A stretch of DNA of 58,705 nucleotides from Candidatus Brocadiia bacterium (GTDB taxonomy: Bacteria > Planctomycetota > Brocadiia > SM23-32), in assembly GCA_046538485.1 (NCBI GenBank), contig JBKHIT010000028.1:1-58705 (forward strand). The letters run 5' to 3'. Position numbers and translations under genes: made by a program. The notes beneath the pieces are model-generated. The model had not been told where the DNA came from. It saw only the letters and a list, made by a program, of their open reading frames with translations, and searched no databases. Shown piece after piece: positions 1 through 58,705 of this stretch. Each line of letters opens with the position of its first letter. Within the stretch, counting starts at the first letter, position 1.

Positions 1-188
1 GAATGGATTTTGGTCTTGACAAACGGCCTCATAGGAGCCCCGGGCGATCCCGGGTCGTTGGGGGGAGCCCGGGGTTAGGGGTTAGAGGGGCGTGCCGGCG
101 GAGCGCGCGAACGATGTTCGCCGCGGCAAGCTTGCCGCGCTCGCCTCCGGCGAGGCGATCCGCCTCCTTCGGCTGCTTCCCGATGGTA

Positions 189-262
189 ACCCGGGGTTTG
201 TTCGGCCCAACAGCGGCCTCATTTCGCCCCGGGCTATGTCTGCGATCGCCCCTTCAGGGGCT
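189..262 (+). repeat. REP-like palindromic unit (family G)
   Basis: CCCGGGG...GCCCCGGGCTATGTCTGC-ATCGC-CCTT-CAGGGGCTC, with a close second copy at about 19613-19680. Confidence 0.7.
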
Positions 263-375
263 CAAGGCAACATAAGAGTAGAAAATGTGAGACCTCCCCG
301 CCGCGAGGGCGGGGTATATCCCGGGAGGTTTCAAAGACGAGGAACTGCTGCAACTTCGGAAACTGCAGGAGAGCT

Positions 376-532
376 GTAGGTCCGGATCGCCGAGCCGGAC
401 CTGCCGTTTGTCGTTTCTGCGCGAGCCCAACAGGTTTCTCGACCGCGTTCTGAACTCCAGCTTCCTCAGTGGAGTGCAGACTCGAGTTCAACTGAGCCCC
501 CACCAGCGGGCGAAACTGGACTTGAGGCGGAC
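376..532 (+). repeat. REP mosaic: GTAG hairpin, half of family A, family F
   Basis: GTAG-GTCCGG..CCGGAC hairpin; CCGCGTTCTGAACTCCAGC (443-461); GACTCGAGTTCAACTGAGCCC...GGACTTGAGGCGGAC (479-532), which recurs at 13927, 14986, 37128 and 50476. Confidence 0.85.
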
Positions 533-1024
533 CAACACCAGACAGAGCCTAAACCCGGTGGGGTGAAAAACTGGATCTTCAGGCCAAACGTAGTCCTCAG
601 CGGCTTTCAAAGCCGGATTATGGGTAAAAACCTTTTCTGCCCATCTCTAAAATACCGCCTGTACAAGTACTTCTGCTCAACGCAAATAGCACCGCTCAAA
701 GCAAGGAGAACTTTCTCTTTCCGCTGACCTTACTGTTTCTTGAACAAAGAGATAATTTTGATTAGAATACATTTCAGTAGTTTCGTTTAAAGGAAAATAA
801 TACCGCTCTGGCCGCAAGCAGTGTCTTTGTGGTTTGAAAAACCTGCTGGTTCCCGGGGGCAGCGGGGGGCGATTCTACGGGAACTGTGCGACCGATGGTG
901 AATGTGGCAATTCCGGCTCACAGATTGTAGAATGATTGTTAGAGGGTATATCCCGCGAGAAATGGGATATGCTTCGTGGAAATAGAGACAATTCAAAGTT
1001 GAGTGAAAAACAGGGCACCCCAAA

Positions 1025-4000
1025 ATGTTTGAAATTATGAAGAGACACAACAGGGAGTTCCGCCGATCAGGCTGGTTCTTGGCCATCTGTCTTCTGCTTG
1101 CGTTTCTGGTGGTTTCAGCTCATGGTGCGGGGGGGGAGCAGGGATTTTCGCTGGCGCTCAGCCGGGGCGACATTGATTTTGATGCGTGCCGGATATACGC
1201 GGACGGGAAAGGCCGAAAGGTGCGGGTCCGGAAGATGTTGCAGGCGATGGGAATCGAAAAAGTAACGGGGGATACCGAACACTGGTGGCGGCGCTGGTCG
1301 GCGGGGAAGGTGGGCTATACGGAATCGCAGAAAGGAATCACTCACGTCTTCCAGTACCGGATTGCTCTCAAAGAACCTGTGGAAATTGGATCGATTCTTT
1401 TTCCGAATCAGGAGGTTCGGATCCTGAAGGCCGATGCTCCTTACCCCGGCGACCCTGAGAAAAAGGAACACTGGCGGCGTGTCAAAGTGCCGCCGAGACA
1501 GGGACGAGTCAAGATCGCGCCCCTGCCGCCCGGCACGAAGACGCGAGCGATTCTGCTGACTGATCGTGTAAAACGCGGCCGCAGCTCGGCGCTGCCCCTT
1601 CGCCTTTACAAACAAAGGCTTTTTAATATTGCAGACCGGGCTCGGGTGCGCGCCAAAAATGAATACCACGTTCCGCGAAGCGAAACGGTCTACCGCGCAA
1701 ATAACCTGGCAAAAGGACGGGGGAAATGGCAGAACAACGGGAAAAATGACGACGGACTGGTCACCGGTCCGTTCATTTCGGACGTGCAACCGTCATGGTA
1801 TATTCTGTCGTGGGACAAACCGCGGGAGATCGCCGGTGTTTTCGTTCGGGACAATTTTTCGAAAGTCGTTCTGGAGAAATTCGAAGGGGCAGAAGGTATA
1901 TCGCCGCTTGTCGGTGTCGACCGCGAATGGCGCAGGGTCAAGGAGTCTCAGATTGCACGGCATGATCTGTATGTCAGGAGCGACTACGGACGCTGGGCAA
2001 TTTTTTCGCCTCCTCTCAAGACGCGCGGGTTCCGATTTCTGATCGAGAAAACCTGGGAACGATCGCACCATCGACGCGTGGAATCTCAGATCGCCTGGAT
2101 GAATTCCCTGCTGATCCTTACGGATTTGGAAGACCGCGAAGTCCCGCCGCCTGCCGATGAAGGTCCTCCTCCGCCACCCGTGTCGATCTCCTATGACGTG
2201 CCGGTGGCCGGCACGGTAAGTATGGCAATCGATAACGAAGAGGGTACGCGGGTGAGGAATATTGTGAGCCGAGCATCCCGGGAAAAAGGATCGCATGAGG
2301 AATACTGGGACTTGAAATCTGAAAGCGGGAAGTTTGTCGAGCCGGGTACCTATAAATGGAAAGGTATCACGGGCCCGAAACTGGAACTCGAGTACGAGAT
2401 GAGCGTTTATCCGAACGTCACGGTGCATCATCCGGACAGGACCGCGTGGCTGAACGGTCGCAGTGGCTCCGGCGGCTGGCTGGCGGATCATTCGCCGCCG
2501 TTCGGGGGCGATGCGGGAGGCGACCGGGTGTGTTTCACCTGTCCGGTGCCGGAAGCCGGCGTCGGGTTCATCGTCTGCGACCTCTCGGGAAAAAAACTCT
2601 GGGGTATCCACGGTTTTGCAGCGTGGAGCGGCGGCCGAAGAATCGCCTGCAACGGCAAAACAACCTATGTCGAACAATATCGCGGGGGACGCGACCGCAT
2701 CTGGGCGGTGGACCTGGAGTCTCAGAATGTAAAGACGATCATCGACCGTGGCCACAGTGAGAGACGCCGCCGCCGTATCACCGGCCTGGCGGTTCACGGG
2801 GACAGAGTTTTCGCGGCGGTTAACGCCCATGGCGCCTGGATTGCCAATGCGACGGGCGCCGACGCTGTTGATATCACGAAGTGTCTTCCCCGGTACAAGG
2901 AAAAACGCGAACCCCGCAAAAAATATGAAGTTGTGCCCGACCCCCGAAACGATTTTCTCAGATTGCTCCGGCTCAAAGGCACCCCGCCCGGATACGCCCC
3001 GGACCACGGTCTGACCTGGCTCTCATCCACGGAAGGGCCTGGCGCGCAGCAATACATCATGGTGGCGTTCAAAAAACCCGTCAACATCGGCAGTTGCGTC
3101 TATCCCGTACCACAGAATAAAAAATATGAGATCCGCCTCAGCCTGCTGAAAGAAGATGCTCCCTACCCCCCGGATCCCGAGAATCGAGATTTCTGGGAAC
3201 CTTTCGAGACCCACGGTGACCTGGCGTGGGATATTGCTCAAGCACCGGAACAGGCGCGGACGCGTGCTCTGCTGATACGGTTTGTCAAAGGCGGAACCGA
3301 CGAATTTTCGAAGGTGTTAAGAGACGAGGGGGGGGAGGGTAAGAAGAAAACCGGTTTCTTCCCCTCGGCTGACGATGCATCGGATTTCGGCATGGAGGGC
3401 GAGGAAGAAGGTGGCGGCGTGATGGGTGGCGGCCGTTCGTGGAAAGCACGTTTGGAAGGAATGCAGATTCTACGCCGCCGTTTCAAAAACCTGTTCGGCA
3501 GCTGCAAAGTGCGCGTCAGCTCCGGACACGTTGAGGAAACCGGCAAATGGGTGGCAGAACGCTCTGCACCGCTTACCGAGTCCAATCCGGCCGTCTATCT
3601 GATGGAATGGAATAAGCCGGTGGAACTGAGGGGACTGGCCATCAAGGAGATCGATGCGAAAGAAACCAGAATCGATATCTGGACCGGACCCGAGACCGGT
3701 GAAATTCCGCTTATGGGCCAGGCGCAATGGAAAACCGTCGATACGTTCGTGCCGCGACGTCGGATGGAACATGTGAATTTTGACGGCCATAATGCGAACG
3801 CTCTGTATATGAACGGGAAAGTGGATTTCGGAGAGACTATCCGCACACGTGCTGTGCGATTGCGGGCCGTATCTCAGTGGACGACCGAAACTCGCGAAGG
3901 AAGTTGCGCGAAAGGTCGTCTGCAGCTGGACCCGACGCGGTGCCGCGTGTTCGGGGTGGCGCCGCTCCAATACGTCGGGGGCGAAGTACCGGTCGATCCC

Positions 4001-6436
4001 CGAACCACCCAGCGCATCGAGGTCATTGACCCCAGAGCGAAATCCGACGAGAAAACGATCGTAAAAGAAATCCACATCCCCCATCCCGGCGATATGGAAG
4101 TGAACCATGAAGGCGACCTGTTCACAATTTCAGAGGGTCAGGTCGTGCGGGTGGACCTGAGCGGGGAGGGTCAGCATGAGGATGTGATAACGGATCTCAA
4201 AAATCCCAGGGCGCTCGGAATCGACCACGAGGGTAGATTTTACGTTTTCGATACCCATCCCGAACGAAAAGTCATTCGGGTCTACGATCCACGGGGTAAA
4301 TTCCTGAGATCCATCGGGAAGGCGGGTGGATATCAGCCAGGTCCGTGGGACCCGATGCGCTTTAACAATCTGTCGGCCGTGAGCCCGGCTAAAGACGGGA
4401 AGTTGTGGGTCGTGGATTCAGGATACTGGCCCAAACGCGTGGCATGTTTCACACAGGAAGGGGAACATATCCGGGATTACCTTGGTCCAACTCAATACGG
4501 GGGCGGTGGAGTGCTGGATCCCTACGAAAGGACCCGTTTGGTCTACGGGCCTCTGGAATTTGAAATCGACTGGGAAACGGGCAAATCGCGCCTGAAGAAC
4601 CTCCTCTGGACAAGGGGTGGCTGGCCGCGCGGGGAGATTCATATCAAATACAAAGGTCACGACTATTTCACCAACCAGCCTCCGGGAGCCCGCGGTTCTA
4701 TGCCGGTGGGAATGGTATATCTCTACGAAAAAGATCATCTCAAACCGGCCGCTGCGGTGGGAATGGCGGATGTGTTCTCGCCACTGGAAAAACCGGAGAT
4801 TGTGGAAAAAGCTGGCCGCCGGATTCTCCGCAACCTGGAGTTCATCTGGGCCGACCGTGATGGAAACGGCCAGGTGGACGCTCCAGAGGTGCAATTCCAG
4901 CCGCGCAACCTTTCAAAATTGACCCGTTTCAATCGGGATATGGGGGTCCAGGCCGGGCGATGGCGCTATGTGGTCGATAAAGTTCTTGATAACGGCGTTC
5001 CTATCTACAAGAAAGTGGAAACTCCGGTTCCGAAAGGGGGACAGGTCTTCCGGTTCCAGGACGGCACTTTTTACAGGATGGGCGGATTGTCCGGCGGGGG
5101 AGGTCCCGAGATGGGATTCCGCAAGGACGGGGCCCTCTGGTGGACTTACGAGAACGAAGGGGCCGGCGTCCAGTCGATCCGTCACTGCGGACCATACACG
5201 CCGGGGCAGGTCGTGGGACAGTTTGGACTGGCCGGTTACGCTGTGGCGGCCGGCGGTGATATGGGAGAGTTTTTTGTAACGCGGGCCAACCGGGGCTCCT
5301 GGTTTCTCTGGACCACCGACGGGCTTTTGGCCAGCCGAATATTCAAATCGCCCTACCAGAAAGACGATATTCTCTGGGCGATGCCCGAGAACGACCGAAA
5401 TATGGACCTGTCCGATGTGTCACTGAAACAGGAACATTTCAGAGGGTGGTTCTGCCGGTCGCTGGAAGATGATAAATATTATGCCGTGGCTGGAAAACCG
5501 CACGCAAGCGTCGTCGAGGTGAAAGGTATCGATGATTTCACGCGCATGGGCGGAACGTTGAAAATCACGGCCGAGGATATTGCGGAGGCGATCAAATGGG
5601 AGCGAAAGGCTGAGAGGGCAAAAGCCAAAAATCGCAATCTGCGCTACTACCACTGTTACAAGACCGATCAAAAAGTGCGGGCCGACGGTCGGTTGGATGA
5701 GTGGGAAGGCTATCCGCGGGCCCATATCGGCGACAACATGTCGTTCGTGATGTCGCACAAAGACGGCGCGTTGAACCTGGCCTATGAAGTCAGAAATATG
5801 ACTGACCTTGTGAACAAAGGGAATAAATGGCAGACGCTGTTCGAGACCGGGGCGTGTCTCGATCTTATGATAGGTACCAATCCCACGGCTCCCCCGGACC
5901 GAAAGGCGGCGGTCCAGGGGGATAAGCGCATTCTGATCACGCATTACAAAGGAGATCTGGTAGCGGTGATGTACCAACCCGTCTCGCCCGGTGCGCCGGA
6001 AAAATATGCATGGAGTATTGAGTCTCCGGTTTTCAAGGTATCTTTCGACGAAGTTCGCCGGCTTGAGGACGCAGAACTCGGGTATCGCCGCTACAACAAG
6101 CGGGAAAGCGATCAGTTGAGCCATTTCGTGCTGGAAGCGGTTATACCGCTTGGTCGTCTTGGTATTGAAATGAAACCAAACCTGAGGGTGAAAATGGACT
6201 GGGGGTATCTGCGGTCCAATAAACACGGAACCGACGTGATGGAGCGGATCTACTGGGCGAATCAGGCGACGAGCATCCTGGCCGATACACCTTCCGAGGC
6301 GCGTCTTGAACCGGATATGTGGGGTTATGTGCAGTTTCATGATCGGGTTTGGGGTATGGGCACGGGTCTCAATCCGCGGTCGATGATTGAGGATGAGAAG
6401 GAAGAGGAAATCGATCTGGATGATCTGGGGTTGTGA
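1025..6436 (+). CDS. Large secreted multidomain protein: duplicated beta-sandwich module, FlgD-like Ig domain, NHL/beta-propeller, C-terminal CBM9/DOMON-like domain
   Basis: 1803-aa ORF; signal peptide (..LLLAFLVVSAHG); FlgD-Ig-like SYDVPVAGTVSMAIDNEEGTRVRN..WDLKSESGKFVEPGTYKW; NHL-like PRALGIDHEGRFYVFD; ADGRLDEW at the start of the C-terminal domain. Confidence 0.85.
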   Translation: MFEIMKRHNREFRRSGWFLAICLLLAFLVVSAHGAGGEQGFSLALSRGDIDFDACRIYADGKGRKVRVRKMLQAMGIEKVTGDTEHWWRRWSAGKVGYTESQKGITHVFQYRIALKEPVEIGSILFPNQEVRILKADAPYPGDPEKKEHWRRVKVPPRQGRVKIAPLPPGTKTRAILLTDRVKRGRSSALPLRLYKQRLFNIADRARVRAKNEYHVPRSETVYRANNLAKGRGKWQNNGKNDDGLVTGPFISDVQPSWYILSWDKPREIAGVFVRDNFSKVVLEKFEGAEGISPLVGVDREWRRVKESQIARHDLYVRSDYGRWAIFSPPLKTRGFRFLIEKTWERSHHRRVESQIAWMNSLLILTDLEDREVPPPADEGPPPPPVSISYDVPVAGTVSMAIDNEEGTRVRNIVSRASREKGSHEEYWDLKSESGKFVEPGTYKWKGITGPKLELEYEMSVYPNVTVHHPDRTAWLNGRSGSGGWLADHSPPFGGDAGGDRVCFTCPVPEAGVGFIVCDLSGKKLWGIHGFAAWSGGRRIACNGKTTYVEQYRGGRDRIWAVDLESQNVKTIIDRGHSERRRRRITGLAVHGDRVFAAVNAHGAWIANATGADAVDITKCLPRYKEKREPRKKYEVVPDPRNDFLRLLRLKGTPPGYAPDHGLTWLSSTEGPGAQQYIMVAFKKPVNIGSCVYPVPQNKKYEIRLSLLKEDAPYPPDPENRDFWEPFETHGDLAWDIAQAPEQARTRALLIRFVKGGTDEFSKVLRDEGGEGKKKTGFFPSADDASDFGMEGEEEGGGVMGGGRSWKARLEGMQILRRRFKNLFGSCKVRVSSGHVEETGKWVAERSAPLTESNPAVYLMEWNKPVELRGLAIKEIDAKETRIDIWTGPETGEIPLMGQAQWKTVDTFVPRRRMEHVNFDGHNANALYMNGKVDFGETIRTRAVRLRAVSQWTTETREGSCAKGRLQLDPTRCRVFGVAPLQYVGGEVPVDPRTTQRIEVIDPRAKSDEKTIVKEIHIPHPGDMEVNHEGDLFTISEGQVVRVDLSGEGQHEDVITDLKNPRALGIDHEGRFYVFDTHPERKVIRVYDPRGKFLRSIGKAGGYQPGPWDPMRFNNLSAVSPAKDGKLWVVDSGYWPKRVACFTQEGEHIRDYLGPTQYGGGGVLDPYERTRLVYGPLEFEIDWETGKSRLKNLLWTRGGWPRGEIHIKYKGHDYFTNQPPGARGSMPVGMVYLYEKDHLKPAAAVGMADVFSPLEKPEIVEKAGRRILRNLEFIWADRDGNGQVDAPEVQFQPRNLSKLTRFNRDMGVQAGRWRYVVDKVLDNGVPIYKKVETPVPKGGQVFRFQDGTFYRMGGLSGGGGPEMGFRKDGALWWTYENEGAGVQSIRHCGPYTPGQVVGQFGLAGYAVAAGGDMGEFFVTRANRGSWFLWTTDGLLASRIFKSPYQKDDILWAMPENDRNMDLSDVSLKQEHFRGWFCRSLEDDKYYAVAGKPHASVVEVKGIDDFTRMGGTLKITAEDIAEAIKWERKAERAKAKNRNLRYYHCYKTDQKVRADGRLDEWEGYPRAHIGDNMSFVMSHKDGALNLAYEVRNMTDLVNKGNKWQTLFETGACLDLMIGTNPTAPPDRKAAVQGDKRILITHYKGDLVAVMYQPVSPGAPEKYAWSIESPVFKVSFDEVRRLEDAELGYRRYNKRESDQLSHFVLEAVIPLGRLGIEMKPNLRVKMDWGYLRSNKHGTDVMERIYWANQATSILADTPSEARLEPDMWGYVQFHDRVWGMGTGLNPRSMIEDEKEEEIDLDDLGL

Positions 6437-6465
6437 ATTCTCTTTTTGCCTTTTGTCTTCCTTCG

Positions 6466-6684
6466 TTTTGTGGTGGACTTACAGCCCACTATCCTTTTTT
6501 CTGCGTTGTTGCCCCAGGGCTCCGAAGGCCTTCAGCCCTCTGCACCCCGGGCTGCTATATTTTGCCCTTTCAGGGCAGGGCGCGCTCGGACCTGCCGTTG
6601 GTCGTTCTGCTGTTTTGTTGGGAGATCTGTCGGCTGATGAGCCGCGTTCTGAACTCCAGCCGCTGGCTGAAGTCCAGTCCGCTC
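6466..6684 (+). repeat. REP mosaic: family B and family A
   Basis: GTGGACTTACAGCCCAC..CCCAGGGCTCCGA..CCTTCAGCC..TCTGCACCCCGGGCT..GCCCTTTCAGGG (6466-6575); CCGCGTTCTGAACTCCAGC..GCTGAAGTCCAGTCCGCTC (6642-6684). Confidence 0.85.
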
Positions 6685-7037
6685 GCTGGTCCCGGCCCGC
6701 TTACAGATCCGCCGGCCTCGTCCGCCCCAGCCCGGATTTTTGGCAAAATAACGAGCGTAGCGGAAAAGTCGCAGGCAAGATGTCTGCGCTACTACAGCGG
6801 CGCTTCCCAGCAGGCCAGGCCGCGATGTGTTGGTCCGTTCAGTATGACACATCTTGCCTGTCAACGGCTCGGCTGCGAGGACCTCCAGCGTTCTCAGGTC
6901 CGGGGACGGGATCCGGGTCCGCCGGCACCAGCACCGGGTTCCGACGCCGATTCGCCGGCATAGAGTCTCGCAGGTTTCATGCCCCCATTTCCTCCCCGGA
7001 AACAAGGTGAAGCAAAAGAAACGGCCAAACGACAGAA

Positions 7038-7241
7038 CTCACTACGAACCTGACGTTGATCTTGCAGCTTGCAATAGCTCCGAGAACGTGCAAATCACTT
7101 GAACGTGCTCGTAGTGGACCGCTTCAGCGGTCCGCTGGGTCGGGGAACACACAAAGCACAGGATAAGCGAGAAAGCCTGGATTCCTGAAAAACGCAGGTA
7201 GCACAGGCTCTCCAGCCTGTGCCCCGGGTCGTCAGACCCGG
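7038..7241 (+). repeat. REPIN-like family D and family C
   Basis: CTCACTACGA...TCGTAGTGGACCGCTTCAGCGGTCCG (7038-7134; second copy 46721-46817); GTAGCACAGGCTCTCCAGCCTGTG (7198-7221). Confidence 0.85.
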
Positions 7242-7332
7242 ATTTGCTGTTGGGGACTCGAGTTCAGATCTTACGGTCCAATTTGCAACGGAACCGCCGG
7301 GCCGTTACCTTTGACGCCAATTCTGGATTGAG

Positions 7333-8970
7333 ATGAGGAGTCTGCGAAAAATGCCGGAAGCTGGTGACCAACCGAAAAACGAAGCGAAATCTCTTCCCGA
7401 ACCGGGGGTAGCGGAACGCATTGAACCTGACAGTGAACATCTCAGGCTGACCTTCGTCGAACTGCGGGACCGCACGGATCTGCTTGACGAAGTGGTGGCC
7501 GAAAATACATGGCTGCTGCACAGCCGCGACAGAGAAATGAAATTATGCGGCAACCTCTTTGTGCTGGAGGATACCGTTGGGGCTAAAGGGTGGATTTTCC
7601 TCCGCAAAGGTCCTCTGCCGCACGCCAGACCGTGGTGGCCGGGCCCCGATCTGAGGGTGCATCAGAAAGGGGCCCGTGGCTTCGAATTTGAACTCTTCGA
7701 TCTCCCCGACTCGGGTTCGGACAGGGGTTGGGAGGTGCTGGAATATTCGGGCGGACGATACGAAAGGTCGAAAGTTCTGCAGAAGTGGCAAAGGAGTGTG
7801 CGCCCCTCGACTGACGCGCACCAGACGCCGCGTTTCCTGACAAATACCTGGGGCGACCGGTCCCAGGATTCCCGCGTCTGCGAAAGTTTCGTTTCACGAG
7901 AAATCGACGCTGCCAAAAGACTGGGCGGGGAGGTTGTGCAGATCGACGACGGTTGGCAGAAAGGGATAACAGGAAATTCAGCTAAGGCAGATGAACTGGG
8001 CGGTCGGAGCGAGGCTTTTCGCGAGGTGGATCGCGATTTTTGGCAGCCGCATCCGGAACGTTTTCCGAACGGCATCAAGCCTCTCGTTGATAAAGCTGAG
8101 CGTGCCGGACTCGAGATCGGGCTGTGGTTTGCCCCGGACCCCGGAGACGATCATGCGAACTGGGAGGCCGATGCACGACGTATCCTGGAATTGCACAATA
8201 CTCTCGGAGTCCGTTTCTTCAAAATAGACGGGACGAAAAGCGGGACTTATGAGGCGGACAGGAATTTCGTGCGTTTTTACCGAAAAGTCCTGACCGATTC
8301 CAACGGGGAGATTTGCCTTGATATCGACGTAACGGGGCGCGCGCTACGGGTGGGCTATCTTGGCGCTGTAGCTGCAGGTCCGATTTTTGTCGAAAACCGT
8401 TACACTGACTGGCACGGGTACTGGCCGCACCACACCCTCCGAAACCTGTGGCAGCTGGCCCGATGGATCGATCCGGCACGTCTGCGAATGGAGTTTCTGA
8501 ACAAAAACCGAAATCAGGAAAAGTACGCGGACGACCCGCTGGCCCCCGTGCACTATCCGGCGGATACGCTTTTTGCGACCACCATGTTCTGCAACCCGCT
8601 CGGCTGGTTCGAAGTCAGTAACCTGCCGGAGGCATACTTTGAAACGGTGCCACCGCTGGTGGAAATTTGGAAATCACAAAGAGAGCAGATTTTTGGTGGA
8701 ACTGTTGTGCCGATCGGTGGTGCTCCGGATGGAGTTTCTTACACGGGTTTTGTTTCCCTCGATGATGCCGGGAAAGAAGGTCTGGGTCTGATCTTCCGGG
8801 AAGCCAATGAGGAATCGCGCGCTGTTCTCAATGTGCCCGACGTTGCTTCCAGGGAATGTGCATGTGAGATGCTGGCCGGCGGCGGCGAATGTGTGTGGGA
8901 AGATGGCCGCATTATTGCTGAGATTGCCGATGAGTTTAAGTACACGTTTTTCAGATTCTGGCGGGACTGA
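7333..8970 (+). CDS. Alpha-galactosidase-like glycoside hydrolase (GH36/clan D TIM barrel)
   Basis: NTWGD, VQIDDGWQ, ERFPNG, GLWFAPD and FKIDG motifs. Confidence 0.8.
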   Translation: MRSLRKMPEAGDQPKNEAKSLPEPGVAERIEPDSEHLRLTFVELRDRTDLLDEVVAENTWLLHSRDREMKLCGNLFVLEDTVGAKGWIFLRKGPLPHARPWWPGPDLRVHQKGARGFEFELFDLPDSGSDRGWEVLEYSGGRYERSKVLQKWQRSVRPSTDAHQTPRFLTNTWGDRSQDSRVCESFVSREIDAAKRLGGEVVQIDDGWQKGITGNSAKADELGGRSEAFREVDRDFWQPHPERFPNGIKPLVDKAERAGLEIGLWFAPDPGDDHANWEADARRILELHNTLGVRFFKIDGTKSGTYEADRNFVRFYRKVLTDSNGEICLDIDVTGRALRVGYLGAVAAGPIFVENRYTDWHGYWPHHTLRNLWQLARWIDPARLRMEFLNKNRNQEKYADDPLAPVHYPADTLFATTMFCNPLGWFEVSNLPEAYFETVPPLVEIWKSQREQIFGGTVVPIGGAPDGVSYTGFVSLDDAGKEGLGLIFREANEESRAVLNVPDVASRECACEMLAGGGECVWEDGRIIAEIADEFKYTFFRFWRD

Positions 8971-8975
8971 AGGAG

Positions 8976-10367
8976 ATGCAGATGAGCGAGAAAACGGAAC
9001 CTCTGAATATCAGCGGGACCTTTCCGCACCTTGGTGTGAAAGCGACGCATTTCCCCGCACGCACGGAAACCGGAATCGGGGCGCTCATGCCGTGGGCGGA
9101 TAGACTCTGGTTTGTGACCTATGTCGCGCATAAAAGCGGAACGGGGGGAGGGACCGGACTCTTTTACATCGATGACGATTTGCAAATACGCAAACACCAC
9201 GAATCGCGCGTCGGGACGTATGCCAACCGCATCATCCACACCGAATCCGATCAGCTGATAATCGGTCCGCATGCGATCGATGCGGAGGGAAATGTGCGCA
9301 CGTTTGAGGATCTGGTGGATGTGCGTCTTACCGCAACAGCCCGACATCTCGACGAGCCGGCGGACATGGTTTACTTTGTCGGGATGGAGGGTGAGTTTTT
9401 TGAAGCCAATGTGCATACGCTCCAGACAAATCATTTGTTTGATCTCTGCGAAGAACTTGATATCAGCGAGCGACCGCATTTCAAGGACGGTTACACGGAT
9501 CACGGACGGGTTGTGGTGGCCAACAACAGCTATTTTCACGGTGATTTTGAGCGCGGGGAGAGCAATGGGCGTCTTGCGGAATGGGACGGTGAACAGTGGA
9601 CTATACTGGCTCGAACACAGTTCAATACTGTAACAGGACGTTGTTCGGGCAGTCTGGGACGGGCGATATATGCGTTCGGGCAGGATCGCGCTTCAGCTCT
9701 TATGTATGTATATTTTCCGGAGACGGGATGGAATTTATACCGGTTGCCGAAAAGTACCAATACACAGGATCATGCCTGGACGACCGAATGGCCGCGGATG
9801 CGGGAAGTGGAATCGGAACGGTGGTTGCTGGATGCCAGCGGGATGTTCTACGAGTTGCCTGCAATGGGGTATCAAAACCAGATTCGCGGGATGGTTCCGA
9901 TCTGCCGGCATCTGCGGATTATTGGGGACTACTGTTCCTGGAACGGTATGCTTGTGATGGCCGGGGACCAGACGACGCCCATCAACGATAGCAATCCGTT
10001 CGTAGGCCAGCCACAGGCGAACCTGTGGTTCGGAAAAACTGACGACCTGTGGGATTTCGGCGGTAAACCATCTGGGTGGGGCGGTCCCTGGTGGGAGGAG
10101 AAGGTCGAGCCTCGCGAGCCGTCGGAGCCGTTTCTGATGAACGGGTTCGATCAAAAATGCCTCCATATTACCCACGAAGGGGGGACGGAAAGCCGGTTCA
10201 CGGTGGAATTGGATTTTCAGGGAACCGGAAAGTGGAACCGTTATGTGGAACTGAAGACCACTGAGGGATACGTCTACCATACCTTCCCACCAGGTCTTGG
10301 CGCTCATTGGGTCCGACTCGTGCCGCATGAGGAGGGGACGGTGACGGCGCAGTTTTTTTATACGTAA
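8976..10367 (+). CDS. Conserved hypothetical protein, probably beta-propeller-rich; co-transcribed with the GH36-like gene
   Basis: 463-aa ORF, AAGGAG RBS, starts 5 nt after the upstream stop. Confidence 0.75.
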   Translation: MQMSEKTEPLNISGTFPHLGVKATHFPARTETGIGALMPWADRLWFVTYVAHKSGTGGGTGLFYIDDDLQIRKHHESRVGTYANRIIHTESDQLIIGPHAIDAEGNVRTFEDLVDVRLTATARHLDEPADMVYFVGMEGEFFEANVHTLQTNHLFDLCEELDISERPHFKDGYTDHGRVVVANNSYFHGDFERGESNGRLAEWDGEQWTILARTQFNTVTGRCSGSLGRAIYAFGQDRASALMYVYFPETGWNLYRLPKSTNTQDHAWTTEWPRMREVESERWLLDASGMFYELPAMGYQNQIRGMVPICRHLRIIGDYCSWNGMLVMAGDQTTPINDSNPFVGQPQANLWFGKTDDLWDFGGKPSGWGGPWWEEKVEPREPSEPFLMNGFDQKCLHITHEGGTESRFTVELDFQGTGKWNRYVELKTTEGYVYHTFPPGLGAHWVRLVPHEEGTVTAQFFYT

Positions 10368-10581
10368 GCTGCTTCGCTACCACAGTGCCCCGGAATTTTA
10401 CGTGCCTTATCCCATTCCCTGAAACCGTGTGCAAGTGTGAGATTTCCCCGCCGCACGGGCGGGGCATCTATGTTGGTGTGTCAGCCGTCGAGTAGGTTGA
10501 AACATAAAGATCCCTACCACGGGGGCGCGGCTGTTCGCTGTTGTCGTTGGAGAAGATGTCACGATATCGCATGCAAGCCGC

Positions 10582-10981
10582 AACGACACAGCGGTGAGTA
10601 AAACGTCCCGTCGGTCCGTTTTAACACACCGCAATCCACAGCGCGCCGTTGGCGCGCGGGACACCACACCGGCCGGTGCCGCCGACATCCCTGGTTTGCG
10701 GGAAATGTCTCGTGGTGCAAGAGGCAACAATTTTGTGGTGGGCCTTCAGCCCACTTTTTTCTCAATGCCCATCTGTACCCAGGCTCCGACGACCTTCAGC
10801 CGTCTGCACCCTGGACTACAATGTTACGCCCTTTCAGGTCGGAACAGCCCCATCCGGTGACCCCGATTGCCGAGAACCAGCCCCGCGGGAGCGGTGCTGA
10901 AGTCCAGTCCGTTCCCGGTTTTGCAGGTTCCAGCCCCTGGACCGGGTTGATAGACCCGGCTGTCGTTGTTTTCAATTTCGG
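10582..10981 (+). repeat. Long composite repeat block, copy 1 (copy 2 at 14127-14452)
   Basis: Closely similar from AACGACACAGCGGTGAGTAAAACGTCCCG through TTCAATTTCGG; contains a family B unit and an extra family A unit. Confidence 0.9.
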
Positions 10982-11072
10982 TGCTTCTTATGTCAAACGG
11001 ATGGGCCGTTTCGGCCTTCGGCCGAACGGCGAAACGGCTTAAGAACGACATTTATAAGGTTTTCAGGGGTTT

Positions 11073-11612
11073 TTAGTTTGCGGGGGGTTTTCGCCCGCAA
11101 ATCGGTTTGAAAACGGCATCCTGGGGTTGTTTGCTCCATTTTGCGTCCTTTTTGGGCTTTGAAATTCCATTCGGGCCTTCCCGAAACGACCCACCGCACG
11201 CGGCCGCCGCGCCGCGGGCGGCGCAGTTGCGGCGGTGAAAAGCTTCATCGTATTCGGTGCGGTTTCGCCAGCTGTTTCGCACCATCCTGGCGTGCACCTC
11301 CGCGTCAACGCGGTCGTCTTTATTGCCGGCGGGATAGTAGATATCTCGGGCTCGGTCGGCGCTGAGGGGATTGAGCGGATAAACTACATAGCCCTCGGAG
11401 CACAAAATATGGGGGAGGATGTCGTTTTTGCGGTCGATTCCTGTTCGCACCTGCTGGGGGTCGGGCTCCAGCTCTTTAATCTGCTCGATCATCTGCTGGG
11501 CGCCTTCTGCGGAGCGCTGCACGGATCCCTTTTTGACAAGGTTCCCATTTTCGGCGAGAATCGCGAATGCATTAGGGCTTTTCTGTCCCCAATCGATACC
11601 GACCTCTAACAT
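11073..11612 (-). pseudogene. IS110 recombinase remnant: RuvC-like DEDD domain fused in frame to the extreme C-terminal tail
   Basis: VGIDWG, GYVVYPLNP and GNKDDRVDA motifs, then directly WRNRTEYDEAFH (typical IS110 C-terminus); coiled-coil and catalytic-Ser Tnp domain absent; AGGAG RBS. Confidence 0.85.
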
Positions 11613-11624
11613 TGGTCATTCTCC

Positions 11625-11864
11625 TGTATTCAGGAGGAAAAAGGGCGCAGAGAGCAAACGGTGGATCTGCCGCCTCGCAAGCAAGTTCTCCTACATCGGC
11701 CCTATCCGCTGTTTTAAGGTGGAGGGGCTTCTTCTGAAGGACACTCTGCGAGGGATCGAAGGTCGGGGGGGCTGACCGAAGTGGCTGTCTTAACCGCAGC
11801 AGAGTGCGGAGGCCCTACCGGCACTCCGGATCCATCGCGCGCGGGGGGCTGCGCAGCCCCCCGC
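11625..11864 (-). ncRNA. Putative IS110 bridge RNA in the left-end non-coding region
   Basis: About 240 nt non-coding upstream of the recombinase; perfect 24-nt palindrome at 11841-11864; AAGAAGCCCCT (11733-11723) matches the predicted donor junction AAGAAGCACCT at 10/11; ATAGG (11705-11701) is complementary to junction CCTAT. Confidence 0.6.
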
Positions 11865-11916
11865 ACAACCTAATGCATAGGGTAGATTGTGTCATTTACA
11901 CAACAGGATAACTGTA

Positions 11917-12089
11917 GGAGTGCGGCGACCGCGAGTCGCGGTGGACTACCTGGAAGTTAGCCCGGGGCTCCGACGACTTTCAGCCGTCTGCACTCCGGGC
12001 TGCTATGTTGGGCCCTTTCAGGGTATGAGACGGCGGAGTGCGCTCGGCGATCGCGCCTGCAAACATGTGGCATCCCGGATACGTGAGGA
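11917..12089 (+). repeat. REP mosaic: families E and B
   Basis: GGAGTGCGGCGACCGCGAGTCGCGGTGGACTAC (also about 14560 and 46170), then a family B unit and a tail similar to about 14757-14885. Confidence 0.8.
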
Positions 12090-12225
12090 TGGATTGGTTG
12101 CCGGGAGTTTTCGCCACCCAGACGCGGCATGGCACGGAGTGGTTTGTCAAGGAGTTGTGGGTCTCCACCGTACGGCGGACAGTGGCGAACCAGCCGTTGG
12201 AAAAAAGTAGGGGAGTCGCGCTCGT

Positions 12226-13743
12226 TCACCCCAGGAAAAGTTGTTTGGTCGCGAACTGCGGGTCGCTGGTGAGATTTACTCCCAGACGGCGCAGTCCGCC
12301 TTCATCGCCCGGGGTTGGAATATGGCTGAGGTGCAGTTCGCATTTCTGGAGATTCTTCAGTTGTTCCAGACACTGTTGTGCGGTGGGGTTTGTGGCGGCG
12401 CTGATGCTCAGGGCGATGAGGGTTTCTTCCAGATCCAGACTGACCGTCCCGGCATCCAGAATGTCTCCCTTGAGCCAACCCACTGACTTGATGACGTTGC
12501 GAGGCAGCAGATCAATATCGTCGGGTATGCCCGCGAGTTTCTTGATCGCATTGAGGACAAGCGCACTTGTGGAATGGAGCAGGGCCGAGTTTTTGCCCGT
12601 TATGATCTCCCCGTCCGGCAGTTCGATCGCAGCGCCGCAAAAAATGCCCTCGTGTCCTTTCCCCTCTGCTTCGGCCTCTTCGGCAGCCCCTCGTGCTTCG
12701 GCAACGACTGGACGTGATTCCGGGCCGATATCGAGTTCTTCCATGAGGACTTTGGTGCGTTTAACGGTCTCTTTGTCGGCGAATCCCATAGCGTATTCGC
12801 AACTGTATCGGAAATAGCGTCGGACGATTTCCTGTTTTGCCGCACGCCGGACCGCTTCGTCGTCCACGATGGCAAACCCAGCCCTGTTGACGCCCATATC
12901 TGTCGGAGACTGATAGGGAGACTCAGCCTCTGTAATGCGTTCGAGAATTCGTTTGAGAACGGGGAAAGCTTCCACGTCGCGGTTGTAATTTATTGCCGTC
13001 TCGTCATATGCTTCCAGATGAAACGGGTCGACCTGGTTGAAGTCGCCCAGGTCCGCGGTCGCGGCCTCATACGCAATATTGACGGGATGTTTGAGGGGGA
13101 GATTCCAGATGGGGAAAGTCTCGAATTTGGCGTATCCCGCTTCCTTGCCGTGTCTGTGGTCGTGATAGAGCATTGTGAGACATGTCGCGAGTTTTCCACT
13201 TCCGGGTCCCGGTGCAGTCACCACAACAAGCGGTTTTTCAGTTTCGATAAAGTCGTTCGAGCCATACCCTTCGTCGCTGACGACTTTATCGACATCGGCC
13301 GGGTAGCCTTTGATATGACTGTGGGTGTATACGTCAACGTCGCGGCGTTCGAGCTTGTTTTTGAAGACTTTGACCGAGGGCTGATTTTCGTAGCGGGTGA
13401 TTACCACCGCGCGCACATCCAGATCCCACTCGCGGATATCGTCGATAAGTTTCAACGCATCGACGTCATAGGTGATCCCGAAATCGGCGCGGAGTTTTTT
13501 TCGTTCGATATCTCCTGCGTAAATACACAGTATAATTTCGGTTTGGTCTTTGATTTTTTGCAGGAGGCGCATTTTGACATTGGGATCGAAACCGGGCAGC
13601 ACGCGGGACGCGTGGTAATCGAACAATAGTTTTCCACCAAATTCGAGGTACAGCTTTTCCCCGGATTCATTGACGCGTTTGAGAATAGCATCGGACTGTT
13701 CGTTGAGATATTTTTCGTTATCAAACCCAACTTCGTGCGGCAT
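12226..13743 (-). CDS. DUF1846 (UPF0371) family protein
   Basis: [28 protein letters not shown]-loop, [11 protein letters not shown] and SPTDMGVN motifs; start set at MPHEVGF behind AAGGA. Confidence 0.92.
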
Positions 13744-13926
13744 GCGATCTTCCTTTTGGAGGCTATGTTTCTTGTCGGCTTCTACAAGAGCTGGTTCAGA
13801 GAAAGGGTAATCGGGCCGGAGGGGAAGGTCAAATACGTAGAAGGAATTTGCGCTGAGGGCCGTTCCTCGGTTTGACAACCGTGGAGTTGCTTGAGATTGT
13901 CACCGACTCCCGAACGAAAGTTGAAT

Positions 13927-15040
13927 GTAGACTCGAGTTCAGCTGAGCCCGCCACCGGGGGGGCGAGACTGGACTTGAGGCGGGCAATCCCCGGGAAATA
14001 ACAAAACAAGCAGCAAAGTCCCACCAATCCACGCTGCGTTCTGAACTCCAGCCCCGCAGAGCGGCGCTGAAGTCCAGTCCGCGAGGTGTTGGCCCGTTCA
14101 GAGGGAGAGAGAAGAGATAAAGGCGGAACGACACAGCGGTGAGTAAAACGTCCCGTCGGGCCGTTTTAACACACCGCAATCCACAGCGCGCCGTTGGCGC
14201 GCGGGACTTCGCATGGGCCGGTGCCGCCGACATCCCGTGGTTGCGGGAAATGTCTCGTGGTGCAGGAGGTAACAGTTTTGTGGTGGGCCTTCAGCCCACT
14301 TTTTCCTCAATGGATACCTGTACCCCCAGGGTTCCGACGACCTTCAGCCGTCTGCACCCCGGGCTACTATGTTACGCCCTTTCAGGTCGGAAAAGCCGCT
14401 GGACCGGGTTGATATACCCGGCTGTCGTGGCTGTCGTTGTTTTCAATTTCGGAGTGCGGCGCCTCGGCGCCGCTTTCCCTGCTGTTCGTTTCGGACTGCG
14501 GTGGCTTGCCACCGCTTTGATTGCGTTTCTTCTTTTTCCGTTATGCCGTTGCGTCTTTCGAGTGCGGGCGACCGCGAGTGGCGGTGGACTATCTGGAAGG
14601 AGCTATCCAGATGCAAATAAGTTGCACAAAAACTTGCGCACTTTCCTCCATGAAACCCCCAGCGGGGGCGCCGCTGTGTCGTTATCTTTTTGCTGTTTGT
14701 CTTCTGTCGTTTTGTTGGGGGCCTTCAGCCCACTTTTTTCTCAACGGACACCTGTGCCCCGGGGCTCCGACGACCTTCAGCCGTCTGCACCCTGGGCTGG
14801 TATGTTACGCCCCTTCAGGGCATCAGACGGCAGGGCGCGCTCGGCGATGACGCCCTACGTGTGTGTGGCGTCCGGCATACGGGAGACCGTGGCATGTTGT
14901 GGGAAGTTCCCAGAGTGCGAGAGCTGTAGGTCCGCGTTCTGAACTCCAGCCTCCGGCTGAAGTCCAGTGCGCTGGCGGGGATTGAGACTCGAGTTCAGCT
15001 GAGCCCGCCACCAGGGGGCGAGACTGGACTTGAGGCGGAC
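13927..15040 (+). repeat. About 1.1-kb intergenic mosaic of REP families F, A, B and E, including composite block copy 2
   Basis: F 13927-13985; A 14036-14082; block 14127-14452; E about 14560-14600; B 14710-14820; A 14932-14972; F 14986-15040. Confidence 0.9.
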
Positions 15041-15179
15041 GAACTCTGGGAAATGCGGGGTAGCCGTATGTCCACATCGGCGAGATGCACCTGTTGTTTT
15101 CCGCGGGCGGTTTATGTGTGGAGGCAGCCTGGGGGTCGGGTTGCCAGATCCAGATTGGTCCCTGAGAGGCAGAGAAGGC

Positions 15180-16850
15180 TCATTGCGTCTCAACCCTCAG
15201 ATACTCCCGGAGTTCTTGAAGCGTTGCAGGACCAATACCTTCCACTTCGAGCAAATCGTCAATCGCGCTGAACTCTCCGACACGATCGCGGTGGGCTGTT
15301 ATCCGCCGGGCAAGGGTCTCGCCGATACCGGGCAGGCGCCGGAACTGTTCCCAGGAGGTACGGTTGATATCGAGCGGGGCTGAAGCTGTCAGAAGACGCG
15401 TCGCACCGGGGAAAGCTGTCAGTTTGATGCTGTCGAGTGTCAGCATACCTTTAAAGCGAGCGCGAATCCATACCTGGACACTCCTGACCGAGCGTGGAAT
15501 GTCCGAAATCGTATGTTGTTTGGTGACCGATTGGCCTTCAACGACAACCGGGCAGGTGCGCGCGCCTCGTTCGGGAGCTCGGTCGGCGTACAGGAAGTCA
15601 AAGACGACAACGGGGGTTTCGCCGGCGAAACCTTCGGACCTTTGCCCTTCGATTTCAACGCGGATTTTGTCGCTACCATCCAGAATCACCTTCGGCAGAT
15701 AGATTTCCAGCGTTTTTCCACGAGTTTCGGAAGAACATATCAGGGATGAAGCAACAGTCACGGTCTGTTGCCGGGCATCACCGAGTTTGATCTTCCAGCC
15801 GGGAGGCGGTCCGCCTTGACCGCTCGATTCGACGGGCAGGAACTGGTGCTCGAATGGTTGCCGCCCGGGTCGGGCCGTAACGACTTTCGATTCGGGCGAG
15901 GTCAGAGTTGCCGGCCGGGGTAATGATTTCCAGAAGGCGGCGAATCCCGCGGCCGCCACGACCAGAAGCGTGGCTGCCGCGGCAAGTGCGATTTTCCAGC
16001 GGACCAGACGCCCTGCCAGTTTTTCCAGTTCCCGTTCATCAACCACGGATTCGGACAGAGATGAGGTGCCCGGGCGGAAATCCAGCAAAGCCCGGACCGG
16101 TTTTTCGTCTGCCCCGTCGAATTTCTTGAGCAGATACCGCGCGAGATCTTTTTCCTGATAGGTCTCGCGCACGGCCGCACGGTAGGCCTCGAGGTCGTAC
16201 GCCACACGCTGCCACTGAATCATACGCTTTTCTGAGTCATAGACCGCGTAACAGGCGCGGAAATCGTCGTCACGGGAGACGCCGACGGACCCGCAGTTGA
16301 TGATATAGCGGTATCCGGGCTGGAGGGGCATGCTCCGGCGTCCTGGTTTGATGCGGCGGTATTTGCCTTCCGGGGATAGAACATGGAGTCTTGGGACGTG
16401 AGTGTGGCCGATAAAGAGCAGATCCTCTTCGGTCTGATCCCACTGTGGCTCGGCGTCTTTTCGTTTGAGCACGTAGCTGAAATCCTTGGGCTCGGCGGGG
16501 CCGCCGTGACTGCATCGGAAGTTCTTGTGTCGTATCGAAAGGGGAGTCTCTTTGAAAATCTTGACGGCCTGTTCATCGAGGTTAGAGCGAGTGATATCAA
16601 TCATTCGCCGTGCATAACGGTTGAAACAACTCGCGCTCATCAGCCCACCCACAACGGCATCGTGATTGCCGAGAACAAAGTGGTGGACGCTGCTATGGAG
16701 ATTTGTCAGGACTTCGGCGGGAGAAGGCCCGTACCCGGTGATGTCGCCCAGGCAGATGGTTTTATCGACGTTCAGAGCGGCGATGTCGGCTTTGACAGCG
16801 TTCCATGCCTGAAGATTGGCATGGATATCAGATACGAAAGCAATGCGCAT
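15180..16850 (-). CDS. Metallophosphoesterase + transmembrane helix + extracytoplasmic domain + ComEA-like helix-hairpin-helix fusion
   Basis: SDIH, LGD, GNHD, SHG and GHTH calcineurin-like motifs; TM IALAAAATLLVVAAAGFAAFW; C-terminal LDINRTS..LPGIGETLARRI..GEFSAIDDLLEVEGIGP. Confidence 0.88.
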   Translation of the reverse strand: MRIAFVSDIHANLQAWNAVKADIAALNVDKTICLGDITGYGPSPAEVLTNLHSSVHHFVLGNHDAVVGGLMSASCFNRYARRMIDITRSNLDEQAVKIFKETPLSIRHKNFRCSHGGPAEPKDFSYVLKRKDAEPQWDQTEEDLLFIGHTHVPRLHVLSPEGKYRRIKPGRRSMPLQPGYRYIINCGSVGVSRDDDFRACYAVYDSEKRMIQWQRVAYDLEAYRAAVRETYQEKDLARYLLKKFDGADEKPVRALLDFRPGTSSLSESVVDERELEKLAGRLVRWKIALAAAATLLVVAAAGFAAFWKSLPRPATLTSPESKVVTARPGRQPFEHQFLPVESSGQGGPPPGWKIKLGDARQQTVTVASSLICSSETRGKTLEIYLPKVILDGSDKIRVEIEGQRSEGFAGETPVVVFDFLYADRAPERGARTCPVVVEGQSVTKQHTISDIPRSVRSVQVWIRARFKGMLTLDSIKLTAFPGATRLLTASAPLDINRTSWEQFRRLPGIGETLARRITAHRDRVGEFSAIDDLLEVEGIGPATLQELREYLRVETQ

Positions 16851-16993
16851 GGTTCAAATCCCCATAGTTTTTTATCCCGGTTACGTTTCGGCGGTTCGGT
16901 GGCAGTGTTTTTTCTGCCGGAGGCGAACAATCAAAGTTCAGGGCTGATTGCCGTCCCCGCGCCGGATGCGGAGCAGTAAGGGGCCTGGCTGTT

Positions 16994-18436
16994 TTATTCC
17001 AGTTGTTCGAGTCTCTGCAGCAACAGTTCCCTTGCTTTCTGCGGGTCGGCCTGTCCTTGGGTCAGCCGCATGACCTGGCCGATGAGTGCTCCGACAGCCT
17101 GGTCTTTGCCGTTGAGGTAATCCTGAACCGCCTGTTCGGCTTCCTCCATGGCCTCTTCCACAACCGGTTCGAGTTCATCGGCGCCGCTGATTGCTTCGAG
17201 GCCCTCTTCTGCGACGATGCTTCCTGCATCGCGTCCGGTTTCCAGCATTTTTTCCAGCACATCACGAGCGGCTTTCGCTGTGATCTTATCCTCATCTTCC
17301 AGCCGGATAAGTTCGGCGAGACGATCGGGACTTATCTCAAATTCTTCAATCGAAATCTTTCGTTCGTTCAGTATTGCGAGGATATCGTTCATGATCCAGT
17401 TAGCGACACTCTTCGGTGCGTCATGGTATTCGAGTGTCCCTTCAAGATAATCCGCGACCTCCTGGTTTTCGGTCAGAACTTCAGCTTCGTATTCGGAAAG
17501 GTCGTATTCTTCCATAAAACGGGCCCGCCGCTGGCCCGGCAGCTCTGGAACATCACGCCGGAGACGCTGCAGCATTTCGTCGCTGATATGGTATGGTACG
17601 AGATCGGGTTCGGGAAAATACCGGTAATCGTGGGCCTCTTCTTTGGACCGCATCCGCTGGCTTTTCTCCCGTTCTGCATCCCAGAGACGTGTCTCCCTCT
17701 CGACAGTGCCGCCTTCCTCAAGCACATTTTGCTGGCGGTTGATCTCATATTCGAGGCATCGAGTGACGGCTTTGATCGAGTTCAGGTTTTTGATTTCCAC
17801 TCTGGCGCCAAACTCCTCCGCGTCAGGCTCCCGGAGGCTGATGGAGGTTTCGTAGCGCAACGAGCCTTCCTGCATTTTGCAGTCGGAAACTTCGGTGTAA
17901 CGAAGAATCTGGCGCAATGTGTGCATGTAGGAGTGCGCCTCGCGGACGCTCCTCATATCCGGCCCGCTGACGATTTCCAGCAGAGGCGTCCCGGCCCGAT
18001 TCAGATCGACCAGACTGTAGTCGGCGTGGCGTTGCTCGGAATGTATGTTCTTTCCGGCGTCTTCTTCGAGGTGGACATTCCAGATGCCAATTTTCTTCGG
18101 CCCCTCTTCGAGTTCGATCTCCAGGTAACCGTTCTCGCCGAGGTTGCTGTAATTCTGGGATATCTGGTAGTTTTTCGGCAAATCCGGATAGTAATAGTTT
18201 TTGCGATCGAAGAAAGTGTCTTGATTAATATCGCAGTTCAGCGCAATGGCAGCCCGGATGGCCAGCTTGAATGCCCGTTCATTCAGTACCGGGAGCACGC
18301 CAGGCATCCCGAGACAAACCGGACAGGTCTGCGTGTTGGGCGGCTGGCCAAACTCTGTGCTGCAACTGCACCAGAGCTTACTTTCCGTGAGCAGTTCCGC
18401 GTGCGTTTCAAGCCCGATGATGATTTCGTAATCCAT
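16994..18436 (-). CDS. gatB: Asp/Glu-tRNA amidotransferase subunit B
   Basis: IGLETHAEL, CLGMPGVLP, FDRKNYYYPDLPKNYQISQ, EEDAGK, DYRYFPEPDL; start at MDYEIII. Confidence 0.97.
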   Translation of the reverse strand: MDYEIIIGLETHAELLTESKLWCSCSTEFGQPPNTQTCPVCLGMPGVLPVLNERAFKLAIRAAIALNCDINQDTFFDRKNYYYPDLPKNYQISQNYSNLGENGYLEIELEEGPKKIGIWNVHLEEDAGKNIHSEQRHADYSLVDLNRAGTPLLEIVSGPDMRSVREAHSYMHTLRQILRYTEVSDCKMQEGSLRYETSISLREPDAEEFGARVEIKNLNSIKAVTRCLEYEINRQQNVLEEGGTVERETRLWDAEREKSQRMRSKEEAHDYRYFPEPDLVPYHISDEMLQRLRRDVPELPGQRRARFMEEYDLSEYEAEVLTENQEVADYLEGTLEYHDAPKSVANWIMNDILAILNERKISIEEFEISPDRLAELIRLEDEDKITAKAARDVLEKMLETGRDAGSIVAEEGLEAISGADELEPVVEEAMEEAEQAVQDYLNGKDQAVGALIGQVMRLTQGQADPQKARELLLQRLEQLE

Positions 18437-18477
18437 GGCCGTGTCTTTGTTCTCAGAATAACCCCGAAAGGGCATTT

Positions 18478-18506
18478 AATGTAGTCAGCACTCGGCCCTA
18501 CGTCAA
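18478..18506 (-). promoter_or_regulatory. Sigma70-like promoter of gatB
   Basis: TTGACG-N17-TACATT. Confidence 0.55.
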
Positions 18507-18575
18507 GGGCGGACGCCAGAAGGGACGGAAGGGACTTAAGGGACCAGGGGGGCGCGTGGGCTACTGTGTGTTGTG

Positions 18576-19089
18576 TCAGACGGTCCGGAGTTCGAGGTTT
18601 TTCAGAACATCGTCTTCCCAGCGAGTAAGTTCTGTAGCGAGTTGCTCAGTGAGTTCCGGCCGTTGTTCCGAAAGGTCTGTGGTCTCGTTCAGGTCGGTCT
18701 CCATATCGAACAGGAATCGAGAGTCTTCATCGACGACGAACTTCCACCTGTCGCGTCGAACGGCTTTTCGATCCCGGTAGCGCCAGAAAACGCTCCTTTC
18801 GGGCAAAGCCTCTTCATCCAGCATCAGGGTGGTGATATCGATGCCATCGAGGGGATTGGGTGGGTCGGCTTCAAACCCGGCAAGTGCTGCAAACGTGGGG
18901 AACCAATCCATGGAGAGAACCGTCTCGCCGGTCCGCGTATTGGGGGTGATCTGTCCCGGCCAGTGGGCGATAGCCGGTACCCGATGTCCGCCTTTCAATG
19001 GTCTCGCTTCCGAAACAGCCCAGATCGCCGTATCCAAGGTCGTCGGCCATGATGAAAATAATATTCGGTGGTCTGTTCTCGTCAGCCAA
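18576..19089 (-). pseudogene. Sulfatase pseudogene with large internal deletion and frameshift
   Basis: N-terminal [23 protein letters not shown] joined near 18995, in another frame, to C-terminal [37 protein letters not shown]; catalytic CxPxR core missing. Confidence 0.88.
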
Positions 19090-19167
19090 AATGGATCCTC
19101 CCGAATGGCTTTTCTAAAAACTGAAGCTCGGGTTCAAAATGCCGAATTCACCGGTGCAAAGGGTGTT

Positions 19168-19196
19168 ACTTTAGTGCCGCCCGATAGCCTCGTCAA
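19168..19196 (-). promoter_or_regulatory. Sigma70-like promoter upstream of the sulfatase remnant
   Basis: TTGACG-N17-TAAAGT. Confidence 0.45.
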
Positions 19197-19244
19197 GATG
19201 AGGGACGGAATGGAGGAACCCGGGACGAGGGCTAAGAAACGCAT

Positions 19245-19810
19245 GTAGCACAGGCTCTCCAGCCTGTGGACCGGGGCGTGAGCCCCGGATTGGTTGTGAG
19301 GGCCAAAGTTTGGGGTCAGCCGGCGCCGCGCCGCGTTCTGGACTCCAGTCCGCTCTTTAGCCCTGCAGGGGCTTTTTATAAAAGCCCAGGTCGTAGTGGT
19401 CTGAAAGACCACGAAGGCCGGGAGATGAGATGTCGCCGGGAAGACGTGGGCTGAAAGCCCACCGCATTGGTTTCTCAGGCGCCGTCCGGCGAATGAACAA
19501 AATGACCCCGGGGAACTTTGAACGCCACACGAAAACAAAGGCGTAGAGGTATCCGAGGATGGACGTTCTGCGCCACCCTTTCGGGGTTTGGAAATTATGT
19601 GGAGTGTCCGAGTCCCGGGGCTTGCCCGAACAACGGGTGCGCCCCGGGCTATGTCTGCTATCGCTCCTTCTCAGGGGCTCAAATCAAAATAGCGAAGCCC
19701 GCCAAGTGGGCCGGGCAGAGATGGTCCGCGTGGGTAGACTAAAGCCCGGGCAAGCAAAGCCCACGAAGTGGGCGATGTAGGGGTAGCGCGGTGCGCAGTC
19801 GCGCCCATTT
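19245..19810 (+). repeat. REP/hairpin mosaic (family C, collapsed A, G and others)
   Basis: C 19245-19268; collapsed A 19331-19355; GTGGTCTGAAAGACCAC and GTGGGCTGAAAGCCCAC hairpins; G about 19613-19680. Confidence 0.75.
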
Positions 19811-19908
19811 TTGGCCCGCAAGCTCCGGGTTAGATCTGGAGTGGGGTATTGTCGACTCGAGGGAATGCACGCTCAAGCTTCAACTCACCTGGGCCGCACG
19901 GCAACAGA

Positions 19909-22900
19909 TCATTTCGCCGTGCAAACAATCTGATCTTTGCTCCGCACGTATATCACTGTGGACGATTCGGCGGGTTTTGCCACGTTCATGAAACCTTCCT
20001 CGTCCCCCCACAATACCCATTCAATATTGGTTTCAAGACGTTTGAGTGGAGCGTCGGTACTTTTTTTGACGGTAAGGCCTTTTTTTGACGATGCAATTCG
20101 GATGAGACCTTCCGAGCTTACGGCGATCCCATCTATAACGGCTTTAATACCGTCGAGTTCCTTTTCGCAGAGCACTGTGAAACCGTTCAAACTGGCCGCG
20201 TGGAGTCCTTTCCACCCCGGGGCCGTCAGGGCCCCGTTTCGGCCTCCGCCTACCTCTGGATTGACATCTCCGGTGAGCAAATCCAGTCCGGGATACTTTT
20301 TCTTCTCGCTGACTGATCGGTAGTACGGCGTGCAGGCGGCCGCCGTGATATCTCCGGTTCTGCCGACTTGATGCAGGATTGGGTTTTCCAGCGGCAAGCC
20401 TGATTTGTGATCCTGATGAAGCCGTTTCATAATTTTTCGTAGAAATTGGGGATGTTCTTGCGACGCGCTTTCCAGTCCGTCGAAAATCACGCAGCCCCGG
20501 TATTCGTCGGGAGAATGCCAGAGAACGACGGCGTGCTGATTTTTCTTTGAAAGAAGCGGCCGTATATTTCCGTCTTTGATTTTGAAAGAGCAGCGCAACT
20601 TGGCCCGGGACACGTCGAGTGATCCCCCATTGGCAGTCGTGAAACTGTGTTCTTTGAGTTTTGGTTTTCTGACGCTCTCGCAGCTCAGTTTGCCGCTCCA
20701 GGGCCAGGCGTTAGCACCGGCAAGATAGCCCGGATTGACGTACAGAATGCCTTTGCGCTTTTTCAACCACTGGAGGATGGCACTACGTGCGGCTTCTGTA
20801 ATGTTTTGTGGGTGTCTGAAAAACATGAGGCGGTAATTTTTCAACGCCAATCTTTCGCATTTATTGGCATCACAGAGGAAATCGTACGTTTCGGGGATGG
20901 CCATGCCGGGGACAAGCGGATAGGGCGTCCGCGGGCGTGTCCACACGCTGACGCCGGGTCGCACAACGAGGACGGGCGGTTGAGGGGACATTCGGGGAAG
21001 TCCCTGGAGGATGCGGGCACAATCGTAGACGTATTTCTGGTAGATGCAGAAACCGCGCATGAAATTTTGTTTGCCGGTTTCTATTTTCTGAGCAATTTCT
21101 TCCTTTCGGCGGGCTTCTTCTTCCTCTTTTTTTTCAGCATCCAGATCCAGAAGCGTTTCTTCTTCCTCGCGTTCTTCAACGACCGTGTCGGCATCGGGGG
21201 TTTTGACTTCGGGGGCGTAATCTTCTTCGGCACCTCTCCAGGCGTAGTTGATGGCTTTCTTCAAAACCGGACTTTCTCGGCCAAGATCTTCGACAAGGAC
21301 GGGTACGCCGACCATGCAGCCGGTTTCCCGACGATCGAAATCTTTTTTGACGAAGATCCAGATGCTGAACCAGCCGGGATCCGCCCCGGCAGCGTAGGCG
21401 CTGACCGAGTCGGCCCACGCGCGGCGGCTCCGGGTATCGATGAGATTCTCCGGCATCTTTTTTGTCCGTCTCACCGCATTCATTTCGTAACCTCCGATCC
21501 CGAGGCTCAGCCAGATGACGGGGCGCTCGGGCCAGAGTGTGCGGTATCGGCGGATCATGTTGTATACGGAATTCCGATTGCCGGCTTTGTAGTGATAAAT
21601 ACCGCCCACGTCGAACTTCCACCGGTGATCGGCCGGAGTAGGGCCTGTGCCGTGAAGAGCCTGACCGGGCAGGAACGTCGCGACCTGGATCCCGGGTCGG
21701 AGCCGGCCGTAGCGCAGATGCACGTACCGATAAAGTTCGTTGAAACCGTCAATTGACCGTTCCAGCGCCCATTTTCGCCAAAGACGCTTCTGCACGGAAC
21801 TCAGATTCTCCAGCTGACCGTTTATTTTGGCCGAGTCAAACCCCTGTCTCCGGCAGAACAGTCGCCAGCCATCCTCCCAGAGTGTCGTTGTGCGAAGATT
21901 CATCGTTTCTTCGCCAAAAACCATCCCATCGATATAAGCCAGATTCTCGAGAGGAATTTCATCTTCCATTCTGAGCCAAAAGCGATCTCGCCAGTGACGA
22001 TTTACGGTCACCAGGCCGGGTTGACTGACGGGGCTCACGCGCCCAAACAGAATTTTCCCTGCTTCCCAGGCGCGTTTCCAGTTTTCATCGACATTGATGT
22101 TCAGATTGTAATACGCGGTGAAGGGCGATTCCGCGGCGTCCCGACCGTGTCCACAGAGCCATGTTTCGACTTTCTTCTCTCCGACTTTGTGGGCTGCCGT
22201 TGGGCGGGGAGGCAGGGGACTGCCCATGGCCCGGGCGATGGCATCTTTGAGATAGAGTTTCGTTGCGCGGTCGGTCTCATTTTCGGCCAGCTGTTTCAAT
22301 TCATCGATATGGTTTTTGGCGGGTTGTTGCGCCAGAAGGGCGGCAGCGTGGAGTCGTAGCCAGCGGTATGGCGAGCGGGCGGCGGAGAGCAATTTTACGG
22401 TAACGGTTTCCGGCGACCGTTGGGTAAGTTTTTGCAGGCCAAACGCTCGGACATGTGGATCTCGGTTCTCGGCCCCTTTTTTCAGGGCTTCTATTGCCCA
22501 TTCGTTCTCATCTTGCGCGAGGCGGGCAATGATGCGTTTCCGGATGTACGGATGTTCCGTCTGGAGATCGAACAGCATCGCCTGCTGCATGTCGTCTGGC
22601 CGGAAGGGACCCAGCGCAATGCGTGCCTGTCGTCCCACCGGTCCACAGGGGTCATCGGTGAGGATTTTTGTTTTTTCGAGCAGTTTGGCCGAAGCCTTTT
22701 GGGGAAAATTGTTCAGGAGTGCGAGGACAACTTTCTCCCGCGGATCGTCGAGCATTTTGAGGAGTCGTTCGGGGCGCCTGGCCTGGAGCCGAACCAGCGC
22801 CCGTTGCGCGGGCACTCGCACCCCCGGATTGCCCTGGCGAACAAGCTCAGTCAGCAGGGGAATGTCTTGAGAAATGGCGGATTCAGCGAGGCTCTTCACG

Positions 22901-24156
22901 GCCACCGGATCAGGTTGTTGGTCTTTTGCAAGCACGCGCCGGGCCATTTTCCGGAGGCGTTGTGTATTTTTTTCGTTTCTCTCAAGGCCACCAATTGCGC
23001 CGAGGGCGACGCAGACGTTCTTATCCTCCGCAAGTTTTTTCAGGGTCTTCTGAACTTCAGCACCCTTGCAATCCTTCAGCGCTTCGGCGGCCGCGAGGCG
23101 AATACGGGGCTTTTCATGTTCGGCCGCGGCGATCGCGATCGGTCGGGCTTTTTGGGGGCGGACGGCGGCCAGAACGCGGAGAGCGCCGGTCTGACCTGGG
23201 ATGGCATCTACTTTTTTCCCTCCGGATCCAGCCGTTGTGCCGGGGATCTCGGGTCCAGTGGAAGATCCGAGCCCGAGCCCCTCGTCATCATCCATCTCCA
23301 GAAGGCTTTTTTCTCCCTGAAGGGGGGCGGCCATTGACACCAGATCTTCGAGGAAAAACTCCGGGCGCTTTTTAACGAGGGAAAGGGCGTTTTCCTCCCA
23401 TTTTGTCCCCAGGGCGGGCCCCAGGGCGACCCGGGAGAGATCGAGAGCCTTTTCGGCGAAATCCTGATCGCGGTTCGCCTGCTGCAAGAGCAACAGAGTG
23501 CTGCTGAGGATTCTCCCGCAGAGCCGGGGATTCTTGCGGTTTTCTGAAAAAGGGGAGACGAGCAATCTCAGACGCGTTTCGCCGGAGTTTCGTGGCCAGC
23601 GAGAGTGGATCAGCCGCGAGAGATAACAAGCCTTGAAGACGCGAGGATCCTCTGGATCCGGTTGCATAAGATGTTCCCGTGCACCATCGGGAAGCTGAAG
23701 CTGGTCAGCCACCATTTCTGCGGCGTTGACGACAGCTTGGAGCATTGGGCGATCCGCAAAAAGCATATCTTTTTCTGCCACCCCATCCTGCGAATGGAAC
23801 CGGAGAAGCAGGCGCCCGTCGGCGTTTTGAAACTCAATCACAAAATCAACGGGCACATATTCAGAAAAAGCCTTTTGCAAGCCGTCTTCGGGTCGGGTGC
23901 GGATGCCGCTGGTCAGCTCGGAATAAATGGCCCGGGAACGCCGGTTGCTGACGACCGCGACCTCGGGGGCCGGGTTAAGTTTGTCCCGAAGATAGAGCGC
24001 GAGCACCGAGGTGCCGACACCTTCTGCGCCCGCGTGGCGGACGGTCTGAGCCGAGGGAAGGGCGACGCGAACAGGCCGGGAGCTCTCATCGGCGTAAAGG
24101 GGCAGGCCAGCGAGCAGGGCAAAGGCAAGGACCGATTTCAATATGATACGTGGCAT
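19909..24156 (-). CDS. Secreted HEAT-repeat protein with a C-terminal putative catalytic (glycoside-hydrolase-like) region
   Basis: 1415 aa; signal peptide (..LLAGLPLYA); repeated helical motifs such as RIRLAAAEAL, PHVRAFGLQKL and WLRLHAAALL; aromatic-rich C-terminal half (function inferred). Confidence 0.75.
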   Translation of the reverse strand: MPRIILKSVLAFALLAGLPLYADESSRPVRVALPSAQTVRHAGAEGVGTSVLALYLRDKLNPAPEVAVVSNRRSRAIYSELTSGIRTRPEDGLQKAFSEYVPVDFVIEFQNADGRLLLRFHSQDGVAEKDMLFADRPMLQAVVNAAEMVADQLQLPDGAREHLMQPDPEDPRVFKACYLSRLIHSRWPRNSGETRLRLLVSPFSENRKNPRLCGRILSSTLLLLQQANRDQDFAEKALDLSRVALGPALGTKWEENALSLVKKRPEFFLEDLVSMAAPLQGEKSLLEMDDDEGLGLGSSTGPEIPGTTAGSGGKKVDAIPGQTGALRVLAAVRPQKARPIAIAAAEHEKPRIRLAAAEALKDCKGAEVQKTLKKLAEDKNVCVALGAIGGLERNEKNTQRLRKMARRVLAKDQQPDPVAVKSLAESAISQDIPLLTELVRQGNPGVRVPAQRALVRLQARRPERLLKMLDDPREKVVLALLNNFPQKASAKLLEKTKILTDDPCGPVGRQARIALGPFRPDDMQQAMLFDLQTEHPYIRKRIIARLAQDENEWAIEALKKGAENRDPHVRAFGLQKLTQRSPETVTVKLLSAARSPYRWLRLHAAALLAQQPAKNHIDELKQLAENETDRATKLYLKDAIARAMGSPLPPRPTAAHKVGEKKVETWLCGHGRDAAESPFTAYYNLNINVDENWKRAWEAGKILFGRVSPVSQPGLVTVNRHWRDRFWLRMEDEIPLENLAYIDGMVFGEETMNLRTTTLWEDGWRLFCRRQGFDSAKINGQLENLSSVQKRLWRKWALERSIDGFNELYRYVHLRYGRLRPGIQVATFLPGQALHGTGPTPADHRWKFDVGGIYHYKAGNRNSVYNMIRRYRTLWPERPVIWLSLGIGGYEMNAVRRTKKMPENLIDTRSRRAWADSVSAYAAGADPGWFSIWIFVKKDFDRRETGCMVGVPVLVEDLGRESPVLKKAINYAWRGAEEDYAPEVKTPDADTVVEEREEEETLLDLDAEKKEEEEARRKEEIAQKIETGKQNFMRGFCIYQKYVYDCARILQGLPRMSPQPPVLVVRPGVSVWTRPRTPYPLVPGMAIPETYDFLCDANKCERLALKNYRLMFFRHPQNITEAARSAILQWLKKRKGILYVNPGYLAGANAWPWSGKLSCESVRKPKLKEHSFTTANGGSLDVSRAKLRCSFKIKDGNIRPLLSKKNQHAVVLWHSPDEYRGCVIFDGLESASQEHPQFLRKIMKRLHQDHKSGLPLENPILHQVGRTGDITAAACTPYYRSVSEKKKYPGLDLLTGDVNPEVGGGRNGALTAPGWKGLHAASLNGFTVLCEKELDGIKAVIDGIAVSSEGLIRIASSKKGLTVKKSTDAPLKRLETNIEWVLWGDEEGFMNVAKPAESSTVIYVRSKDQIVCTAK

Positions 24157-24257
24157 TTTTTGGTAGGCTCAAAAATTAAAATGATTTTTATGCATACGCA
24201 GTGAACCGGCCGGATTTGAGCGAGCTTTCAAGATCACTATGGACTGGCGCGTTTTTT

Positions 24258-24398
24258 TTACGGTGGGGGTCCCGTATAGCAAGCTTTTGAATTCGGAGGA
24301 ATCAGCATTGCGGCGAGAATAGCGATGATTGCGATGACGACCAGCAGTTCGATAAGGGTAAAAGCTTTGCGGTGCCTCACAAGAAGTTTCCCGTTCAT
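24258..24398 (-). pseudogene. Truncated prepilin-type (DUF1559-like) N-terminus, 46 aa
   Basis: Manual translation [46 protein letters not shown]; not in the ORF track. Confidence 0.8.
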
Positions 24399-24429
24399 TC
24401 AAAAATGCTGCTTTTTATCTGTCACCGCC

Positions 24430-24460
24430 ATTGTACCTTGTCCCGGAAGGAGATTGTCAA
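24430..24460 (-). promoter_or_regulatory. Possible sigma70 promoter for the mini-pilin and HEAT gene
   Basis: TTGACA-N19-TACAAT; spacer is long. Confidence 0.4.
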
Positions 24461-24639
24461 GCGCATAGGTTCGTGAAAGGAGGGGATCTGAACGACGTGA
24501 GATGTGTCATGATCACGTGTTGGTAGACCTTTACTTATAATATCCGGGGTTGGAGTGGCCCCACCATTGCGAAGGCACGGAGGATCGTGCGATCTGGGCC
24601 CGTGATTCTGGAGGGCGGCGCCGTGGCGCCGCTGAAGAG

Positions 24640-25034
24640 GTCATTGCGAGGATGCCGGAGGCATCCGCGGCAATCTCGCTGTTGCGCTGGGAAAACGACG
24701 AGATTGCTTCGTCGCTGTCGCTCCTCGCAATGACGGCCTGTGTACGTTAAACGCGTACTCCGCCATGGCGGAGGAAGCGGGACTTGAGGAGGATGAAATT
24801 TGGGAAATGGCGACTCGGACGAAACGGCCCGCGTTCTGAACTCCAGCCCCGCGGGAGCGGTTCTGAAGTCCAGTCCGCTCACGGGTCACAATCTTCTTCA
24901 CCCACGGGGCAAGCCCGCAGGGGCCGATGGGGGGCGCGGGAGTCGATCCAGGAGACCGGACGGTTCAGGAACGCATGCAGCACAGGCTCTCCAGTCTGTG
25001 GACCGGCCCGTCAGGCCCGGATAGATGGCTTCAG
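24640..25034 (+). repeat. Palindromic element GTCATTGCGAG..CTCGCAATGAC plus families A and C
   Basis: 24640-24734 has 13-nt terminal inverted repeats (partial copy 46995-47065); A 24829-24880; C 24977-25000. Confidence 0.8.
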
Positions 25035-25285
25035 GGTTCTGTTGTTCACGGATATGTGACGCCAGGGTATATTCCGGGGAGTTTCAAAGACCAAGAACTT
25101 TCTCTCTCAAAACCTTGCGGTACTTACACGGAACCGCGCAAGTCTGGATCGCCCGTTCCGCGAGTTTTTCCCCAGGGATGGGATAAGGGGGCTGGAAACT
25201 TAACGGTAATTTGGAAGAAAAGGGACTTTCAAACACAGAATCGATGTCACGGACCCCGGATCTCAGAGGGTCTATCCCACATCTC

Positions 25286-26698
25286 TCAGACGAATTTGAA
25301 AGCGTACAATTTACAGTCGCGCATCCGAAATCGCAGACGCACGGGTTTGTTCGCCAGGGGAGATAGTTGGCGCTCATTTTGCCAGGTGACAGGCATCCGC
25401 ACGGAGTTGCCGACCAGGGGGACGGCGTCAGGCCCCGAAAAACCTTCAATCGGATTACCTTCTGGATCAAGGATCTCGACGACGCACCATCCGCCTCCCG
25501 ACGTGTCGAGATTCAAGATTAGCTTGTCTCCTTCGAACCGGAGTGGAACGGTCAGAATTTCCCCACCGGTGTAGGACGCATCCGCGGAGACGAATCCGTC
25601 GAGTCGCATAACCACGCGACTGATTGCACCGATGTGTTCACCGGAAGGAGTTGCCGGGTCAATGTTGTGATCGTGATCTTTATTGCTACCCGCGTAGTAG
25701 ATCCATACCTCGTCATCTGTGATTACCGGGTTGGGCATTGCCCAGACGGCCATGGAGTCGAACTGACCCGCGGGCCCGAGCCGCATGAAGGGACGTTTTC
25801 CCCCCGGCCGTGAGAAATGGCGGCCGTCCCGGCTTGCAAACAGCCGCACGTCCGTGGTGGCGGGCTGATCGCTTCTCTTCCCTTCTTCCCACCGCTGCCA
25901 ATGCCAGTAGGCCTGGGCGAGCATGAAGTAAATGCCGTTTTGGTCGGGGTATTTAAAAACCCCGCCTCCGTAGTAATCCATCGCGGGGCGGTTGGTCTTG
26001 ATGGGGGCGAGCAGGTCATCACCATCGGCTTCCAGCACCACCCGGTCGTCGACCCATTTCGAGAGATCTTCCGAGGTGAGGCGCCGATGAGTGCGATACC
26101 GCTCCCGCCTGTCGTTAGAGTCGATCCACAGTCGGGTGTAGAGCACATAGGAATCGTAGGCCGGATCCCAGAAAGCAACGCTCTGAGTATCGCAGGAACC
26201 GATGGTATACATACGGGTTGTTTCCCAGCGCAGCCCATCGGGGGAACTGTACAGCCCGAGCTGACCGCCGGGACGGGTTTTCCTCAGGGTGCGGTATCGT
26301 TCCTCATCCGGTGCATGGGGATCCATCCAGATCGTTCCACCGCCAATGGGACCGCTCTGGACGATGTTGTTATCTTTGGATCCATCCACCTCCACCAGCC
26401 CGAGTTCTGGTTTCGTGAAATTGACGCCGTCGGTCGATTCGGCATAACAGGTGTGACGATAATCGTCCCCCATGCTTTCGTACCAGAGCCGAATCGTATC
26501 ATTTTCCGGCAGAACACAGCTGTTCATCCTCCAGATCCCGCTGCTCGGCCCTCCCTGTTCCCACGGGCGGTCCTTTTGAATGAGAGGGTTGCTTGTCCGA
26601 TGGGGCGGGTTCATGGTCAGTTCCAGCGCGGAAGATTTTTCGATGAGGGCGTCGTCGACAAATAGCTGCTTGCGATTACCGATATTGATGGGTTCCAC
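25286..26698 (-). CDS. Beta-propeller glycoside hydrolase-like protein (GH32/43/130 clan-like)
   Basis: QLFVDD, YAESTDGVNFTKP, SPDGLRW, ASRDGRHF and MRLDGFVS (Asp-box-like S-x-D-G motifs). Confidence 0.75.
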   Translation of the reverse strand: MEPINIGNRKQLFVDDALIEKSSALELTMNPPHRTSNPLIQKDRPWEQGGPSSGIWRMNSCVLPENDTIRLWYESMGDDYRHTCYAESTDGVNFTKPELGLVEVDGSKDNNIVQSGPIGGGTIWMDPHAPDEERYRTLRKTRPGGQLGLYSSPDGLRWETTRMYTIGSCDTQSVAFWDPAYDSYVLYTRLWIDSNDRRERYRTHRRLTSEDLSKWVDDRVVLEADGDDLLAPIKTNRPAMDYYGGGVFKYPDQNGIYFMLAQAYWHWQRWEEGKRSDQPATTDVRLFASRDGRHFSRPGGKRPFMRLGPAGQFDSMAVWAMPNPVITDDEVWIYYAGSNKDHDHNIDPATPSGEHIGAISRVVMRLDGFVSADASYTGGEILTVPLRFEGDKLILNLDTSGGGWCVVEILDPEGNPIEGFSGPDAVPLVGNSVRMPVTWQNERQLSPLANKPVRLRFRMRDCKLYAFKFV

Positions 26699-27036
26699 TC
26701 TGCTCCTCCGTATGGAAGGCTTTGAGGCGGCGTTTCAAGCGACTTTACTGTAGCTCGCGTCTCCCGGCAAACGAATCACATTGTTTGGCTGCATTGATGA
26801 GCAGGGTACAATACATTAGGCTCTGTCTGAGAATGCGGTCATCGGACCGAGAGCGAGCGAATTTGTGGCTGGTGCGGACGCCAAAGCAGGCCTATCCAGT
26901 GGAGATAAGCCGATACAGGCGGACAAAGCCGGCCGCGAATACAGCCGCTCGAATCCGGATCCGCATTTTCAGACAGAGCTTGATGCACAGCCGGTTGAGG
27001 AAATTATGTGTCTTCTCAATACAGCGGGAGTTGTGT

Positions 27037-29973
27037 ATGTCTTTTGCTGCCAGAATTGTGCTGCTGTTTTTTGTTTTACCGATGGCGGTCCTGGGGGCAA
27101 AAAAGGATTTCGCGGATGCTATTTTATTCGAAGATTACTCGCCGGAGAACCTCTGGCGCGCTGCCAACAGTACGGTTGATGTCGTGAATGCAGAGGGCGG
27201 CGAGGTCAGCTGGCGCTGGCATATTGAGGGGGGAAGTGAAGCTTTCCTGTGGGTCAGCGAAAAAGCGCCCTTCCACGATGTCATGCCGCGGTATGATCGA
27301 TTCATCTATGATATCAAATTTTCCGATGGGCGTATCGATCGGGTCTGGCCGCGCACCCGGGGGCTGATGCCATCGCCGAAGCCCGACATGACAGGGGAGT
27401 GGAATCTGTTTCACTTCACGCATCCGCATGGCCAGTGGATAACCTACCAACAAAGATTTGATGACCCGAGCTGGAACGGTTCCAGCGCTTCTCCCATCCC
27501 CGATGGGGTGAAGATAGATCGGTCCCGGGTGCTGAGTTTTACATGTTTGCCTAAAACAACCTCGGTTACGGTCACACTGCGGAACTGCCGTCTTGTTCGC
27601 GACCGGATAAGGGTTCACAAGCCGTATCTCACGCGGCCGGTCGGCTGGCCTGTATTGAAAGAGGGGCAAAATGGGCAACGATATTATGCGACACCGTATT
27701 TTGTGAAGAACGTTTCGGATAAGAAGACGACAGTTCTGCCGAAGATCCGTTCGGCGCACGAACATTTCGATGTGCGCGTTGAGCCGCAACGGGCGGGGCT
27801 CAAACCGGGCGAGACCCGCCGTTTCGAAGTGCATGCCAGCCCCGTTCAAAACCGCGAGAGCCCGGTTGGGACTCAGGAAACTGCTGTCGTGTCCTTCGTG
27901 CCGGAGGATTCACCGGAACTCGCATACCGCACGGAGACATTTTGCGCGATTCCCCTTCCGAAAGATTTTCCGCGAGTCGTGGTTTTGACGCCTGAGGAAC
28001 GGGAAGAACTGAGAAAAAAGGGGAAGAAGGCCATCGACGAGGCCGCGAAGTTCTGGATGGGGCTCTCCCTGGAGGATCAAACGGAAATTCCCGGCTGGGT
28101 CGGTGGGACCGTTGTGTGGGGGATGCCGTGTCGCTGTGAGAAATGCGAAAAGGGCGTAATGAAAGTGAGTGCGAAGTGGCTCCACATCGAATGCAACAAC
28201 CCGAAATGCGATCACACTGAATATCATACGAGAAAAGCCGATGCGCTCTGGATTGCCACCTGGTGTTCCATCCACCAGCGCGGTCCGTCCCCGCTGGCCC
28301 TGGGACGTGCCTATGTGGCAACGGGCGAGGAGAAATACGCTCGAAAAGCCATAAGTCTCTTAAGTTTGCTGGCTCGGCATTATCCCGATTTGCCGTGGCA
28401 TCACAGTCAGCATCCAAAAGGTTCCACGCATGCGGCGCCGCCGCGGCCCGGCATCTGGGCTAACGGCGCGAGCAGTCGCTGGGCGAGCACACCCACCTAC
28501 GGGACCAGTTTCATGGTGCAGGATCTGGCCCGGCTCCATAACATGATCGCCGATTCCCCATCCTGGACCAAGAATCAGAGAAAATTGGTCCACCGTGGGT
28601 TCTGGATACCCGTTGCCACGGAGATGGCGAAAATTGTGCCGGGTCTTTCGAACATGAACGACATCATAAATGCCGATCTCGTGCTGGCGGGTCATAGCAC
28701 GCGGGATGCGAATATGATACATCGGGGAACCCGATATCCGAGCGGCATACTGTCTCGCCTTCAGGACATCAGTCCGGATGGTTTCAGCAGCGAGGGAGCA
28801 CCGCTGAATTATCATTTTGCGGCGATGCATGAATGGCTGCCGTCACTCAAATATATATCCAACAGCGGCCTGCCCTGGGGTGACGTGCGAGACCGGGTGC
28901 TGGCGGCGCTGAAGATGCCGCTTCTCAGGGCATCGCTTGCGGGAATAGCTTATTGCACGGGAAATTCCGGCCGAGCATGGCACGGGGTCGATCTTGAGAA
29001 CAGGATGTTTGAACTGGCCGAAGATATTTTCCCGAAGGAAGAGTGGCCAAGAAATCGCTCATACAGTCCCGAGCCGAAAATATTCAGAGATGCCGGCTGG
29101 GCTATTCTGCGTTCGGGTGAGAAAGCCGATGAACAGGTCCAGATCGATATCGATTACGGGCGTTCCCATGGCCACGGCGACCTGGACCGTATGAACCTGG
29201 GACTCCAGGCGTTCGGCGTGCCGCTGAGCGCCGATCCGGGGAGCAGTTACAATTTCAATACCGCCGCTACGAAAGGGCCCGCGATCAAGAGCATGACGGG
29301 GCCTTTTGCGCATAATACGGTCGTTGTCGATGGCAAACATCAGTTGCGTGGTGGGGGGAGACTGATATGCTGGCAAATTAATCGGGATTACCAGGTTTTT
29401 TGCGCGGAAGTGAAAGGAATTTATCCGGGTGTTGAGTGGCGACGCCACGTCGTGCTTATCAATGGGGCAGTGGTTGTTGCGGATGCGCTTCGTTCGGATG
29501 AGCCCCACCGCTACGAGCAGGTCTGGCATTTTATGGGTGAATTCAGGGCGCGAACGCCCGTTGACGATGACCGCGCACTGCAAGGTTTTGACGAAGGAAA
29601 CTACGCCGATCTGCTTGAACCTGTGGGTTTTCAAGGTCGACCTGTACGGGCGACGTGGCGACGAGAAGGGGTTGCAGTGGATCTCTGGCAGAGCGGCCGG
29701 GATGCGGATCTCCTCTACACGGCCAGGACGGGCATTTGCTGGAACGCCGTGAGAGGGCGCCCTGTCGATTCCATTTTCACGCGCCGGGAAGGTCGTTCGG
29801 CCCGATTCGTAACGGTGCTGGAACCTCACCGGGAAGGTTCCAGAGTAGACACGGTTAAGCTGAAGGCTGAGAAAAATAAGACTGTTCTCCAACTGCGATT
29901 TCGGGATGGCGCGTCAAAAAGACTTGTCTTTACGAATTGGGGTTCGGCAGAAAGGCCGGTTCGAGTGCGCTAA
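27037..29973 (+). CDS. Secreted heparinase II/III-like polysaccharide lyase
   Basis: Signal peptide MSFAARIVLLFFVLPMAVLG; DGFSSEG..NYH, HGHGD, DPG..Y and AHNTVVVDG motifs; ORF-track start 26722 is probably too long. Confidence 0.82.
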   Translation: MSFAARIVLLFFVLPMAVLGAKKDFADAILFEDYSPENLWRAANSTVDVVNAEGGEVSWRWHIEGGSEAFLWVSEKAPFHDVMPRYDRFIYDIKFSDGRIDRVWPRTRGLMPSPKPDMTGEWNLFHFTHPHGQWITYQQRFDDPSWNGSSASPIPDGVKIDRSRVLSFTCLPKTTSVTVTLRNCRLVRDRIRVHKPYLTRPVGWPVLKEGQNGQRYYATPYFVKNVSDKKTTVLPKIRSAHEHFDVRVEPQRAGLKPGETRRFEVHASPVQNRESPVGTQETAVVSFVPEDSPELAYRTETFCAIPLPKDFPRVVVLTPEEREELRKKGKKAIDEAAKFWMGLSLEDQTEIPGWVGGTVVWGMPCRCEKCEKGVMKVSAKWLHIECNNPKCDHTEYHTRKADALWIATWCSIHQRGPSPLALGRAYVATGEEKYARKAISLLSLLARHYPDLPWHHSQHPKGSTHAAPPRPGIWANGASSRWASTPTYGTSFMVQDLARLHNMIADSPSWTKNQRKLVHRGFWIPVATEMAKIVPGLSNMNDIINADLVLAGHSTRDANMIHRGTRYPSGILSRLQDISPDGFSSEGAPLNYHFAAMHEWLPSLKYISNSGLPWGDVRDRVLAALKMPLLRASLAGIAYCTGNSGRAWHGVDLENRMFELAEDIFPKEEWPRNRSYSPEPKIFRDAGWAILRSGEKADEQVQIDIDYGRSHGHGDLDRMNLGLQAFGVPLSADPGSSYNFNTAATKGPAIKSMTGPFAHNTVVVDGKHQLRGGGRLICWQINRDYQVFCAEVKGIYPGVEWRRHVVLINGAVVVADALRSDEPHRYEQVWHFMGEFRARTPVDDDRALQGFDEGNYADLLEPVGFQGRPVRATWRREGVAVDLWQSGRDADLLYTARTGICWNAVRGRPVDSIFTRREGRSARFVTVLEPHREGSRVDTVKLKAEKNKTVLQLRFRDGASKRLVFTNWGSAERPVRVR

Positions 29974-30106
29974 GCGGCATCTTACGGATGCATACCAAAT
30001 AGAGCGGCGCATAGCGTTTATCCGTAACAAGTTACAACACCAAATGATCACCAGTTCCGGCCAGCACTACAATGCTTGAAATAAGCGCGTGAGCCACAAA
30101 CCCCAT

Positions 30107-30150
30107 GAGCGGACTGGACTTCAGCTGAGGGCTGGAGTTCAGAACGCGGC
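30107..30150 (-). repeat. REP family A unit in inverted orientation
   Basis: Reverse complement of CCGCGTTCTGAACTCCAGC..GCTGAAGTCCAGTCCGCTC. Confidence 0.85.
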
Positions 30151-30497
30151 CGAATTTGGTGGCAAATCTTTCCGGGGACGGGATACGGGGTTACGAAAAC
30201 TCCCCACCCTTGCGGCCGGAATCCTGACGCTTCAACCTACCCCAACAGCCGATTCCTGTCGAATATGCCCCCCACGTTGTCGGCAAGGCCCATAAACAGG
30301 CTAGGCAGTCGCTGCTGGATTACTACGGTTCTCATTTCTCAGGGCGCAGCGCTCTCTTTCCGGCCTCATCTCAGCCTCGCCCACCAAATGAATCCAATTG
30401 GCCTGAGAATAGCCACTTTACGGGATCCCAATGATAGAGAATGCGATCAAAAGGGCGTTGCAGGCATTTTCCAACATTTCTAAAAACGCAGTGATTA

Positions 30498-31334
30498 CTA
30501 CCATGTTGTTGTGTAACCTGCGGGAACCATATATCCATCCCCATGTGGAGTCATCTGACCGTAGTCGCATGCACCGTATAGGTGGGCAATGCAGCTCTCG
30601 GATCGAGGAAGGTACTCGACATGCCCGTCGAGCCAAAGAGTTTCTATCCCCTCCTGGAGGCCTTTCGGATGCCCGGAATTGTCATTCAGTGCGTTAGCAT
30701 TGGTGCAATACTTCGAGAGATAATCGCTCCGACACCCCATAACGAAGAAACCGGAAGGATTCTCAGGGCGAGGTGTGGGTTTCCCTTCAGGCAGAGCCAG
30801 GATATTGCCACTGTTAGGGCGCCAGCGTTCCCAGGGACTATGCATCCAACCGCTATATCTCTGATAGGGTCTTGGAAACTCCCATGCATTGGGATGATCC
30901 CGTAGCTTCGCAAGGTTAGAGCATTTCATTATTTCATACGGAGGATTCATATAATTCTCCATCATCGCATTTATACCCGGCAATGCACCGTTCGGCCAAT
31001 ACGTCGCGTCCGCGTTCAGACGGACATGATCGTAGAAACCACTGAAACCATCGGTCCGTCTTGCGCGCCAGTACACCGGGAAATCGTAATCAGACTGGTA
31101 CATGGTACCGAATGTCGCCACCTGGTGAAGACGCCCTGAGCAACTGGCAAGTCGTGCCGCTTCCCGCGCCGATTCCAGCGCCGGCATCAGCATCGCCGCG
31201 AGGATAGCGATGATGGCGATGACGACGAGGAGCTCAATCAGCGTAAATGCCGCTGATGAAACCCAGAAAAACGTTTCTATGTTCGAAGTCCGGTGACCTT
31301 GCCCCTTTTTCGTAAGTTTTTGTAATATTTCCAT
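30498..31334 (-). CDS. Prepilin N-terminal cleavage/methylation domain protein (DUF1559 / H-X9-DG type)
   Basis: [30 protein letters not shown]-terminal H...LWLDGHV. Confidence 0.9.
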
Positions 31335-31423
31335 ACAATTTCTCCTCTATTCTGAAAAAGAGCACTTTTTGTATATGTCTGATCACCTACTCAAGCCTGG
31401 GTTTCCCGGGCAACCTGTTTGGC

Positions 31424-32313
31424 CTATCCACGTAAATTGTCCGCATAATTATGGAATTGATTTCCTCCGCCGCTTTCACTCGTATGTGTATCTGTACAGT
31501 CCCAATCTGCATTGCCCGGGAAAAACGGCCACTCGGAGTTGTGCATTTGGAGCGTCTCCCCACCGTAATATAGAATATTGTAGCCGCCTTTATGATACCC
31601 CTTTTGCACGGTGCCAGGCGAACTGGAGCTGTATTTGTAACAGTCCCAGAGAGCGGCGGGATGGTTAGAGGCGAGATAATCGATCCGTGTCTTGAAACGA
31701 TTTATCTCCCAGCCCCATCATCGACGCTCGGGTCGCGGTCATAGATTGTGCCCACAGACGGTGCGCCGAAAGCATAACGGTAATAATAGCTCGAAATGAT
31801 GTAGCCTGTGTCCGCATCGTTCCAGCCCCGACTGCTATGATCATGGCCGCCCCACTGTTTTTGGTTGAAACTCGGGCAGTAATATAACCAGGGGGTTTCC
31901 ACATATCCTGCGTTCCAGAGGTGACGTATTCCGGCCGGGCGGCCAACGTACGCCATCCAGACGCCGCATCTGTTGTCGCAGACCCGAGCGTAGTAATTTT
32001 GCCATGCGTCCCAGGCGCGGGCCGGATTGTAGACCGAGCCGTAGCCCTGAGGAACTTCGCTGTTAAAATCATTGGCATAGAGGTGAATGCTTGTGCCGAA
32101 CTGCCTCAATTGACTCATACATGCGATCATCCGTGCCTGGTCCCGCGCCGACTGCAGCGCCGGCATCAGCATGGCCGCCAGAATGGCGATGATGGCGATG
32201 ACGACGAGGAGCTCTATCAGGGTGAATGCCGCTGATGCATCCGAGAAAAATATCGTTGTCCCCGAACCCACGTGCCTACGTGACTTTTTCTCTGTCTTCC
32301 CTGGCATTTGCAT
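31424..32313 (-). pseudogene. DUF1559-type prepilin gene with a single-base frameshift
   Basis: ORF stops at 31702; adding one G to the GGGG run (31716-31713) reads on as [20 protein letters not shown] (H-X9-DG variant)..NLRG* ending at 31424. Confidence 0.85.
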
Positions 32314-32372
32314 ATATCCTCCCCTTTATCACAAAGAAAGAACAACTTATTGTGTATATCTGAGCGCGTATT

Positions 32373-34724
32373 CTAACGCTCGATAAATTTTATCGGGCCG
32401 AACGAGTTTTGATTGTGGCTCGGTGCGCCTTTGGTCACGTTGTAGCCCTGATATTCCCGGTTTTTCCTGTCAGTCACGCGGTGGCGGGTGAAATTGCCGT
32501 GCCATTCCACGCCCGTCGCCGGCCGCACCCCATCTTTGAAAATGGCATAAGGTATATAAATCTCAACCGTCCAGTGGTTTTTCCCGATCTGCGTACCGGT
32601 TTTTACACCCCGCGGATCCCATGAGGTATCCTCCCGTCCGATGCTGTCATACAACGCACCGTTCGCATTGACGATGAACTGGTAATAACCTTTTCTCTGT
32701 CCCGAAGGATCGAGAAAGATCTCCACGTTATCGTTCCACCAGATCAGCGATGCGTCGCGGCTGTCTTTGCCGATATCGTGTTTCAGATTTTCCATGTCGG
32801 GTTCGGTCATTCGGAATCCGAACGTGATGCCGTCCCGGGTCCAAACGCCCCTGACCTGCGTTGGGAACTCGGGTTTGGTTTTACCTTTGACTTTAACAAA
32901 GTGGCCGGCAGGAACGTTTTCCCAGGCTTTTTCATCAAGTTTTCCGTCGATCGTGGGATTTTCGGCCGCCTGGTAAACCTTCAGTGGTTTGATCCCTTCA
33001 CCTTCGGTCACGAGTTTCGATTCGGCGAAGAATGCTCTGAGGTGCGGGGAATAATAATCGAGGCGGCGGGTCACCAGTTTGTTGCCTTCGGCCTCTTTGT
33101 AGGCTGTCTCCAGCAATTGTTTGATCTTCAGGACGTCTTGCCGCGGATAACTTTGCTCGTAGATCGTTTTAGGGGAGAGGACGTGGGGCGACCACTCGGT
33201 GTTTTCCCATCCATCGATCAGCATACCTACCAGTTCTCGCATTGTTTCGGAAGCTGGTCCGTACATGCGCTCGCAGTACTGTTCCACAATTGCATCGACA
33301 TCGACATCCGGATCCCAGAGCACTTTGAGCCAGACGTAGAGCGAGAGATGTTGACGGGGCCAGTGGTCTTTGACGCCGTTGATGAATGTGCCAACGGTTT
33401 TGTCAAGATTGTCCTGATAGTAGCTTTTGATGGTATGGGGGAAGAGGTAGGCCGCTTTGGTGCGGTTGGCGGGCCAGCATGAATAATGCCAGTTCTGGAT
33501 TTTGTTCCCCGTCAGCCGGACCCAATCATCGACATTTTGCTGCATGCGAGCGCGGATGACTTTGTCTTTGTACTGGGCGAGCCCCGGCATACCGCAGATC
33601 TGAATCTGGACGTTGTCCGGAAATTCAACACCTTCGGGCGCAAGGGTGTAGTTTTTATAGGTGAGGAAAATCACCGTCATATCGGGCCACTGTTTTTTCA
33701 CGTGTCGGCCCAGTTCGGCTACGAAACTCCCGAGGATTTTGCTTGCGGTGCCGTAATGGCCGCCGTTTTTATCCCAGAGTTTCCGGCAGTGCTTGCAACG
33801 GCATGAGACCGCAATGTCGGCCGGCGAGACCGTGATGGCTTTCCCCTTGATGATGCGGCGTCCCTGAGCAAGTCGTTCACCGGCTTTGAGTTTCTTACGC
33901 TGGTATTCGATTTCTTCGAGATATGTTTCCAGGGTATGTGGATGGCCGTAGCAGAGCATGCTGTAATCCCGTTTTCCGTCTTTTCGGAGCTGGAAAATCT
34001 CGGGCCGGGACTCTTTGTATTGTCTGGCCCAGTTGTGCGGCGCGTGAACGATCAGATCGATGGGCCATGAGTTGCCACAGCGGAGCCGGTGGTCGTGGGC
34101 TGACATGACGGCTTCGCCAATGCGAGGTCCGCCGGAGGGCCAGCGGGTGCGCTTGCGAAATGCCGGAGCGTCGTAGAGGTTGACAGGCGGCACGGTGATG
34201 GTCTTGGTTTTGATGACCGAAACACCGCTTCGTCCGAATTCATCGCGGTAGTCGGGCCAGTACCACCGGACGCCCACGTAGCGTTCGAGGAACTCGTAAG
34301 CTCCCCAGCTTGTGCCGTCGCCGTTGCCGACGATGTGGATGCGGTCAGAAGCGGTTTTGATGGCAAAACCTTCGATCGGCATTTTTTCACCGGCCAGTCC
34401 TGCTTTTTTCGCGGCCGGGCAATCGCCCAGGACGATGGCGGGAGCCTCCAGTTTCTCCCAGAGGATCGGCAGTTTGGCCCCTGTTGTCATTTCGATCGAT
34501 TTCTGCATCTCCCGCGCGACTCTCCGCATGGCGCGGTTTTTGCCTGTCATGATACAGATATTGGCGAGAGGTTTCCCATTCTCCACGATTTTTATGGGTT
34601 GGTGGGACGGAATTTTCTTGAACGTAACGGGGTTCAGATCCGGAGCTTCAGCAGTAGCCGCCGCACAGGCGGTGCTGATAATAGCCCATACGCAAAGAGC
34701 GAGCGAAAATCTTTGGAACTGCAT
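32373..34724 (-). CDS. Secreted DUF4838 domain protein with C-terminal CBM9-like sugar-binding domain
   Basis: Signal peptide; GTSWGAYEFLERYVGVRWYWP, CRCKHC, LWDPDVD and PTIDGKLDEKAW..DNVEIFLDP motifs. Confidence 0.85.
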   Translation of the reverse strand: MQFQRFSLALCVWAIISTACAAATAEAPDLNPVTFKKIPSHQPIKIVENGKPLANICIMTGKNRAMRRVAREMQKSIEMTTGAKLPILWEKLEAPAIVLGDCPAAKKAGLAGEKMPIEGFAIKTASDRIHIVGNGDGTSWGAYEFLERYVGVRWYWPDYRDEFGRSGVSVIKTKTITVPPVNLYDAPAFRKRTRWPSGGPRIGEAVMSAHDHRLRCGNSWPIDLIVHAPHNWARQYKESRPEIFQLRKDGKRDYSMLCYGHPHTLETYLEEIEYQRKKLKAGERLAQGRRIIKGKAITVSPADIAVSCRCKHCRKLWDKNGGHYGTASKILGSFVAELGRHVKKQWPDMTVIFLTYKNYTLAPEGVEFPDNVQIQICGMPGLAQYKDKVIRARMQQNVDDWVRLTGNKIQNWHYSCWPANRTKAAYLFPHTIKSYYQDNLDKTVGTFINGVKDHWPRQHLSLYVWLKVLWDPDVDVDAIVEQYCERMYGPASETMRELVGMLIDGWENTEWSPHVLSPKTIYEQSYPRQDVLKIKQLLETAYKEAEGNKLVTRRLDYYSPHLRAFFAESKLVTEGEGIKPLKVYQAAENPTIDGKLDEKAWENVPAGHFVKVKGKTKPEFPTQVRGVWTRDGITFGFRMTEPDMENLKHDIGKDSRDASLIWWNDNVEIFLDPSGQRKGYYQFIVNANGALYDSIGREDTSWDPRGVKTGTQIGKNHWTVEIYIPYAIFKDGVRPATGVEWHGNFTRHRVTDRKNREYQGYNVTKGAPSHNQNSFGPIKFIER

Positions 34725-34805
34725 CGACGATCCTCCAATTGCACGAGGAGAGATTTTTTTTTGGAATAGTTCTTTCCTGTATTTTACCCTTTTTTCGCAA
34801 AATCT

Positions 34806-35786
34806 TCACTTAATCCGTCGTGTTGCTTTGGCCCAGAAAAGACTCAGTCGGTTCAGAGAAGCCCACCACCCATCGACCTGATGGGCTCCGCCCGCCATCC
34901 AGAGCAGTTCGGCATGCACGGAACTGAAACTCCGCGTGTGATCTTCCCACTGGTTCCATTCAACGTGGCCATCTTCCCAGAGCGAGTTCCCACCTTCGGG
35001 AGGGAGCGGATAACGCGTGGCTTCTGAGTGTGCATATTTGGCCTGGCCTCCGTTATGAGCGGCGATGACGTACCACAGTCCACCATACGCACGGGCCGTC
35101 ACCATGTCGCTGGCCAGAGGGATGACCCCCTTGGTGTCCCAGGTGCGTCCTCCCACGCCGTAGTACGAACCGTCATTGGCATCGGCGGCCCAGCCCGCAC
35201 GGGTTGGTTGGACGTAATCCCAGTTCCACGTGTCCGGGCCTTCGGGATTGTGGACGCGGCGGTAGAACGCCCTCTGGACCGTATGCTGGTCGAGGGACGG
35301 GTAAATATAACCGGCGGCCAGTTCCAAAGCGCTGTTGGTTGTCCGCGGATGCCAGCCGTCGGAATTCAATGGCGCGCCAGGGCCCACAGGAGGGTAGGGA
35401 GGTTGCGACTCCGCCTTGAGGTCCGGACACCACCTCACGTCGTCGTGCCAGAGACTGCGGTAATACTCGATAGCTCCCGACGTCAACTTGCCCTCTTTAG
35501 CTCGCTGGGGTCGCATGCGGAGACCGTAGTTAACGCCGTTTTGGTGGGCTGCGAAGACGGGCATCCAGTCGGTGTTTTCGTTCATGTACATGGCATTGCC
35601 CAGGCCAATCTGGCGCAGATTGCCGGCGCAGGTGGCCCGACGCGCCGCCTCGCGTGCGCTTTCCAGAGCCGGCATCAGCATCGCGGCGAGAATGGCGATG
35701 ATCGCGACGACGACGAGCAGTTCGATCAGCGTGAACGCCTGCCGTTGATGTCCATGGTATTCTGAACAATGGATTTTTATACTCAT
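34806..35786 (-). CDS. DUF1559-type prepilin protein
   Basis: [48 protein letters not shown] overlaps the GntR stop (ATGA). Confidence 0.9.
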
Positions 35787-36859
35787 GGGTTACCGGGTTC
35801 TGGTGGTTCCTGCAGACGCGGCTGGATCAGCGTGACGGTGTGCAGCGACCGGTTTTCCTCGATCATGCGATGCAAGAGCTGGATTGCGCCTTCTCCGATT
35901 TCGTATGAATCGACGACCATCCGGGCGACCGGGGCAGGGAGGAGGTTTTCACTTTCATTGGCGTGGGAGATGACCTCGCAGTGAGAAAAGAACTCCGGAT
36001 CGAGTTCGATCAGTTCAGCAAGACATCGATCCGCCAGCCGGTCGTCGTCGAACGCAACGAGATCGGGTTTCAGTTCGAGAATTCGTTCCGAGAATCCATC
36101 CGTTTCGGGTTCGACGGCCTGGTGGGCTCTCAGCACGTCGAGATCGATGTTTGCTTCCGATTTTCTTTGTTCCGAGGCCGCGCGAAAACCTTCGATCGTT
36201 TCGTATTGTGTAACGACAAAGACGAGGGCACGAACGCGTTTCGAAATCGCGTATTTGTATGTCAGATGGCCGAGAGAGGCGGCGTCGAGCAGGACCGAAG
36301 AGACATTTGGGGGAGGGCAGCGGGTGGACATCGATACCATGCGGAGGTTGGGACTGATCCGATGCAGTTCCCCGGCCATAGTTTCGTTGATCCAGGGCAT
36401 CAGAACGCCCTGAACCTTTGGGTCGGCGACCTAGTCGCAGAGCTGCTCGAAAGATTGTCCGCCCAGGCCGAATTCTGGACATCGGAAAACCTGGAGCCGG
36501 TATCCACACCGGTCACTTTCGTCGAGCACACCCTGAAGGCAGCGGACGAAGAAAGGATTTCCGTGAACGCACCAGGGATTGGCATAGATGATGGTTGTCG
36601 ATTTCTGCTGAGTCGCCCCCTCGCGTTCCGCAACAAAGGTACCTTTGCCCTGGATCTTTTCCAGATACCCTTCCCGGGCGAGCTGATCTGTGACCCGGCG
36701 GACTGTGCTGTAGCTGACGCCATATTGATCCGCGAGTTCCGGTTCGCTCATCAATTGGTCGTCGGGCCGCATCGATTCGATGCGAGCACGCAGAGCGCGG
36801 CGAAGCCCATCGGCTTTCGAGTCCCCCCTGATGGTGCCCGGTTGAAGCATCGGCGACAA
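35783..36859 (-). pseudogene. GntR wHTH + LacI-type effector-domain regulator interrupted by an in-frame TAG
   Basis: SEPELADQYGVSYSTVRR..GKGTFV; frame continues QLCD-TAG(36433-36431)-VADPKVQGVL-MPWIN.. into the 35783-36400 ORF with VDSYEIGEGAIQLL; alternative start 36850. Confidence 0.85.
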
Positions 36860-37127
36860 TATCCTGCAAAGGTCTGCTCAAATACTGTTGGTATTATATT
36901 CGATAAAAGAACACAATGCAAGCAGCAATTTGCACTGCGGGTCGTTTTTGGGTTAAGGGGGGGGATTTGGCTGGAATGGCCGTTCAGGCACACCGACTAT
37001 CCATGAGCGCGAAACCACCCGGCTCCGAGGGCGGGGCATCCATCTCGGTGTTCTCCGCCATGGGGGTAGGTTGAAGCACGATGATCCCCACGGCAAGGGT
37101 GGGGTATTATCTGCTGCCGGAAACGCA

Positions 37128-37173
37128 GGCTCGAGTTCAGCTGAGCCATAGCGAAGCGGGACTTGAGGCGGAC
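37128..37173 (+). repeat. REP family F unit
   Basis: GGCTCGAGTTCAGCTGAGCC..GGACTTGAGGCGGAC. Confidence 0.8.
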
Positions 37174-37225
37174 AGACGTTGGAAAATGGCAACACGCGGA
37201 AACATTGACCGGGGCAGATTAAAGC

Positions 37226-38008
37226 TTACGGCGAGCTGACATAGCCTTCGTCAGCGTCCCAGCCGTAGCCTTTCATGTTGAACGCAATTTCCCCTGCAGT
37301 GAATTCTTGATATATTCGGTCAACATCGCCCATGTTGCGCACATGTCCGTCGAGGAAGGAATAATTGGTGGAGTTGCCGGGATGCGGGAAAATGCCGACT
37401 CTCGGGATCCATCGCCATCCGAGTCTGCCCCATCGACCGGAACCCGGTCCGGCCTGACCACCCATCATGATGATCCCGGCGGGGTTCCCCCAGAATCGGA
37501 GTCTCGGTCCCCCCGTGGGGTAGACGTCCAGTTGGTGCCAGCCAAATTGCACGCTGAGAGTGAAGTTGTAAACCCGCCATGAATCGATGTGCGCCATACG
37601 GATATAGGGTTCCCGATTCCCATAAATCACCTGGGAATGGGAACCGGGAACGAAATGGTGTCCGGGACACAGGAACATATTGACGTCCGAATCGTTATGG
37701 CTGTTCCACATACCGGCGCTGTTGTAGTAGTTATCCTGTCCTGGATCGATGTACGGTCCTATCTGCCCGAGAAAATCCATGCCCATGGTGCTTCGGACGG
37801 GATAGAATCCTCCATAATCGTTCCGATAAAAGGAAATGGCTGTTACAAATTGACGCTGCCGGCTGATGCAACTGACACTTTGAGCCGATTTCCGGGCCTG
37901 TTCCAGTGCTGGCATCAGCATTGCAGCGAGAATCGCAATAACCGCTATGACGACGAGCAGTTCTATCAGGGTGAACCCAGGGATTCGATGCGTTTTTTCC
38001 TGAACCAT
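37226..38008 (-). CDS. DUF1559-type prepilin protein
   Basis: [44 protein letters not shown]; start at MVQEK behind GAGAGGA. Confidence 0.9.
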   Translation of the reverse strand: MVQEKTHRIPGFTLIELLVVIAVIAILAAMLMPALEQARKSAQSVSCISRQRQFVTAISFYRNDYGGFYPVRSTMGMDFLGQIGPYIDPGQDNYYNSAGMWNSHNDSDVNMFLCPGHHFVPGSHSQVIYGNREPYIRMAHIDSWRVYNFTLSVQFGWHQLDVYPTGGPRLRFWGNPAGIIMMGGQAGPGSGRWGRLGWRWIPRVGIFPHPGNSTNYSFLDGHVRNMGDVDRIYQEFTAGEIAFNMKGYGWDADEGYVSSP

Positions 38009-38267
38009 CAATTTCCTCTCTGAAAAGTCGGTCTTTATCCACACCTGAATACAAAAACATTCTTTCGCGCGAGATTAAATAACCAAATCGCACTCAACAA
38101 AGGTCTAATTATTAATGTACAGTACAACTGGGAGGGGGGAAAGCAAAATTTTCCGTGCATTGATTCCGGCTTTGCGGAAAGTTAGAATTCTGGTGGCCTT
38201 TACCGACGAAGTTGAGACAGCGTTTGGAAGAAAAATAACAGTATTTCTCCGAGGGAAAGGAGCAATT

Positions 38268-38819
38268 ATGTGGCGCCGACACTTATACCCCTTGATCTTT
38301 CTCTGTACTGCGTTTTTTTTCGTTTCCGGTTGCGCTCTAACGCGGGCTTTATGGCCCCAGAAGGATATGGTTCGTTCCAGGACAGCTGGCAAGCCCGGCG
38401 GCTCAATTGTGCTTGTAGCCTCGCGCAAAAGCAAATTCAAGGTAGAGCTGGCGGATAAAATACGCCAATCGCTGCTTTCCCGTGGAATCACACAAGAAAC
38501 GGTCGGCGTCGAAGACCTTAAAACGGTGAATGGAGCGGATTACGACGCGGTTGTCATAATCAGCACATGCATTGCCTGGGGATTGGACGGACACGTAAAG
38601 AAGTTTCTCAAGCACCAGGCCAATCAAGATAACATCATTCTCGTGACAACTTCAGCCACCGGGAACTGGGAACCCGGGAAGATTGCGAAAGATGTTGACG
38701 CGATAACTGCAGCTTCGAGAAAAAAAGATTTCGACACCCTGGTCGAGAATGTGCTGTCCCAAATTGATTCGCGCGTAGACGGCGGGGAGGGACATGGCGC
38801 GAAAGACAACACAAAATGA
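38268..38819 (+). CDS. Putative lipoprotein with flavodoxin-like fold
   Basis: AAGGAG RBS; lipobox VSGC; YDAVVIIST alpha/beta pattern. Confidence 0.7.
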   Translation: MWRRHLYPLIFLCTAFFFVSGCALTRALWPQKDMVRSRTAGKPGGSIVLVASRKSKFKVELADKIRQSLLSRGITQETVGVEDLKTVNGADYDAVVIISTCIAWGLDGHVKKFLKHQANQDNIILVTTSATGNWEPGKIAKDVDAITAASRKKDFDTLVENVLSQIDSRVDGGEGHGAKDNTK

Positions 38820-38948
38820 GCCGGCAGGGCGTTTCATAACGGATGCCAATCCCTGAGTGCAGAAAAGGTGCGGAGAACAGCAAGGGACAGCAGGGGCGGA
38901 AGGAACACATGACGCCGGGATTTTTCTGGTGAATGGTAGATGGAAGCT

Positions 38949-39974
38949 TCAATCTGCGAGGCTGTTGGCGTGCCAGGTCTGCGCGGCCTTTTGGGCGTAT
39001 TCTTTGAACAGGCGAAGGTAGATCCGGTAGTTCTCCAACGAGACGCCGGGAGGCGTCTGGTGATCAACGGAAGGGATGTACCCTCCGGATTGCATAACCG
39101 GCAATATACGTTCAAATTCCTGCCGCATCGCATCTTCATCCTTCGACATAACCATCTTGTCGTACCCGCCGAGCATCAGGAAATCCGGGTAGTTCTGCCG
39201 GATATCGACAATATCCACGCCGGCCTGTTTTTCCAGCGGATAGACGCCTTCTATGCCCGCCTCCTGCATCCAGGGGATCATTTTCGTGATATCCCCGTCA
39301 CTGTCGATCAGCACTTTCACGCCGGCATCCTTTATCTTTGGGATGACGCGCTGGTAGTAGGGGGTGAGGAATTCCTCGAACTGCTCCTGCGAGAGCATCG
39401 GGCCGTTGTTATAGGACATGTCCTCGGCGAAACCCACCATATCGGGTTTGAGAACGGGGAAAAGTTCGTCGACAACCCGGGCGTTAAACTCGGCCAGTTC
39501 GCGGTTCATACGGTGCATCAGCTCCGGTTCATCATAAAAGGCGTAGAGGTGGTTTTCGATCCCGAGGAGCTTGCGGGGAAACCAGAAATACCCATCGAGC
39601 CAGAGCCGCACTATAATTTCGCCCGTCTGATGTCTATCCTTGAGTTCGCGGGCCTGCCCGATTACGTTTTCGATGATCGAATTGGTGAAAAGATAGGGGC
39701 GGATCTCCTCGTAGGTCCGTCCCTCGCCGATAATTGGCGCCCCGTGCGATTTGGGTTGCGGACAGTCGCCGGATTGAGCGCGGGCGCTGATACAGATCAT
39801 GGGATCCAGGCCGAAGTATTCCTGCAATTCCACGTAACTTTTACCCTCCGGAAGACCCTGTTCCAGCCAGTTGTCGATTGTCTCATTCCACCAGGCCGCC
39901 CACTCGACCATCGGCAGACGATCGGAGGGTTCTACGAAATGCATCACGTCGAGGAATCGTTGTCGGGCGTTCAT
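38949..39974 (-). CDS. Uroporphyrinogen decarboxylase / MtaA-CmuA superfamily protein
   Basis: MNARQRF, AEDMSYNNGPMLS, IDSDGDI, GGYDK and GGYIPSVDH motifs. Confidence 0.88.
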   Translation of the reverse strand: MNARQRFLDVMHFVEPSDRLPMVEWAAWWNETIDNWLEQGLPEGKSYVELQEYFGLDPMICISARAQSGDCPQPKSHGAPIIGEGRTYEEIRPYLFTNSIIENVIGQARELKDRHQTGEIIVRLWLDGYFWFPRKLLGIENHLYAFYDEPELMHRMNRELAEFNARVVDELFPVLKPDMVGFAEDMSYNNGPMLSQEQFEEFLTPYYQRVIPKIKDAGVKVLIDSDGDITKMIPWMQEAGIEGVYPLEKQAGVDIVDIRQNYPDFLMLGGYDKMVMSKDEDAMRQEFERILPVMQSGGYIPSVDHQTPPGVSLENYRIYLRLFKEYAQKAAQTWHANSLAD

Positions 39975-40155
39975 TTTTGGTGATCCTTTGTGGAGCGGTT
40001 TTGTGCGTATTATGAGTCTTATGAGCCGTTCAGTTGTGGCGCTATGGTTTCTGCCGAATCCCCGAGATCCCTTAACTCCCTTATTGTACCCTGAAATGCC
40101 CGAATATGGCTTCCATGGTGTGTTTCATCTCCCGGCCTCTTTCCCAAAACCGTTT

Positions 40156-40875
40156 TCAGTTATAAACGCGTCTTTCAGATTCCAATCCGTGATCCTCGCC
40201 GCATAATTGCACTGCGAGCCAATTTGACATCCCGTTCATGTCGGCAGCTACCCGTATGCTGTAGGGATCGACGACGAATTGTTTTGCAGTGTTCTCACAA
40301 ACGAGTTTCAGGATATGGTCAAAGACAGACTGTGGGGGTAGATTGGCAGCCTTTCCCTTCAACGTAATATATTCTGCGCTTGCCTCTTTGAATATCGGTC
40401 TAAGGTGGTTCGCAGGGACCAGCAACAATCCGGCAAACAAATTGGATTGATACTCCATTCGTTTGTATTCGCGGTCTGTGATGAGTGAGCTTATCTGCTG
40501 GACGTACTCGTCGCTGTCTTCGAAGTTGAAAGCGTCCCACAAATCGCGGTGCAACATTAGGTGTGATACCTCGTGTGCGAGCGTGTAGCGATAAGTGTCT
40601 TCCATTTTTTCCGAGCATTCCTTGTCAATGTAAAGTGTCTCTTGGTCTGCTGCCAAATAATCAGATGCCCGCCCCACACTGTGGTAAAGCCCAGGTAGTG
40701 GCATGATATCCAGTTTTAGGTCTAAGTCGACGACCTCAACGATTGGATAATGATGGTCTGGATAGCCGTGTTTCTCCCGTTGCCTTTTGGCGAATTCCCG
40801 GTGCTCTTGCCGGAATTCGTTCACCGCCTGTTCAATTTGGGTTTCCTTCTTATACGGTACCAGCCCCGATCCCAT
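40156..40875 (-). CDS. ImmA/IrrE family Zn metallopeptidase
   Basis: RYTLAHEVSH (HExxH) and MEYQSNLFAGLLLVP; start coupled to the XRE stop. Confidence 0.9.
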   Translation of the reverse strand: MGSGLVPYKKETQIEQAVNEFRQEHREFAKRQREKHGYPDHHYPIVEVVDLDLKLDIMPLPGLYHSVGRASDYLAADQETLYIDKECSEKMEDTYRYTLAHEVSHLMLHRDLWDAFNFEDSDEYVQQISSLITDREYKRMEYQSNLFAGLLLVPANHLRPIFKEASAEYITLKGKAANLPPQSVFDHILKLVCENTAKQFVVDPYSIRVAADMNGMSNWLAVQLCGEDHGLESERRVYN

Positions 40876-40877
40876 TA

Positions 40878-41258
40878 CTAACTCCGCCGCACGAGTTCTA
40901 CCAGTTCTCTCAGTTCTTCTTCGGAGGGCCGTTCGCGGTTCAGTGTGCGGAAAACGACGGGCAATTTCGAGACTGCGTCTTTCTTGCTCATTACTTCGGG
41001 CGGTATTTTCCCGGCGCAGGCCGATGCCAGATAATGCATTCCTTTCCACTCTTCACTGTCCGGCTCCAGCCCCAACGCGCTGAGATACCTGTCGAGCGTT
41101 TCTCCCGTGGGTGGCACACGTCGCCCACGCTCCAGTTTGCTCATGTTCCCGTGGTCAAATCCGTGCTCCCGGCAGAATGCCCGAAGCGTCATGTCTTTTT
41201 TTATACGGTATTCCTTGAACTTTTTCCCGAAGTCTTCTGGGTACAGATTCTCGCTCAT
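40878..41258 (-). CDS. XRE-family helix-turn-helix regulator
   Basis: FGKKFKEYRIKKDMTLRAFC..GNMSKLERG; GGAG RBS. Confidence 0.9.
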   Translation of the reverse strand: MSENLYPEDFGKKFKEYRIKKDMTLRAFCREHGFDHGNMSKLERGRRVPPTGETLDRYLSALGLEPDSEEWKGMHYLASACAGKIPPEVMSKKDAVSKLPVVFRTLNRERPSEEELRELVELVRRS

Positions 41259-41420
41259 TGCTCCATCCTCCCTTCTCTGAGAAAAGCACATCGGAGCTGA
41301 CAGATTCAACTGCCTATATGGCCCACCGAATGCGAACGTCCCTTATACGTGGTAAAGGAAGGAACTGTGCGATTCCGTGGCCGTTTTGAAAATGTCAAAC
41401 CCCATCCGTTGCCAGTCGTC

Positions 41421-41465
41421 TTATGTCGTTGTCATAATTATACACCAATGCGGAAAATCTGTCAA
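41421..41465 (-). promoter_or_regulatory. Consensus sigma70 promoter with overlapping palindromic operator candidate
   Basis: TTGACA(41465-41460)-N17-TATAAT(41442-41437); imperfect inverted repeat TTATGTCGTTGTCATAA (41421-41437) over the predicted start site. Confidence 0.75.
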
Positions 41466-41718
41466 CAGCTTTCCACATTTGTCAGTTTTCCTCGCTTTTC
41501 GTCACGCACGATACCTGGCAAATCTTGAAAGACTTTATGCGGAAATCAGGATTCTCCAAAATGCGGGATTTGATGTGCAATAATTGCACTCTGTGACGTT
41601 GCGCGTAGAAAGTCCCCCGAGTTACCTGTACCGTCGCATGCGCTGTCCGTTGTAAAGTGATGTAGGAAAATAAGACGCAAACAAACTGCTTGCCGTTGAG
41701 TGTGCTCGTCCTTCAATC

Positions 41719-42795
41719 CTACCGATAGCCCAGTTCGGCGCTGAGGTCGAAATACAGTTTTATGGCCTCGGCGGGGACGTTGAACGGGATATGGTTGCCG
41801 ATGCACATCATGTAACCTCCGGACATCTTCGCGGTTTCGATCATGGAATCGACCATCGCCCGGATTTCATCCGGATCGTTGCGCATCAACACGCGGTTGT
41901 CGCCTTCTCCGGCGATGAACGGGTCGTCGTATCGCCGGGCGATCGCTTTGTAGTCGCTGAACGGTTCGCTGATAATCCCACGAGCGCCGCAGGCCATCAC
42001 ATCGTCCACGAAAGCGTCGATGCAACCGTCCACCATAAAAAGCACTTCTTTCCCGGCGTCTTTCAGTATGCCCCAGAACTCTTCGTAGCGGGGGAAGATG
42101 AATTTATTCATCCAGTCGGGGCTGCAGACCGGGCCGTTTGACAGGACGATGTCATCGTGGCAGACGACGAAATTAATGGGGAGTCTGGCGAACGCCCGGA
42201 AGACGCGCCGGTTGATCTCGGCAAATTCGTCCATGATTCGCTCGAATTCGGGTTCGAGGCAGAGCGACAGGAAGTTTTCGTATCCGAATACGAGCAGCGG
42301 CCACATGAACATTGTATTGTAGAACCCGACTGACGCCGCCGAACCTTCCGGAGCGCTGTCGCCCCATTCCTCGGGGTAGCGCTGGCGGTAGCGTTCGTAG
42401 ATCACTTCTTCGCTGCTGTAATCCCCGTCGACCACAACCTGCCAACCGGTAAAATCGGCCTGTTCCAGGGGGCTGAACTCGAGCATCTCCTGGCGGTTTT
42501 TGAACCGGTGGCTGGCTTCCTGTTGCTGCCAGTGGTCGCGGTAAGAGTCGCCCCAGCGGCCTTTGCCCTGATTCTTTTGTGCGTCGATTCGTGGGATGGG
42601 ATCATTTTTTTGCGGGACGGGGAAACCGACGAATGGGTACATCTCGTTCAGTTTTTCCATACAGCTTTTGGGATTCTCATAGTAATCGATGCCGGTGATT
42701 TCAGAGGCAGCATCGGGGTTCGACCAGTGTTCCCAATGGGCGATCCGTTCCGGTCCGAGTCCCATATAGCTGGCATAGCGCAGGTCTTCGCTCAA
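41719..42795 (-). CDS. URO-D/MtaA superfamily protein
   Basis: CHDDIV..GPVCSP..IFPRY, FMVDG, GEGDNRVL and GGYMMCIGNHI motifs; TTG start behind AGGAGG overlapping the sulfatase stop. Confidence 0.82.
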   Translation of the reverse strand: MSEDLRYASYMGLGPERIAHWEHWSNPDAASEITGIDYYENPKSCMEKLNEMYPFVGFPVPQKNDPIPRIDAQKNQGKGRWGDSYRDHWQQQEASHRFKNRQEMLEFSPLEQADFTGWQVVVDGDYSSEEVIYERYRQRYPEEWGDSAPEGSAASVGFYNTMFMWPLLVFGYENFLSLCLEPEFERIMDEFAEINRRVFRAFARLPINFVVCHDDIVLSNGPVCSPDWMNKFIFPRYEEFWGILKDAGKEVLFMVDGCIDAFVDDVMACGARGIISEPFSDYKAIARRYDDPFIAGEGDNRVLMRNDPDEIRAMVDSMIETAKMSGGYMMCIGNHIPFNVPAEAIKLYFDLSAELGYR

Positions 42796-44171
42796 TCCGA
42801 ATCCTCCTTCGGCTGGGGTATTTTTGCTTCGAGTTCTTCCCGCCATTCCACCAGCATTTTGTGGAGGCGCTCGGCGGTTTCTGGCTCATCTTCCGCCAGA
42901 TTATGTTTCTCGCCGATATCGTGGCGGAGATTGTAGAGTTCGAGATGGTCATCTTCAAAGAACTCAATTAGTTTGAAATCTCCGGCCCGGACCGAGCATC
43001 CGGGCGTTCCGCCCTGGTTGCCGTAGTGGGGGTAGTGCCAGAAAATCGCATCGCGGTCGATCGAGTCGCTCCCTTTGAGCAGCGGTAGAATGCTGCAACC
43101 ATCCTCGTGCTGATCGGGCAGAGGATCAAGCCCGGCCATCTCAAGCATTGTGGGATAAAAATCGGGACTGGTGACGGATTCTGAGCAGAGGCTTCCGGGT
43201 TCGATCTGACCGGGCCACTTGACCAGGAGCGGCTCGCGAGTCCCACCTTCGTACATCCAGCCTTTCCCTTCCGAGAGGGGAGCGTTGCAGGTGGGGGATC
43301 CTTCGGCGGTGGCGAGACCGCCGTTGTCGGAGGTGAAAATGACGACCGTGTCCTCGCTTTTCCCCAGCTCATCGATGGTTTTTAGAAGCCGCCCGATGTT
43401 CTCGTCCATACTTTTGATCATCGCCGCATATTCCGGGTCGGACTGGACGAGCCGACGTTTGATGCGGCGGTCCTTTTTGTGGTCGCAGGGGAAATGTTCG
43501 CCCACTTCGAACGTTTTAACCGAGTCGAGGTTCAACTTTTCGACTTTTTTCTTGAATCGTTCAACGTACTCTTTTTTGCCCTGGATCGGGATATGGACCG
43601 AGTAGTAGGCCATGTAGAGGAAGAAGGGATCATCCCCGTTGTTTTTCAACAGTGAAATCGCTTCATCCGTCAGGCGATCCGTGAGGTATTCTCCCTCCGG
43701 ACCATCGTCCAGAGTCGGGATATCGTAAGGGCTGAAATACCCGGAGGTCGGCATACCCATGTGGCATCCCGCGATGTTGCGATCGAACCCCTGTTTTTCG
43801 GGCCAGTAGTCTTCTCCGCCGAGGTGCCATTTGCCCACGTGGTAGGTGTTGTACCCGGCGTCGCGCAGGCTCGAAGCAACTGTTTTTTCCTCAAGAGGAA
43901 GATGCTCAATGTACGGCGCGTCAACAAGTTTCCCCTGTGCGTGGCCGCCGATATAGTTGGTTACTCCGACGCGGGCGGGATACTTTCCGCTGAGAATGCT
44001 GGCGCGTGTGGGTGAGCAGACCGGGCAGGCGGCGTAAGCATCAGTGAAACGCATACCTTCGGAGGCAAGTCTGTCAAGATTGGGCGTCTCGTAGAAACTG
44101 CTTCCGTAACACCCGAGATCTTTCCAACCAAGGTCGTCGATCAGGATGAACAGGAAATTTGGTTTTGACAT
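42792..44171 (-). CDS. Formylglycine-dependent sulfatase (S1)
   Basis: PNFLFILIDDLG, CSPTRASILSG, GKWHLG, FTSDNGG and YEGGTR motifs; no signal peptide. Confidence 0.95.
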   Translation of the reverse strand: MSKPNFLFILIDDLGWKDLGCYGSSFYETPNLDRLASEGMRFTDAYAACPVCSPTRASILSGKYPARVGVTNYIGGHAQGKLVDAPYIEHLPLEEKTVASSLRDAGYNTYHVGKWHLGGEDYWPEKQGFDRNIAGCHMGMPTSGYFSPYDIPTLDDGPEGEYLTDRLTDEAISLLKNNGDDPFFLYMAYYSVHIPIQGKKEYVERFKKKVEKLNLDSVKTFEVGEHFPCDHKKDRRIKRRLVQSDPEYAAMIKSMDENIGRLLKTIDELGKSEDTVVIFTSDNGGLATAEGSPTCNAPLSEGKGWMYEGGTREPLLVKWPGQIEPGSLCSESVTSPDFYPTMLEMAGLDPLPDQHEDGCSILPLLKGSDSIDRDAIFWHYPHYGNQGGTPGCSVRAGDFKLIEFFEDDHLELYNLRHDIGEKHNLAEDEPETAERLHKMLVEWREELEAKIPQPKEDSD

Positions 44172-44330
44172 TTCGGATCCTTTCTCTGGTTTTTTCCTCC
44201 GGAATAGGCGGATATGTCCCGGCAAAACTGCCCGGAAGAATAACCGGGATATCCTGTGGCACTTAAACGATTTATGGCATTTATACGCTATCGTGGCATC
44301 GCCGACCAACGCCGGGAAAAACCACCCATC

Positions 44331-45581
44331 CTATGCATATTCGGCAGCCATTTCCCTTGCCATGGTCTCCCATTGCCAGAGACGTTGCGGTTCATATTCC
44401 ACGGTGCTGATATCTTTCATGATGATTTCCACGACGCATCCCCGTGTCTTCTCGAGCACATCGATCAGCTCTCGGCGGCCTTTCTCGGGGTTGTAGAGGT
44501 CGTCGGCGAAGATGGCGGGATTGGGTTTGTGGGAATAAACGAAATCCTGCCCGATCTTTTCCGCCCCGATTTCTGGATCAACCCATGGGCTCATCGAGAT
44601 TTTACGCAGATTTGGAATTGAGCTCAACAGATCGACTTTCAGGTGGAGCGGTTCGCAGCAGCCGTAATAGGTCAACCCGAACCGGCCGAGCCAGCGACGT
44701 TCATAACTGAGCGCAAATTCTTCGTGCATTTTTGGGGAGACTTCGCTGAAGATCTGAGCCGCTGCGCACCCCCACTGGTCCATCGGGCGGACGTTTTCGG
44801 GGTCAAAATCGTCCTGGGGCAGCTCGTCGCAGAAGCCGAGTCCGCCGGATCCGATCCGGCAGTTGCAGTTGTTCAGATCGAGCACGCCAAGTTCCACGTG
44901 CTGATCGAGTTTACTGATATATCCGTTGACGAGGCGGTCCATGGCGGCGTGGACGAGATCGGGGCGCATGGCGAGATCCATGAGGGCTTTTTCAGGATCC
45001 CACCATCGGACCAGGAAATCCCATGGCGCGAACCACTGATGGCCGACGCCGGTCTTTCTGACGGGAAGGATATCCTCGAAAAGCTCGCACCGTAGTTCGT
45101 AATTCCTCTCGGTCTGTTCCCAATCGACCGTAACTTCGGGCGTTTTGATCTTCTCCAGATCCTCCATGCCATCGATCTGGGAGGTGAACTCGCGGGAGAC
45201 GATATTACTGGTATCGTCGGTGCGGCGGATATCCACCTGTTCACCGATCCCGAATCCGGTATCGCGGACGGCGATCGGTGAGGCAATGTAGTCGTCGACG
45301 ACCATATCACCCGGCATGTGTTCCCATTTATATAACGTGCGCCGCATAGCCATCTCCATGCCCTGGAGGGCCGGGTCTTCGGTCTGCGGGGTGAGTTCGT
45401 CGTTGACGTTCATTTCGTTCCAGGGGATCTCGTTGATCCAGATGAGGGGTCGGCCGGGTTGCAATGTGTTCAGCCGGCTCCAGTCTTTAGCGTTCTGTTT
45501 CTGGATGGGAAGAGAAGCGATTTCCGCCTGTTTTTCGGCCTGCCGACGGAGGACGGAACGGTCGTGATCGGATACGTCCAT
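44331..45581 (-). CDS. URO-D-like superfamily protein (YGCCEPL type)
   Basis: VSPKMHEEFAL, YYGCCEPL and KISMSPW motifs; CAGGAG RBS. Confidence 0.75.
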   Translation of the reverse strand: MDVSDHDRSVLRRQAEKQAEIASLPIQKQNAKDWSRLNTLQPGRPLIWINEIPWNEMNVNDELTPQTEDPALQGMEMAMRRTLYKWEHMPGDMVVDDYIASPIAVRDTGFGIGEQVDIRRTDDTSNIVSREFTSQIDGMEDLEKIKTPEVTVDWEQTERNYELRCELFEDILPVRKTGVGHQWFAPWDFLVRWWDPEKALMDLAMRPDLVHAAMDRLVNGYISKLDQHVELGVLDLNNCNCRIGSGGLGFCDELPQDDFDPENVRPMDQWGCAAAQIFSEVSPKMHEEFALSYERRWLGRFGLTYYGCCEPLHLKVDLLSSIPNLRKISMSPWVDPEIGAEKIGQDFVYSHKPNPAIFADDLYNPEKGRRELIDVLEKTRGCVVEIIMKDISTVEYEPQRLWQWETMAREMAAEYA

Positions 45582-45826
45582 CGTGCGCTCCTGCAGAAGA
45601 CAAAGTTCTTTTTGTGATTCGGACCGTAGATTGTAGGAGAATAGCGAAAACATTTCACGGGCGGGGAGAGCTTGCGATCTCGGAAAATGCCAGAGAGCTG
45701 TTGGTCTCCGGCGTACGGCGGACGAGGCGGACCTGGCGTTGTCGTTGGCCGTTTCTGCCGCGAACCGAGCAGGCTTCCGGTCACGTTCTGACCCGTCCGC
45801 TCCTGATACGGTATTTCAGGAGCGGA

Positions 45827-47065
45827 TTTGTGATGGGCCTTCAGCCCACTATATTTTCCTCCGCACCCTTGACCCAGGGCGCCGAGGACCTTCAGCCCTC
45901 TTCACCCTGGGCTGTTATCTGCCGGGCCGTTGGCCCGGACAAGCGGTTTCCAGGCAATCCTGTCATTGCAATACGCCATGCGGCGAGTACCTGTGTAGCC
46001 TTCTGCCATGCCGTGAGCCACAAACGCATGTAGCACAGCCTCTCCAGGCTGTGGACCGGGTCGTCAGACCCGGAGTCGTTGTCGTTTGTTCAGGACCCGA
46101 ATATGCGGCGTGGCGGACAATCCTATTGGCACCGGTTCGTGCATGAACCCCGCCGGCGGAGCCGGCTGTGGAGTGCGGCGACCGCGAGTCGCGGTGGACT
46201 ACCCGGAAGGGGGGTATGCCAAGGCCAATGATATTTCAAAATGGCAGGCACGTCCGCCCAACGAATCCCCCACGGGGGGCGCCGCTTTTAATTTGTCAGT
46301 GCCATCGTTTCGGGACGCGTTCTATTTTTCGCCCCAAAACCTCGAACTCCGGCGGCTGACGGCGCCGTCGGACGGGGCTATACCCTGAGGCACTCTTTCG
46401 TAGCGCTGAACGATCCACTTGGGGATTACCCGTCGGGACGGAAAGAGCCCCTGGAAGGGGCGATTGAGAGCGTAGCCCCCGGCGACTCCGCGTAGCGGGG
46501 GAGTCGGGGGTACATGATCGGACGCCAGCAAATCCCCGCCCCGACGGGGCGGCTGAGCGCGGAAAATGTCAAGGCTGCCATTTTGTTACGCCAGAAACCA
46601 GCAACGACCGGTGGTCTGTGATCGGTGATCAGTGACCAACAACCAGCTCCAGTCCGTTACCCGTTCACCAGAAACCAGCAACCAACAACCAGAAACCAGA
46701 AACCCGAGCCCCCGAAGGAGCTCACTACGAACCTGACGATGATCTCGCAGCCTGCAATAACTCTCTGACCGTCCAGAATACAGGGAGGTGCTCGTAGTGG
46801 ACCGCTTCAGCGGTCCGTTGCGTGGGGACACACGCAAAGTTTTGTGGTGGGCCTTCAGCCCACTTTTTTCTCAATGAACACTGTGCCCCAGGGCTGCAAG
46901 GGCCTTCAGCCGTCTGCACCCTGGGCTACTATGTTACGCCCTTTCAGGGCGTATGCATTCAGCGTGCCCTACATCAGCCATCCATGCTCACAATGTCATT
47001 GCGAGGCGTTCTGCGCAGTGGGACGCTGCGGCAATCTCGCTGTTGGGCTGAAAAAACGACGACGA
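45827..47065 (+). repeat. About 1.2-kb intergenic mosaic of REP families B, C, E and D plus heptamer tract
   Basis: B 45827-45935; C 46030-46053; E 46170-46290; D 46721-46817; B 46840-46949; GTCATTGCGAG unit 46995-47065. Confidence 0.85.
46591..46702. repeat. Degenerate 7-nt tandem repeat tract
   Basis: CCAGAAA CCAGCAA..TGATCGG TGATCAG TGACCAA..CCAGAAA CCAGCAA CCAACAA CCAGAAA CCAGAAA. Confidence 0.85.
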
Positions 47066-47076
47066 TTTTTACGCGC

Positions 47077-47808
47077 TTACAACGGCACAACGTCCTGGAT
47101 GCGCGGCCAGAGGGTGAGGTCCTGAATTTCCAGATGGGGCGGGAGTTCGCAGATCTGTGCGACCACTTCGCCGAGTTCCCGGGGCTGGATGCATTTCTCG
47201 CGCGTTTCCTCGTCCTTTTCCGGCAGTCCAGCCGCCCGGCCGAAATTCGTGGCGCCCCAGCTGGGCGTGAGAGTCGTCACGCGCACGCCTTTTTCCCGCA
47301 GCTCGGTGTAGAGACAGTTGGAAAGCTGTGCCAGACCGGCTTTGGCGGCCGAATAGGGACCGAACCCGGGCCAGGCCTCTTTCTCACAGACGCTGGAGAT
47401 GTTGACGATGGTGCCGGAACCTTGCTCCGCCATGACTTTGGCGGCCCGCCGGCAACCAAAAATCGCGCCGGTCAGGTTGATATCGATGGATTGCTGAATC
47501 TCCTCGTCGGTTTGCTCGGCGAGCGGAGCGATATCAACACCGGCTCCCGCGTTGTTGACCAGCATATCGATGCGGTTTGTTTCGTTCATGACATCGCTGA
47601 AGACCCTATCCCAGTCTTCGGACACTGTGACATCCGCGACGATAAATTGCACGCCGAGGCGGTTTGCGGTTTGTCGCAATTGATCTTCACTCCGCGCCGT
47701 TATCCAGACCTGGCATCCTTTTTCGCACAGAACTTCGGCGATACCCGCTCCGTAACCGCGCGAGCCACCTGTGACGATCGCAACTTTGTCTTCCAGATCA
47801 GTTTTCAC
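47077..47808 (-). CDS. Short-chain dehydrogenase/reductase
   Basis: TGGSRGYG, NNAG, NISS and YSAAK motifs; GTG start behind AGGAG. Confidence 0.93.
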   Translation of the reverse strand: MKTDLEDKVAIVTGGSRGYGAGIAEVLCEKGCQVWITARSEDQLRQTANRLGVQFIVADVTVSEDWDRVFSDVMNETNRIDMLVNNAGAGVDIAPLAEQTDEEIQQSIDINLTGAIFGCRRAAKVMAEQGSGTIVNISSVCEKEAWPGFGPYSAAKAGLAQLSNCLYTELREKGVRVTTLTPSWGATNFGRAAGLPEKDEETREKCIQPRELGEVVAQICELPPHLEIQDLTLWPRIQDVVPL

Positions 47809-48119
47809 TACGAGTCTCCTTTTATGAGTGGAAAAACCAGGTTCCCATCGCTGGAAACGCCGACCGGATAGTGTACGGTAGATGCCGAGCCTTGTCAGGG
47901 GGAAGCACAGCTGCGTTGTGATAAACCGATTTTGGAGGACTTGCATTTCGGACTCTTGCCTCAAGAGAATGTTAAGTTCCGTATCCGGCAGATGATAGTG
48001 AAAATGAAGTGACTTTTGATAAGAACTATCGCGGCATCAAGAGTGGACAGGCCATTTGCTGCACTGAAGCTTCGACGGTATGATCAATTCGAGGTTTCTG
48101 ACCCGCGGTCGGAGGTCCC

Positions 48120-50336
48120 ATGGTGAACCGAAACAGCTTTGCTGACGTAATTATTGCCCTGATCTGTTCTTTTGTTTTTTGCCATTTCTCCGTGGCAAAA
48201 GACCTGGCATTGCACCATCTGAAAAGGAATCCTTTCCCGGATCGACGGGAAACGTACAAACGGGTCGGCGACCGGAAACTGGACGCCAGGATCTACGAGC
48301 CAGAGGGGCACACCTCTGAGGACTCACGGCCGGCTATCATCATGATTCACGGCGGTGGTTGGGCGTCCCCCGGAACGAAACACACCGCGCTTCACTGCCG
48401 CTATTTCGCACGGCGTGGGGTCGTTGCGGTGAACATCGAATACAGACTGGTGAGTCGAAAAACGAACGTTCGCATCGATGATTGTCTCGCAGATTGTCGC
48501 GATGTCCTTCGGTACGTTGTCTCGGAGGCCGGGAGACTGGGCATCGACCCCGGTCGGATTATTGTCGCCGGTGAATCGGCGGGCGGGCATCTGGCCGCCA
48601 TGCTGGCGCTTACACCAACGGGTGGAGTGACGGGGGAAATCAAGGATGCAAAGTGTCCGGCCGCCGCGTTGCTCTACAATCCCTGTCTGGATTTGGTGGC
48701 CCTCAAGTGGATGCGTCGTCATGCGGGTGTTGCCCCCACACCTGGCACACCCGAAGGAGAGTCCTGGAAGGTGCGGGCGCGGCGTCTGTCGCCTGTCCAG
48801 CACGTGAGCGAATCCGTCCCCCCGATTCTGCTGATCCACGGAGTTGAGGACGGGGTCGTTCCGGTCGAACAGGCCCATCGTTTCGCTAAATCCGTTCGGA
48901 AGGCCGGCGGGACAATCGAATACCACCCCATGGACGGCTGGGATCACGCGTTCTCGCTTCCCGAGTACGGCACTGAGAAGCAGATTCTGGAGACTCTGAC
49001 GATCACGGATAAATTTCTTGCCGAAAAGGGGTTTGTCGAGGGGGAATGTCCCATCGGCGAGTCTTTTAAACCTCCGGAATATCGGAAGACTTTTACCGAC
49101 AAAGAGCGTCGCTCTCCCCATGTTTCGGCGCGCAGCCACAGCCTCGAACGCTGGCCGTTTCTTGATGGACAGTGGGAAGGCATTACGATCACCGATAACG
49201 GATATGTTTATTTCGGCGTCAGTTCACACGATCGTCTGAAACATGCGCACCTTTTCCGATATTCGATCGAAAAGGATCGCGTCGAGCACCTGACCGGTCT
49301 GGGGGAGGCCTGCGGAGAAACCCAGTTAAATTCCCCCACCCAGGACAAAATTCATTCCCAGATGTTTGAACACGGGGATGTTATCTACTGCGGGACCTGT
49401 GACGGCCATGCGTCCTATATCAAACCATACGAGGGGGGTTGCTGGCTGGCGATCGATAAACACTCTGGAAAGGTTCGCAACCTCGGCAAGACGATTACGC
49501 GGGACGGTTTAATCTGCGTCGGTCACGATCCGGTGCGGAATCTTCTCTATGGGCTGGGCAACCACAAAGGGCTGCTATCGGTATTTGATCCGGAAACCCG
49601 GACCGAACGGGTGCTTGGATTCCCGTGGAAAGGCAGCGGGGCGGCCTGGCCGCGGGGGCTGACCATGATGATCACAAAAGACGGTCGGGTTTACGGATTC
49701 CGCCACCCTCACTTAAGCGTCTGGGAATATAACCCCGCAACAGGCAAAAGCAGAACGCTGGACATTGATGTGCCTTTGCCGGAGGAGCTGACCGGTGAGA
49801 ACGTCACTGAGAAACTTCGCAAACAGTGGAAGAACAGCGCCGGACATCTGACGCGCTGGAACGAAAAAGATCAGTGTTTCTATTTTATTCGAAGTTTTGA
49901 TGAAGCCATTTCACGGTTCTACCCGCCGGAAAACGGCAAGCCGGGTCGTATCGAAATTATTCGAAGTCTTCATCCGGACATCCCCCGGCTGTGGGGCAAC
50001 CGGCCGGCATCCTGCACTTTGCGTATCCACGATCGAACCGTCTGGTATACGCCCTGTACGGGATGGGGAGGGGTGACGCATCTGGTGAGCTACCATCTCG
50101 ACACAAAGGAGTTTCGCCACTACGGACCGATCGTGGTGGAGAAAGGGCGGAGGGTCAGCGAGTGTCACAGCATGGAGGTGGGCCCGGATGGGAAACTGTA
50201 TCTGGTTGCTTTCGTCTACAGCGTCAAAGGGGAAGATCCCGTTCGCCGCAACGGGATGCGGGGTAAGTATCCGTTCCATCCGCGTTTTGTGATTATCGAC
50301 CCCGACAAGCATTTCAAGTTAGGTGGAAACCAATAG
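48120..50336 (+). CDS. Secreted alpha/beta-hydrolase esterase fused to a C-terminal beta-propeller
   Basis: Signal peptide; HGGGW, GESAGG, HGVEDGVVP and DHAF motifs; second half has propeller-like repeats. Confidence 0.85.
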   Translation: MVNRNSFADVIIALICSFVFCHFSVAKDLALHHLKRNPFPDRRETYKRVGDRKLDARIYEPEGHTSEDSRPAIIMIHGGGWASPGTKHTALHCRYFARRGVVAVNIEYRLVSRKTNVRIDDCLADCRDVLRYVVSEAGRLGIDPGRIIVAGESAGGHLAAMLALTPTGGVTGEIKDAKCPAAALLYNPCLDLVALKWMRRHAGVAPTPGTPEGESWKVRARRLSPVQHVSESVPPILLIHGVEDGVVPVEQAHRFAKSVRKAGGTIEYHPMDGWDHAFSLPEYGTEKQILETLTITDKFLAEKGFVEGECPIGESFKPPEYRKTFTDKERRSPHVSARSHSLERWPFLDGQWEGITITDNGYVYFGVSSHDRLKHAHLFRYSIEKDRVEHLTGLGEACGETQLNSPTQDKIHSQMFEHGDVIYCGTCDGHASYIKPYEGGCWLAIDKHSGKVRNLGKTITRDGLICVGHDPVRNLLYGLGNHKGLLSVFDPETRTERVLGFPWKGSGAAWPRGLTMMITKDGRVYGFRHPHLSVWEYNPATGKSRTLDIDVPLPEELTGENVTEKLRKQWKNSAGHLTRWNEKDQCFYFIRSFDEAISRFYPPENGKPGRIEIIRSLHPDIPRLWGNRPASCTLRIHDRTVWYTPCTGWGGVTHLVSYHLDTKEFRHYGPIVVEKGRRVSECHSMEVGPDGKLYLVAFVYSVKGEDPVRRNGMRGKYPFHPRFVIIDPDKHFKLGGNQ

Positions 50337-50530
50337 CACAGCCTGTGGACCGGGCCGTCAGGCCCGGGTAGATGGTTTCAGGTTTTCGTCGTTTTGCGAC
50401 GAGACCGGCAGGTTTCTGCACCGCATTCTGAACTCCAGCCTCCAGCTGAAGTCCAGTCTGCTCACGGGATCCGGAGACTCGGGTTCAGCTGAGCCCGCCA
50501 GCGGCGGGCGAAACTGGACTTGAGGCGGAC
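50334..50530 (+). repeat. REP mosaic: collapsed C, A and F
   Basis: TAGCACAGCCTGTGGACCGGG; A 50421-50463; F 50476-50530. Confidence 0.85.
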
Positions 50531-50780
50531 AGATCTTGCAGAAGTGCACGGGAGAACAAAAAACTTTTCTCCTCGCAGCCACATCGCTGACAGGCAGGAG
50601 TACGTGTTTAACCCAGAGATACCGCTTCAGGGGTCATTGCTTCGCCCATCTTAGGATAGGTTTGCAATCACTCGCGGGCGGCATTTCAGGGTGAAACAGC
50701 CATCCAGCGATTCATCGCTGAATCCAACCTGCGAAATCGTTTATGATAATAGTTCACTCTCGTCTTACTGGAGATCGAAG

Positions 50781-52079
50781 ATGGGCCTGCCGGACCGGAT
50801 TTTGCCTGAAAAAACGAAACGTTCGAAATCCCGGGCCATTGTGCAGGGCATATCGGAATGGATGTGCTATTACGCGAACTACGGGTTGGAGTGTCCCGGT
50901 GTGTCGGCGATCGATGAGTGTATCGAAAGACAGCTGGAGAAGGGCATCGATCAGATTGTGTGGAACTGCGGTCGGTCGGTGGTCGACTACTGGTCGGATC
51001 TTTCTCACACGACGGAAATGTGTGAGGAGGGCCCGGTTGTTGGGGGGCAGGACTGGTCATTTGTGCGCGAGGTTATGGACCGCGTTTGCCCTCTGAGTCG
51101 GGCGATTGAGATATGTCGGCGCAAAGGTGTAATTGTGCTCGGGCGTTTGGGTATGAACCGGCATTACGGCGGTGAGAATCATAAAGGAGTTACCTCCCGG
51201 TTTGCGCGGGAACATCCGGAATGGCATGAAAAGACGCGGCCCGGCAAAAGAGTTCCGAGCAAGCTGTGTTATGGCATTGAGGAGGTCCGCCGGGAACGGA
51301 TTGATATTCTTCTTGAGATTCAACGTGTCGGCGTCGACGCTCTGGTGCTTGATTTTTGCCGTCAGGTGCCCATTTTACTCTATCATGATTCTCTGGTGGA
51401 AAGGTATCTGGAGGAGACGGGTGAAGATCCTCGCAAGATCATCTCGATAGAACCTGAAGAACACCGTGAGTGGTTTCAGTGGCGGGCGGATATTTTGACC
51501 GGGTTTATGGAAGAACTTCGGCAGGAGGTGCGGGATCAGGAAAAGAAACTTGGGCGAGAGTGCCAGATCATTGCGCGTGTCCCCGACAGTGTGGAATGGG
51601 TCAACGTTGCGTGTGGGCTTGACGTGGAACGCTGGTGCCGGAGGGATTTAATTGATGCGACGATGCTCAGCCCATTTCCGATTTGCATCGACGATCCAGA
51701 ACGCGCCCCAGAATGGCATGCGAAAACTGCTCATCGTTACGGAAAATCATGTATTGGTGGTATTGGGTCGTTAAAGCTTATCCGCAACGGTGAGACGCGC
51801 AATACCGGTTTCTACCATCCCCAGCCGGTTTACGAACTTGCGCGGGAACAGTACGAAGCCGGAGTTGATGCCATGAGTTTGTACCAGAGTGAGACCCTCG
51901 TGCGGATGGATTATCTGAGTGAGTTTCTCAAAGACCTGGGCGAAAGATCTATTGTGGCAGAAAAGGCCAGAGGGCTACCTCGACCGAAATTGCCGGAAGA
52001 CTATATGATAGGAATGGACTGGCACACCCGGCCGCGTCACAGCGTGAGCGTTGAGAAAGCAGGGGATGATGCGTTTTGA
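50781..52079 (+). CDS. GHL10/DUF187-like TIM-barrel putative glycoside hydrolase
   Basis: FAREHPEW, LCYGIEEVR, VDALVLDFCR and WFQWRADILTGF motifs; GGAG RBS. Confidence 0.75.
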   Translation: MGLPDRILPEKTKRSKSRAIVQGISEWMCYYANYGLECPGVSAIDECIERQLEKGIDQIVWNCGRSVVDYWSDLSHTTEMCEEGPVVGGQDWSFVREVMDRVCPLSRAIEICRRKGVIVLGRLGMNRHYGGENHKGVTSRFAREHPEWHEKTRPGKRVPSKLCYGIEEVRRERIDILLEIQRVGVDALVLDFCRQVPILLYHDSLVERYLEETGEDPRKIISIEPEEHREWFQWRADILTGFMEELRQEVRDQEKKLGRECQIIARVPDSVEWVNVACGLDVERWCRRDLIDATMLSPFPICIDDPERAPEWHAKTAHRYGKSCIGGIGSLKLIRNGETRNTGFYHPQPVYELAREQYEAGVDAMSLYQSETLVRMDYLSEFLKDLGERSIVAEKARGLPRPKLPEDYMIGMDWHTRPRHSVSVEKAGDDAF

Positions 52080-52231
52080 GAATCTTAGCGGAGAAATGAG
52101 ATCCGTTTGTTCTTGGGTAATGGGGCGGATCTTTTCTGTTCTTTTGAACGTATCATTGAATCATGAAGGGCAGATCTGTATGGTCACGCTGTTCAGATTC
52201 ATTTTGTTTTGTTCTTTGGCCCGGACCCATT

Positions 52232-53185
52232 ATGAATCCTGCCATTAAAGTTTTGTTTTTTTTTGTGGATCTCGTCCTACCGGTATTCGTTGGATACATG
52301 TTGGTTCGGAAAAGCCGACTGCGGCCAAAGTCAATGGACTGGATGATGACCGCTGCGATCGTGGGCGTGCTTCCATTCCTGGCGTGGCTCAGCTGCTGGG
52401 CTATCGAACTTGAGATGCGACTTATCTGGTTGCCTGTGCTTGGCGTTGTTATGCAGATAGTGCCGGGAACCCTCGGGTTCATGCGGTCGCACTTCAAATC
52501 CCATAACGAACTGGAACGTGGCAGTTACGTCATATCGACGATTCTTTCCAACAGGGGAGTTGTTGGCGGGCTGGCCGTATTTATTCTTTTCGGGGAAGAA
52601 GCTTACGGGTATAACCGGCTGATTATTCTGCTCGGGCTGCCGATTATGCTCGGCGTGTGGTATCCATTGGCACGTTATTTTCACTCAAGCCACTACGAAA
52701 GTTCCGGCCAGGAATCGTTCCTTTCGATGTTTGTCGATAAAAAACAAATACCTCTGCTGGGTGTGGGGCTCGGCTTTGCGCTCAGCGCGTTCGGCGTCGA
52801 ACGACCTGAGATTCTGGGGCTGGCATTTCAAGGATTGGTCCATTTCATCCCGTGGATGCTGCTGCTTCCCGTCGGCGCTTCCCTGGATTTCAGGGCGATG
52901 TCCGAATACTGGCGCGACATCCTGGATATTTTCCCGCTGAAATTTGTCATTACACCGCTCGTTCTGTACGCTCTGGGCAGGTTGGTCGGACTGGAGGGTG
53001 TGCCGCTGGCGACGGTTGTGGTGACGGCCGCCTCTCCCACGGCCATTAATGCTGTCATAACCAGTAAACTTTTCAAACTGAATTTACACGTGGCGATGAC
53101 GGCCTTTGTGCTGACCACGATCGCGTATCTGACGGTGATGTTTCCCATTTTTCTGGTCGGGAGCTGGCTGTGGGGAACCCCATAG
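52232..53185 (+). CDS. AEC (auxin efflux carrier/malate permease-like) transporter
   Basis: About 10 hydrophobic helices; SNRG..GG, LKFVITP and ASPTAINA motifs; start could be 52163. Confidence 0.8.
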   Translation: MNPAIKVLFFFVDLVLPVFVGYMLVRKSRLRPKSMDWMMTAAIVGVLPFLAWLSCWAIELEMRLIWLPVLGVVMQIVPGTLGFMRSHFKSHNELERGSYVISTILSNRGVVGGLAVFILFGEEAYGYNRLIILLGLPIMLGVWYPLARYFHSSHYESSGQESFLSMFVDKKQIPLLGVGLGFALSAFGVERPEILGLAFQGLVHFIPWMLLLPVGASLDFRAMSEYWRDILDIFPLKFVITPLVLYALGRLVGLEGVPLATVVVTAASPTAINAVITSKLFKLNLHVAMTAFVLTTIAYLTVMFPIFLVGSWLWGTP

Positions 53186-53216
53186 ACAGCACAATGCGTA
53201 CGAGAAGGAGGAAATA

Positions 53217-53984
53217 ATGCGAAAAGGAAACTTCCGAAAAGCTCTTCTGCGGGGGGACACAACCTTCGGCACGTGGATCCAGATTGGAGATGGGACCGTC
53301 GCTGAAATTCTGGCTGAGGTCGGCTACGACTGGGTGGCTGTGGACTGCGAGCATACTGGAATCGACGTTGAAGGTTTTACGAACATTGCCCGAGCAATGT
53401 TCGGGCGGGGCGTGACACCACTTGTTCGGGTACGGGAGAACGACACTCTCGCGATCCGCCAGGTGCTTGATGCAGGCGCGGAAGGAGTGATCGTGCCTCT
53501 GATCAATACCGCAGACGAGGCGGCCCGAGCTGTGGCTGCTGCCAGATACCCGCCCGAGGGGGTGCGGGGATTCAGTTTTTCACGAATGAACAACTGGGGC
53601 CAGGATTTCGACCGGTACGCCGAAACCGCAAATGAAAATACCGCCGTGATCGTGATGATCGAGTCACAACAGGCCGTGGAAGATATCGAGGATATTCTCG
53701 CCGTGGAAGGTGTGGACGGCGTCTTTATCGGTCCCTATGACATGAGTGGCTCATACGGCGTCCCGGGGCAGACCGACCACCCTGCGGTGAGAGAAGGATG
53801 CCGGAAGGTCGTGACAGCCTGCCAGAACGCCGGCAAAGCCGCCGGGCTTCACGTTGTCCGCCCCGAAGCGGAAAAAATTGAGCGGGCGATAGAAGACGGC
53901 TACACTCTCATCGCACTGGGGGTTGATACGGTTTTCCTGGCCCGGGAGGCCCAAAAAGCCCTGAAAATTGCCCGTCATCGTTAA
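53217..53984 (+). CDS. HpcH/HpaI family aldolase (2-keto-3-deoxy sugar-acid aldolase-like)
   Basis: DCEH, LDAGAEGVIVP, YPPEGVRG, MIES and FIGPYDMS motifs. Confidence 0.93.
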   Translation: MRKGNFRKALLRGDTTFGTWIQIGDGTVAEILAEVGYDWVAVDCEHTGIDVEGFTNIARAMFGRGVTPLVRVRENDTLAIRQVLDAGAEGVIVPLINTADEAARAVAAARYPPEGVRGFSFSRMNNWGQDFDRYAETANENTAVIVMIESQQAVEDIEDILAVEGVDGVFIGPYDMSGSYGVPGQTDHPAVREGCRKVVTACQNAGKAAGLHVVRPEAEKIERAIEDGYTLIALGVDTVFLAREAQKALKIARHR

Positions 53985-54258
53985 AGTCCGCATTGCTGGC
54001 TATGTTCTCCTGTAAAACGGCAGGAAACGCCCGGCGATTCTCTGGACGTGAAAGGAGAATGTAGAGGGGAGACCGCAGGAGAGAGCGTTTTGTTGAGCAT
54101 TTTTTTGTGGAAGCTTCTGTTTTTGCTGTATTTCCTCTCCACTTGCTACTTTCTCCTGCTCTACCGATTTGATCTTCGCAAAATGAAATCGGTTGCCCTA
54201 CCTGTGCGTAATACACCGGATATGGGTTTCGGGTCCGATACCTTTCTCCCTCAAAACG

Positions 54259-54288
54259 TTGAAATACTGATACGAGACCGCTTAGACT
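54259..54288 (+). promoter_or_regulatory. Sigma70-like promoter
   Basis: TTGAAA-N18-TAGACT. Confidence 0.5.
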
Positions 54289-54294
54289 TGGTGG

Positions 54295-54445
54295 TAAGGT
54301 GCCGACGTGGAGTAGGATCAGTGGGTGCCTCCCGTCGGAGTCTGAGCCCGGACTGAAGTGGTCTGAAAGACCACGCAGACCCGGGTTGCGGGGAAGCACA
54401 AGATATTGCGGGCTCCGCGGCTGCGGGGAGCCGCCTCAATTGGCT
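54295..54445 (+). ncRNA. Unassigned structured RNA (nested stems with internal loops)
   Basis: Pairings found by eye: GCCG..TGGAGT/GCTCCGCGGC; GTGCCTCCC/GGGAAGCAC; AGCCCGG/CCGGGTT; GTGGTCT/AGACCAC. Confidence 0.45.
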
Positions 54446-54603
54446 GTTTTGTGGGAAACGCATTGGGCAATCAAATCCTGGGATATTCATCGCGGACCGC
54501 CTGGAGCCGCACAGGGCAGATGATGCAGAAGAACAAAGCAGGAAGATCTGTTGGCTGACTTTTGATCCAAAACGGACAGAAATAGTTTTGCAAGGAGTCG
54601 ACG

Positions 54604-56766
54604 ATGAGTGTTGCTGAGTTTTATGTCGCACCCGATGGAAACGATGAATGGTCCGGTCTTCTGGAATCACCCCGGTCCGACGGTCAGGACGGCCCTTTTG
54701 CCACATTTGACCGTGCACGCCGCGCCGTGCGTGAGCTTCTGGATTCGGGGCTGGATCGGGATGTCATAGTTTTTCTTCGTGGCGGACTCTACGAAGTGGG
54801 CGAAACGGTAGTATTCAGGCCTGAAGACTCGCCGACGAAACGCTTTTCAGTCACCTACGCCGCCTACCCCGGCGAGAGGCCGGTTCTGAGCGCTGCGGAG
54901 AAAATCGACCAGTGGCGTCCACTTCCTGAAAACGAAGTGCCGGCGGGAATGCCAGAGAAAGCTGCCAAAAATGTATGGATCGCCGACCTCGACGAGGTGC
55001 GCGATGGCCGGTGGCGTTTTCATGCCCTGTATGACGGAGAAAAACGCTTGCCCCGGGCGAGCACCGAGTCTTTTGAACCATTGACGCCGGAACAAGAGGG
55101 GGAGCTGAAGGATAAGCGGACGCTGTATTTCCCCGAGGGACAGCTCCGTCGATGGCCTCACCTCGAAGATGTCGAACTGGTCATCCGGCCCCATCACCCC
55201 TGGGTGTTGAATATTCTTGGAATCGAAGAAGTTGACGAGGAGGAGGGCGTTGCCCGCACAACGATCCCCGGGACCTACGAACTGCGTCCCGTCTCAAAAT
55301 GGGCGAGGGGACCCGAAGGATTGGCGGGGCCGGCGTGGGTCGAAAACGTGCCGGAGGGAATGACAGCACCCGGCCGGTGGTTTCTGGACGGCCGGTTGGG
55401 ACGCCTTTACTTCTGGCCCCGCGGAGAGGAACCCGGCCAGGATATTCGCGCCGCACGGACCCGCGAGGTCATCCGGATCGACGGCGGGGAACAGCCCGAC
55501 AGGCCGGTCCGCCATCTGGTCTTCGACGGAATTACGTTCACGCACGGCGACCGGGATGTGTGGGCCGAAGGCGATGCCGGGATCCAGCACGACTGGGAGA
55601 TGCTTGATAAAGACAACGCTCTGGTCCGATTTCGGGGGGCCGAAGATTGCCGGGTGAAGGATTGCACTTTCAGAAACAGTGCAGGAACGGGGGTGCGGCT
55701 GGATCTGCACTGTCAGCACAACACCGTCGAAAGTTGCGAATTCGCGCATCTGGGCGGCACGGGCATCCTCCTGTGCGGGTTCGGACCCGGCCACCTTGAC
55801 GTGAACCATGACAACGATATTCTGGACAACCACGTCCACCACTGCGGCGGGATCTACTGGCATAATGCCGGCATATTCGTCTGGCAGAGCGGTCATAACC
55901 GGATCGCGCACAACCTTGTTCATGACACGCCCTATAACGCGCTTGTTTTGAGCGGCGTTCGGCCGGGATTCTTTACTCAACCCGAGCGGCGGGAATGCGG
56001 ACGGACGATCCGGTTCGATGAGATCGGCGGCCCGGGCAGGAAACCGTATGAGGATATACAGTCCCTGCTGCACTGCCGCGACAATCTGGTGGAATACAAT
56101 GAAATCCACTCCGCAGTACAGACGCTCTGGGATGGGAACGGAATCTATATCTCCGGGACCGGGCCGGGAAATGTCGTCCGTCGGAATTATTTGCATGACA
56201 TTCTGGGACGCGGGACGATGTCAGCTCTGCGGATGGATGACTGGCAGATGGAAACGCTGATTGAGGAGAACGTCATCTGGAATTGTGTCAATGTGGGGAT
56301 CATCCTGAAAGGGGTGAACCGGATCGAGCGAAATATCATCGCCGGGATGTCAGAGGTCGATCAGAATGGTTTTGAAGCGCCCGTGAAAGGCTATATCGCG
56401 TTGCGTCACACCGGCGATCCGACCAGCGAAGATTCGCGGATTCGGGGGAACATCTTCTGTCACCGGGGCGAGGGCGCTCCGTTCTACGAGGAAGATCGGG
56501 CGCCGATTGCACTTTCGGATCTCGATGTGGATTTCAACCTGTACTTCTCCGCAGATGACATGAAGGCGGTTGAGCAGGATCTGGAAGAGCGACGGGAGAG
56601 GGGACTCGATACTCACGGAATTGTCGCCGATCCAGAATTCGCCGACTTCGAGAGCGGCGATCTTCGGATAGCCGCAGATTCTCCAATATGGAAGGTCCTG
56701 AGCGAGCAATTCAACATTTCACTCGCCGGACAGAGACTGTGGTCTACGGGGGAGGGGGAACAATAA
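54604..56766 (+). CDS. Right-handed parallel beta-helix protein (GH141-like)
   Basis: FYVAPDGNDEWSG, DGPFAT, YAAYPGERPVLS and repeated N-x-I-x-x-N-x-V-H-D coils; AAGGAG RBS. Confidence 0.88.
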   Translation: MSVAEFYVAPDGNDEWSGLLESPRSDGQDGPFATFDRARRAVRELLDSGLDRDVIVFLRGGLYEVGETVVFRPEDSPTKRFSVTYAAYPGERPVLSAAEKIDQWRPLPENEVPAGMPEKAAKNVWIADLDEVRDGRWRFHALYDGEKRLPRASTESFEPLTPEQEGELKDKRTLYFPEGQLRRWPHLEDVELVIRPHHPWVLNILGIEEVDEEEGVARTTIPGTYELRPVSKWARGPEGLAGPAWVENVPEGMTAPGRWFLDGRLGRLYFWPRGEEPGQDIRAARTREVIRIDGGEQPDRPVRHLVFDGITFTHGDRDVWAEGDAGIQHDWEMLDKDNALVRFRGAEDCRVKDCTFRNSAGTGVRLDLHCQHNTVESCEFAHLGGTGILLCGFGPGHLDVNHDNDILDNHVHHCGGIYWHNAGIFVWQSGHNRIAHNLVHDTPYNALVLSGVRPGFFTQPERRECGRTIRFDEIGGPGRKPYEDIQSLLHCRDNLVEYNEIHSAVQTLWDGNGIYISGTGPGNVVRRNYLHDILGRGTMSALRMDDWQMETLIEENVIWNCVNVGIILKGVNRIERNIIAGMSEVDQNGFEAPVKGYIALRHTGDPTSEDSRIRGNIFCHRGEGAPFYEEDRAPIALSDLDVDFNLYFSADDMKAVEQDLEERRERGLDTHGIVADPEFADFESGDLRIAADSPIWKVLSEQFNISLAGQRLWSTGEGEQ

Positions 56767-56936
56767 AAGGGCTTAACCGCGCGCACAAAGCTCGCACTGC
56801 CGGCGACCAGTGACCCCAAATTTCAGCCTCTGCACCTTCCCCCACATCCTGCCGCCCGCAGCCCCCGCACGCAAAAAACGCCGGGTGGGGAGAGGTCGGC
56901 GGAGATGATTTTCCGGGGACAACATGTCGCGGAACG

Positions 56937-58292
56937 TCACTCTGTCTCTTCCGGCAGTTCCATCGACAGGTCTTCAAGTTTCACCCACAGGTAGCCCACG
57001 CCCGTGCTATTCTCGCCGCTGTGGCGCGCCCAGAGACTGATGCTGGTCACACCCTCGGGAAGCGTGATATCTCCGATCTCCCGTCCGGGACTCCTGTCAT
57101 CGGGGGCGGTTGTGGATTTGATCCATTTGCCTTCTGTCGTGTGATCCGCGTCGTAGCGCACGATTCGTCCCGCCTTCGGCCCGCTGCTGCCGTCCGGCAA
57201 AGCCGTCTTCCCCGCCATCTGCTTGGGCGTGAGATCTTTGCCCGCAGCACCGTCCGGGATCGCGTGGAAGGAAAACGCCCAGTCCCCTTCGGCCTCATCC
57301 TTCTTCAGCGTGCTGAGAATCACCGATACGCGGTACTTATGTCCGGGCGTCAGCCCGAGGAACTTCCGCCAGATCCCCCCGCTCACGCCTGCTGCTTTTG
57401 GCCTGATGATCTGGTAGAAGGGTTTTTCCTCAGGCTTCTTGACGGTGTGTCCCTCCAGGGCTTTCAGAACACGTTTCCTCGTCCCCTCACAAAGTTTCAG
57501 GTCTTCTTCTCGGGAGCCCCCATGAACCCATCCCAGCCAGTTTGGCGCCAGGCCGCCTGCAAAAGGAATTGCGTAGAGCTCTTCCTGGGAATGGCCATTG
57601 ATATGAACCGCCATTGCGGGCGATGGAGTCCCGCGAAACTCTACACCGGCGACTTCGGGATCAGAACGAGCCACATTGGTGTAACCTACTCCGAACCATC
57701 TGCGCCGATAAATGGGAGGAAGCCATTTCTCTTTTGATGTATCAAGATGAGTCCTATCCCCCTCGACCAGAAAGGTCTTGGTTGGAAAACCAATCTTGTC
57801 ATAGGGATCATCTCCGTTGCGCCAATGCAGGCGAACGTGTCTTCCCTGTTCATAAGAAGAGCCACTCAAAAACACCGGCGGAGCGGGCAAATCAAGCCCT
57901 CGTTCTGTGCCTCCAAACGTATAAACCTCCGAAGTAGAAAAGAAAAGGCAATTCCCCGCCCCAAGCGGCCCAAAGGCTCCCCAGTCACCGATTGCTTTTT
58001 TCTTCGCAGTTTCTTTGATCTTTTTTCCCACAGCCCTCGCTCCATCGCCGTTTTCTGTATTCACCAGCACATAGCACAATGAACCACCTCCCCACTCATT
58101 CTGTGGAATCCTATATGCGATAAGTTGGCCTCCCTCGGCTTTCCCTCGAAGACACACAGAAAAAATGGCTTCGGTGCCCTTACCATAAGTCTTAAGCTTG
58201 CCATTTGCAGACTCAATGTACAGCATGAAAATTGCAACAACAATGACAATGGAAGCCATTGTTAAGGTAACAATTCTTAGTAATCTACCCAT
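56937..58292 (-). CDS. Hypothetical membrane-anchored protein
   Basis: 451-aa ORF with N-terminal TM IVTLTMASIVIVVAIFMLYI; beta-rich C-terminal part. Confidence 0.7.
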   Translation of the reverse strand: MGRLLRIVTLTMASIVIVVAIFMLYIESANGKLKTYGKGTEAIFSVCLRGKAEGGQLIAYRIPQNEWGGGSLCYVLVNTENGDGARAVGKKIKETAKKKAIGDWGAFGPLGAGNCLFFSTSEVYTFGGTERGLDLPAPPVFLSGSSYEQGRHVRLHWRNGDDPYDKIGFPTKTFLVEGDRTHLDTSKEKWLPPIYRRRWFGVGYTNVARSDPEVAGVEFRGTPSPAMAVHINGHSQEELYAIPFAGGLAPNWLGWVHGGSREEDLKLCEGTRKRVLKALEGHTVKKPEEKPFYQIIRPKAAGVSGGIWRKFLGLTPGHKYRVSVILSTLKKDEAEGDWAFSFHAIPDGAAGKDLTPKQMAGKTALPDGSSGPKAGRIVRYDADHTTEGKWIKSTTAPDDRSPGREIGDITLPEGVTSISLWARHSGENSTGVGYLWVKLEDLSMELPEETE

Positions 58293-58334
58293 ATTTACCG
58301 TTCTCCCAAAAATGCCAATATAAAAAGGCGATTT

Positions 58335-58595
58335 CTACTCTTTCTCTTTCGGCCAATGTGCTGAGTCCAAGTAAGTACCGTAATTTATCATTCCGGGTGC
58401 AGTGGACATCTCAAACTTGCCTTGGCATTCTTCCCGCGGATCGAGATATGGCGGGAAGAAATCCCCCGGGGTCTCATAGTAGGTCTTTGTCCACATGTCA
58501 ATATTACCACGGACCGGTGTCTTTCCTTCCCACCGTTCAAACTGCCGTGTCACGAGATTTCCTCCGTAGACCATAAAGTAAGGGGGACGTACCAT
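58335..58595 (-). CDS. Small hypothetical protein or gene fragment
   Basis: 86-aa ORF co-oriented with and just upstream of the 451-aa gene; no motif recognised. Confidence 0.3.
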   Translation of the reverse strand: MVRPPYFMVYGGNLVTRQFERWEGKTPVRGNIDMWTKTYYETPGDFFPPYLDPREECQGKFEMSTAPGMINYGTYLDSAHWPKEKE

Positions 58596-58705
58596 CGCAT
58601 CTCGTTGCTCAGGATATCGTTACGTATTTTAAGGGGTCTCTCAGAGGGCTTAGCCTGACTTTACGACTTAGCACGGAACGCAGGGTGTATATGCTTCTAA
58701 ATCTC

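Follow-up and report, generated by a model that had tools for sequence, protein, structure and literature searches.

Positions 11916 to 10982 on the minus strand of the stretch of DNA that we analysed (hereafter the window; 58,705 nt from a Candidatus Brocadiia bacterium) form what, on sequence grounds, is an IS110-family insertion sequence that has become defective. It belongs to the IS110 subgroup, whose members have the gene for a non-coding RNA in the left end, ahead of that for the recombinase. Together with a shared CC, the element measures 937 bp. We see in it no more than the usual decay of a known element type; both ends and a candidate bridge RNA gene have been retained (Table 1). 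Taking the evidence as a whole, we consider it very probable that this is a decayed IS110-subgroup copy that has kept its bridge RNA region, would have worked in the manner of IS621 and survives as a single remnant. The original prediction of a non-autonomous IS110-family derivative with both ends and a non-coding RNA region is therefore borne out in outline. The motifs that it quoted are all present on the minus strand: TTGACA, TAAGAAGCA and CC at the right end (Table 1), CCTATGCATTAGGTT at 11883–11869, AAGAAGCCCCT at 11733–11723 and ATAGG at 11705–11701.

Table 1 Coordinates of the element's features in the window
Feature	Position	Strand	Basis or remark
Left target flank CCGCACT with left CC core copy (11918–11917)	11917..11925	-	9-mer before 5/5 left ends
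Non-coding left end, candidate bridge RNA gene, 304 nt	11613..11916	-	start set by empty-site comparison
TATCCT, candidate -10 box, 17 nt from right-end TTGACA after joining	11905..11910	-	computed junction
GC-rich perfect hairpin, 5′ part of left end	11841..11864	-	self inverted-repeat hit
First stem/internal loop/hairpin module, target-binding-loop equivalent	11753..11833	-	predicted fold
Left target guide candidate CCGCACUCU, 5′ side of first internal loop	11801..11809	-	
Right target guide candidate UUCGG, 3′ side of first internal loop	11776..11780	-	complement of CC-GAA
Second stem/internal loop/hairpin module, donor-binding-loop equivalent	11673..11753	-	predicted fold
Left donor guide candidate, 5′ side of second loop	11727..11736	-	
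Right donor guide candidate UGUAGG, only one found	11690..11695	-	complement of CC-TACA
Truncated recombinase ORF, 179 aa	11073..11612	-	partial PF01548; P0001 comparison
Deletion junction TGGCGAAAC (Trp-Arg-Asn), one short direct repeat copy left	11262..11270	-	
Non-coding right end	10982..11200	-	right-end fragments at C90, C141, C20, C54
Inverted-repeat hairpin in right end	11038–11005	-	
-35 box TTGACA in right end	10996–10991	-	
Right-end tip TAAGAAGCA	10990–10982	-	
Right CC core copy (10981–10980) with right target flank GAAA	10976..10981	-	3/3 right ends then GAAA

Ends and target site

All five copies of the left end (window, C89, C26, C20 near 4588 and metagenome contig L029) start with TACAGTTATCC (TACAGTT...; window 11916) and lie directly after the 9-mer CCGCACTCC, upstream of which there are at least four different contexts. 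The three right-end copies (window, C20 near 1029 and C54 near 62365) have a common sequence up to ...AAGAAGCACC; each finishes ...CACC, continues with GAAA and diverges beyond it, so the right end, TTGACA box and CC core proposed originally are real. A motif, TTTGACATAAG, lies 10–11 nt from the right end and recurs in the right ends of C102, C112 and C56. Terminal inverted repeats are absent, and only the short core is repeated on both sides, as in other IS110-family insertions.

The insertion is precise. It lies in a repeat-borne target, CCGCACT-CC-GAAA, within a cluster of REP-like repeats, consistent with the earlier remark that the right end abuts a REP block, and the CC core is found on both sides; we take CCGCACTCCGAAA as the element's recombination target. 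The 9-mer CCGCACTCC occurs 106 times in the genome, five times followed by GAAA without an element and four times by the left end. An uninterrupted paralogous site at window position 14459 reads CCGCACTCC-GAAATTGAAAAC... and matches the right flank of the window element for at least 22 nt. One contig from X4, among sequencing runs X1–X4, joins 10978 to 11924 via 9 letters and resembles an uninterrupted repeat unit; its shorter side has only 26 letters and it contains an additional C, which leaves room for a paralogous repeat instead of the empty allele, and it was not counted as support.

The left boundary had been placed at 11881, but in all five left ends the element starts 35 nt further out, and the stretch 11916–11882 is missing from the empty sites. 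Position 11881 is the T just past the CC from which that boundary was read; the corresponding CC-TATGCAT belongs to a small hairpin, 35 nt in from the true end. Since the left end is at 11916, the proposed junction promoter, TTGACA-N18-TAGGTT, falls with the inner boundary. What holds at the sequence level is the underlying idea that the -35 box of the right end could meet a -10 box only once the ends are joined: the true ends, joined at a single CC, give TTGACA-N17-TATCCT, which agrees with the consensus at 10 of 12 positions. An in-situ promoter scan of the integrated state found no minus-strand promoter-like site upstream of the RNA region. For the paralogue C102 (see below), inspection of the sequence of the joined ends revealed no convincing -10 box at the corresponding distance. 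Runs X1–X4 consist of assembled DNA contigs, in which circles and transcripts are not visible.

The truncated recombinase gene and its full-length relatives

The ORF of the window copy encodes the N-terminal part of a DEDD (RuvC-like) domain, followed by the last ~20 native codons and a read-through. It matches positions 1–111 of 155 of PF01548 (E 7.8e-16), and the profile search gave no match to Transposase_20 (PF02371), that is, no C-terminal Tnp/serine domain; we conclude that the copy is defective. The ORF corresponds to residues 1–117 and 386–406 of a 406-aa IS110-type protein, P0001: it is 96% identical to residues 1–117, and from its residue 118 onward matches P0001 from residue 386. 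The tripeptide WRN is present twice in P0001, at 115–117 and 383–385, and the gap in the alignment indicates an in-frame loss of 268 codons (804 bp) between two TGGCGAAAC repeats. With these codons went everything from the remainder of the RuvC-like domain, through the linker, to the serine (Tnp) domain.

A collapse of the assembly across the short TGGCGAAAC repeat would produce the same sequence. The full-length protein does indeed show the repeat at both deletion end points, an X1 unitig terminates at 11272, and C90 carries a separate copy of the 3′ part of the element. However, the repeat is only ~9–10 nt long, and the junction is bridged, with long sequence on each side, by contigs of X1 (574 nt) and X2 (371 nt; no differences), two lines of support that are not fully independent, X1 being possibly the source sample itself and X2 belonging to the same study. 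We regard an artefact as extremely unlikely. A contig of X3 continues at the deletion point into full-length sequence that matches L029.

The uncharacterised recombinase to which the original prediction pointed can be given a sequence. P0001 matches PF01548 over positions 1–155 (E 4.7e-28), and its match to Transposase_20 scores 18.4 bits, under the Pfam cut-off of 21.3 bits. It matches the IS621 transposase 8wt6_A with an E-value of 5.8e-6, and aligns to both IS621 and ISCro4 across the serine domain, with the ESG stretch aligned and conserved; we take the serine of ESG to be the nucleophile. These alignments place P0001 at some distance from the IS621 transposase, to which it is nevertheless recognisably related.

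In the assembly, which is 88% complete and in which repeats, as is common, may have failed to assemble, we found no intact gene for a cognate recombinase. The only intact relatives there are C102, which has different guides, and C75. The C102 paralogue (G000:C102:40867-39161, minus strand, in the same genome) has a complete ORF with 45% protein identity over 402 residues and a Transposase_20 match of 29.3 bits, above the cut-off. A metagenome scan returned one contig, L029, with the left flank and codons 1–325 followed by unrelated sequence, and hence no right end; together with the X3 contig, it indicates that related populations carry the element intact. Searches with the N-terminal 117 aa matched three of 61 genomes, this one included, and none of 30 in the same family, the best identity outside this genome being 25%. 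Across the phylum, P0001 matched 15 of 401 genomes, again including this one; identity elsewhere was at most 33%, and near-full-length matches reached only 26–29%, too distant for element ends to be defined from them. A scan of a genome collection with P0001 detected no relative, and one with an alignment of P0001 and C102 detected only relatives of 26–27% identity, in one MAG, which were left out of the comparisons.

The left-end RNA region and its guide candidates

The 304-nt left end is predicted to fold into two stem/internal-loop/hairpin modules, with a folding z-score of -3.66. An Rfam scan of positions 10000–13000 (E up to 1) returned no bridge RNA family and one sub-threshold hit to an unrelated sRNA family. 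The architecture of the first module is the same in the window, L029 and C102, with folding energies of -30.7, -38.2 and -39.1 kcal/mol, respectively. The second module likewise folds as stem, internal loop and hairpin in the window type and in C102; its GCCC/GGGC inner stem is invariant, and pairing is preserved in the basal and apical stems although their sequences differ. Two mismatches set the window copy apart from L029 and C89, C-A in the stem of the first module and A-C in the apical stem of the second, and both of its modules are weaker than those of L029 by ~7.5–7.8 kcal/mol. Short left-end stubs elsewhere in the genome (C26:60607-60717 and C20:4591-4506) stop just past the GC-rich hairpin.

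Guide candidates were assigned by the rule described for IS621 (Durrant et al. 2024, PMC11208160), whose RNA has two internal loops with 5′ sides in the same sense as the left target or donor and 3′ sides complementary to the right half plus core; left guides are thus same-sense and right guides complementary, with the core included. Going along the left end, this gave candidates for the left target guide (position 108), the right target guide (137), the left donor guide (184) and the right donor guide (222). The clearest evidence is in the target loop, which the original prediction had missed. The left target guide candidate is a same-sense copy of the flank CCGCACTCC, identical at eight of nine positions, of which the ninth would form a U-G wobble with the bottom strand; C89, L029 and the C13 fragment carry the candidate unchanged. 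The right target guide candidate lies in the same internal loop; in sister copies it reads UUUGG, the pairing being kept by wobble. At the level of sequence, this is the arrangement of a bridge-RNA target loop.

In the donor loop, the right-end tip recurs in the same sense at the place where a left donor guide is expected, as originally proposed. This region holds an exact 7-mer copy of the tip, and because of an AAG repeat its register is ambiguous: it can be read as AAGAAGC (11733–11727), the earlier choice, or as AGAAGAA (11736–11730), the register of the paralogue. In the register directly before the GCCC stem, the window matches the right-end tip at six of seven positions. The only candidate for a right donor guide is UGUAGG, which C102 has unchanged although the C102 left end starts differently; the occurrence of this 6-mer is not above chance. 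Three sequences, UGUAGG, AGGAGAAC and AACUUG, were compared with the left-end start as right donor guides and set aside, none covarying with C102.

The original prediction had instead taken AAGAAGCCCCT and ATAGG as the left and right donor guides. The 11-mer is present in the window with its 10/11 match to the proposed junction, a match that survives only because the true left end also begins with T; in the sister copies (L029, C89 and the X1, X3 and X4 contigs) there is an A at 11724 and the match falls to 9/11. Part of the 11-mer lies within the GCCC/GGGC stem, which is conserved in the paralogue. ATAGG belongs to the apical part of the second module, and complements CCTAT rather than the junction. 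Hence, although its motifs are present, the scheme in which the element ends at 11881, is transcribed from TTGACA-N18-TAGGTT and carries these two donor guides is barely credible: the homology of the five copies starts at 11916, the outer 35 nt are absent from empty sites, and ATAGG pairs with a sequence that is not at the junction.

We compared the guide matches with 5000 mononucleotide shuffles of the 304-nt left end. The exact left-target 8-mer appeared in 97 shuffles, the 7-mer of the right-end tip in 219 and both together in two. The right-target 5-mer was found in 2974 of 5000, and the 6-mer of the left-end start in 1267 of 5000, so the right-target and right-donor complements are not significant alone.

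The C102 paralogue resembles the window element in the motifs of its RNA scaffold, in carrying TTTGACATAAG near its right end and in its location in dispersed repeats, but has its own guides, its own target and a CT core. Its left target guide, CAGGCAUCA, matches its own flank, CAGGAATCT (CAGGAAT-CT), in the same register, and the CT core of this type is fixed independently by three right ends with a common sequence up to ...GGACGCCT. Its left donor guide, AGGACGA, resembles its own right-end tip, AGGACGC. At the place of the right target guide it has GGCAG, which complements CT-GCC, the flank of the related C56 right end. The left donor guide therefore covaries, AGGACG in C102 corresponding to AGAAG/AAGAAG in the window element; the covariation as a whole is based on two lineages only.

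These comparisons bear on whether the left end simply serves the recombinase gene as a structured 5′ leader or regulatory region, with flank matches that arose by chance or from repeats. The genome is rich in GC-rich repeats with common short words, the right-target and right-donor matches do not exceed chance, and no Rfam family was hit, all of which would fit a leader. However, the left-target 8-mer and left-donor 7-mer co-occurred in only two of 5000 shuffles, the left guides lie on the 5′ sides of both internal loops in the IS621 order, and in C102 both left guides have changed to follow that element's flank and right end, on a scaffold that is retained. We consider a simple leader very unlikely, and interpret the left end as a candidate bridge RNA gene.

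Proposed working, relation to known systems and fate

By analogy with IS621, excision of the element as a circle would bring together TTGACA of the right end and TATCCT of the left end to form a promoter, from which a bridge RNA of ~260 nt would be transcribed; its predicted start is a few nt beyond TATCCT and its predicted end is near a hairpin with a U-run at about 11674–11636. The first internal loop of this RNA would read the target, by means of one stretch in the same sense as CCGCACTC(C) and another complementary to CC-GAA, and the second would read the element's own joined ends, through the copy of the right-end tip.

The published description of IS621 (PMC11208160) gives a recombinase with DEDD and serine domains and a long non-coding left end upstream of its gene. 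In IS621 and the IS110 subgroup, according to the same source, the promoter is split, with the -35 box in the right end and the -10 box in the left; IS621-type elements are described as having no inverted repeats at their ends and as inserting site-specifically into repeated extragenic sequences. The window element is similar in its type of recombinase (DEDD plus serine, in the full-length form), its candidate left-end RNA, its predicted split promoter, its two predicted loops, its lack of inverted repeats and its site-specific insertion in a repeated sequence. It differs in that the protein is distant (E 5.8e-6 to 8wt6_A), 268 codons including the serine domain are gone, and the right donor guide is only a candidate, unlike that of IS621; in addition, the left end is 304 nt long with three extra 5′ hairpins, compared with an IS621 RNA of 177 nt (PMC11208160). 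The cores also differ, being CC in the window element and CT in C102, and the analysis of target motifs in natural IS110 elements, as reported in PMC11208160, kept only guides with a CT core. The locus thus represents another natural IS110-type system, with a 13-nt target, core and guide positions that can be read straight from the genome, and a single genome contains two cores, CC here and CT in the paralogue. A distant recombinase and its RNA scaffold are added as a pair to the catalogue of bridge systems, the known mechanism being unchanged.

The deleted copy could not move by itself, and could be moved only if a cognate full-length recombinase of the P0001 type were supplied. If the copy were still an active miniature element, its bridge-RNA cassette being moved regularly in trans in the manner of a MITE, this would account for the fact that neither end, neither promoter half (-35 and -10) and no part of the RNA region has been lost; an intact form exists in related populations (L029 and the X3 contig), and an X1 contig has the same deletion with three base differences. 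There is also a precedent in MITEPpu9 of Pseudomonas putida, described as a small-RNA (ssr9) cassette with IS-like flanking ends in eight copies, whose movement is proposed to occur with transposase in trans (PMC12288879). MITEPpu9 as described there is, like the window element, non-autonomous and tied to a REP-inserting IS110-family element, ISPpu9; the window element differs in being an internal-deletion derivative at a single locus, with a bridge RNA region and a truncated ORF. The occurrence of one short derivative at several sites, which marks a MITE, was not found in this genome: the stretch 11505–11273 with the deletion junction occurs once, other copies being different fragments, and no second site with the deleted form was seen. 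Moreover, the assembly has no intact cognate gene, and the RNA stems are weakened. We therefore judge an active miniature element unlikely.

A related possibility is that the copy is a working bridge-RNA cassette moved by a sibling recombinase, or that the 179-aa DEDD-only protein and the RNA damp an intact element, in which case they would compete for the RNA or ends of that element. Either would mean a natural bridge RNA travelling without its recombinase, but we think both decidedly improbable. Most likely, the copy is not a miniature element that propagates but a lone remnant in slow decay, because there is one deletion locus in the genome, many other fragments are present, and the RNA stems are destabilised relative to sister copies. 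The assembly is rich in fragments of the same element, including right-end pieces, left-end stubs and the C13 fragment, and the window copy illustrates the decay of an IS110 element by deletion between short repeats, leaving solo ends.

Boundaries and target site

We set the boundaries of the element, which lies on the minus strand, by comparing copies with and without it. Five copies (the window, contigs C89, C26 and C20 (near 4588) of the source genome, and a sister copy on metagenome contig L029) carry CCGCACTCC and then TACAGTTATCC at the left end, and the DNA upstream of them represents at least four different contexts. At the right end, the window, C20 (near 1029) and C54 (near 62365) read ...AAGAAGCACC, continue with GAAA and then diverge. 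An empty site at window position 14459 (minus strand) reads CCGCACTCC-GAAATTGAAAACAACGACAGCC, which is the target 9-mer fused to the window's own right flank, and two more empty sites, on C18 and C21, match the C20 right flank. Because the left-end copies, right-end copies and empty sites agree, we place the element and the CC core on either side of it as listed in the table, and the target is CCGCACT-CC-GAAA. The target 9-mer has 106 copies in the genome, followed mostly by ACAG, ATAG or AGAG (51 together), by GAAA in five cases and by TACA, the left end, in four. All motifs quoted in the original prediction are found in the sequence, and its right end and CC core are correct, given that the three right ends stop alike before GAAA; its left end was set 35 nt too far in, since five copies begin right after CCGCACTCC at 11916.

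Features of the element and its neighbours in the window
Feature	Position	Strand	Basis or remark
Element	11916-10982	minus	copies with and without the element
CC core, both sides	11918-11917 and 10981-10980	minus	copies with and without the element
ORF, 179 aa	11612-11073	minus	single meaningful minus-strand ORF between both flanking genes
Deletion junction, one remaining TGGCGAAAC	11270-11262	minus	short repeat at both deletion end points (protein level, P0001)
Left target guide candidate CCGCACUCU, loop 1 5′ side	11809-11801	minus	8/9 identical to flank CCGCACTCC; ninth would be a wobble
Right target guide candidate UUCGG, loop 1 3′ side	11780-11776	minus	complement of CC-GAA
Left donor guide candidate AAGAAGC, loop 2 5′ side	11733-11727	minus	exact 7-mer of right-end tip
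Right donor guide candidate UGUAGG, loop 2 3′ side	11695-11690	minus	complement of CC-TACA
Neighbour ORF, 463 aa	8976-10367	plus	next to repeat cluster
DUF1846 protein gene, other neighbour	starts 13878

Recombinase ORF and internal deletion

In a Pfam domain search the 179-aa ORF aligned with positions 1-111 of the 155-position profile PF01548 (E 7.8e-16), which describes the N-terminal DEDD domain of IS110 transposases, and showed no Transposase_20 part. A search for longer proteins returned a full-length relative of 406 aa, P0001, which is 96% identical to residues 1-117 of the window ORF. After Trp-Arg-Asn at 115-117 the window ORF resumes with P0001 residues 386 onward (BLASTP), and Trp-Arg-Asn occurs twice in P0001, at 115-117 and 383-385. 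Given this rejoining at residue 386 and the repeated tripeptide, the window copy lacks 268 codons (804 bp), in frame; it measures 937 bp, against about 1741 bp expected for an intact element. P0001 matches PF01548 completely (4.7e-28) and Transposase_20 weakly (18.4 bits, under the 21.3-bit cut-off), and its C-terminal domain aligns with the IS621 transposase (8wt6_A, E 5.8e-6) and ISCro4 (9t56_A), with the ESG stretch conserved.

Assembled contigs of public sequencing runs cross the deletion junction in two cases: a 574-nt contig of run X1 with three differences and a 371-nt contig of run X2 with none, although X1 is possibly the source sample and X2 belongs to the same study, so that their support is not fully independent. 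A 734-nt contig of run X3 departs from the window exactly at the junction and continues into L029's sequence beyond codon 117. We conclude that the internal deletion is real.

RNA region, candidate guides and candidate junction promoter

Compared with its shuffles, the 304-nt left end has a more stable predicted fold (z -3.66). The predicted fold has three 5′ hairpins and then two modules of stem, internal loop and hairpin (left-end positions 84-164 and 164-244), and the same two-module fold is predicted for the window, L029, C89 and the C102 paralogue. According to the account of IS110 bridge RNAs in PMC11208160, both left guides, for target and donor, base-pair with the bottom strand and consequently resemble the top strand, both right guides base-pair with the top strand, and the core is part of all four guides. 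The four candidates in the table were compared with 5000 mononucleotide shuffles of the left end. The left target 8-mer was reached in 97 shuffles and the right-end tip 7-mer in 219, with both together in two; the right target 5-mer was reached in 2974 and the left-end start 6-mer in 1267. It is only their position that argues for the two right-hand guides, because shuffles reach these matches so often. An AAG repeat allows two registers for the window's left donor guide candidate. The 11-mer donor guide proposed originally contains the exact 7-mer of the tip; its register runs into the conserved GCCC stem, and in the sister copies the match falls to 9/11.

The sole informative relative for covariation is the intact paralogue on C102 (45% identity). 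Its RNA scaffold is kept (GCCGGnAGGGCCUC stem entry, GCCC/GGGC stem, AGGGCCnUUGUAGGA), and in both modules the basal and apical stems have a sequence different from the window type, with pairing retained in the predicted fold. In the same register as the window's left target guide, C102 has CAGGCAUCA, against its own left flank CAGGAAT-CT; the CT core is fixed independently, since the right ends of C102, C112 and C56 are alike up to ...GGACGCCT and differ beyond it. At the place of the left donor guide candidate, immediately ahead of the GCCC stem, C102 has AGGACGA against its own right-end tip AGGACGC. GGCAG, on the 3′ side of its loop 1, is a perfect complement of CT-GCC in the C56 flank and a partial one of its own flank CT-GTG. 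UGUAGG is unchanged in C102 despite the different left-end start, so that it stays no more than a candidate for the right donor guide.

The C102 paralogue (G000:C102:40867-39161; 402 aa aligned, Transposase_20 above cut-off) carries guides of its own, and its insertion site belongs to a different dispersed repeat family, whose empty copies read ...AATTT/GTGAGTTGAG. Right-end fragments related to it lie at C112:37474-37686 and C56:16330-16399.

For the integrated state, a promoter scan picked up nothing promoter-like on the minus strand. Joining the ends at CC gives TTGACA (10996-10991), 17 nt and TATCCT (11910-11905), with 10/12 consensus positions, and we regard TTGACA-N17-TATCCT as a candidate junction promoter; the N18-TAGGTT promoter first suggested presupposes the incorrect left end. 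TTTGACATAAG, the -35 motif at 10-11 nt from the end, recurs in the right ends of the C102 paralogue, C112 and C56, and by our own reading the C102 sequence lacks a convincing -10 box at the corresponding position.

State of the copy and its surroundings

Compared with L029 and C89, changes in the window open one pair in the loop-1 stem and one in the loop-2 apical stem, and its modules are weaker than those of L029 by 7.5 and 7.8 kcal/mol in predicted folds. The segment 11505-11273 and the deletion junction each occur once in the genome. Other pieces of the element comprise a left end plus some 100 nt of ORF in C89, right-end pieces in C90, C141, C20 and C54, a C-terminal fragment, 65% identical, in C43, and two stubs of about 75-85 nt (G000:C26:60631-60717 and G000:C20:4588-4506) with only the left-end start, directly after CCGCACTCC. 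An intact cognate recombinase gene was not found in the assembly (88% complete), where the only intact relatives are those on C102 and, more distant, C75. Because of the single-locus deletion, the weakened stems, the many other fragments and the missing cognate gene, we read the window copy as a probable non-autonomous remnant whose structure may still be recognisable by a cognate enzyme.

By architecture the element is, like IS621, an IS110-subgroup bridge system, but with a distantly related protein, a longer left end and a CC core. PMC12288879 already describes a non-autonomous unit linked to an IS110-family element, MITEPpu9 of ISPpu9. Among the papers listed by a full-text literature search on IS110 and miniature or non-autonomous elements, none concerns an internally deleted IS110 copy that retains its bridge RNA, and we do not claim that none is in print. 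The main value of the element is one more decodable natural guide/target pair.

Both stubs stop just past a GC-rich hairpin (window 11864-11841). They resemble adjacent deletions more than insertions, because the C26 stub stands in place of about 60 nt of host repeat. The C90 piece (G000:C90:9786-9997; locus L003 1501-1712) lies upstream of a TolC-like gene and matches window 11272-11061 at 98% identity; it begins at most 2 nt from the window deletion junction (GC-TGGCGAAACC common) and lacks the last ~80 nt of the right end. Two segments on C13 (G000:C13:52166-52047 and 53314-53508) comprise an orphan first-RNA-module fragment, 88% identical, with the same left target guide, and, ~1.1 kb off on the same strand, a Transposase_20 fragment from a further gene of IS110 type. 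L029 (Ga0207797_1034960, 1312-2031) matches the intact element to codon 325 and then has AT-richer DNA with unrelated membrane-protein-like ORFs, so that it represents a truncated copy or else a chimeric contig.

Dispersed repeats occur throughout the genome, and the element region is a mosaic of them (236 blast rows). Around the element (window 10700-10981 and 11917-12100), dispersed repeats of at least four families are clustered, with units of ~130-140 nt in dozens of copies, one of ~40 nt that ends in CCGCACTCC and one of ~42 nt at 10918-10877 with >80 blast rows. A Pfam search at E 0.001 gave no match for the neighbouring 463-aa ORF. Many repeat units consist of a GC-rich hairpin and then GCA(C/G)TCC(G/A)AAA, with 26 such sites in the genome, and a paralogous cluster with the same unit order lies 2.5 kb away at 14245-14900.

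Follow-up and report, generated by a model that had tools for sequence, protein, structure and literature searches.

The protein P0001, encoded on the minus strand of a 58,705-nucleotide stretch of DNA from a Candidatus Brocadiia bacterium (hereafter the window), is a rare helix-hairpin-helix (HhH)-bearing branch of an uncharacterised family of membrane-anchored metallophosphoesterases (MPEs). From N- to C-terminus it consists of an MPE domain, a linker, a single transmembrane (TM) helix, a beta-sandwich and a ComEA-type double HhH. A preliminary description, made from the sequence alone, had presented it as a one-component sensor of extracytoplasmic DNA. What our analysis adds to that account is the wider MPE-TM-beta-sandwich family, an apparent single gain of the HhH module within it and a lectin/CBM-like ectodomain specific to this family. 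The features concerned are the following:

15180..16850, minus strand: whole open reading frame of P0001, 556 amino acids and stop codon (ORF call, homologue search)
16113..16850, minus strand: putative cytoplasmic MPE domain of the 3rqz/1nnw/SapH subgroup, residues 1-246 (Pfam, 3rqz match, fold, motifs)
15996..16112, minus strand: enzyme-membrane linker, residues 247-285 (predicted disorder, conservation)
15936..15992, minus strand: single TM helix, residues 287-305, inferred N-in/C-out (Kyte-Doolittle, homologues)
15396..15893, minus strand: beta-sandwich (jelly-roll, CBM/lectin-like), residues about 320-485 (AlphaFold2, fold matches)
15195..15377, minus strand: ComEA-type double HhH, residues 492-552 (HHH_3, 2duy, fold matches)
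16994..18475, minus strand: gatB, the upstream neighbour, context only (GatB_N and GatB_Yqey Pfam matches)
13929..15054, no strand: downstream intergenic region, ~1.3-kb, dispersed genome-wide repeats, context only (repeat search)

The enzyme domain was recognized by the Pfam families Metallophos_2 (PF12850; residues 1-205, E 1.8e-15, 57.7 bits against a cut-off of 27) and Metallophos (PF00149; residues 1-152, 56.9 bits against a cut-off of 21.5). The metal-binding motifs of MPEs are DxH, GD, GNH[D/E], H and GHxH. All of them are present, as D8/H10, D36, N62/H63, H115 and H149/H151, and none of these residues varied among 77 aligned sequences of the family. Residues 1-246 were ordered in the predicted model and matched the structures 3rqz (Z 31.7), 1nnw (Z 26.0) and 3qfm, which is SapH (Z 25.5), over ~220-232 residues; the remaining fold matches had Z of about 16 or less. 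P0001 resembles this subgroup along the entire domain, the two C-terminal helices included. At the sequence level, the soluble MPE 3rqz aligned from residue 1 of P0001 (E 1.5e-27), and a profile search returned 3rqz with E 4.4e-56 and 3qfm with E 6.6e-11. Judged by its motifs, the MPE is catalytically intact, and it is nearest to 3rqz, 1nnw and SapH. Four soluble paralogues of the same subgroup are encoded in the genome.

Several other enzyme classes were considered and rejected. Scores lay below the NCBIfam cut-offs for the YfcE family phosphodiesterases (TIGR00040; 45.3 bits, cut-off 56.25) and the ApaH symmetrical Ap4A hydrolase (NF001204; 19.3 bits, cut-off 176). An LpxH/LpxG-type lipid A hydrolase gave no NCBIfam match at E≤1, and the fold match to LpxH had Z 12.6 compared with 31.7 for 3rqz; Mre11/SbcD-type nucleases were matched by fold with Z 10-11.5 only. 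SapH (Spr1479, PDB 3qfm) is an Ap4A hydrolase and phosphodiesterase according to the title of its PDB entry, and the paper citing 3rqz deals, as far as its available text goes, with an ars cluster. By analogy, P0001 may act on a dinucleoside polyphosphate or some other nucleotide phosphodiester; a phosphoprotein is a less likely substrate.

Sequence inspection revealed an in-frame TGA 6 nt 5′ of the ATG, so that an N-terminal extension is impossible. The enzyme's first strand starts at the N-terminus and 3rqz aligns from residue 1, leaving no room for a signal peptide. The Pfam matches, the invariant residues and the upstream stop codon thus bear out the earlier report of a full calcineurin-like motif set without a signal peptide.

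The fusion of MPE and HhH is neither a chance nor an assembly product, because 16 other protein clusters (37-49% identity) share it and its junction is spanned by contigs of a second study. HHH_3 was present at full length in 17 of the 120 listed homologues, the window's own protein included, and the homologues bearing it were drawn from ENA, Logan, JGI and NCBI. A contig of run X3, which belongs to a different study, covers 15100-15605 and bridges the junction between beta-sandwich and HhH; a contig of run X2 covers 15298-16066, that is, the HhH, the beta-sandwich and the TM helix. None of the sequencing runs listed with the sequence was an RNA run. Uniqueness of the fusion to this assembly, which had been named as a finding that would refute the proposal, can thus be dismissed.

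Residues 287-305 form the sole strongly hydrophobic segment of P0001 (Kyte-Doolittle mean 2.32), and one TM-like segment was found in 27/27 aligned homologues, in agreement with the one helix described before. The count of K+R was higher in the N-side than in the C-side flank in 23 of the 27 homologues, with three ties and one reversal. C-terminal modules added in relatives are of kinds that are usually extracytoplasmic (discoidin, laminin-G). The missing signal peptide, the one helix, the charge bias and the extracytoplasmic-type modules together strongly argue for an N-in/C-out topology, with the enzyme in the cytoplasm and beta-sandwich and HhH outside. The earlier claim that the membrane separates the enzyme from the HhH is therefore most probably correct, and a binding domain and an enzyme would flank one TM helix, as in bitopic receptors.

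The linker between enzyme and membrane had pLDDT <50 over most of residues 253-285 in the predicted model. Within it, F258 is invariant in the family and R253 and P260 are nearly so (consensus R-E-L-I-D-F-x-P-G), and this conservation suggests a specific interaction. The disorder predicted for the tether argues against a rigid allosteric relay; by the model, a piston-type or coiled-coil relay through it appears unlikely. The one-component sensor is not supported in the form first proposed.

An AlphaFold2 model of residues 309-556 (mean pLDDT 95.6, pTM 0.85) contains a beta-sandwich and, after it, an HhH pair made of five helices. With the HHH_3 match (E 2.3e-17), it corroborates the beta-rich domain and C-terminal ComEA-type HhH pair that had been read from the sequence. 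The best fold matches of the ectodomain were 4d0q (Z 12.0) and the Eph ligand-binding domains (LBDs; Z 11.1-11.3, EphA3 LBD 11.3), followed by CBM4/16/22/61 (Z 10-11); no Pfam family matched the beta-sandwich. The hyaluronan-binding CBM70 4d0q and the Eph LBDs have the jelly-roll fold in common with the P0001 ectodomain (residues about 330-485), but sequence identity between CBMs or Eph LBDs and this ectodomain is just 5-16%. Since the jelly-roll is a common fold, the likeness names no ligand; the ligand is probably a glycan. Searching with a profile of the beta-sandwich, we matched 226 clusters among 1.84 billion. The best 150 of these 226 comprised 67 with both MPE motifs, 79 short pieces and four giant repeat proteins, and among the 25 of these 150 that were scanned, none showed a further catalytic or signalling domain. 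The beta-sandwich thus appears to occur essentially only in the MPE-TM-beta-sandwich family.

Proteins of this family are ~490 aa long and are found in Planctomycetota, Verrucomicrobiota, Kiritimatiellia and Lentisphaerae (PVC superphylum). P0001 had 245 homologues at E≤1e-3, of which 120 were listed. Most family members carry no HhH, which means that DNA cannot serve as ligand for the family in general. In the tree, the 17 HhH rows fell into one clade (SH-aLRT 99) together with one HhH-less row, which is consistent with a single origin in a small clade, the HhH having been added late and once. The preliminary description had made the HhH the defining part of the sensor; that emphasis has to shift to the lectin-like beta-sandwich, which is the universal ectodomain of the family. 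Other members carry different modules on the ectodomain: F5/8 type C (discoidin) in P0166, and Laminin_G_3 with DUF2341 in L020, with further Laminin_G_3 clusters of 155 and 162 members. Swapping of ectodomain binding modules is a pattern of receptors.

The fused form is rare. A metagenome scan with P0001 returned 46 loci, of which 0/46 had an HhH; in a scan of genome contigs L014 was the only fused locus. In a sample of the phylum, 6/301 genomes contained a match at E≤1e-40, and only the genome of P0001 itself contained a full-length one. Our literature search found no description of the MPE-TM-beta-sandwich-HhH architecture or of the family, in keeping with the earlier remark that this is not a characterised system.

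The HhH module (residues 492-552) scored 63.3 bits with HHH_3 against a Pfam cut-off of 27, and both of its GIG hairpins (508-510 and 538-540) are intact. It matched 2duy, a ComEA-related protein from T. thermophilus, in sequence (E 7.4e-12) and in fold (Z 11.1, 49% identity), and matched Geobacillus ComEA (8dss) with Z 13.1 and an rmsd of 0.8 Å over 63 residues (43% identity). Its closest structures are ComEA DNA-binding domains, with rmsd 0.8-1.3 Å. Classification as full ComEA (TIGR01259; 49.9 bits, cut-off 152.35) or as ComEA HhH repeat region (TIGR00426; 37.1 bits, cut-off 53.1) was rejected on the NCBIfam scores. The module also matched PsbU, the HhH protein of photosystem II, weakly in two profile searches (E 0.062 and 0.0036).

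The HhH of P0001 has a net charge of -3 and a pI of 5.0. Net charge ranged from -8 to +7 in the fused clade (16 of 17 rows usable; P0003 was mis-delimited and dropped) and from -6 to +7 in stand-alone ComEA-like domains from 10 Planctomycetota loci (10 of 11 usable; L121 was mis-framed and dropped). Because the stand-alone domains show the same spread, charge does not discriminate DNA binding. In V. cholerae ComEA, K62 and K63, at +2/+3 from the hairpin glycine G60, are required for DNA binding according to the portion of PMC3879209 that was available. Their counterparts in P0001 are T512/L513, with R515/R516 nearby, a correspondence made by residue numbering and not by alignment; by numbering, the second hairpin has A542/T543. 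The alignment shows that 2duy likewise has V-L and A-T at the places of T512/L513 and A542/T543. The accessible text of PMC9747964 names K166, K195 and T196 as the DNA-contacting side chains of Geobacillus ComEA and describes HhH-DNA contact as made chiefly via backbone amides. By analogy with ComEA, dsDNA may be the ligand of the HhH in this clade.

Two genes on other contigs of the genome encode a separate canonical ComEA (131 aa) and ComEC. Next to P0001, gatB lies upstream on the same strand with a gap of 143 nt, and we found no competence, defence or signalling partner beside the gene. PADLOC assigned no defence family to P0001, Rfam at gathering thresholds detected no RNA family within 11000-21000, and a promoter/terminator scan did no better than with shuffled sequence. 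Comparison of homologue neighbourhoods, a check proposed beforehand, revealed no conservation and no common partner gene across 15 family loci; the neighbours were FAA hydrolase at L014, and RluD-like, MnmE, ArgRS, PriA or GroEL genes at other loci. With gatB as neighbour, no partner, nothing from PADLOC and ComEA and ComEC encoded separately, a sensor for competence or phage is not supported in the form first suggested and stays a hypothesis.

In PASTA-domain Ser/Thr kinases, the enzyme is cytoplasmic and a single TM helix joins it to binding modules outside the cytoplasm, which differ from branch to branch. P0001 has the same bitopic layout, but its output is an MPE and its tether is predicted to be disordered. 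SapH, 3rqz and 1nnw belong to the same MPE subgroup as P0001; theirs are soluble single-domain proteins, whereas a tether links the MPE of P0001 to a TM helix and an ectodomain. With ComEA (V. cholerae, 8dss, 2duy) P0001 shares the compact double HhH fold without connector helix and, by the topology proposed here, the extracytoplasmic side. It also shares a one-TM-helix anchor with the Gram-positive ComEA, as described in the accessible text of PMC9747964. It differs from ComEA in that the HhH makes up the last 65 of 556 residues, after a beta-sandwich and a cytoplasmic enzyme.

Another enzyme-HhH fusion is L169, from another Planctomycetota genome, a 577-aa UshA-like 5′-nucleotidase with signal peptide, Metallophos, 5_nucleotid_C and HHH_3. 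Its sequence indicates that, within this phylum, an HhH serves to target an exported enzyme of nucleotide processing, and same-side MPE-HhH fusions therefore exist there. A DNase I-like protein of Thioalkalivibrio has a ComEA-derived HhH tail, according to the available part of PMC4777378. Both resemble P0001 in carrying a C-terminal ComEA-type HhH on a phosphoester-cleaving enzyme. As far as that partial source goes, both differ from P0001 in enzyme subfamily, and in both the enzyme is exported along with its HhH and the two have the same DNA target, whereas in P0001 a TM helix lies between them.

We tentatively propose, with confidence somewhat short of even, that P0001, a bitopic protein of the inner membrane, acts as a receptor-like or polymer-tethered phosphoesterase. 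A periplasmic polymer would bind the ectodomain, which in this clade would be dsDNA bound via the HhH, and the beta-sandwich would contribute ligand binding of its own, probably to a glycan. Binding would alter the clustering or location of P0001 in the membrane, and this in turn would change hydrolysis of the cytoplasmic substrate, which by analogy with SapH could be a dinucleoside polyphosphate or other nucleotide phosphodiester. A bolder version, which we consider doubtful, sees the MPE-TM-beta-sandwich proteins as an unrecognised class of single-pass receptors with MPE output; in the HhH clade, periplasmic DNA would cross-link or cluster the receptors and switch cytoplasmic hydrolysis of a nucleotide signal, Ap4A for example, making a one-protein DNA sensor for competence, scavenging or phage alarm. 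A dedicated periplasmic-DNA sensor is possible but speculative. Somewhat unlikely, though to be taken seriously, is a membrane-tethered housekeeping enzyme that does not signal at all. The ectodomain would then anchor or position a constitutive phosphoesterase, for example at polymer-rich sites of the envelope, and the HhH would be an extra anchor to periplasmic DNA. The predicted disorder of the tether, the housekeeping neighbours without a partner, the four soluble paralogues of the same subgroup and the occurrence of the beta-sandwich in no known signalling protein among those examined fit such an enzyme. The conserved linker residues (F258 invariant, R253 and P260 nearly so), by contrast, suggest a specific interaction, and repeated swaps of ectodomain modules (HhH, discoidin, laminin-G) are receptor-like.

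The remaining alternatives concern what the HhH does and where. That it does not bind DNA, making protein-protein contacts or binding another polyanion as PsbU does in photosystem II, seems improbable to us. The weak PsbU match, the charge range of the fused clade and the absence, judged by position, of the V. cholerae lysine pair speak for it; they are set against two intact hairpins, the close fit to ComEA DNA-binding domains, the equal charge spread of stand-alone domains and the contact through mainly backbone amides described in the accessible part of PMC9747964. It is rather more improbable that P0001 is a DNA-uptake accessory, that is, a second membrane-anchored ComEA-like receptor whose enzyme processes DNA ends or nucleotides at the ComEC channel. 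Membrane anchoring in Gram-positive ComEA (PMC9747964, in part) and the presence of ComEC and ComEA in the genome are compatible with this role, but the gene is unlinked to comEC and comEA, most of the family lacks the HhH, and the closest matches of the enzyme are nucleotide hydrolases (Z 25-32) and not Mre11/SbcD nucleases. Finally, enzyme and HhH might lie on the same side; P0001 would then resemble the exported L169 and be an extracytoplasmic phosphodiesterase or nucleotidase that is targeted to DNA in order to scavenge it. This we regard as very improbable: there is no export signal, with the stop codon just upstream of an N-terminus that is already the first strand of the enzyme, a folded domain of 285 residues would have to cross the membrane without a signal, the charge bias favours N-in, and the enzyme subgroup consists of soluble proteins.

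If the ectodomain does control the enzyme, as in the receptor-like reading that we prefer, MPEs would be a further output of bacterial transmembrane receptors beside kinases, cyclases and c-di-GMP enzymes, and the HhH clade, if truly DNA-binding in this way, would be a rare case of a cell reading periplasmic DNA directly. Even without signalling, at least 226 clusters labelled just 'metallophosphoesterase family protein', which occur in polysaccharide-degrading PVC bacteria, gain from our analysis an architecture, a topology and a fold.

The gene under study lies immediately downstream of gatB and encodes a protein with an enzyme domain at one end and a helix-hairpin-helix (HhH) domain at the other.

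15180 to 16850, minus strand: single open reading frame of 556 codons
upstream, minus strand, across a gap of 143 nt: gatB
downstream: a 1.3-kb stretch of dispersed repeats, then a DUF1846 gene

Pfam placed Metallophos_2 and Metallophos at residues 1-205 (57.7 and 56.9 bits, each over the cut-off) and HHH_3 at residues 492-552 (63.3 bits, E 2.3e-17). NCBIfam models for a YfcE-like phosphodiesterase and comEA matched the two ends; no NCBIfam family-level model reached its curated cut-off for the 556-aa protein. The sole strongly hydrophobic segment spans residues 287-305 (Kyte-Doolittle mean 2.32). An in-frame TGA lies 6 nt upstream of the ATG at 16850 and the protein aligns with the soluble metallophosphoesterase (MPE) 3rqz starting at residue 1; a signal peptide is therefore impossible.

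An AlphaFold2 model of residues 309-556, built from a 69-row alignment (mean pLDDT 95.6, pTM 0.85), consisted of a beta-sandwich followed by five helices. The HhH helices superposed on the Geobacillus ComEA DNA-binding domain (8dss; Z 13.1, rmsd 0.8 Å over 63 residues, 43% identity); Tex (Z 12.3) and 2duy, a ComEA-related protein from Thermus (Z 11.1, 49% identity), matched as well. The preliminary description had read the protein as a full N-terminal MPE motif set without signal peptide, one transmembrane helix, a beta-rich domain and a C-terminal ComEA-type HhH pair, and each of these elements was recovered, with all metal-binding residues present. The beta-sandwich resembled carbohydrate-binding modules (4d0q, Z 12.0; CBM4/16/22/61, Z 10-11) and Eph ligand-binding domains (EphA3, Z 11.3) at 5-16% identity, but because the sandwich fold is common, such matches do not identify a ligand. 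A sandwich-only profile gave 226 matches at E≤1e-3 among 1.84 billion representative proteins. The best 150 comprised 67 proteins carrying both MPE motifs (430-786 aa), 79 short pieces (72-434 aa) and four giant proteins, each matched in several short stretches; Pfam detected a further catalytic or signalling domain in none of 25 mid-length matches from this set. The beta-sandwich therefore appears essentially specific to the MPE-TM-beta-sandwich family rather than a promiscuous sensor module.

For residues 1-285 the model (pLDDT 89) was ordered to about residue 246, with pLDDT below 50 across most of 253-285. Its nearest structure was 3rqz (Z 31.7), followed by 1nnw (Z 26.0) and 3qfm (Z 25.5), the last titled in the PDB as the streptococcal asymmetric Ap4A hydrolase and phosphodiesterase SapH. 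The remaining MPEs, including PP5, calcineurin, YfcE, LpxH, Rv0805 and Mre11, scored Z≤16. With SapH as the closest characterised relative, a phosphoprotein is a less likely substrate than a dinucleoside polyphosphate or another nucleotide phosphodiester.

Among 5.8 billion clustered proteins searched, 245 homologues reached E≤1e-3, and details were taken from the best 120. Seventeen of these, the protein of the window included, carry HHH_3 (550-614 aa, 37-49% identity over 99-100% of the query); they originate from ENA, Logan, JGI and NCBI, and three are named Planctomycetota (P0011, P0013 and the protein of locus L014). The other homologues among the 120, about 475-520 aa long, have no HhH; those with a named source belong to Kiritimatiellae, Lentisphaerae, Verrucomicrobiota or the 'PVC group'. 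Within the 120, source names for the family were only 'metallophosphoesterase family protein', 'predicted phosphodiesterase' or similar. A 769-nt contig from sequencing run X2 covers 15298-16066, comprising the HhH, beta-sandwich and transmembrane helix, with one difference, and a 590-nt contig from run X3, of another study, covers 15100-15605 with nine differences; run X1, a possible source of the window DNA, was left out of this comparison. The MPE-HhH fusion is thus real and conserved, its junctions are present in independent assemblies, and it is not unique to the window's own assembly. It is also rare: 6 of 301 sampled genomes of the phylum gave a match at E≤1e-40, full length in its own genome only; among the species representatives scanned the fused form occurred at one locus, L014, and it was absent from 46 metagenome loci.

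The HhH-bearing proteins form a branch of the larger family. In a quick maximum-likelihood tree of 70 members with the HhH trimmed off, all 17 HhH-bearing rows fell into one clade (SH-aLRT 99) together with HhH-less P0017, which originates from a 2.8-kb contig. A single gain of the HhH fits this grouping, although a quick tree is no proof of it. Other members have different C-terminal additions: F5/8 type C (discoidin) in P0166 (786 aa), Laminin_G_3 plus DUF2341 in the protein of locus L020 (1037 aa), and Laminin_G_3 in two Atlas clusters, one of 155 members (representative 911 aa) and one of 162 (985 aa). In alignments of 27 and 77 members, the metal-binding residues D8, H10, D36, N62, H63, H115, H149 and H151 were invariant or nearly so, and the enzyme is therefore expected to be active. 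So were W352, Q362, G410 and G468 of the ectodomain. A short conserved motif sits between enzyme and membrane, with F258 invariant in 77 sequences and R253 and P260 invariant in 27 and nearly so (≥90%) in 77.

Some relatives depart from this layout. In a named Planctomycetota MAG (genome G016), the enzyme domain has its closest relative at L015:6001-7524, plus strand, a 508-aa protein with 46% identity over residues 1-268. The most hydrophobic 19 residues of this protein average 0.82 on the Kyte-Doolittle scale, which is not strongly hydrophobic, and it may be a non-membrane form with another C-terminal half. Tandem paralogues occur in Verrucomicrobiota/PVC at L016:5929-8725 and L019:4371-7086, both flanked by a P-type ATPase gene and ruvX. 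Each pair opens with a complete MPE-TM-beta-sandwich protein, of 551 or 524 aa, and closes with a 362-aa MPE-TM protein whose outside part is a short basic tail only.

The preliminary description had placed enzyme and HhH on opposite sides of the membrane, and four observations agree with such an N-in/C-out topology. The enzyme fold starts with its first strand right at the N-terminus, leaving no space for an export signal; exactly one hydrophobic helix is found in 27/27 homologues; and lysine plus arginine are more numerous in the 15 residues before the helix than in the 15 after it in 23 of the 27 (three ties, one reversed). ComEA HhH, discoidin and laminin-G modules are mostly extracytoplasmic, so the C-terminal modules of the relatives also favour a C-terminus outside. 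Enzyme and HhH on one side of the membrane would be very surprising, as would a same-side, nuclease-like enzyme.

Whether the HhH binds DNA is a question separate from mechanism. Failure to bind would fit the presence of T512/L513 where, judged by position, Vibrio cholerae ComEA has K62/K63, which lie downstream of hairpin glycine G60 and are required there (PMC3879209). R515/R516 are close to T512/L513, and 2duy has V-L at these positions. Against it, both GIG hairpins are intact, the nearest structures are ComEA DNA-binding domains, and HhH domains contact DNA chiefly through backbone amides (PMC9747964); we consider a non-binding HhH improbable. The domain is net acidic (-3), but net charge does not discriminate, as it ranges from -8 to +7 in the fused clade and from -6 to +7 in stand-alone ComEA-like domains of the phylum. 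Another Planctomycetota genome encodes a 577-aa exported protein (L169:517-2247, plus strand, G057:C183) with a signal peptide, UshA-type Metallophos, 5_nucleotid_C and a C-terminal HHH_3. It seems to be a nucleotidase, periplasmic or secreted, that is targeted to DNA, and in it the predicted role of the HhH is plainly to carry a nucleotide-cleaving enzyme to DNA; the HhH would therefore be in use as a DNA-targeting device in the phylum.

The surroundings name no partner. Across 14 other family loci the neighbours differed and no partner gene recurred; the genes found were FAA hydrolase, P-type ATPase, RuvX, pseudouridine synthase, MnmE, MnmG, ArgRS, PriA, GroEL, acetate kinase and CorA. The genome (5.19 Mb, 143 contigs, 88% complete) carries ComEC, four soluble paralogues of the enzyme, an HHH_3 reading frame of Tex size and, as a gene of its own, a membrane-anchored ComEA-like protein of 131 aa. 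Elsewhere, the window's gene content (sulfatases, a heparinase II/III-like protein, beta-helix and N-methyl/DUF1559 proteins) fits a polysaccharide-degrading PVC bacterium.

42792 to 44309: complete sulfatase
54604 to 56766: beta-helix protein
30498 to 38044, minus strand, and 26722 to 29973, plus strand: four genes with a prepilin-type N-methylation motif, one with DUF1559, adjoining a DUF4838 protein and a heparinase II/III-like protein
18576 to 19089, minus strand, adjoining gatB: two short reading frames overlapping in different frames
11076 to 11612, minus strand: 179-aa reading frame matching DEDD_Tnp_IS110 at profile positions 1-111 of 155 only
1025 to 6436, plus strand: 1803-aa reading frame, no Pfam match at E≤1e-5

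The stretch of N-methylation, heparinase, sulfatase and beta-helix genes is a typical PVC polysaccharide-use neighbourhood. The overlapping frames (153 aa, SGSH_C match at E 3e-9; 72 aa, a sulfatase-like N-terminal motif by eye and no Pfam match at 1e-5) are probably a broken or frameshifted sulfatase gene, and the 179-aa frame is likely a truncated remnant of an insertion sequence with an IS110-type transposase. The gap downstream of the gene, at 13880-15180, is composed of two dispersed repeat families. An element of ~110 nt (14275-14386 and 14709-14819) had at least 40 genome matches at 76-100% identity, own copy included, with 40 of 88 candidates scored; one of ~154 nt (13929-14090, partial copy 14985-15054) had at least 58, with 40 of 286 scored. 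Further repeat copies lie at 6465-6574, 10731-10838, 11961-12022 and 46839-46948. No Rfam family matches, and both look like MITE- or REP-like intergenic elements.

We infer, tentatively, that the protein is a phosphoesterase that is receptor-like or, at the least, tethered to a polymer; this is the best-supported reading, at somewhat under even chances. The intact cytoplasmic enzyme would be the output half and the ectodomain a set of binding modules varying from branch to branch, the two linked by a disordered tether that bears a short invariant motif. Disorder in the tether makes a rigid conformational relay unlikely; control of the inside by the outside, if it exists, would more plausibly work through clustering by a polymeric ligand such as DNA or glycan, or through recruitment of a partner to the linker motif. 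The main rival, a constitutive enzyme that is merely anchored, is the less probable of the two. An accessory role in DNA uptake is decidedly unlikely. The DNA-sensor reading is attractive but would lean on the HhH, a domain missing from most family members.

Bitopic receptor-type enzymes and ComEA-HhH fusions are known already, and the present architecture varies these kinds. Our literature search found no description of a membrane-spanning MPE with a ComEA-type or lectin-like ectodomain, in line with the earlier remark that this is not known as a characterised system. The architecture is clean, conserved and amenable to experiment.
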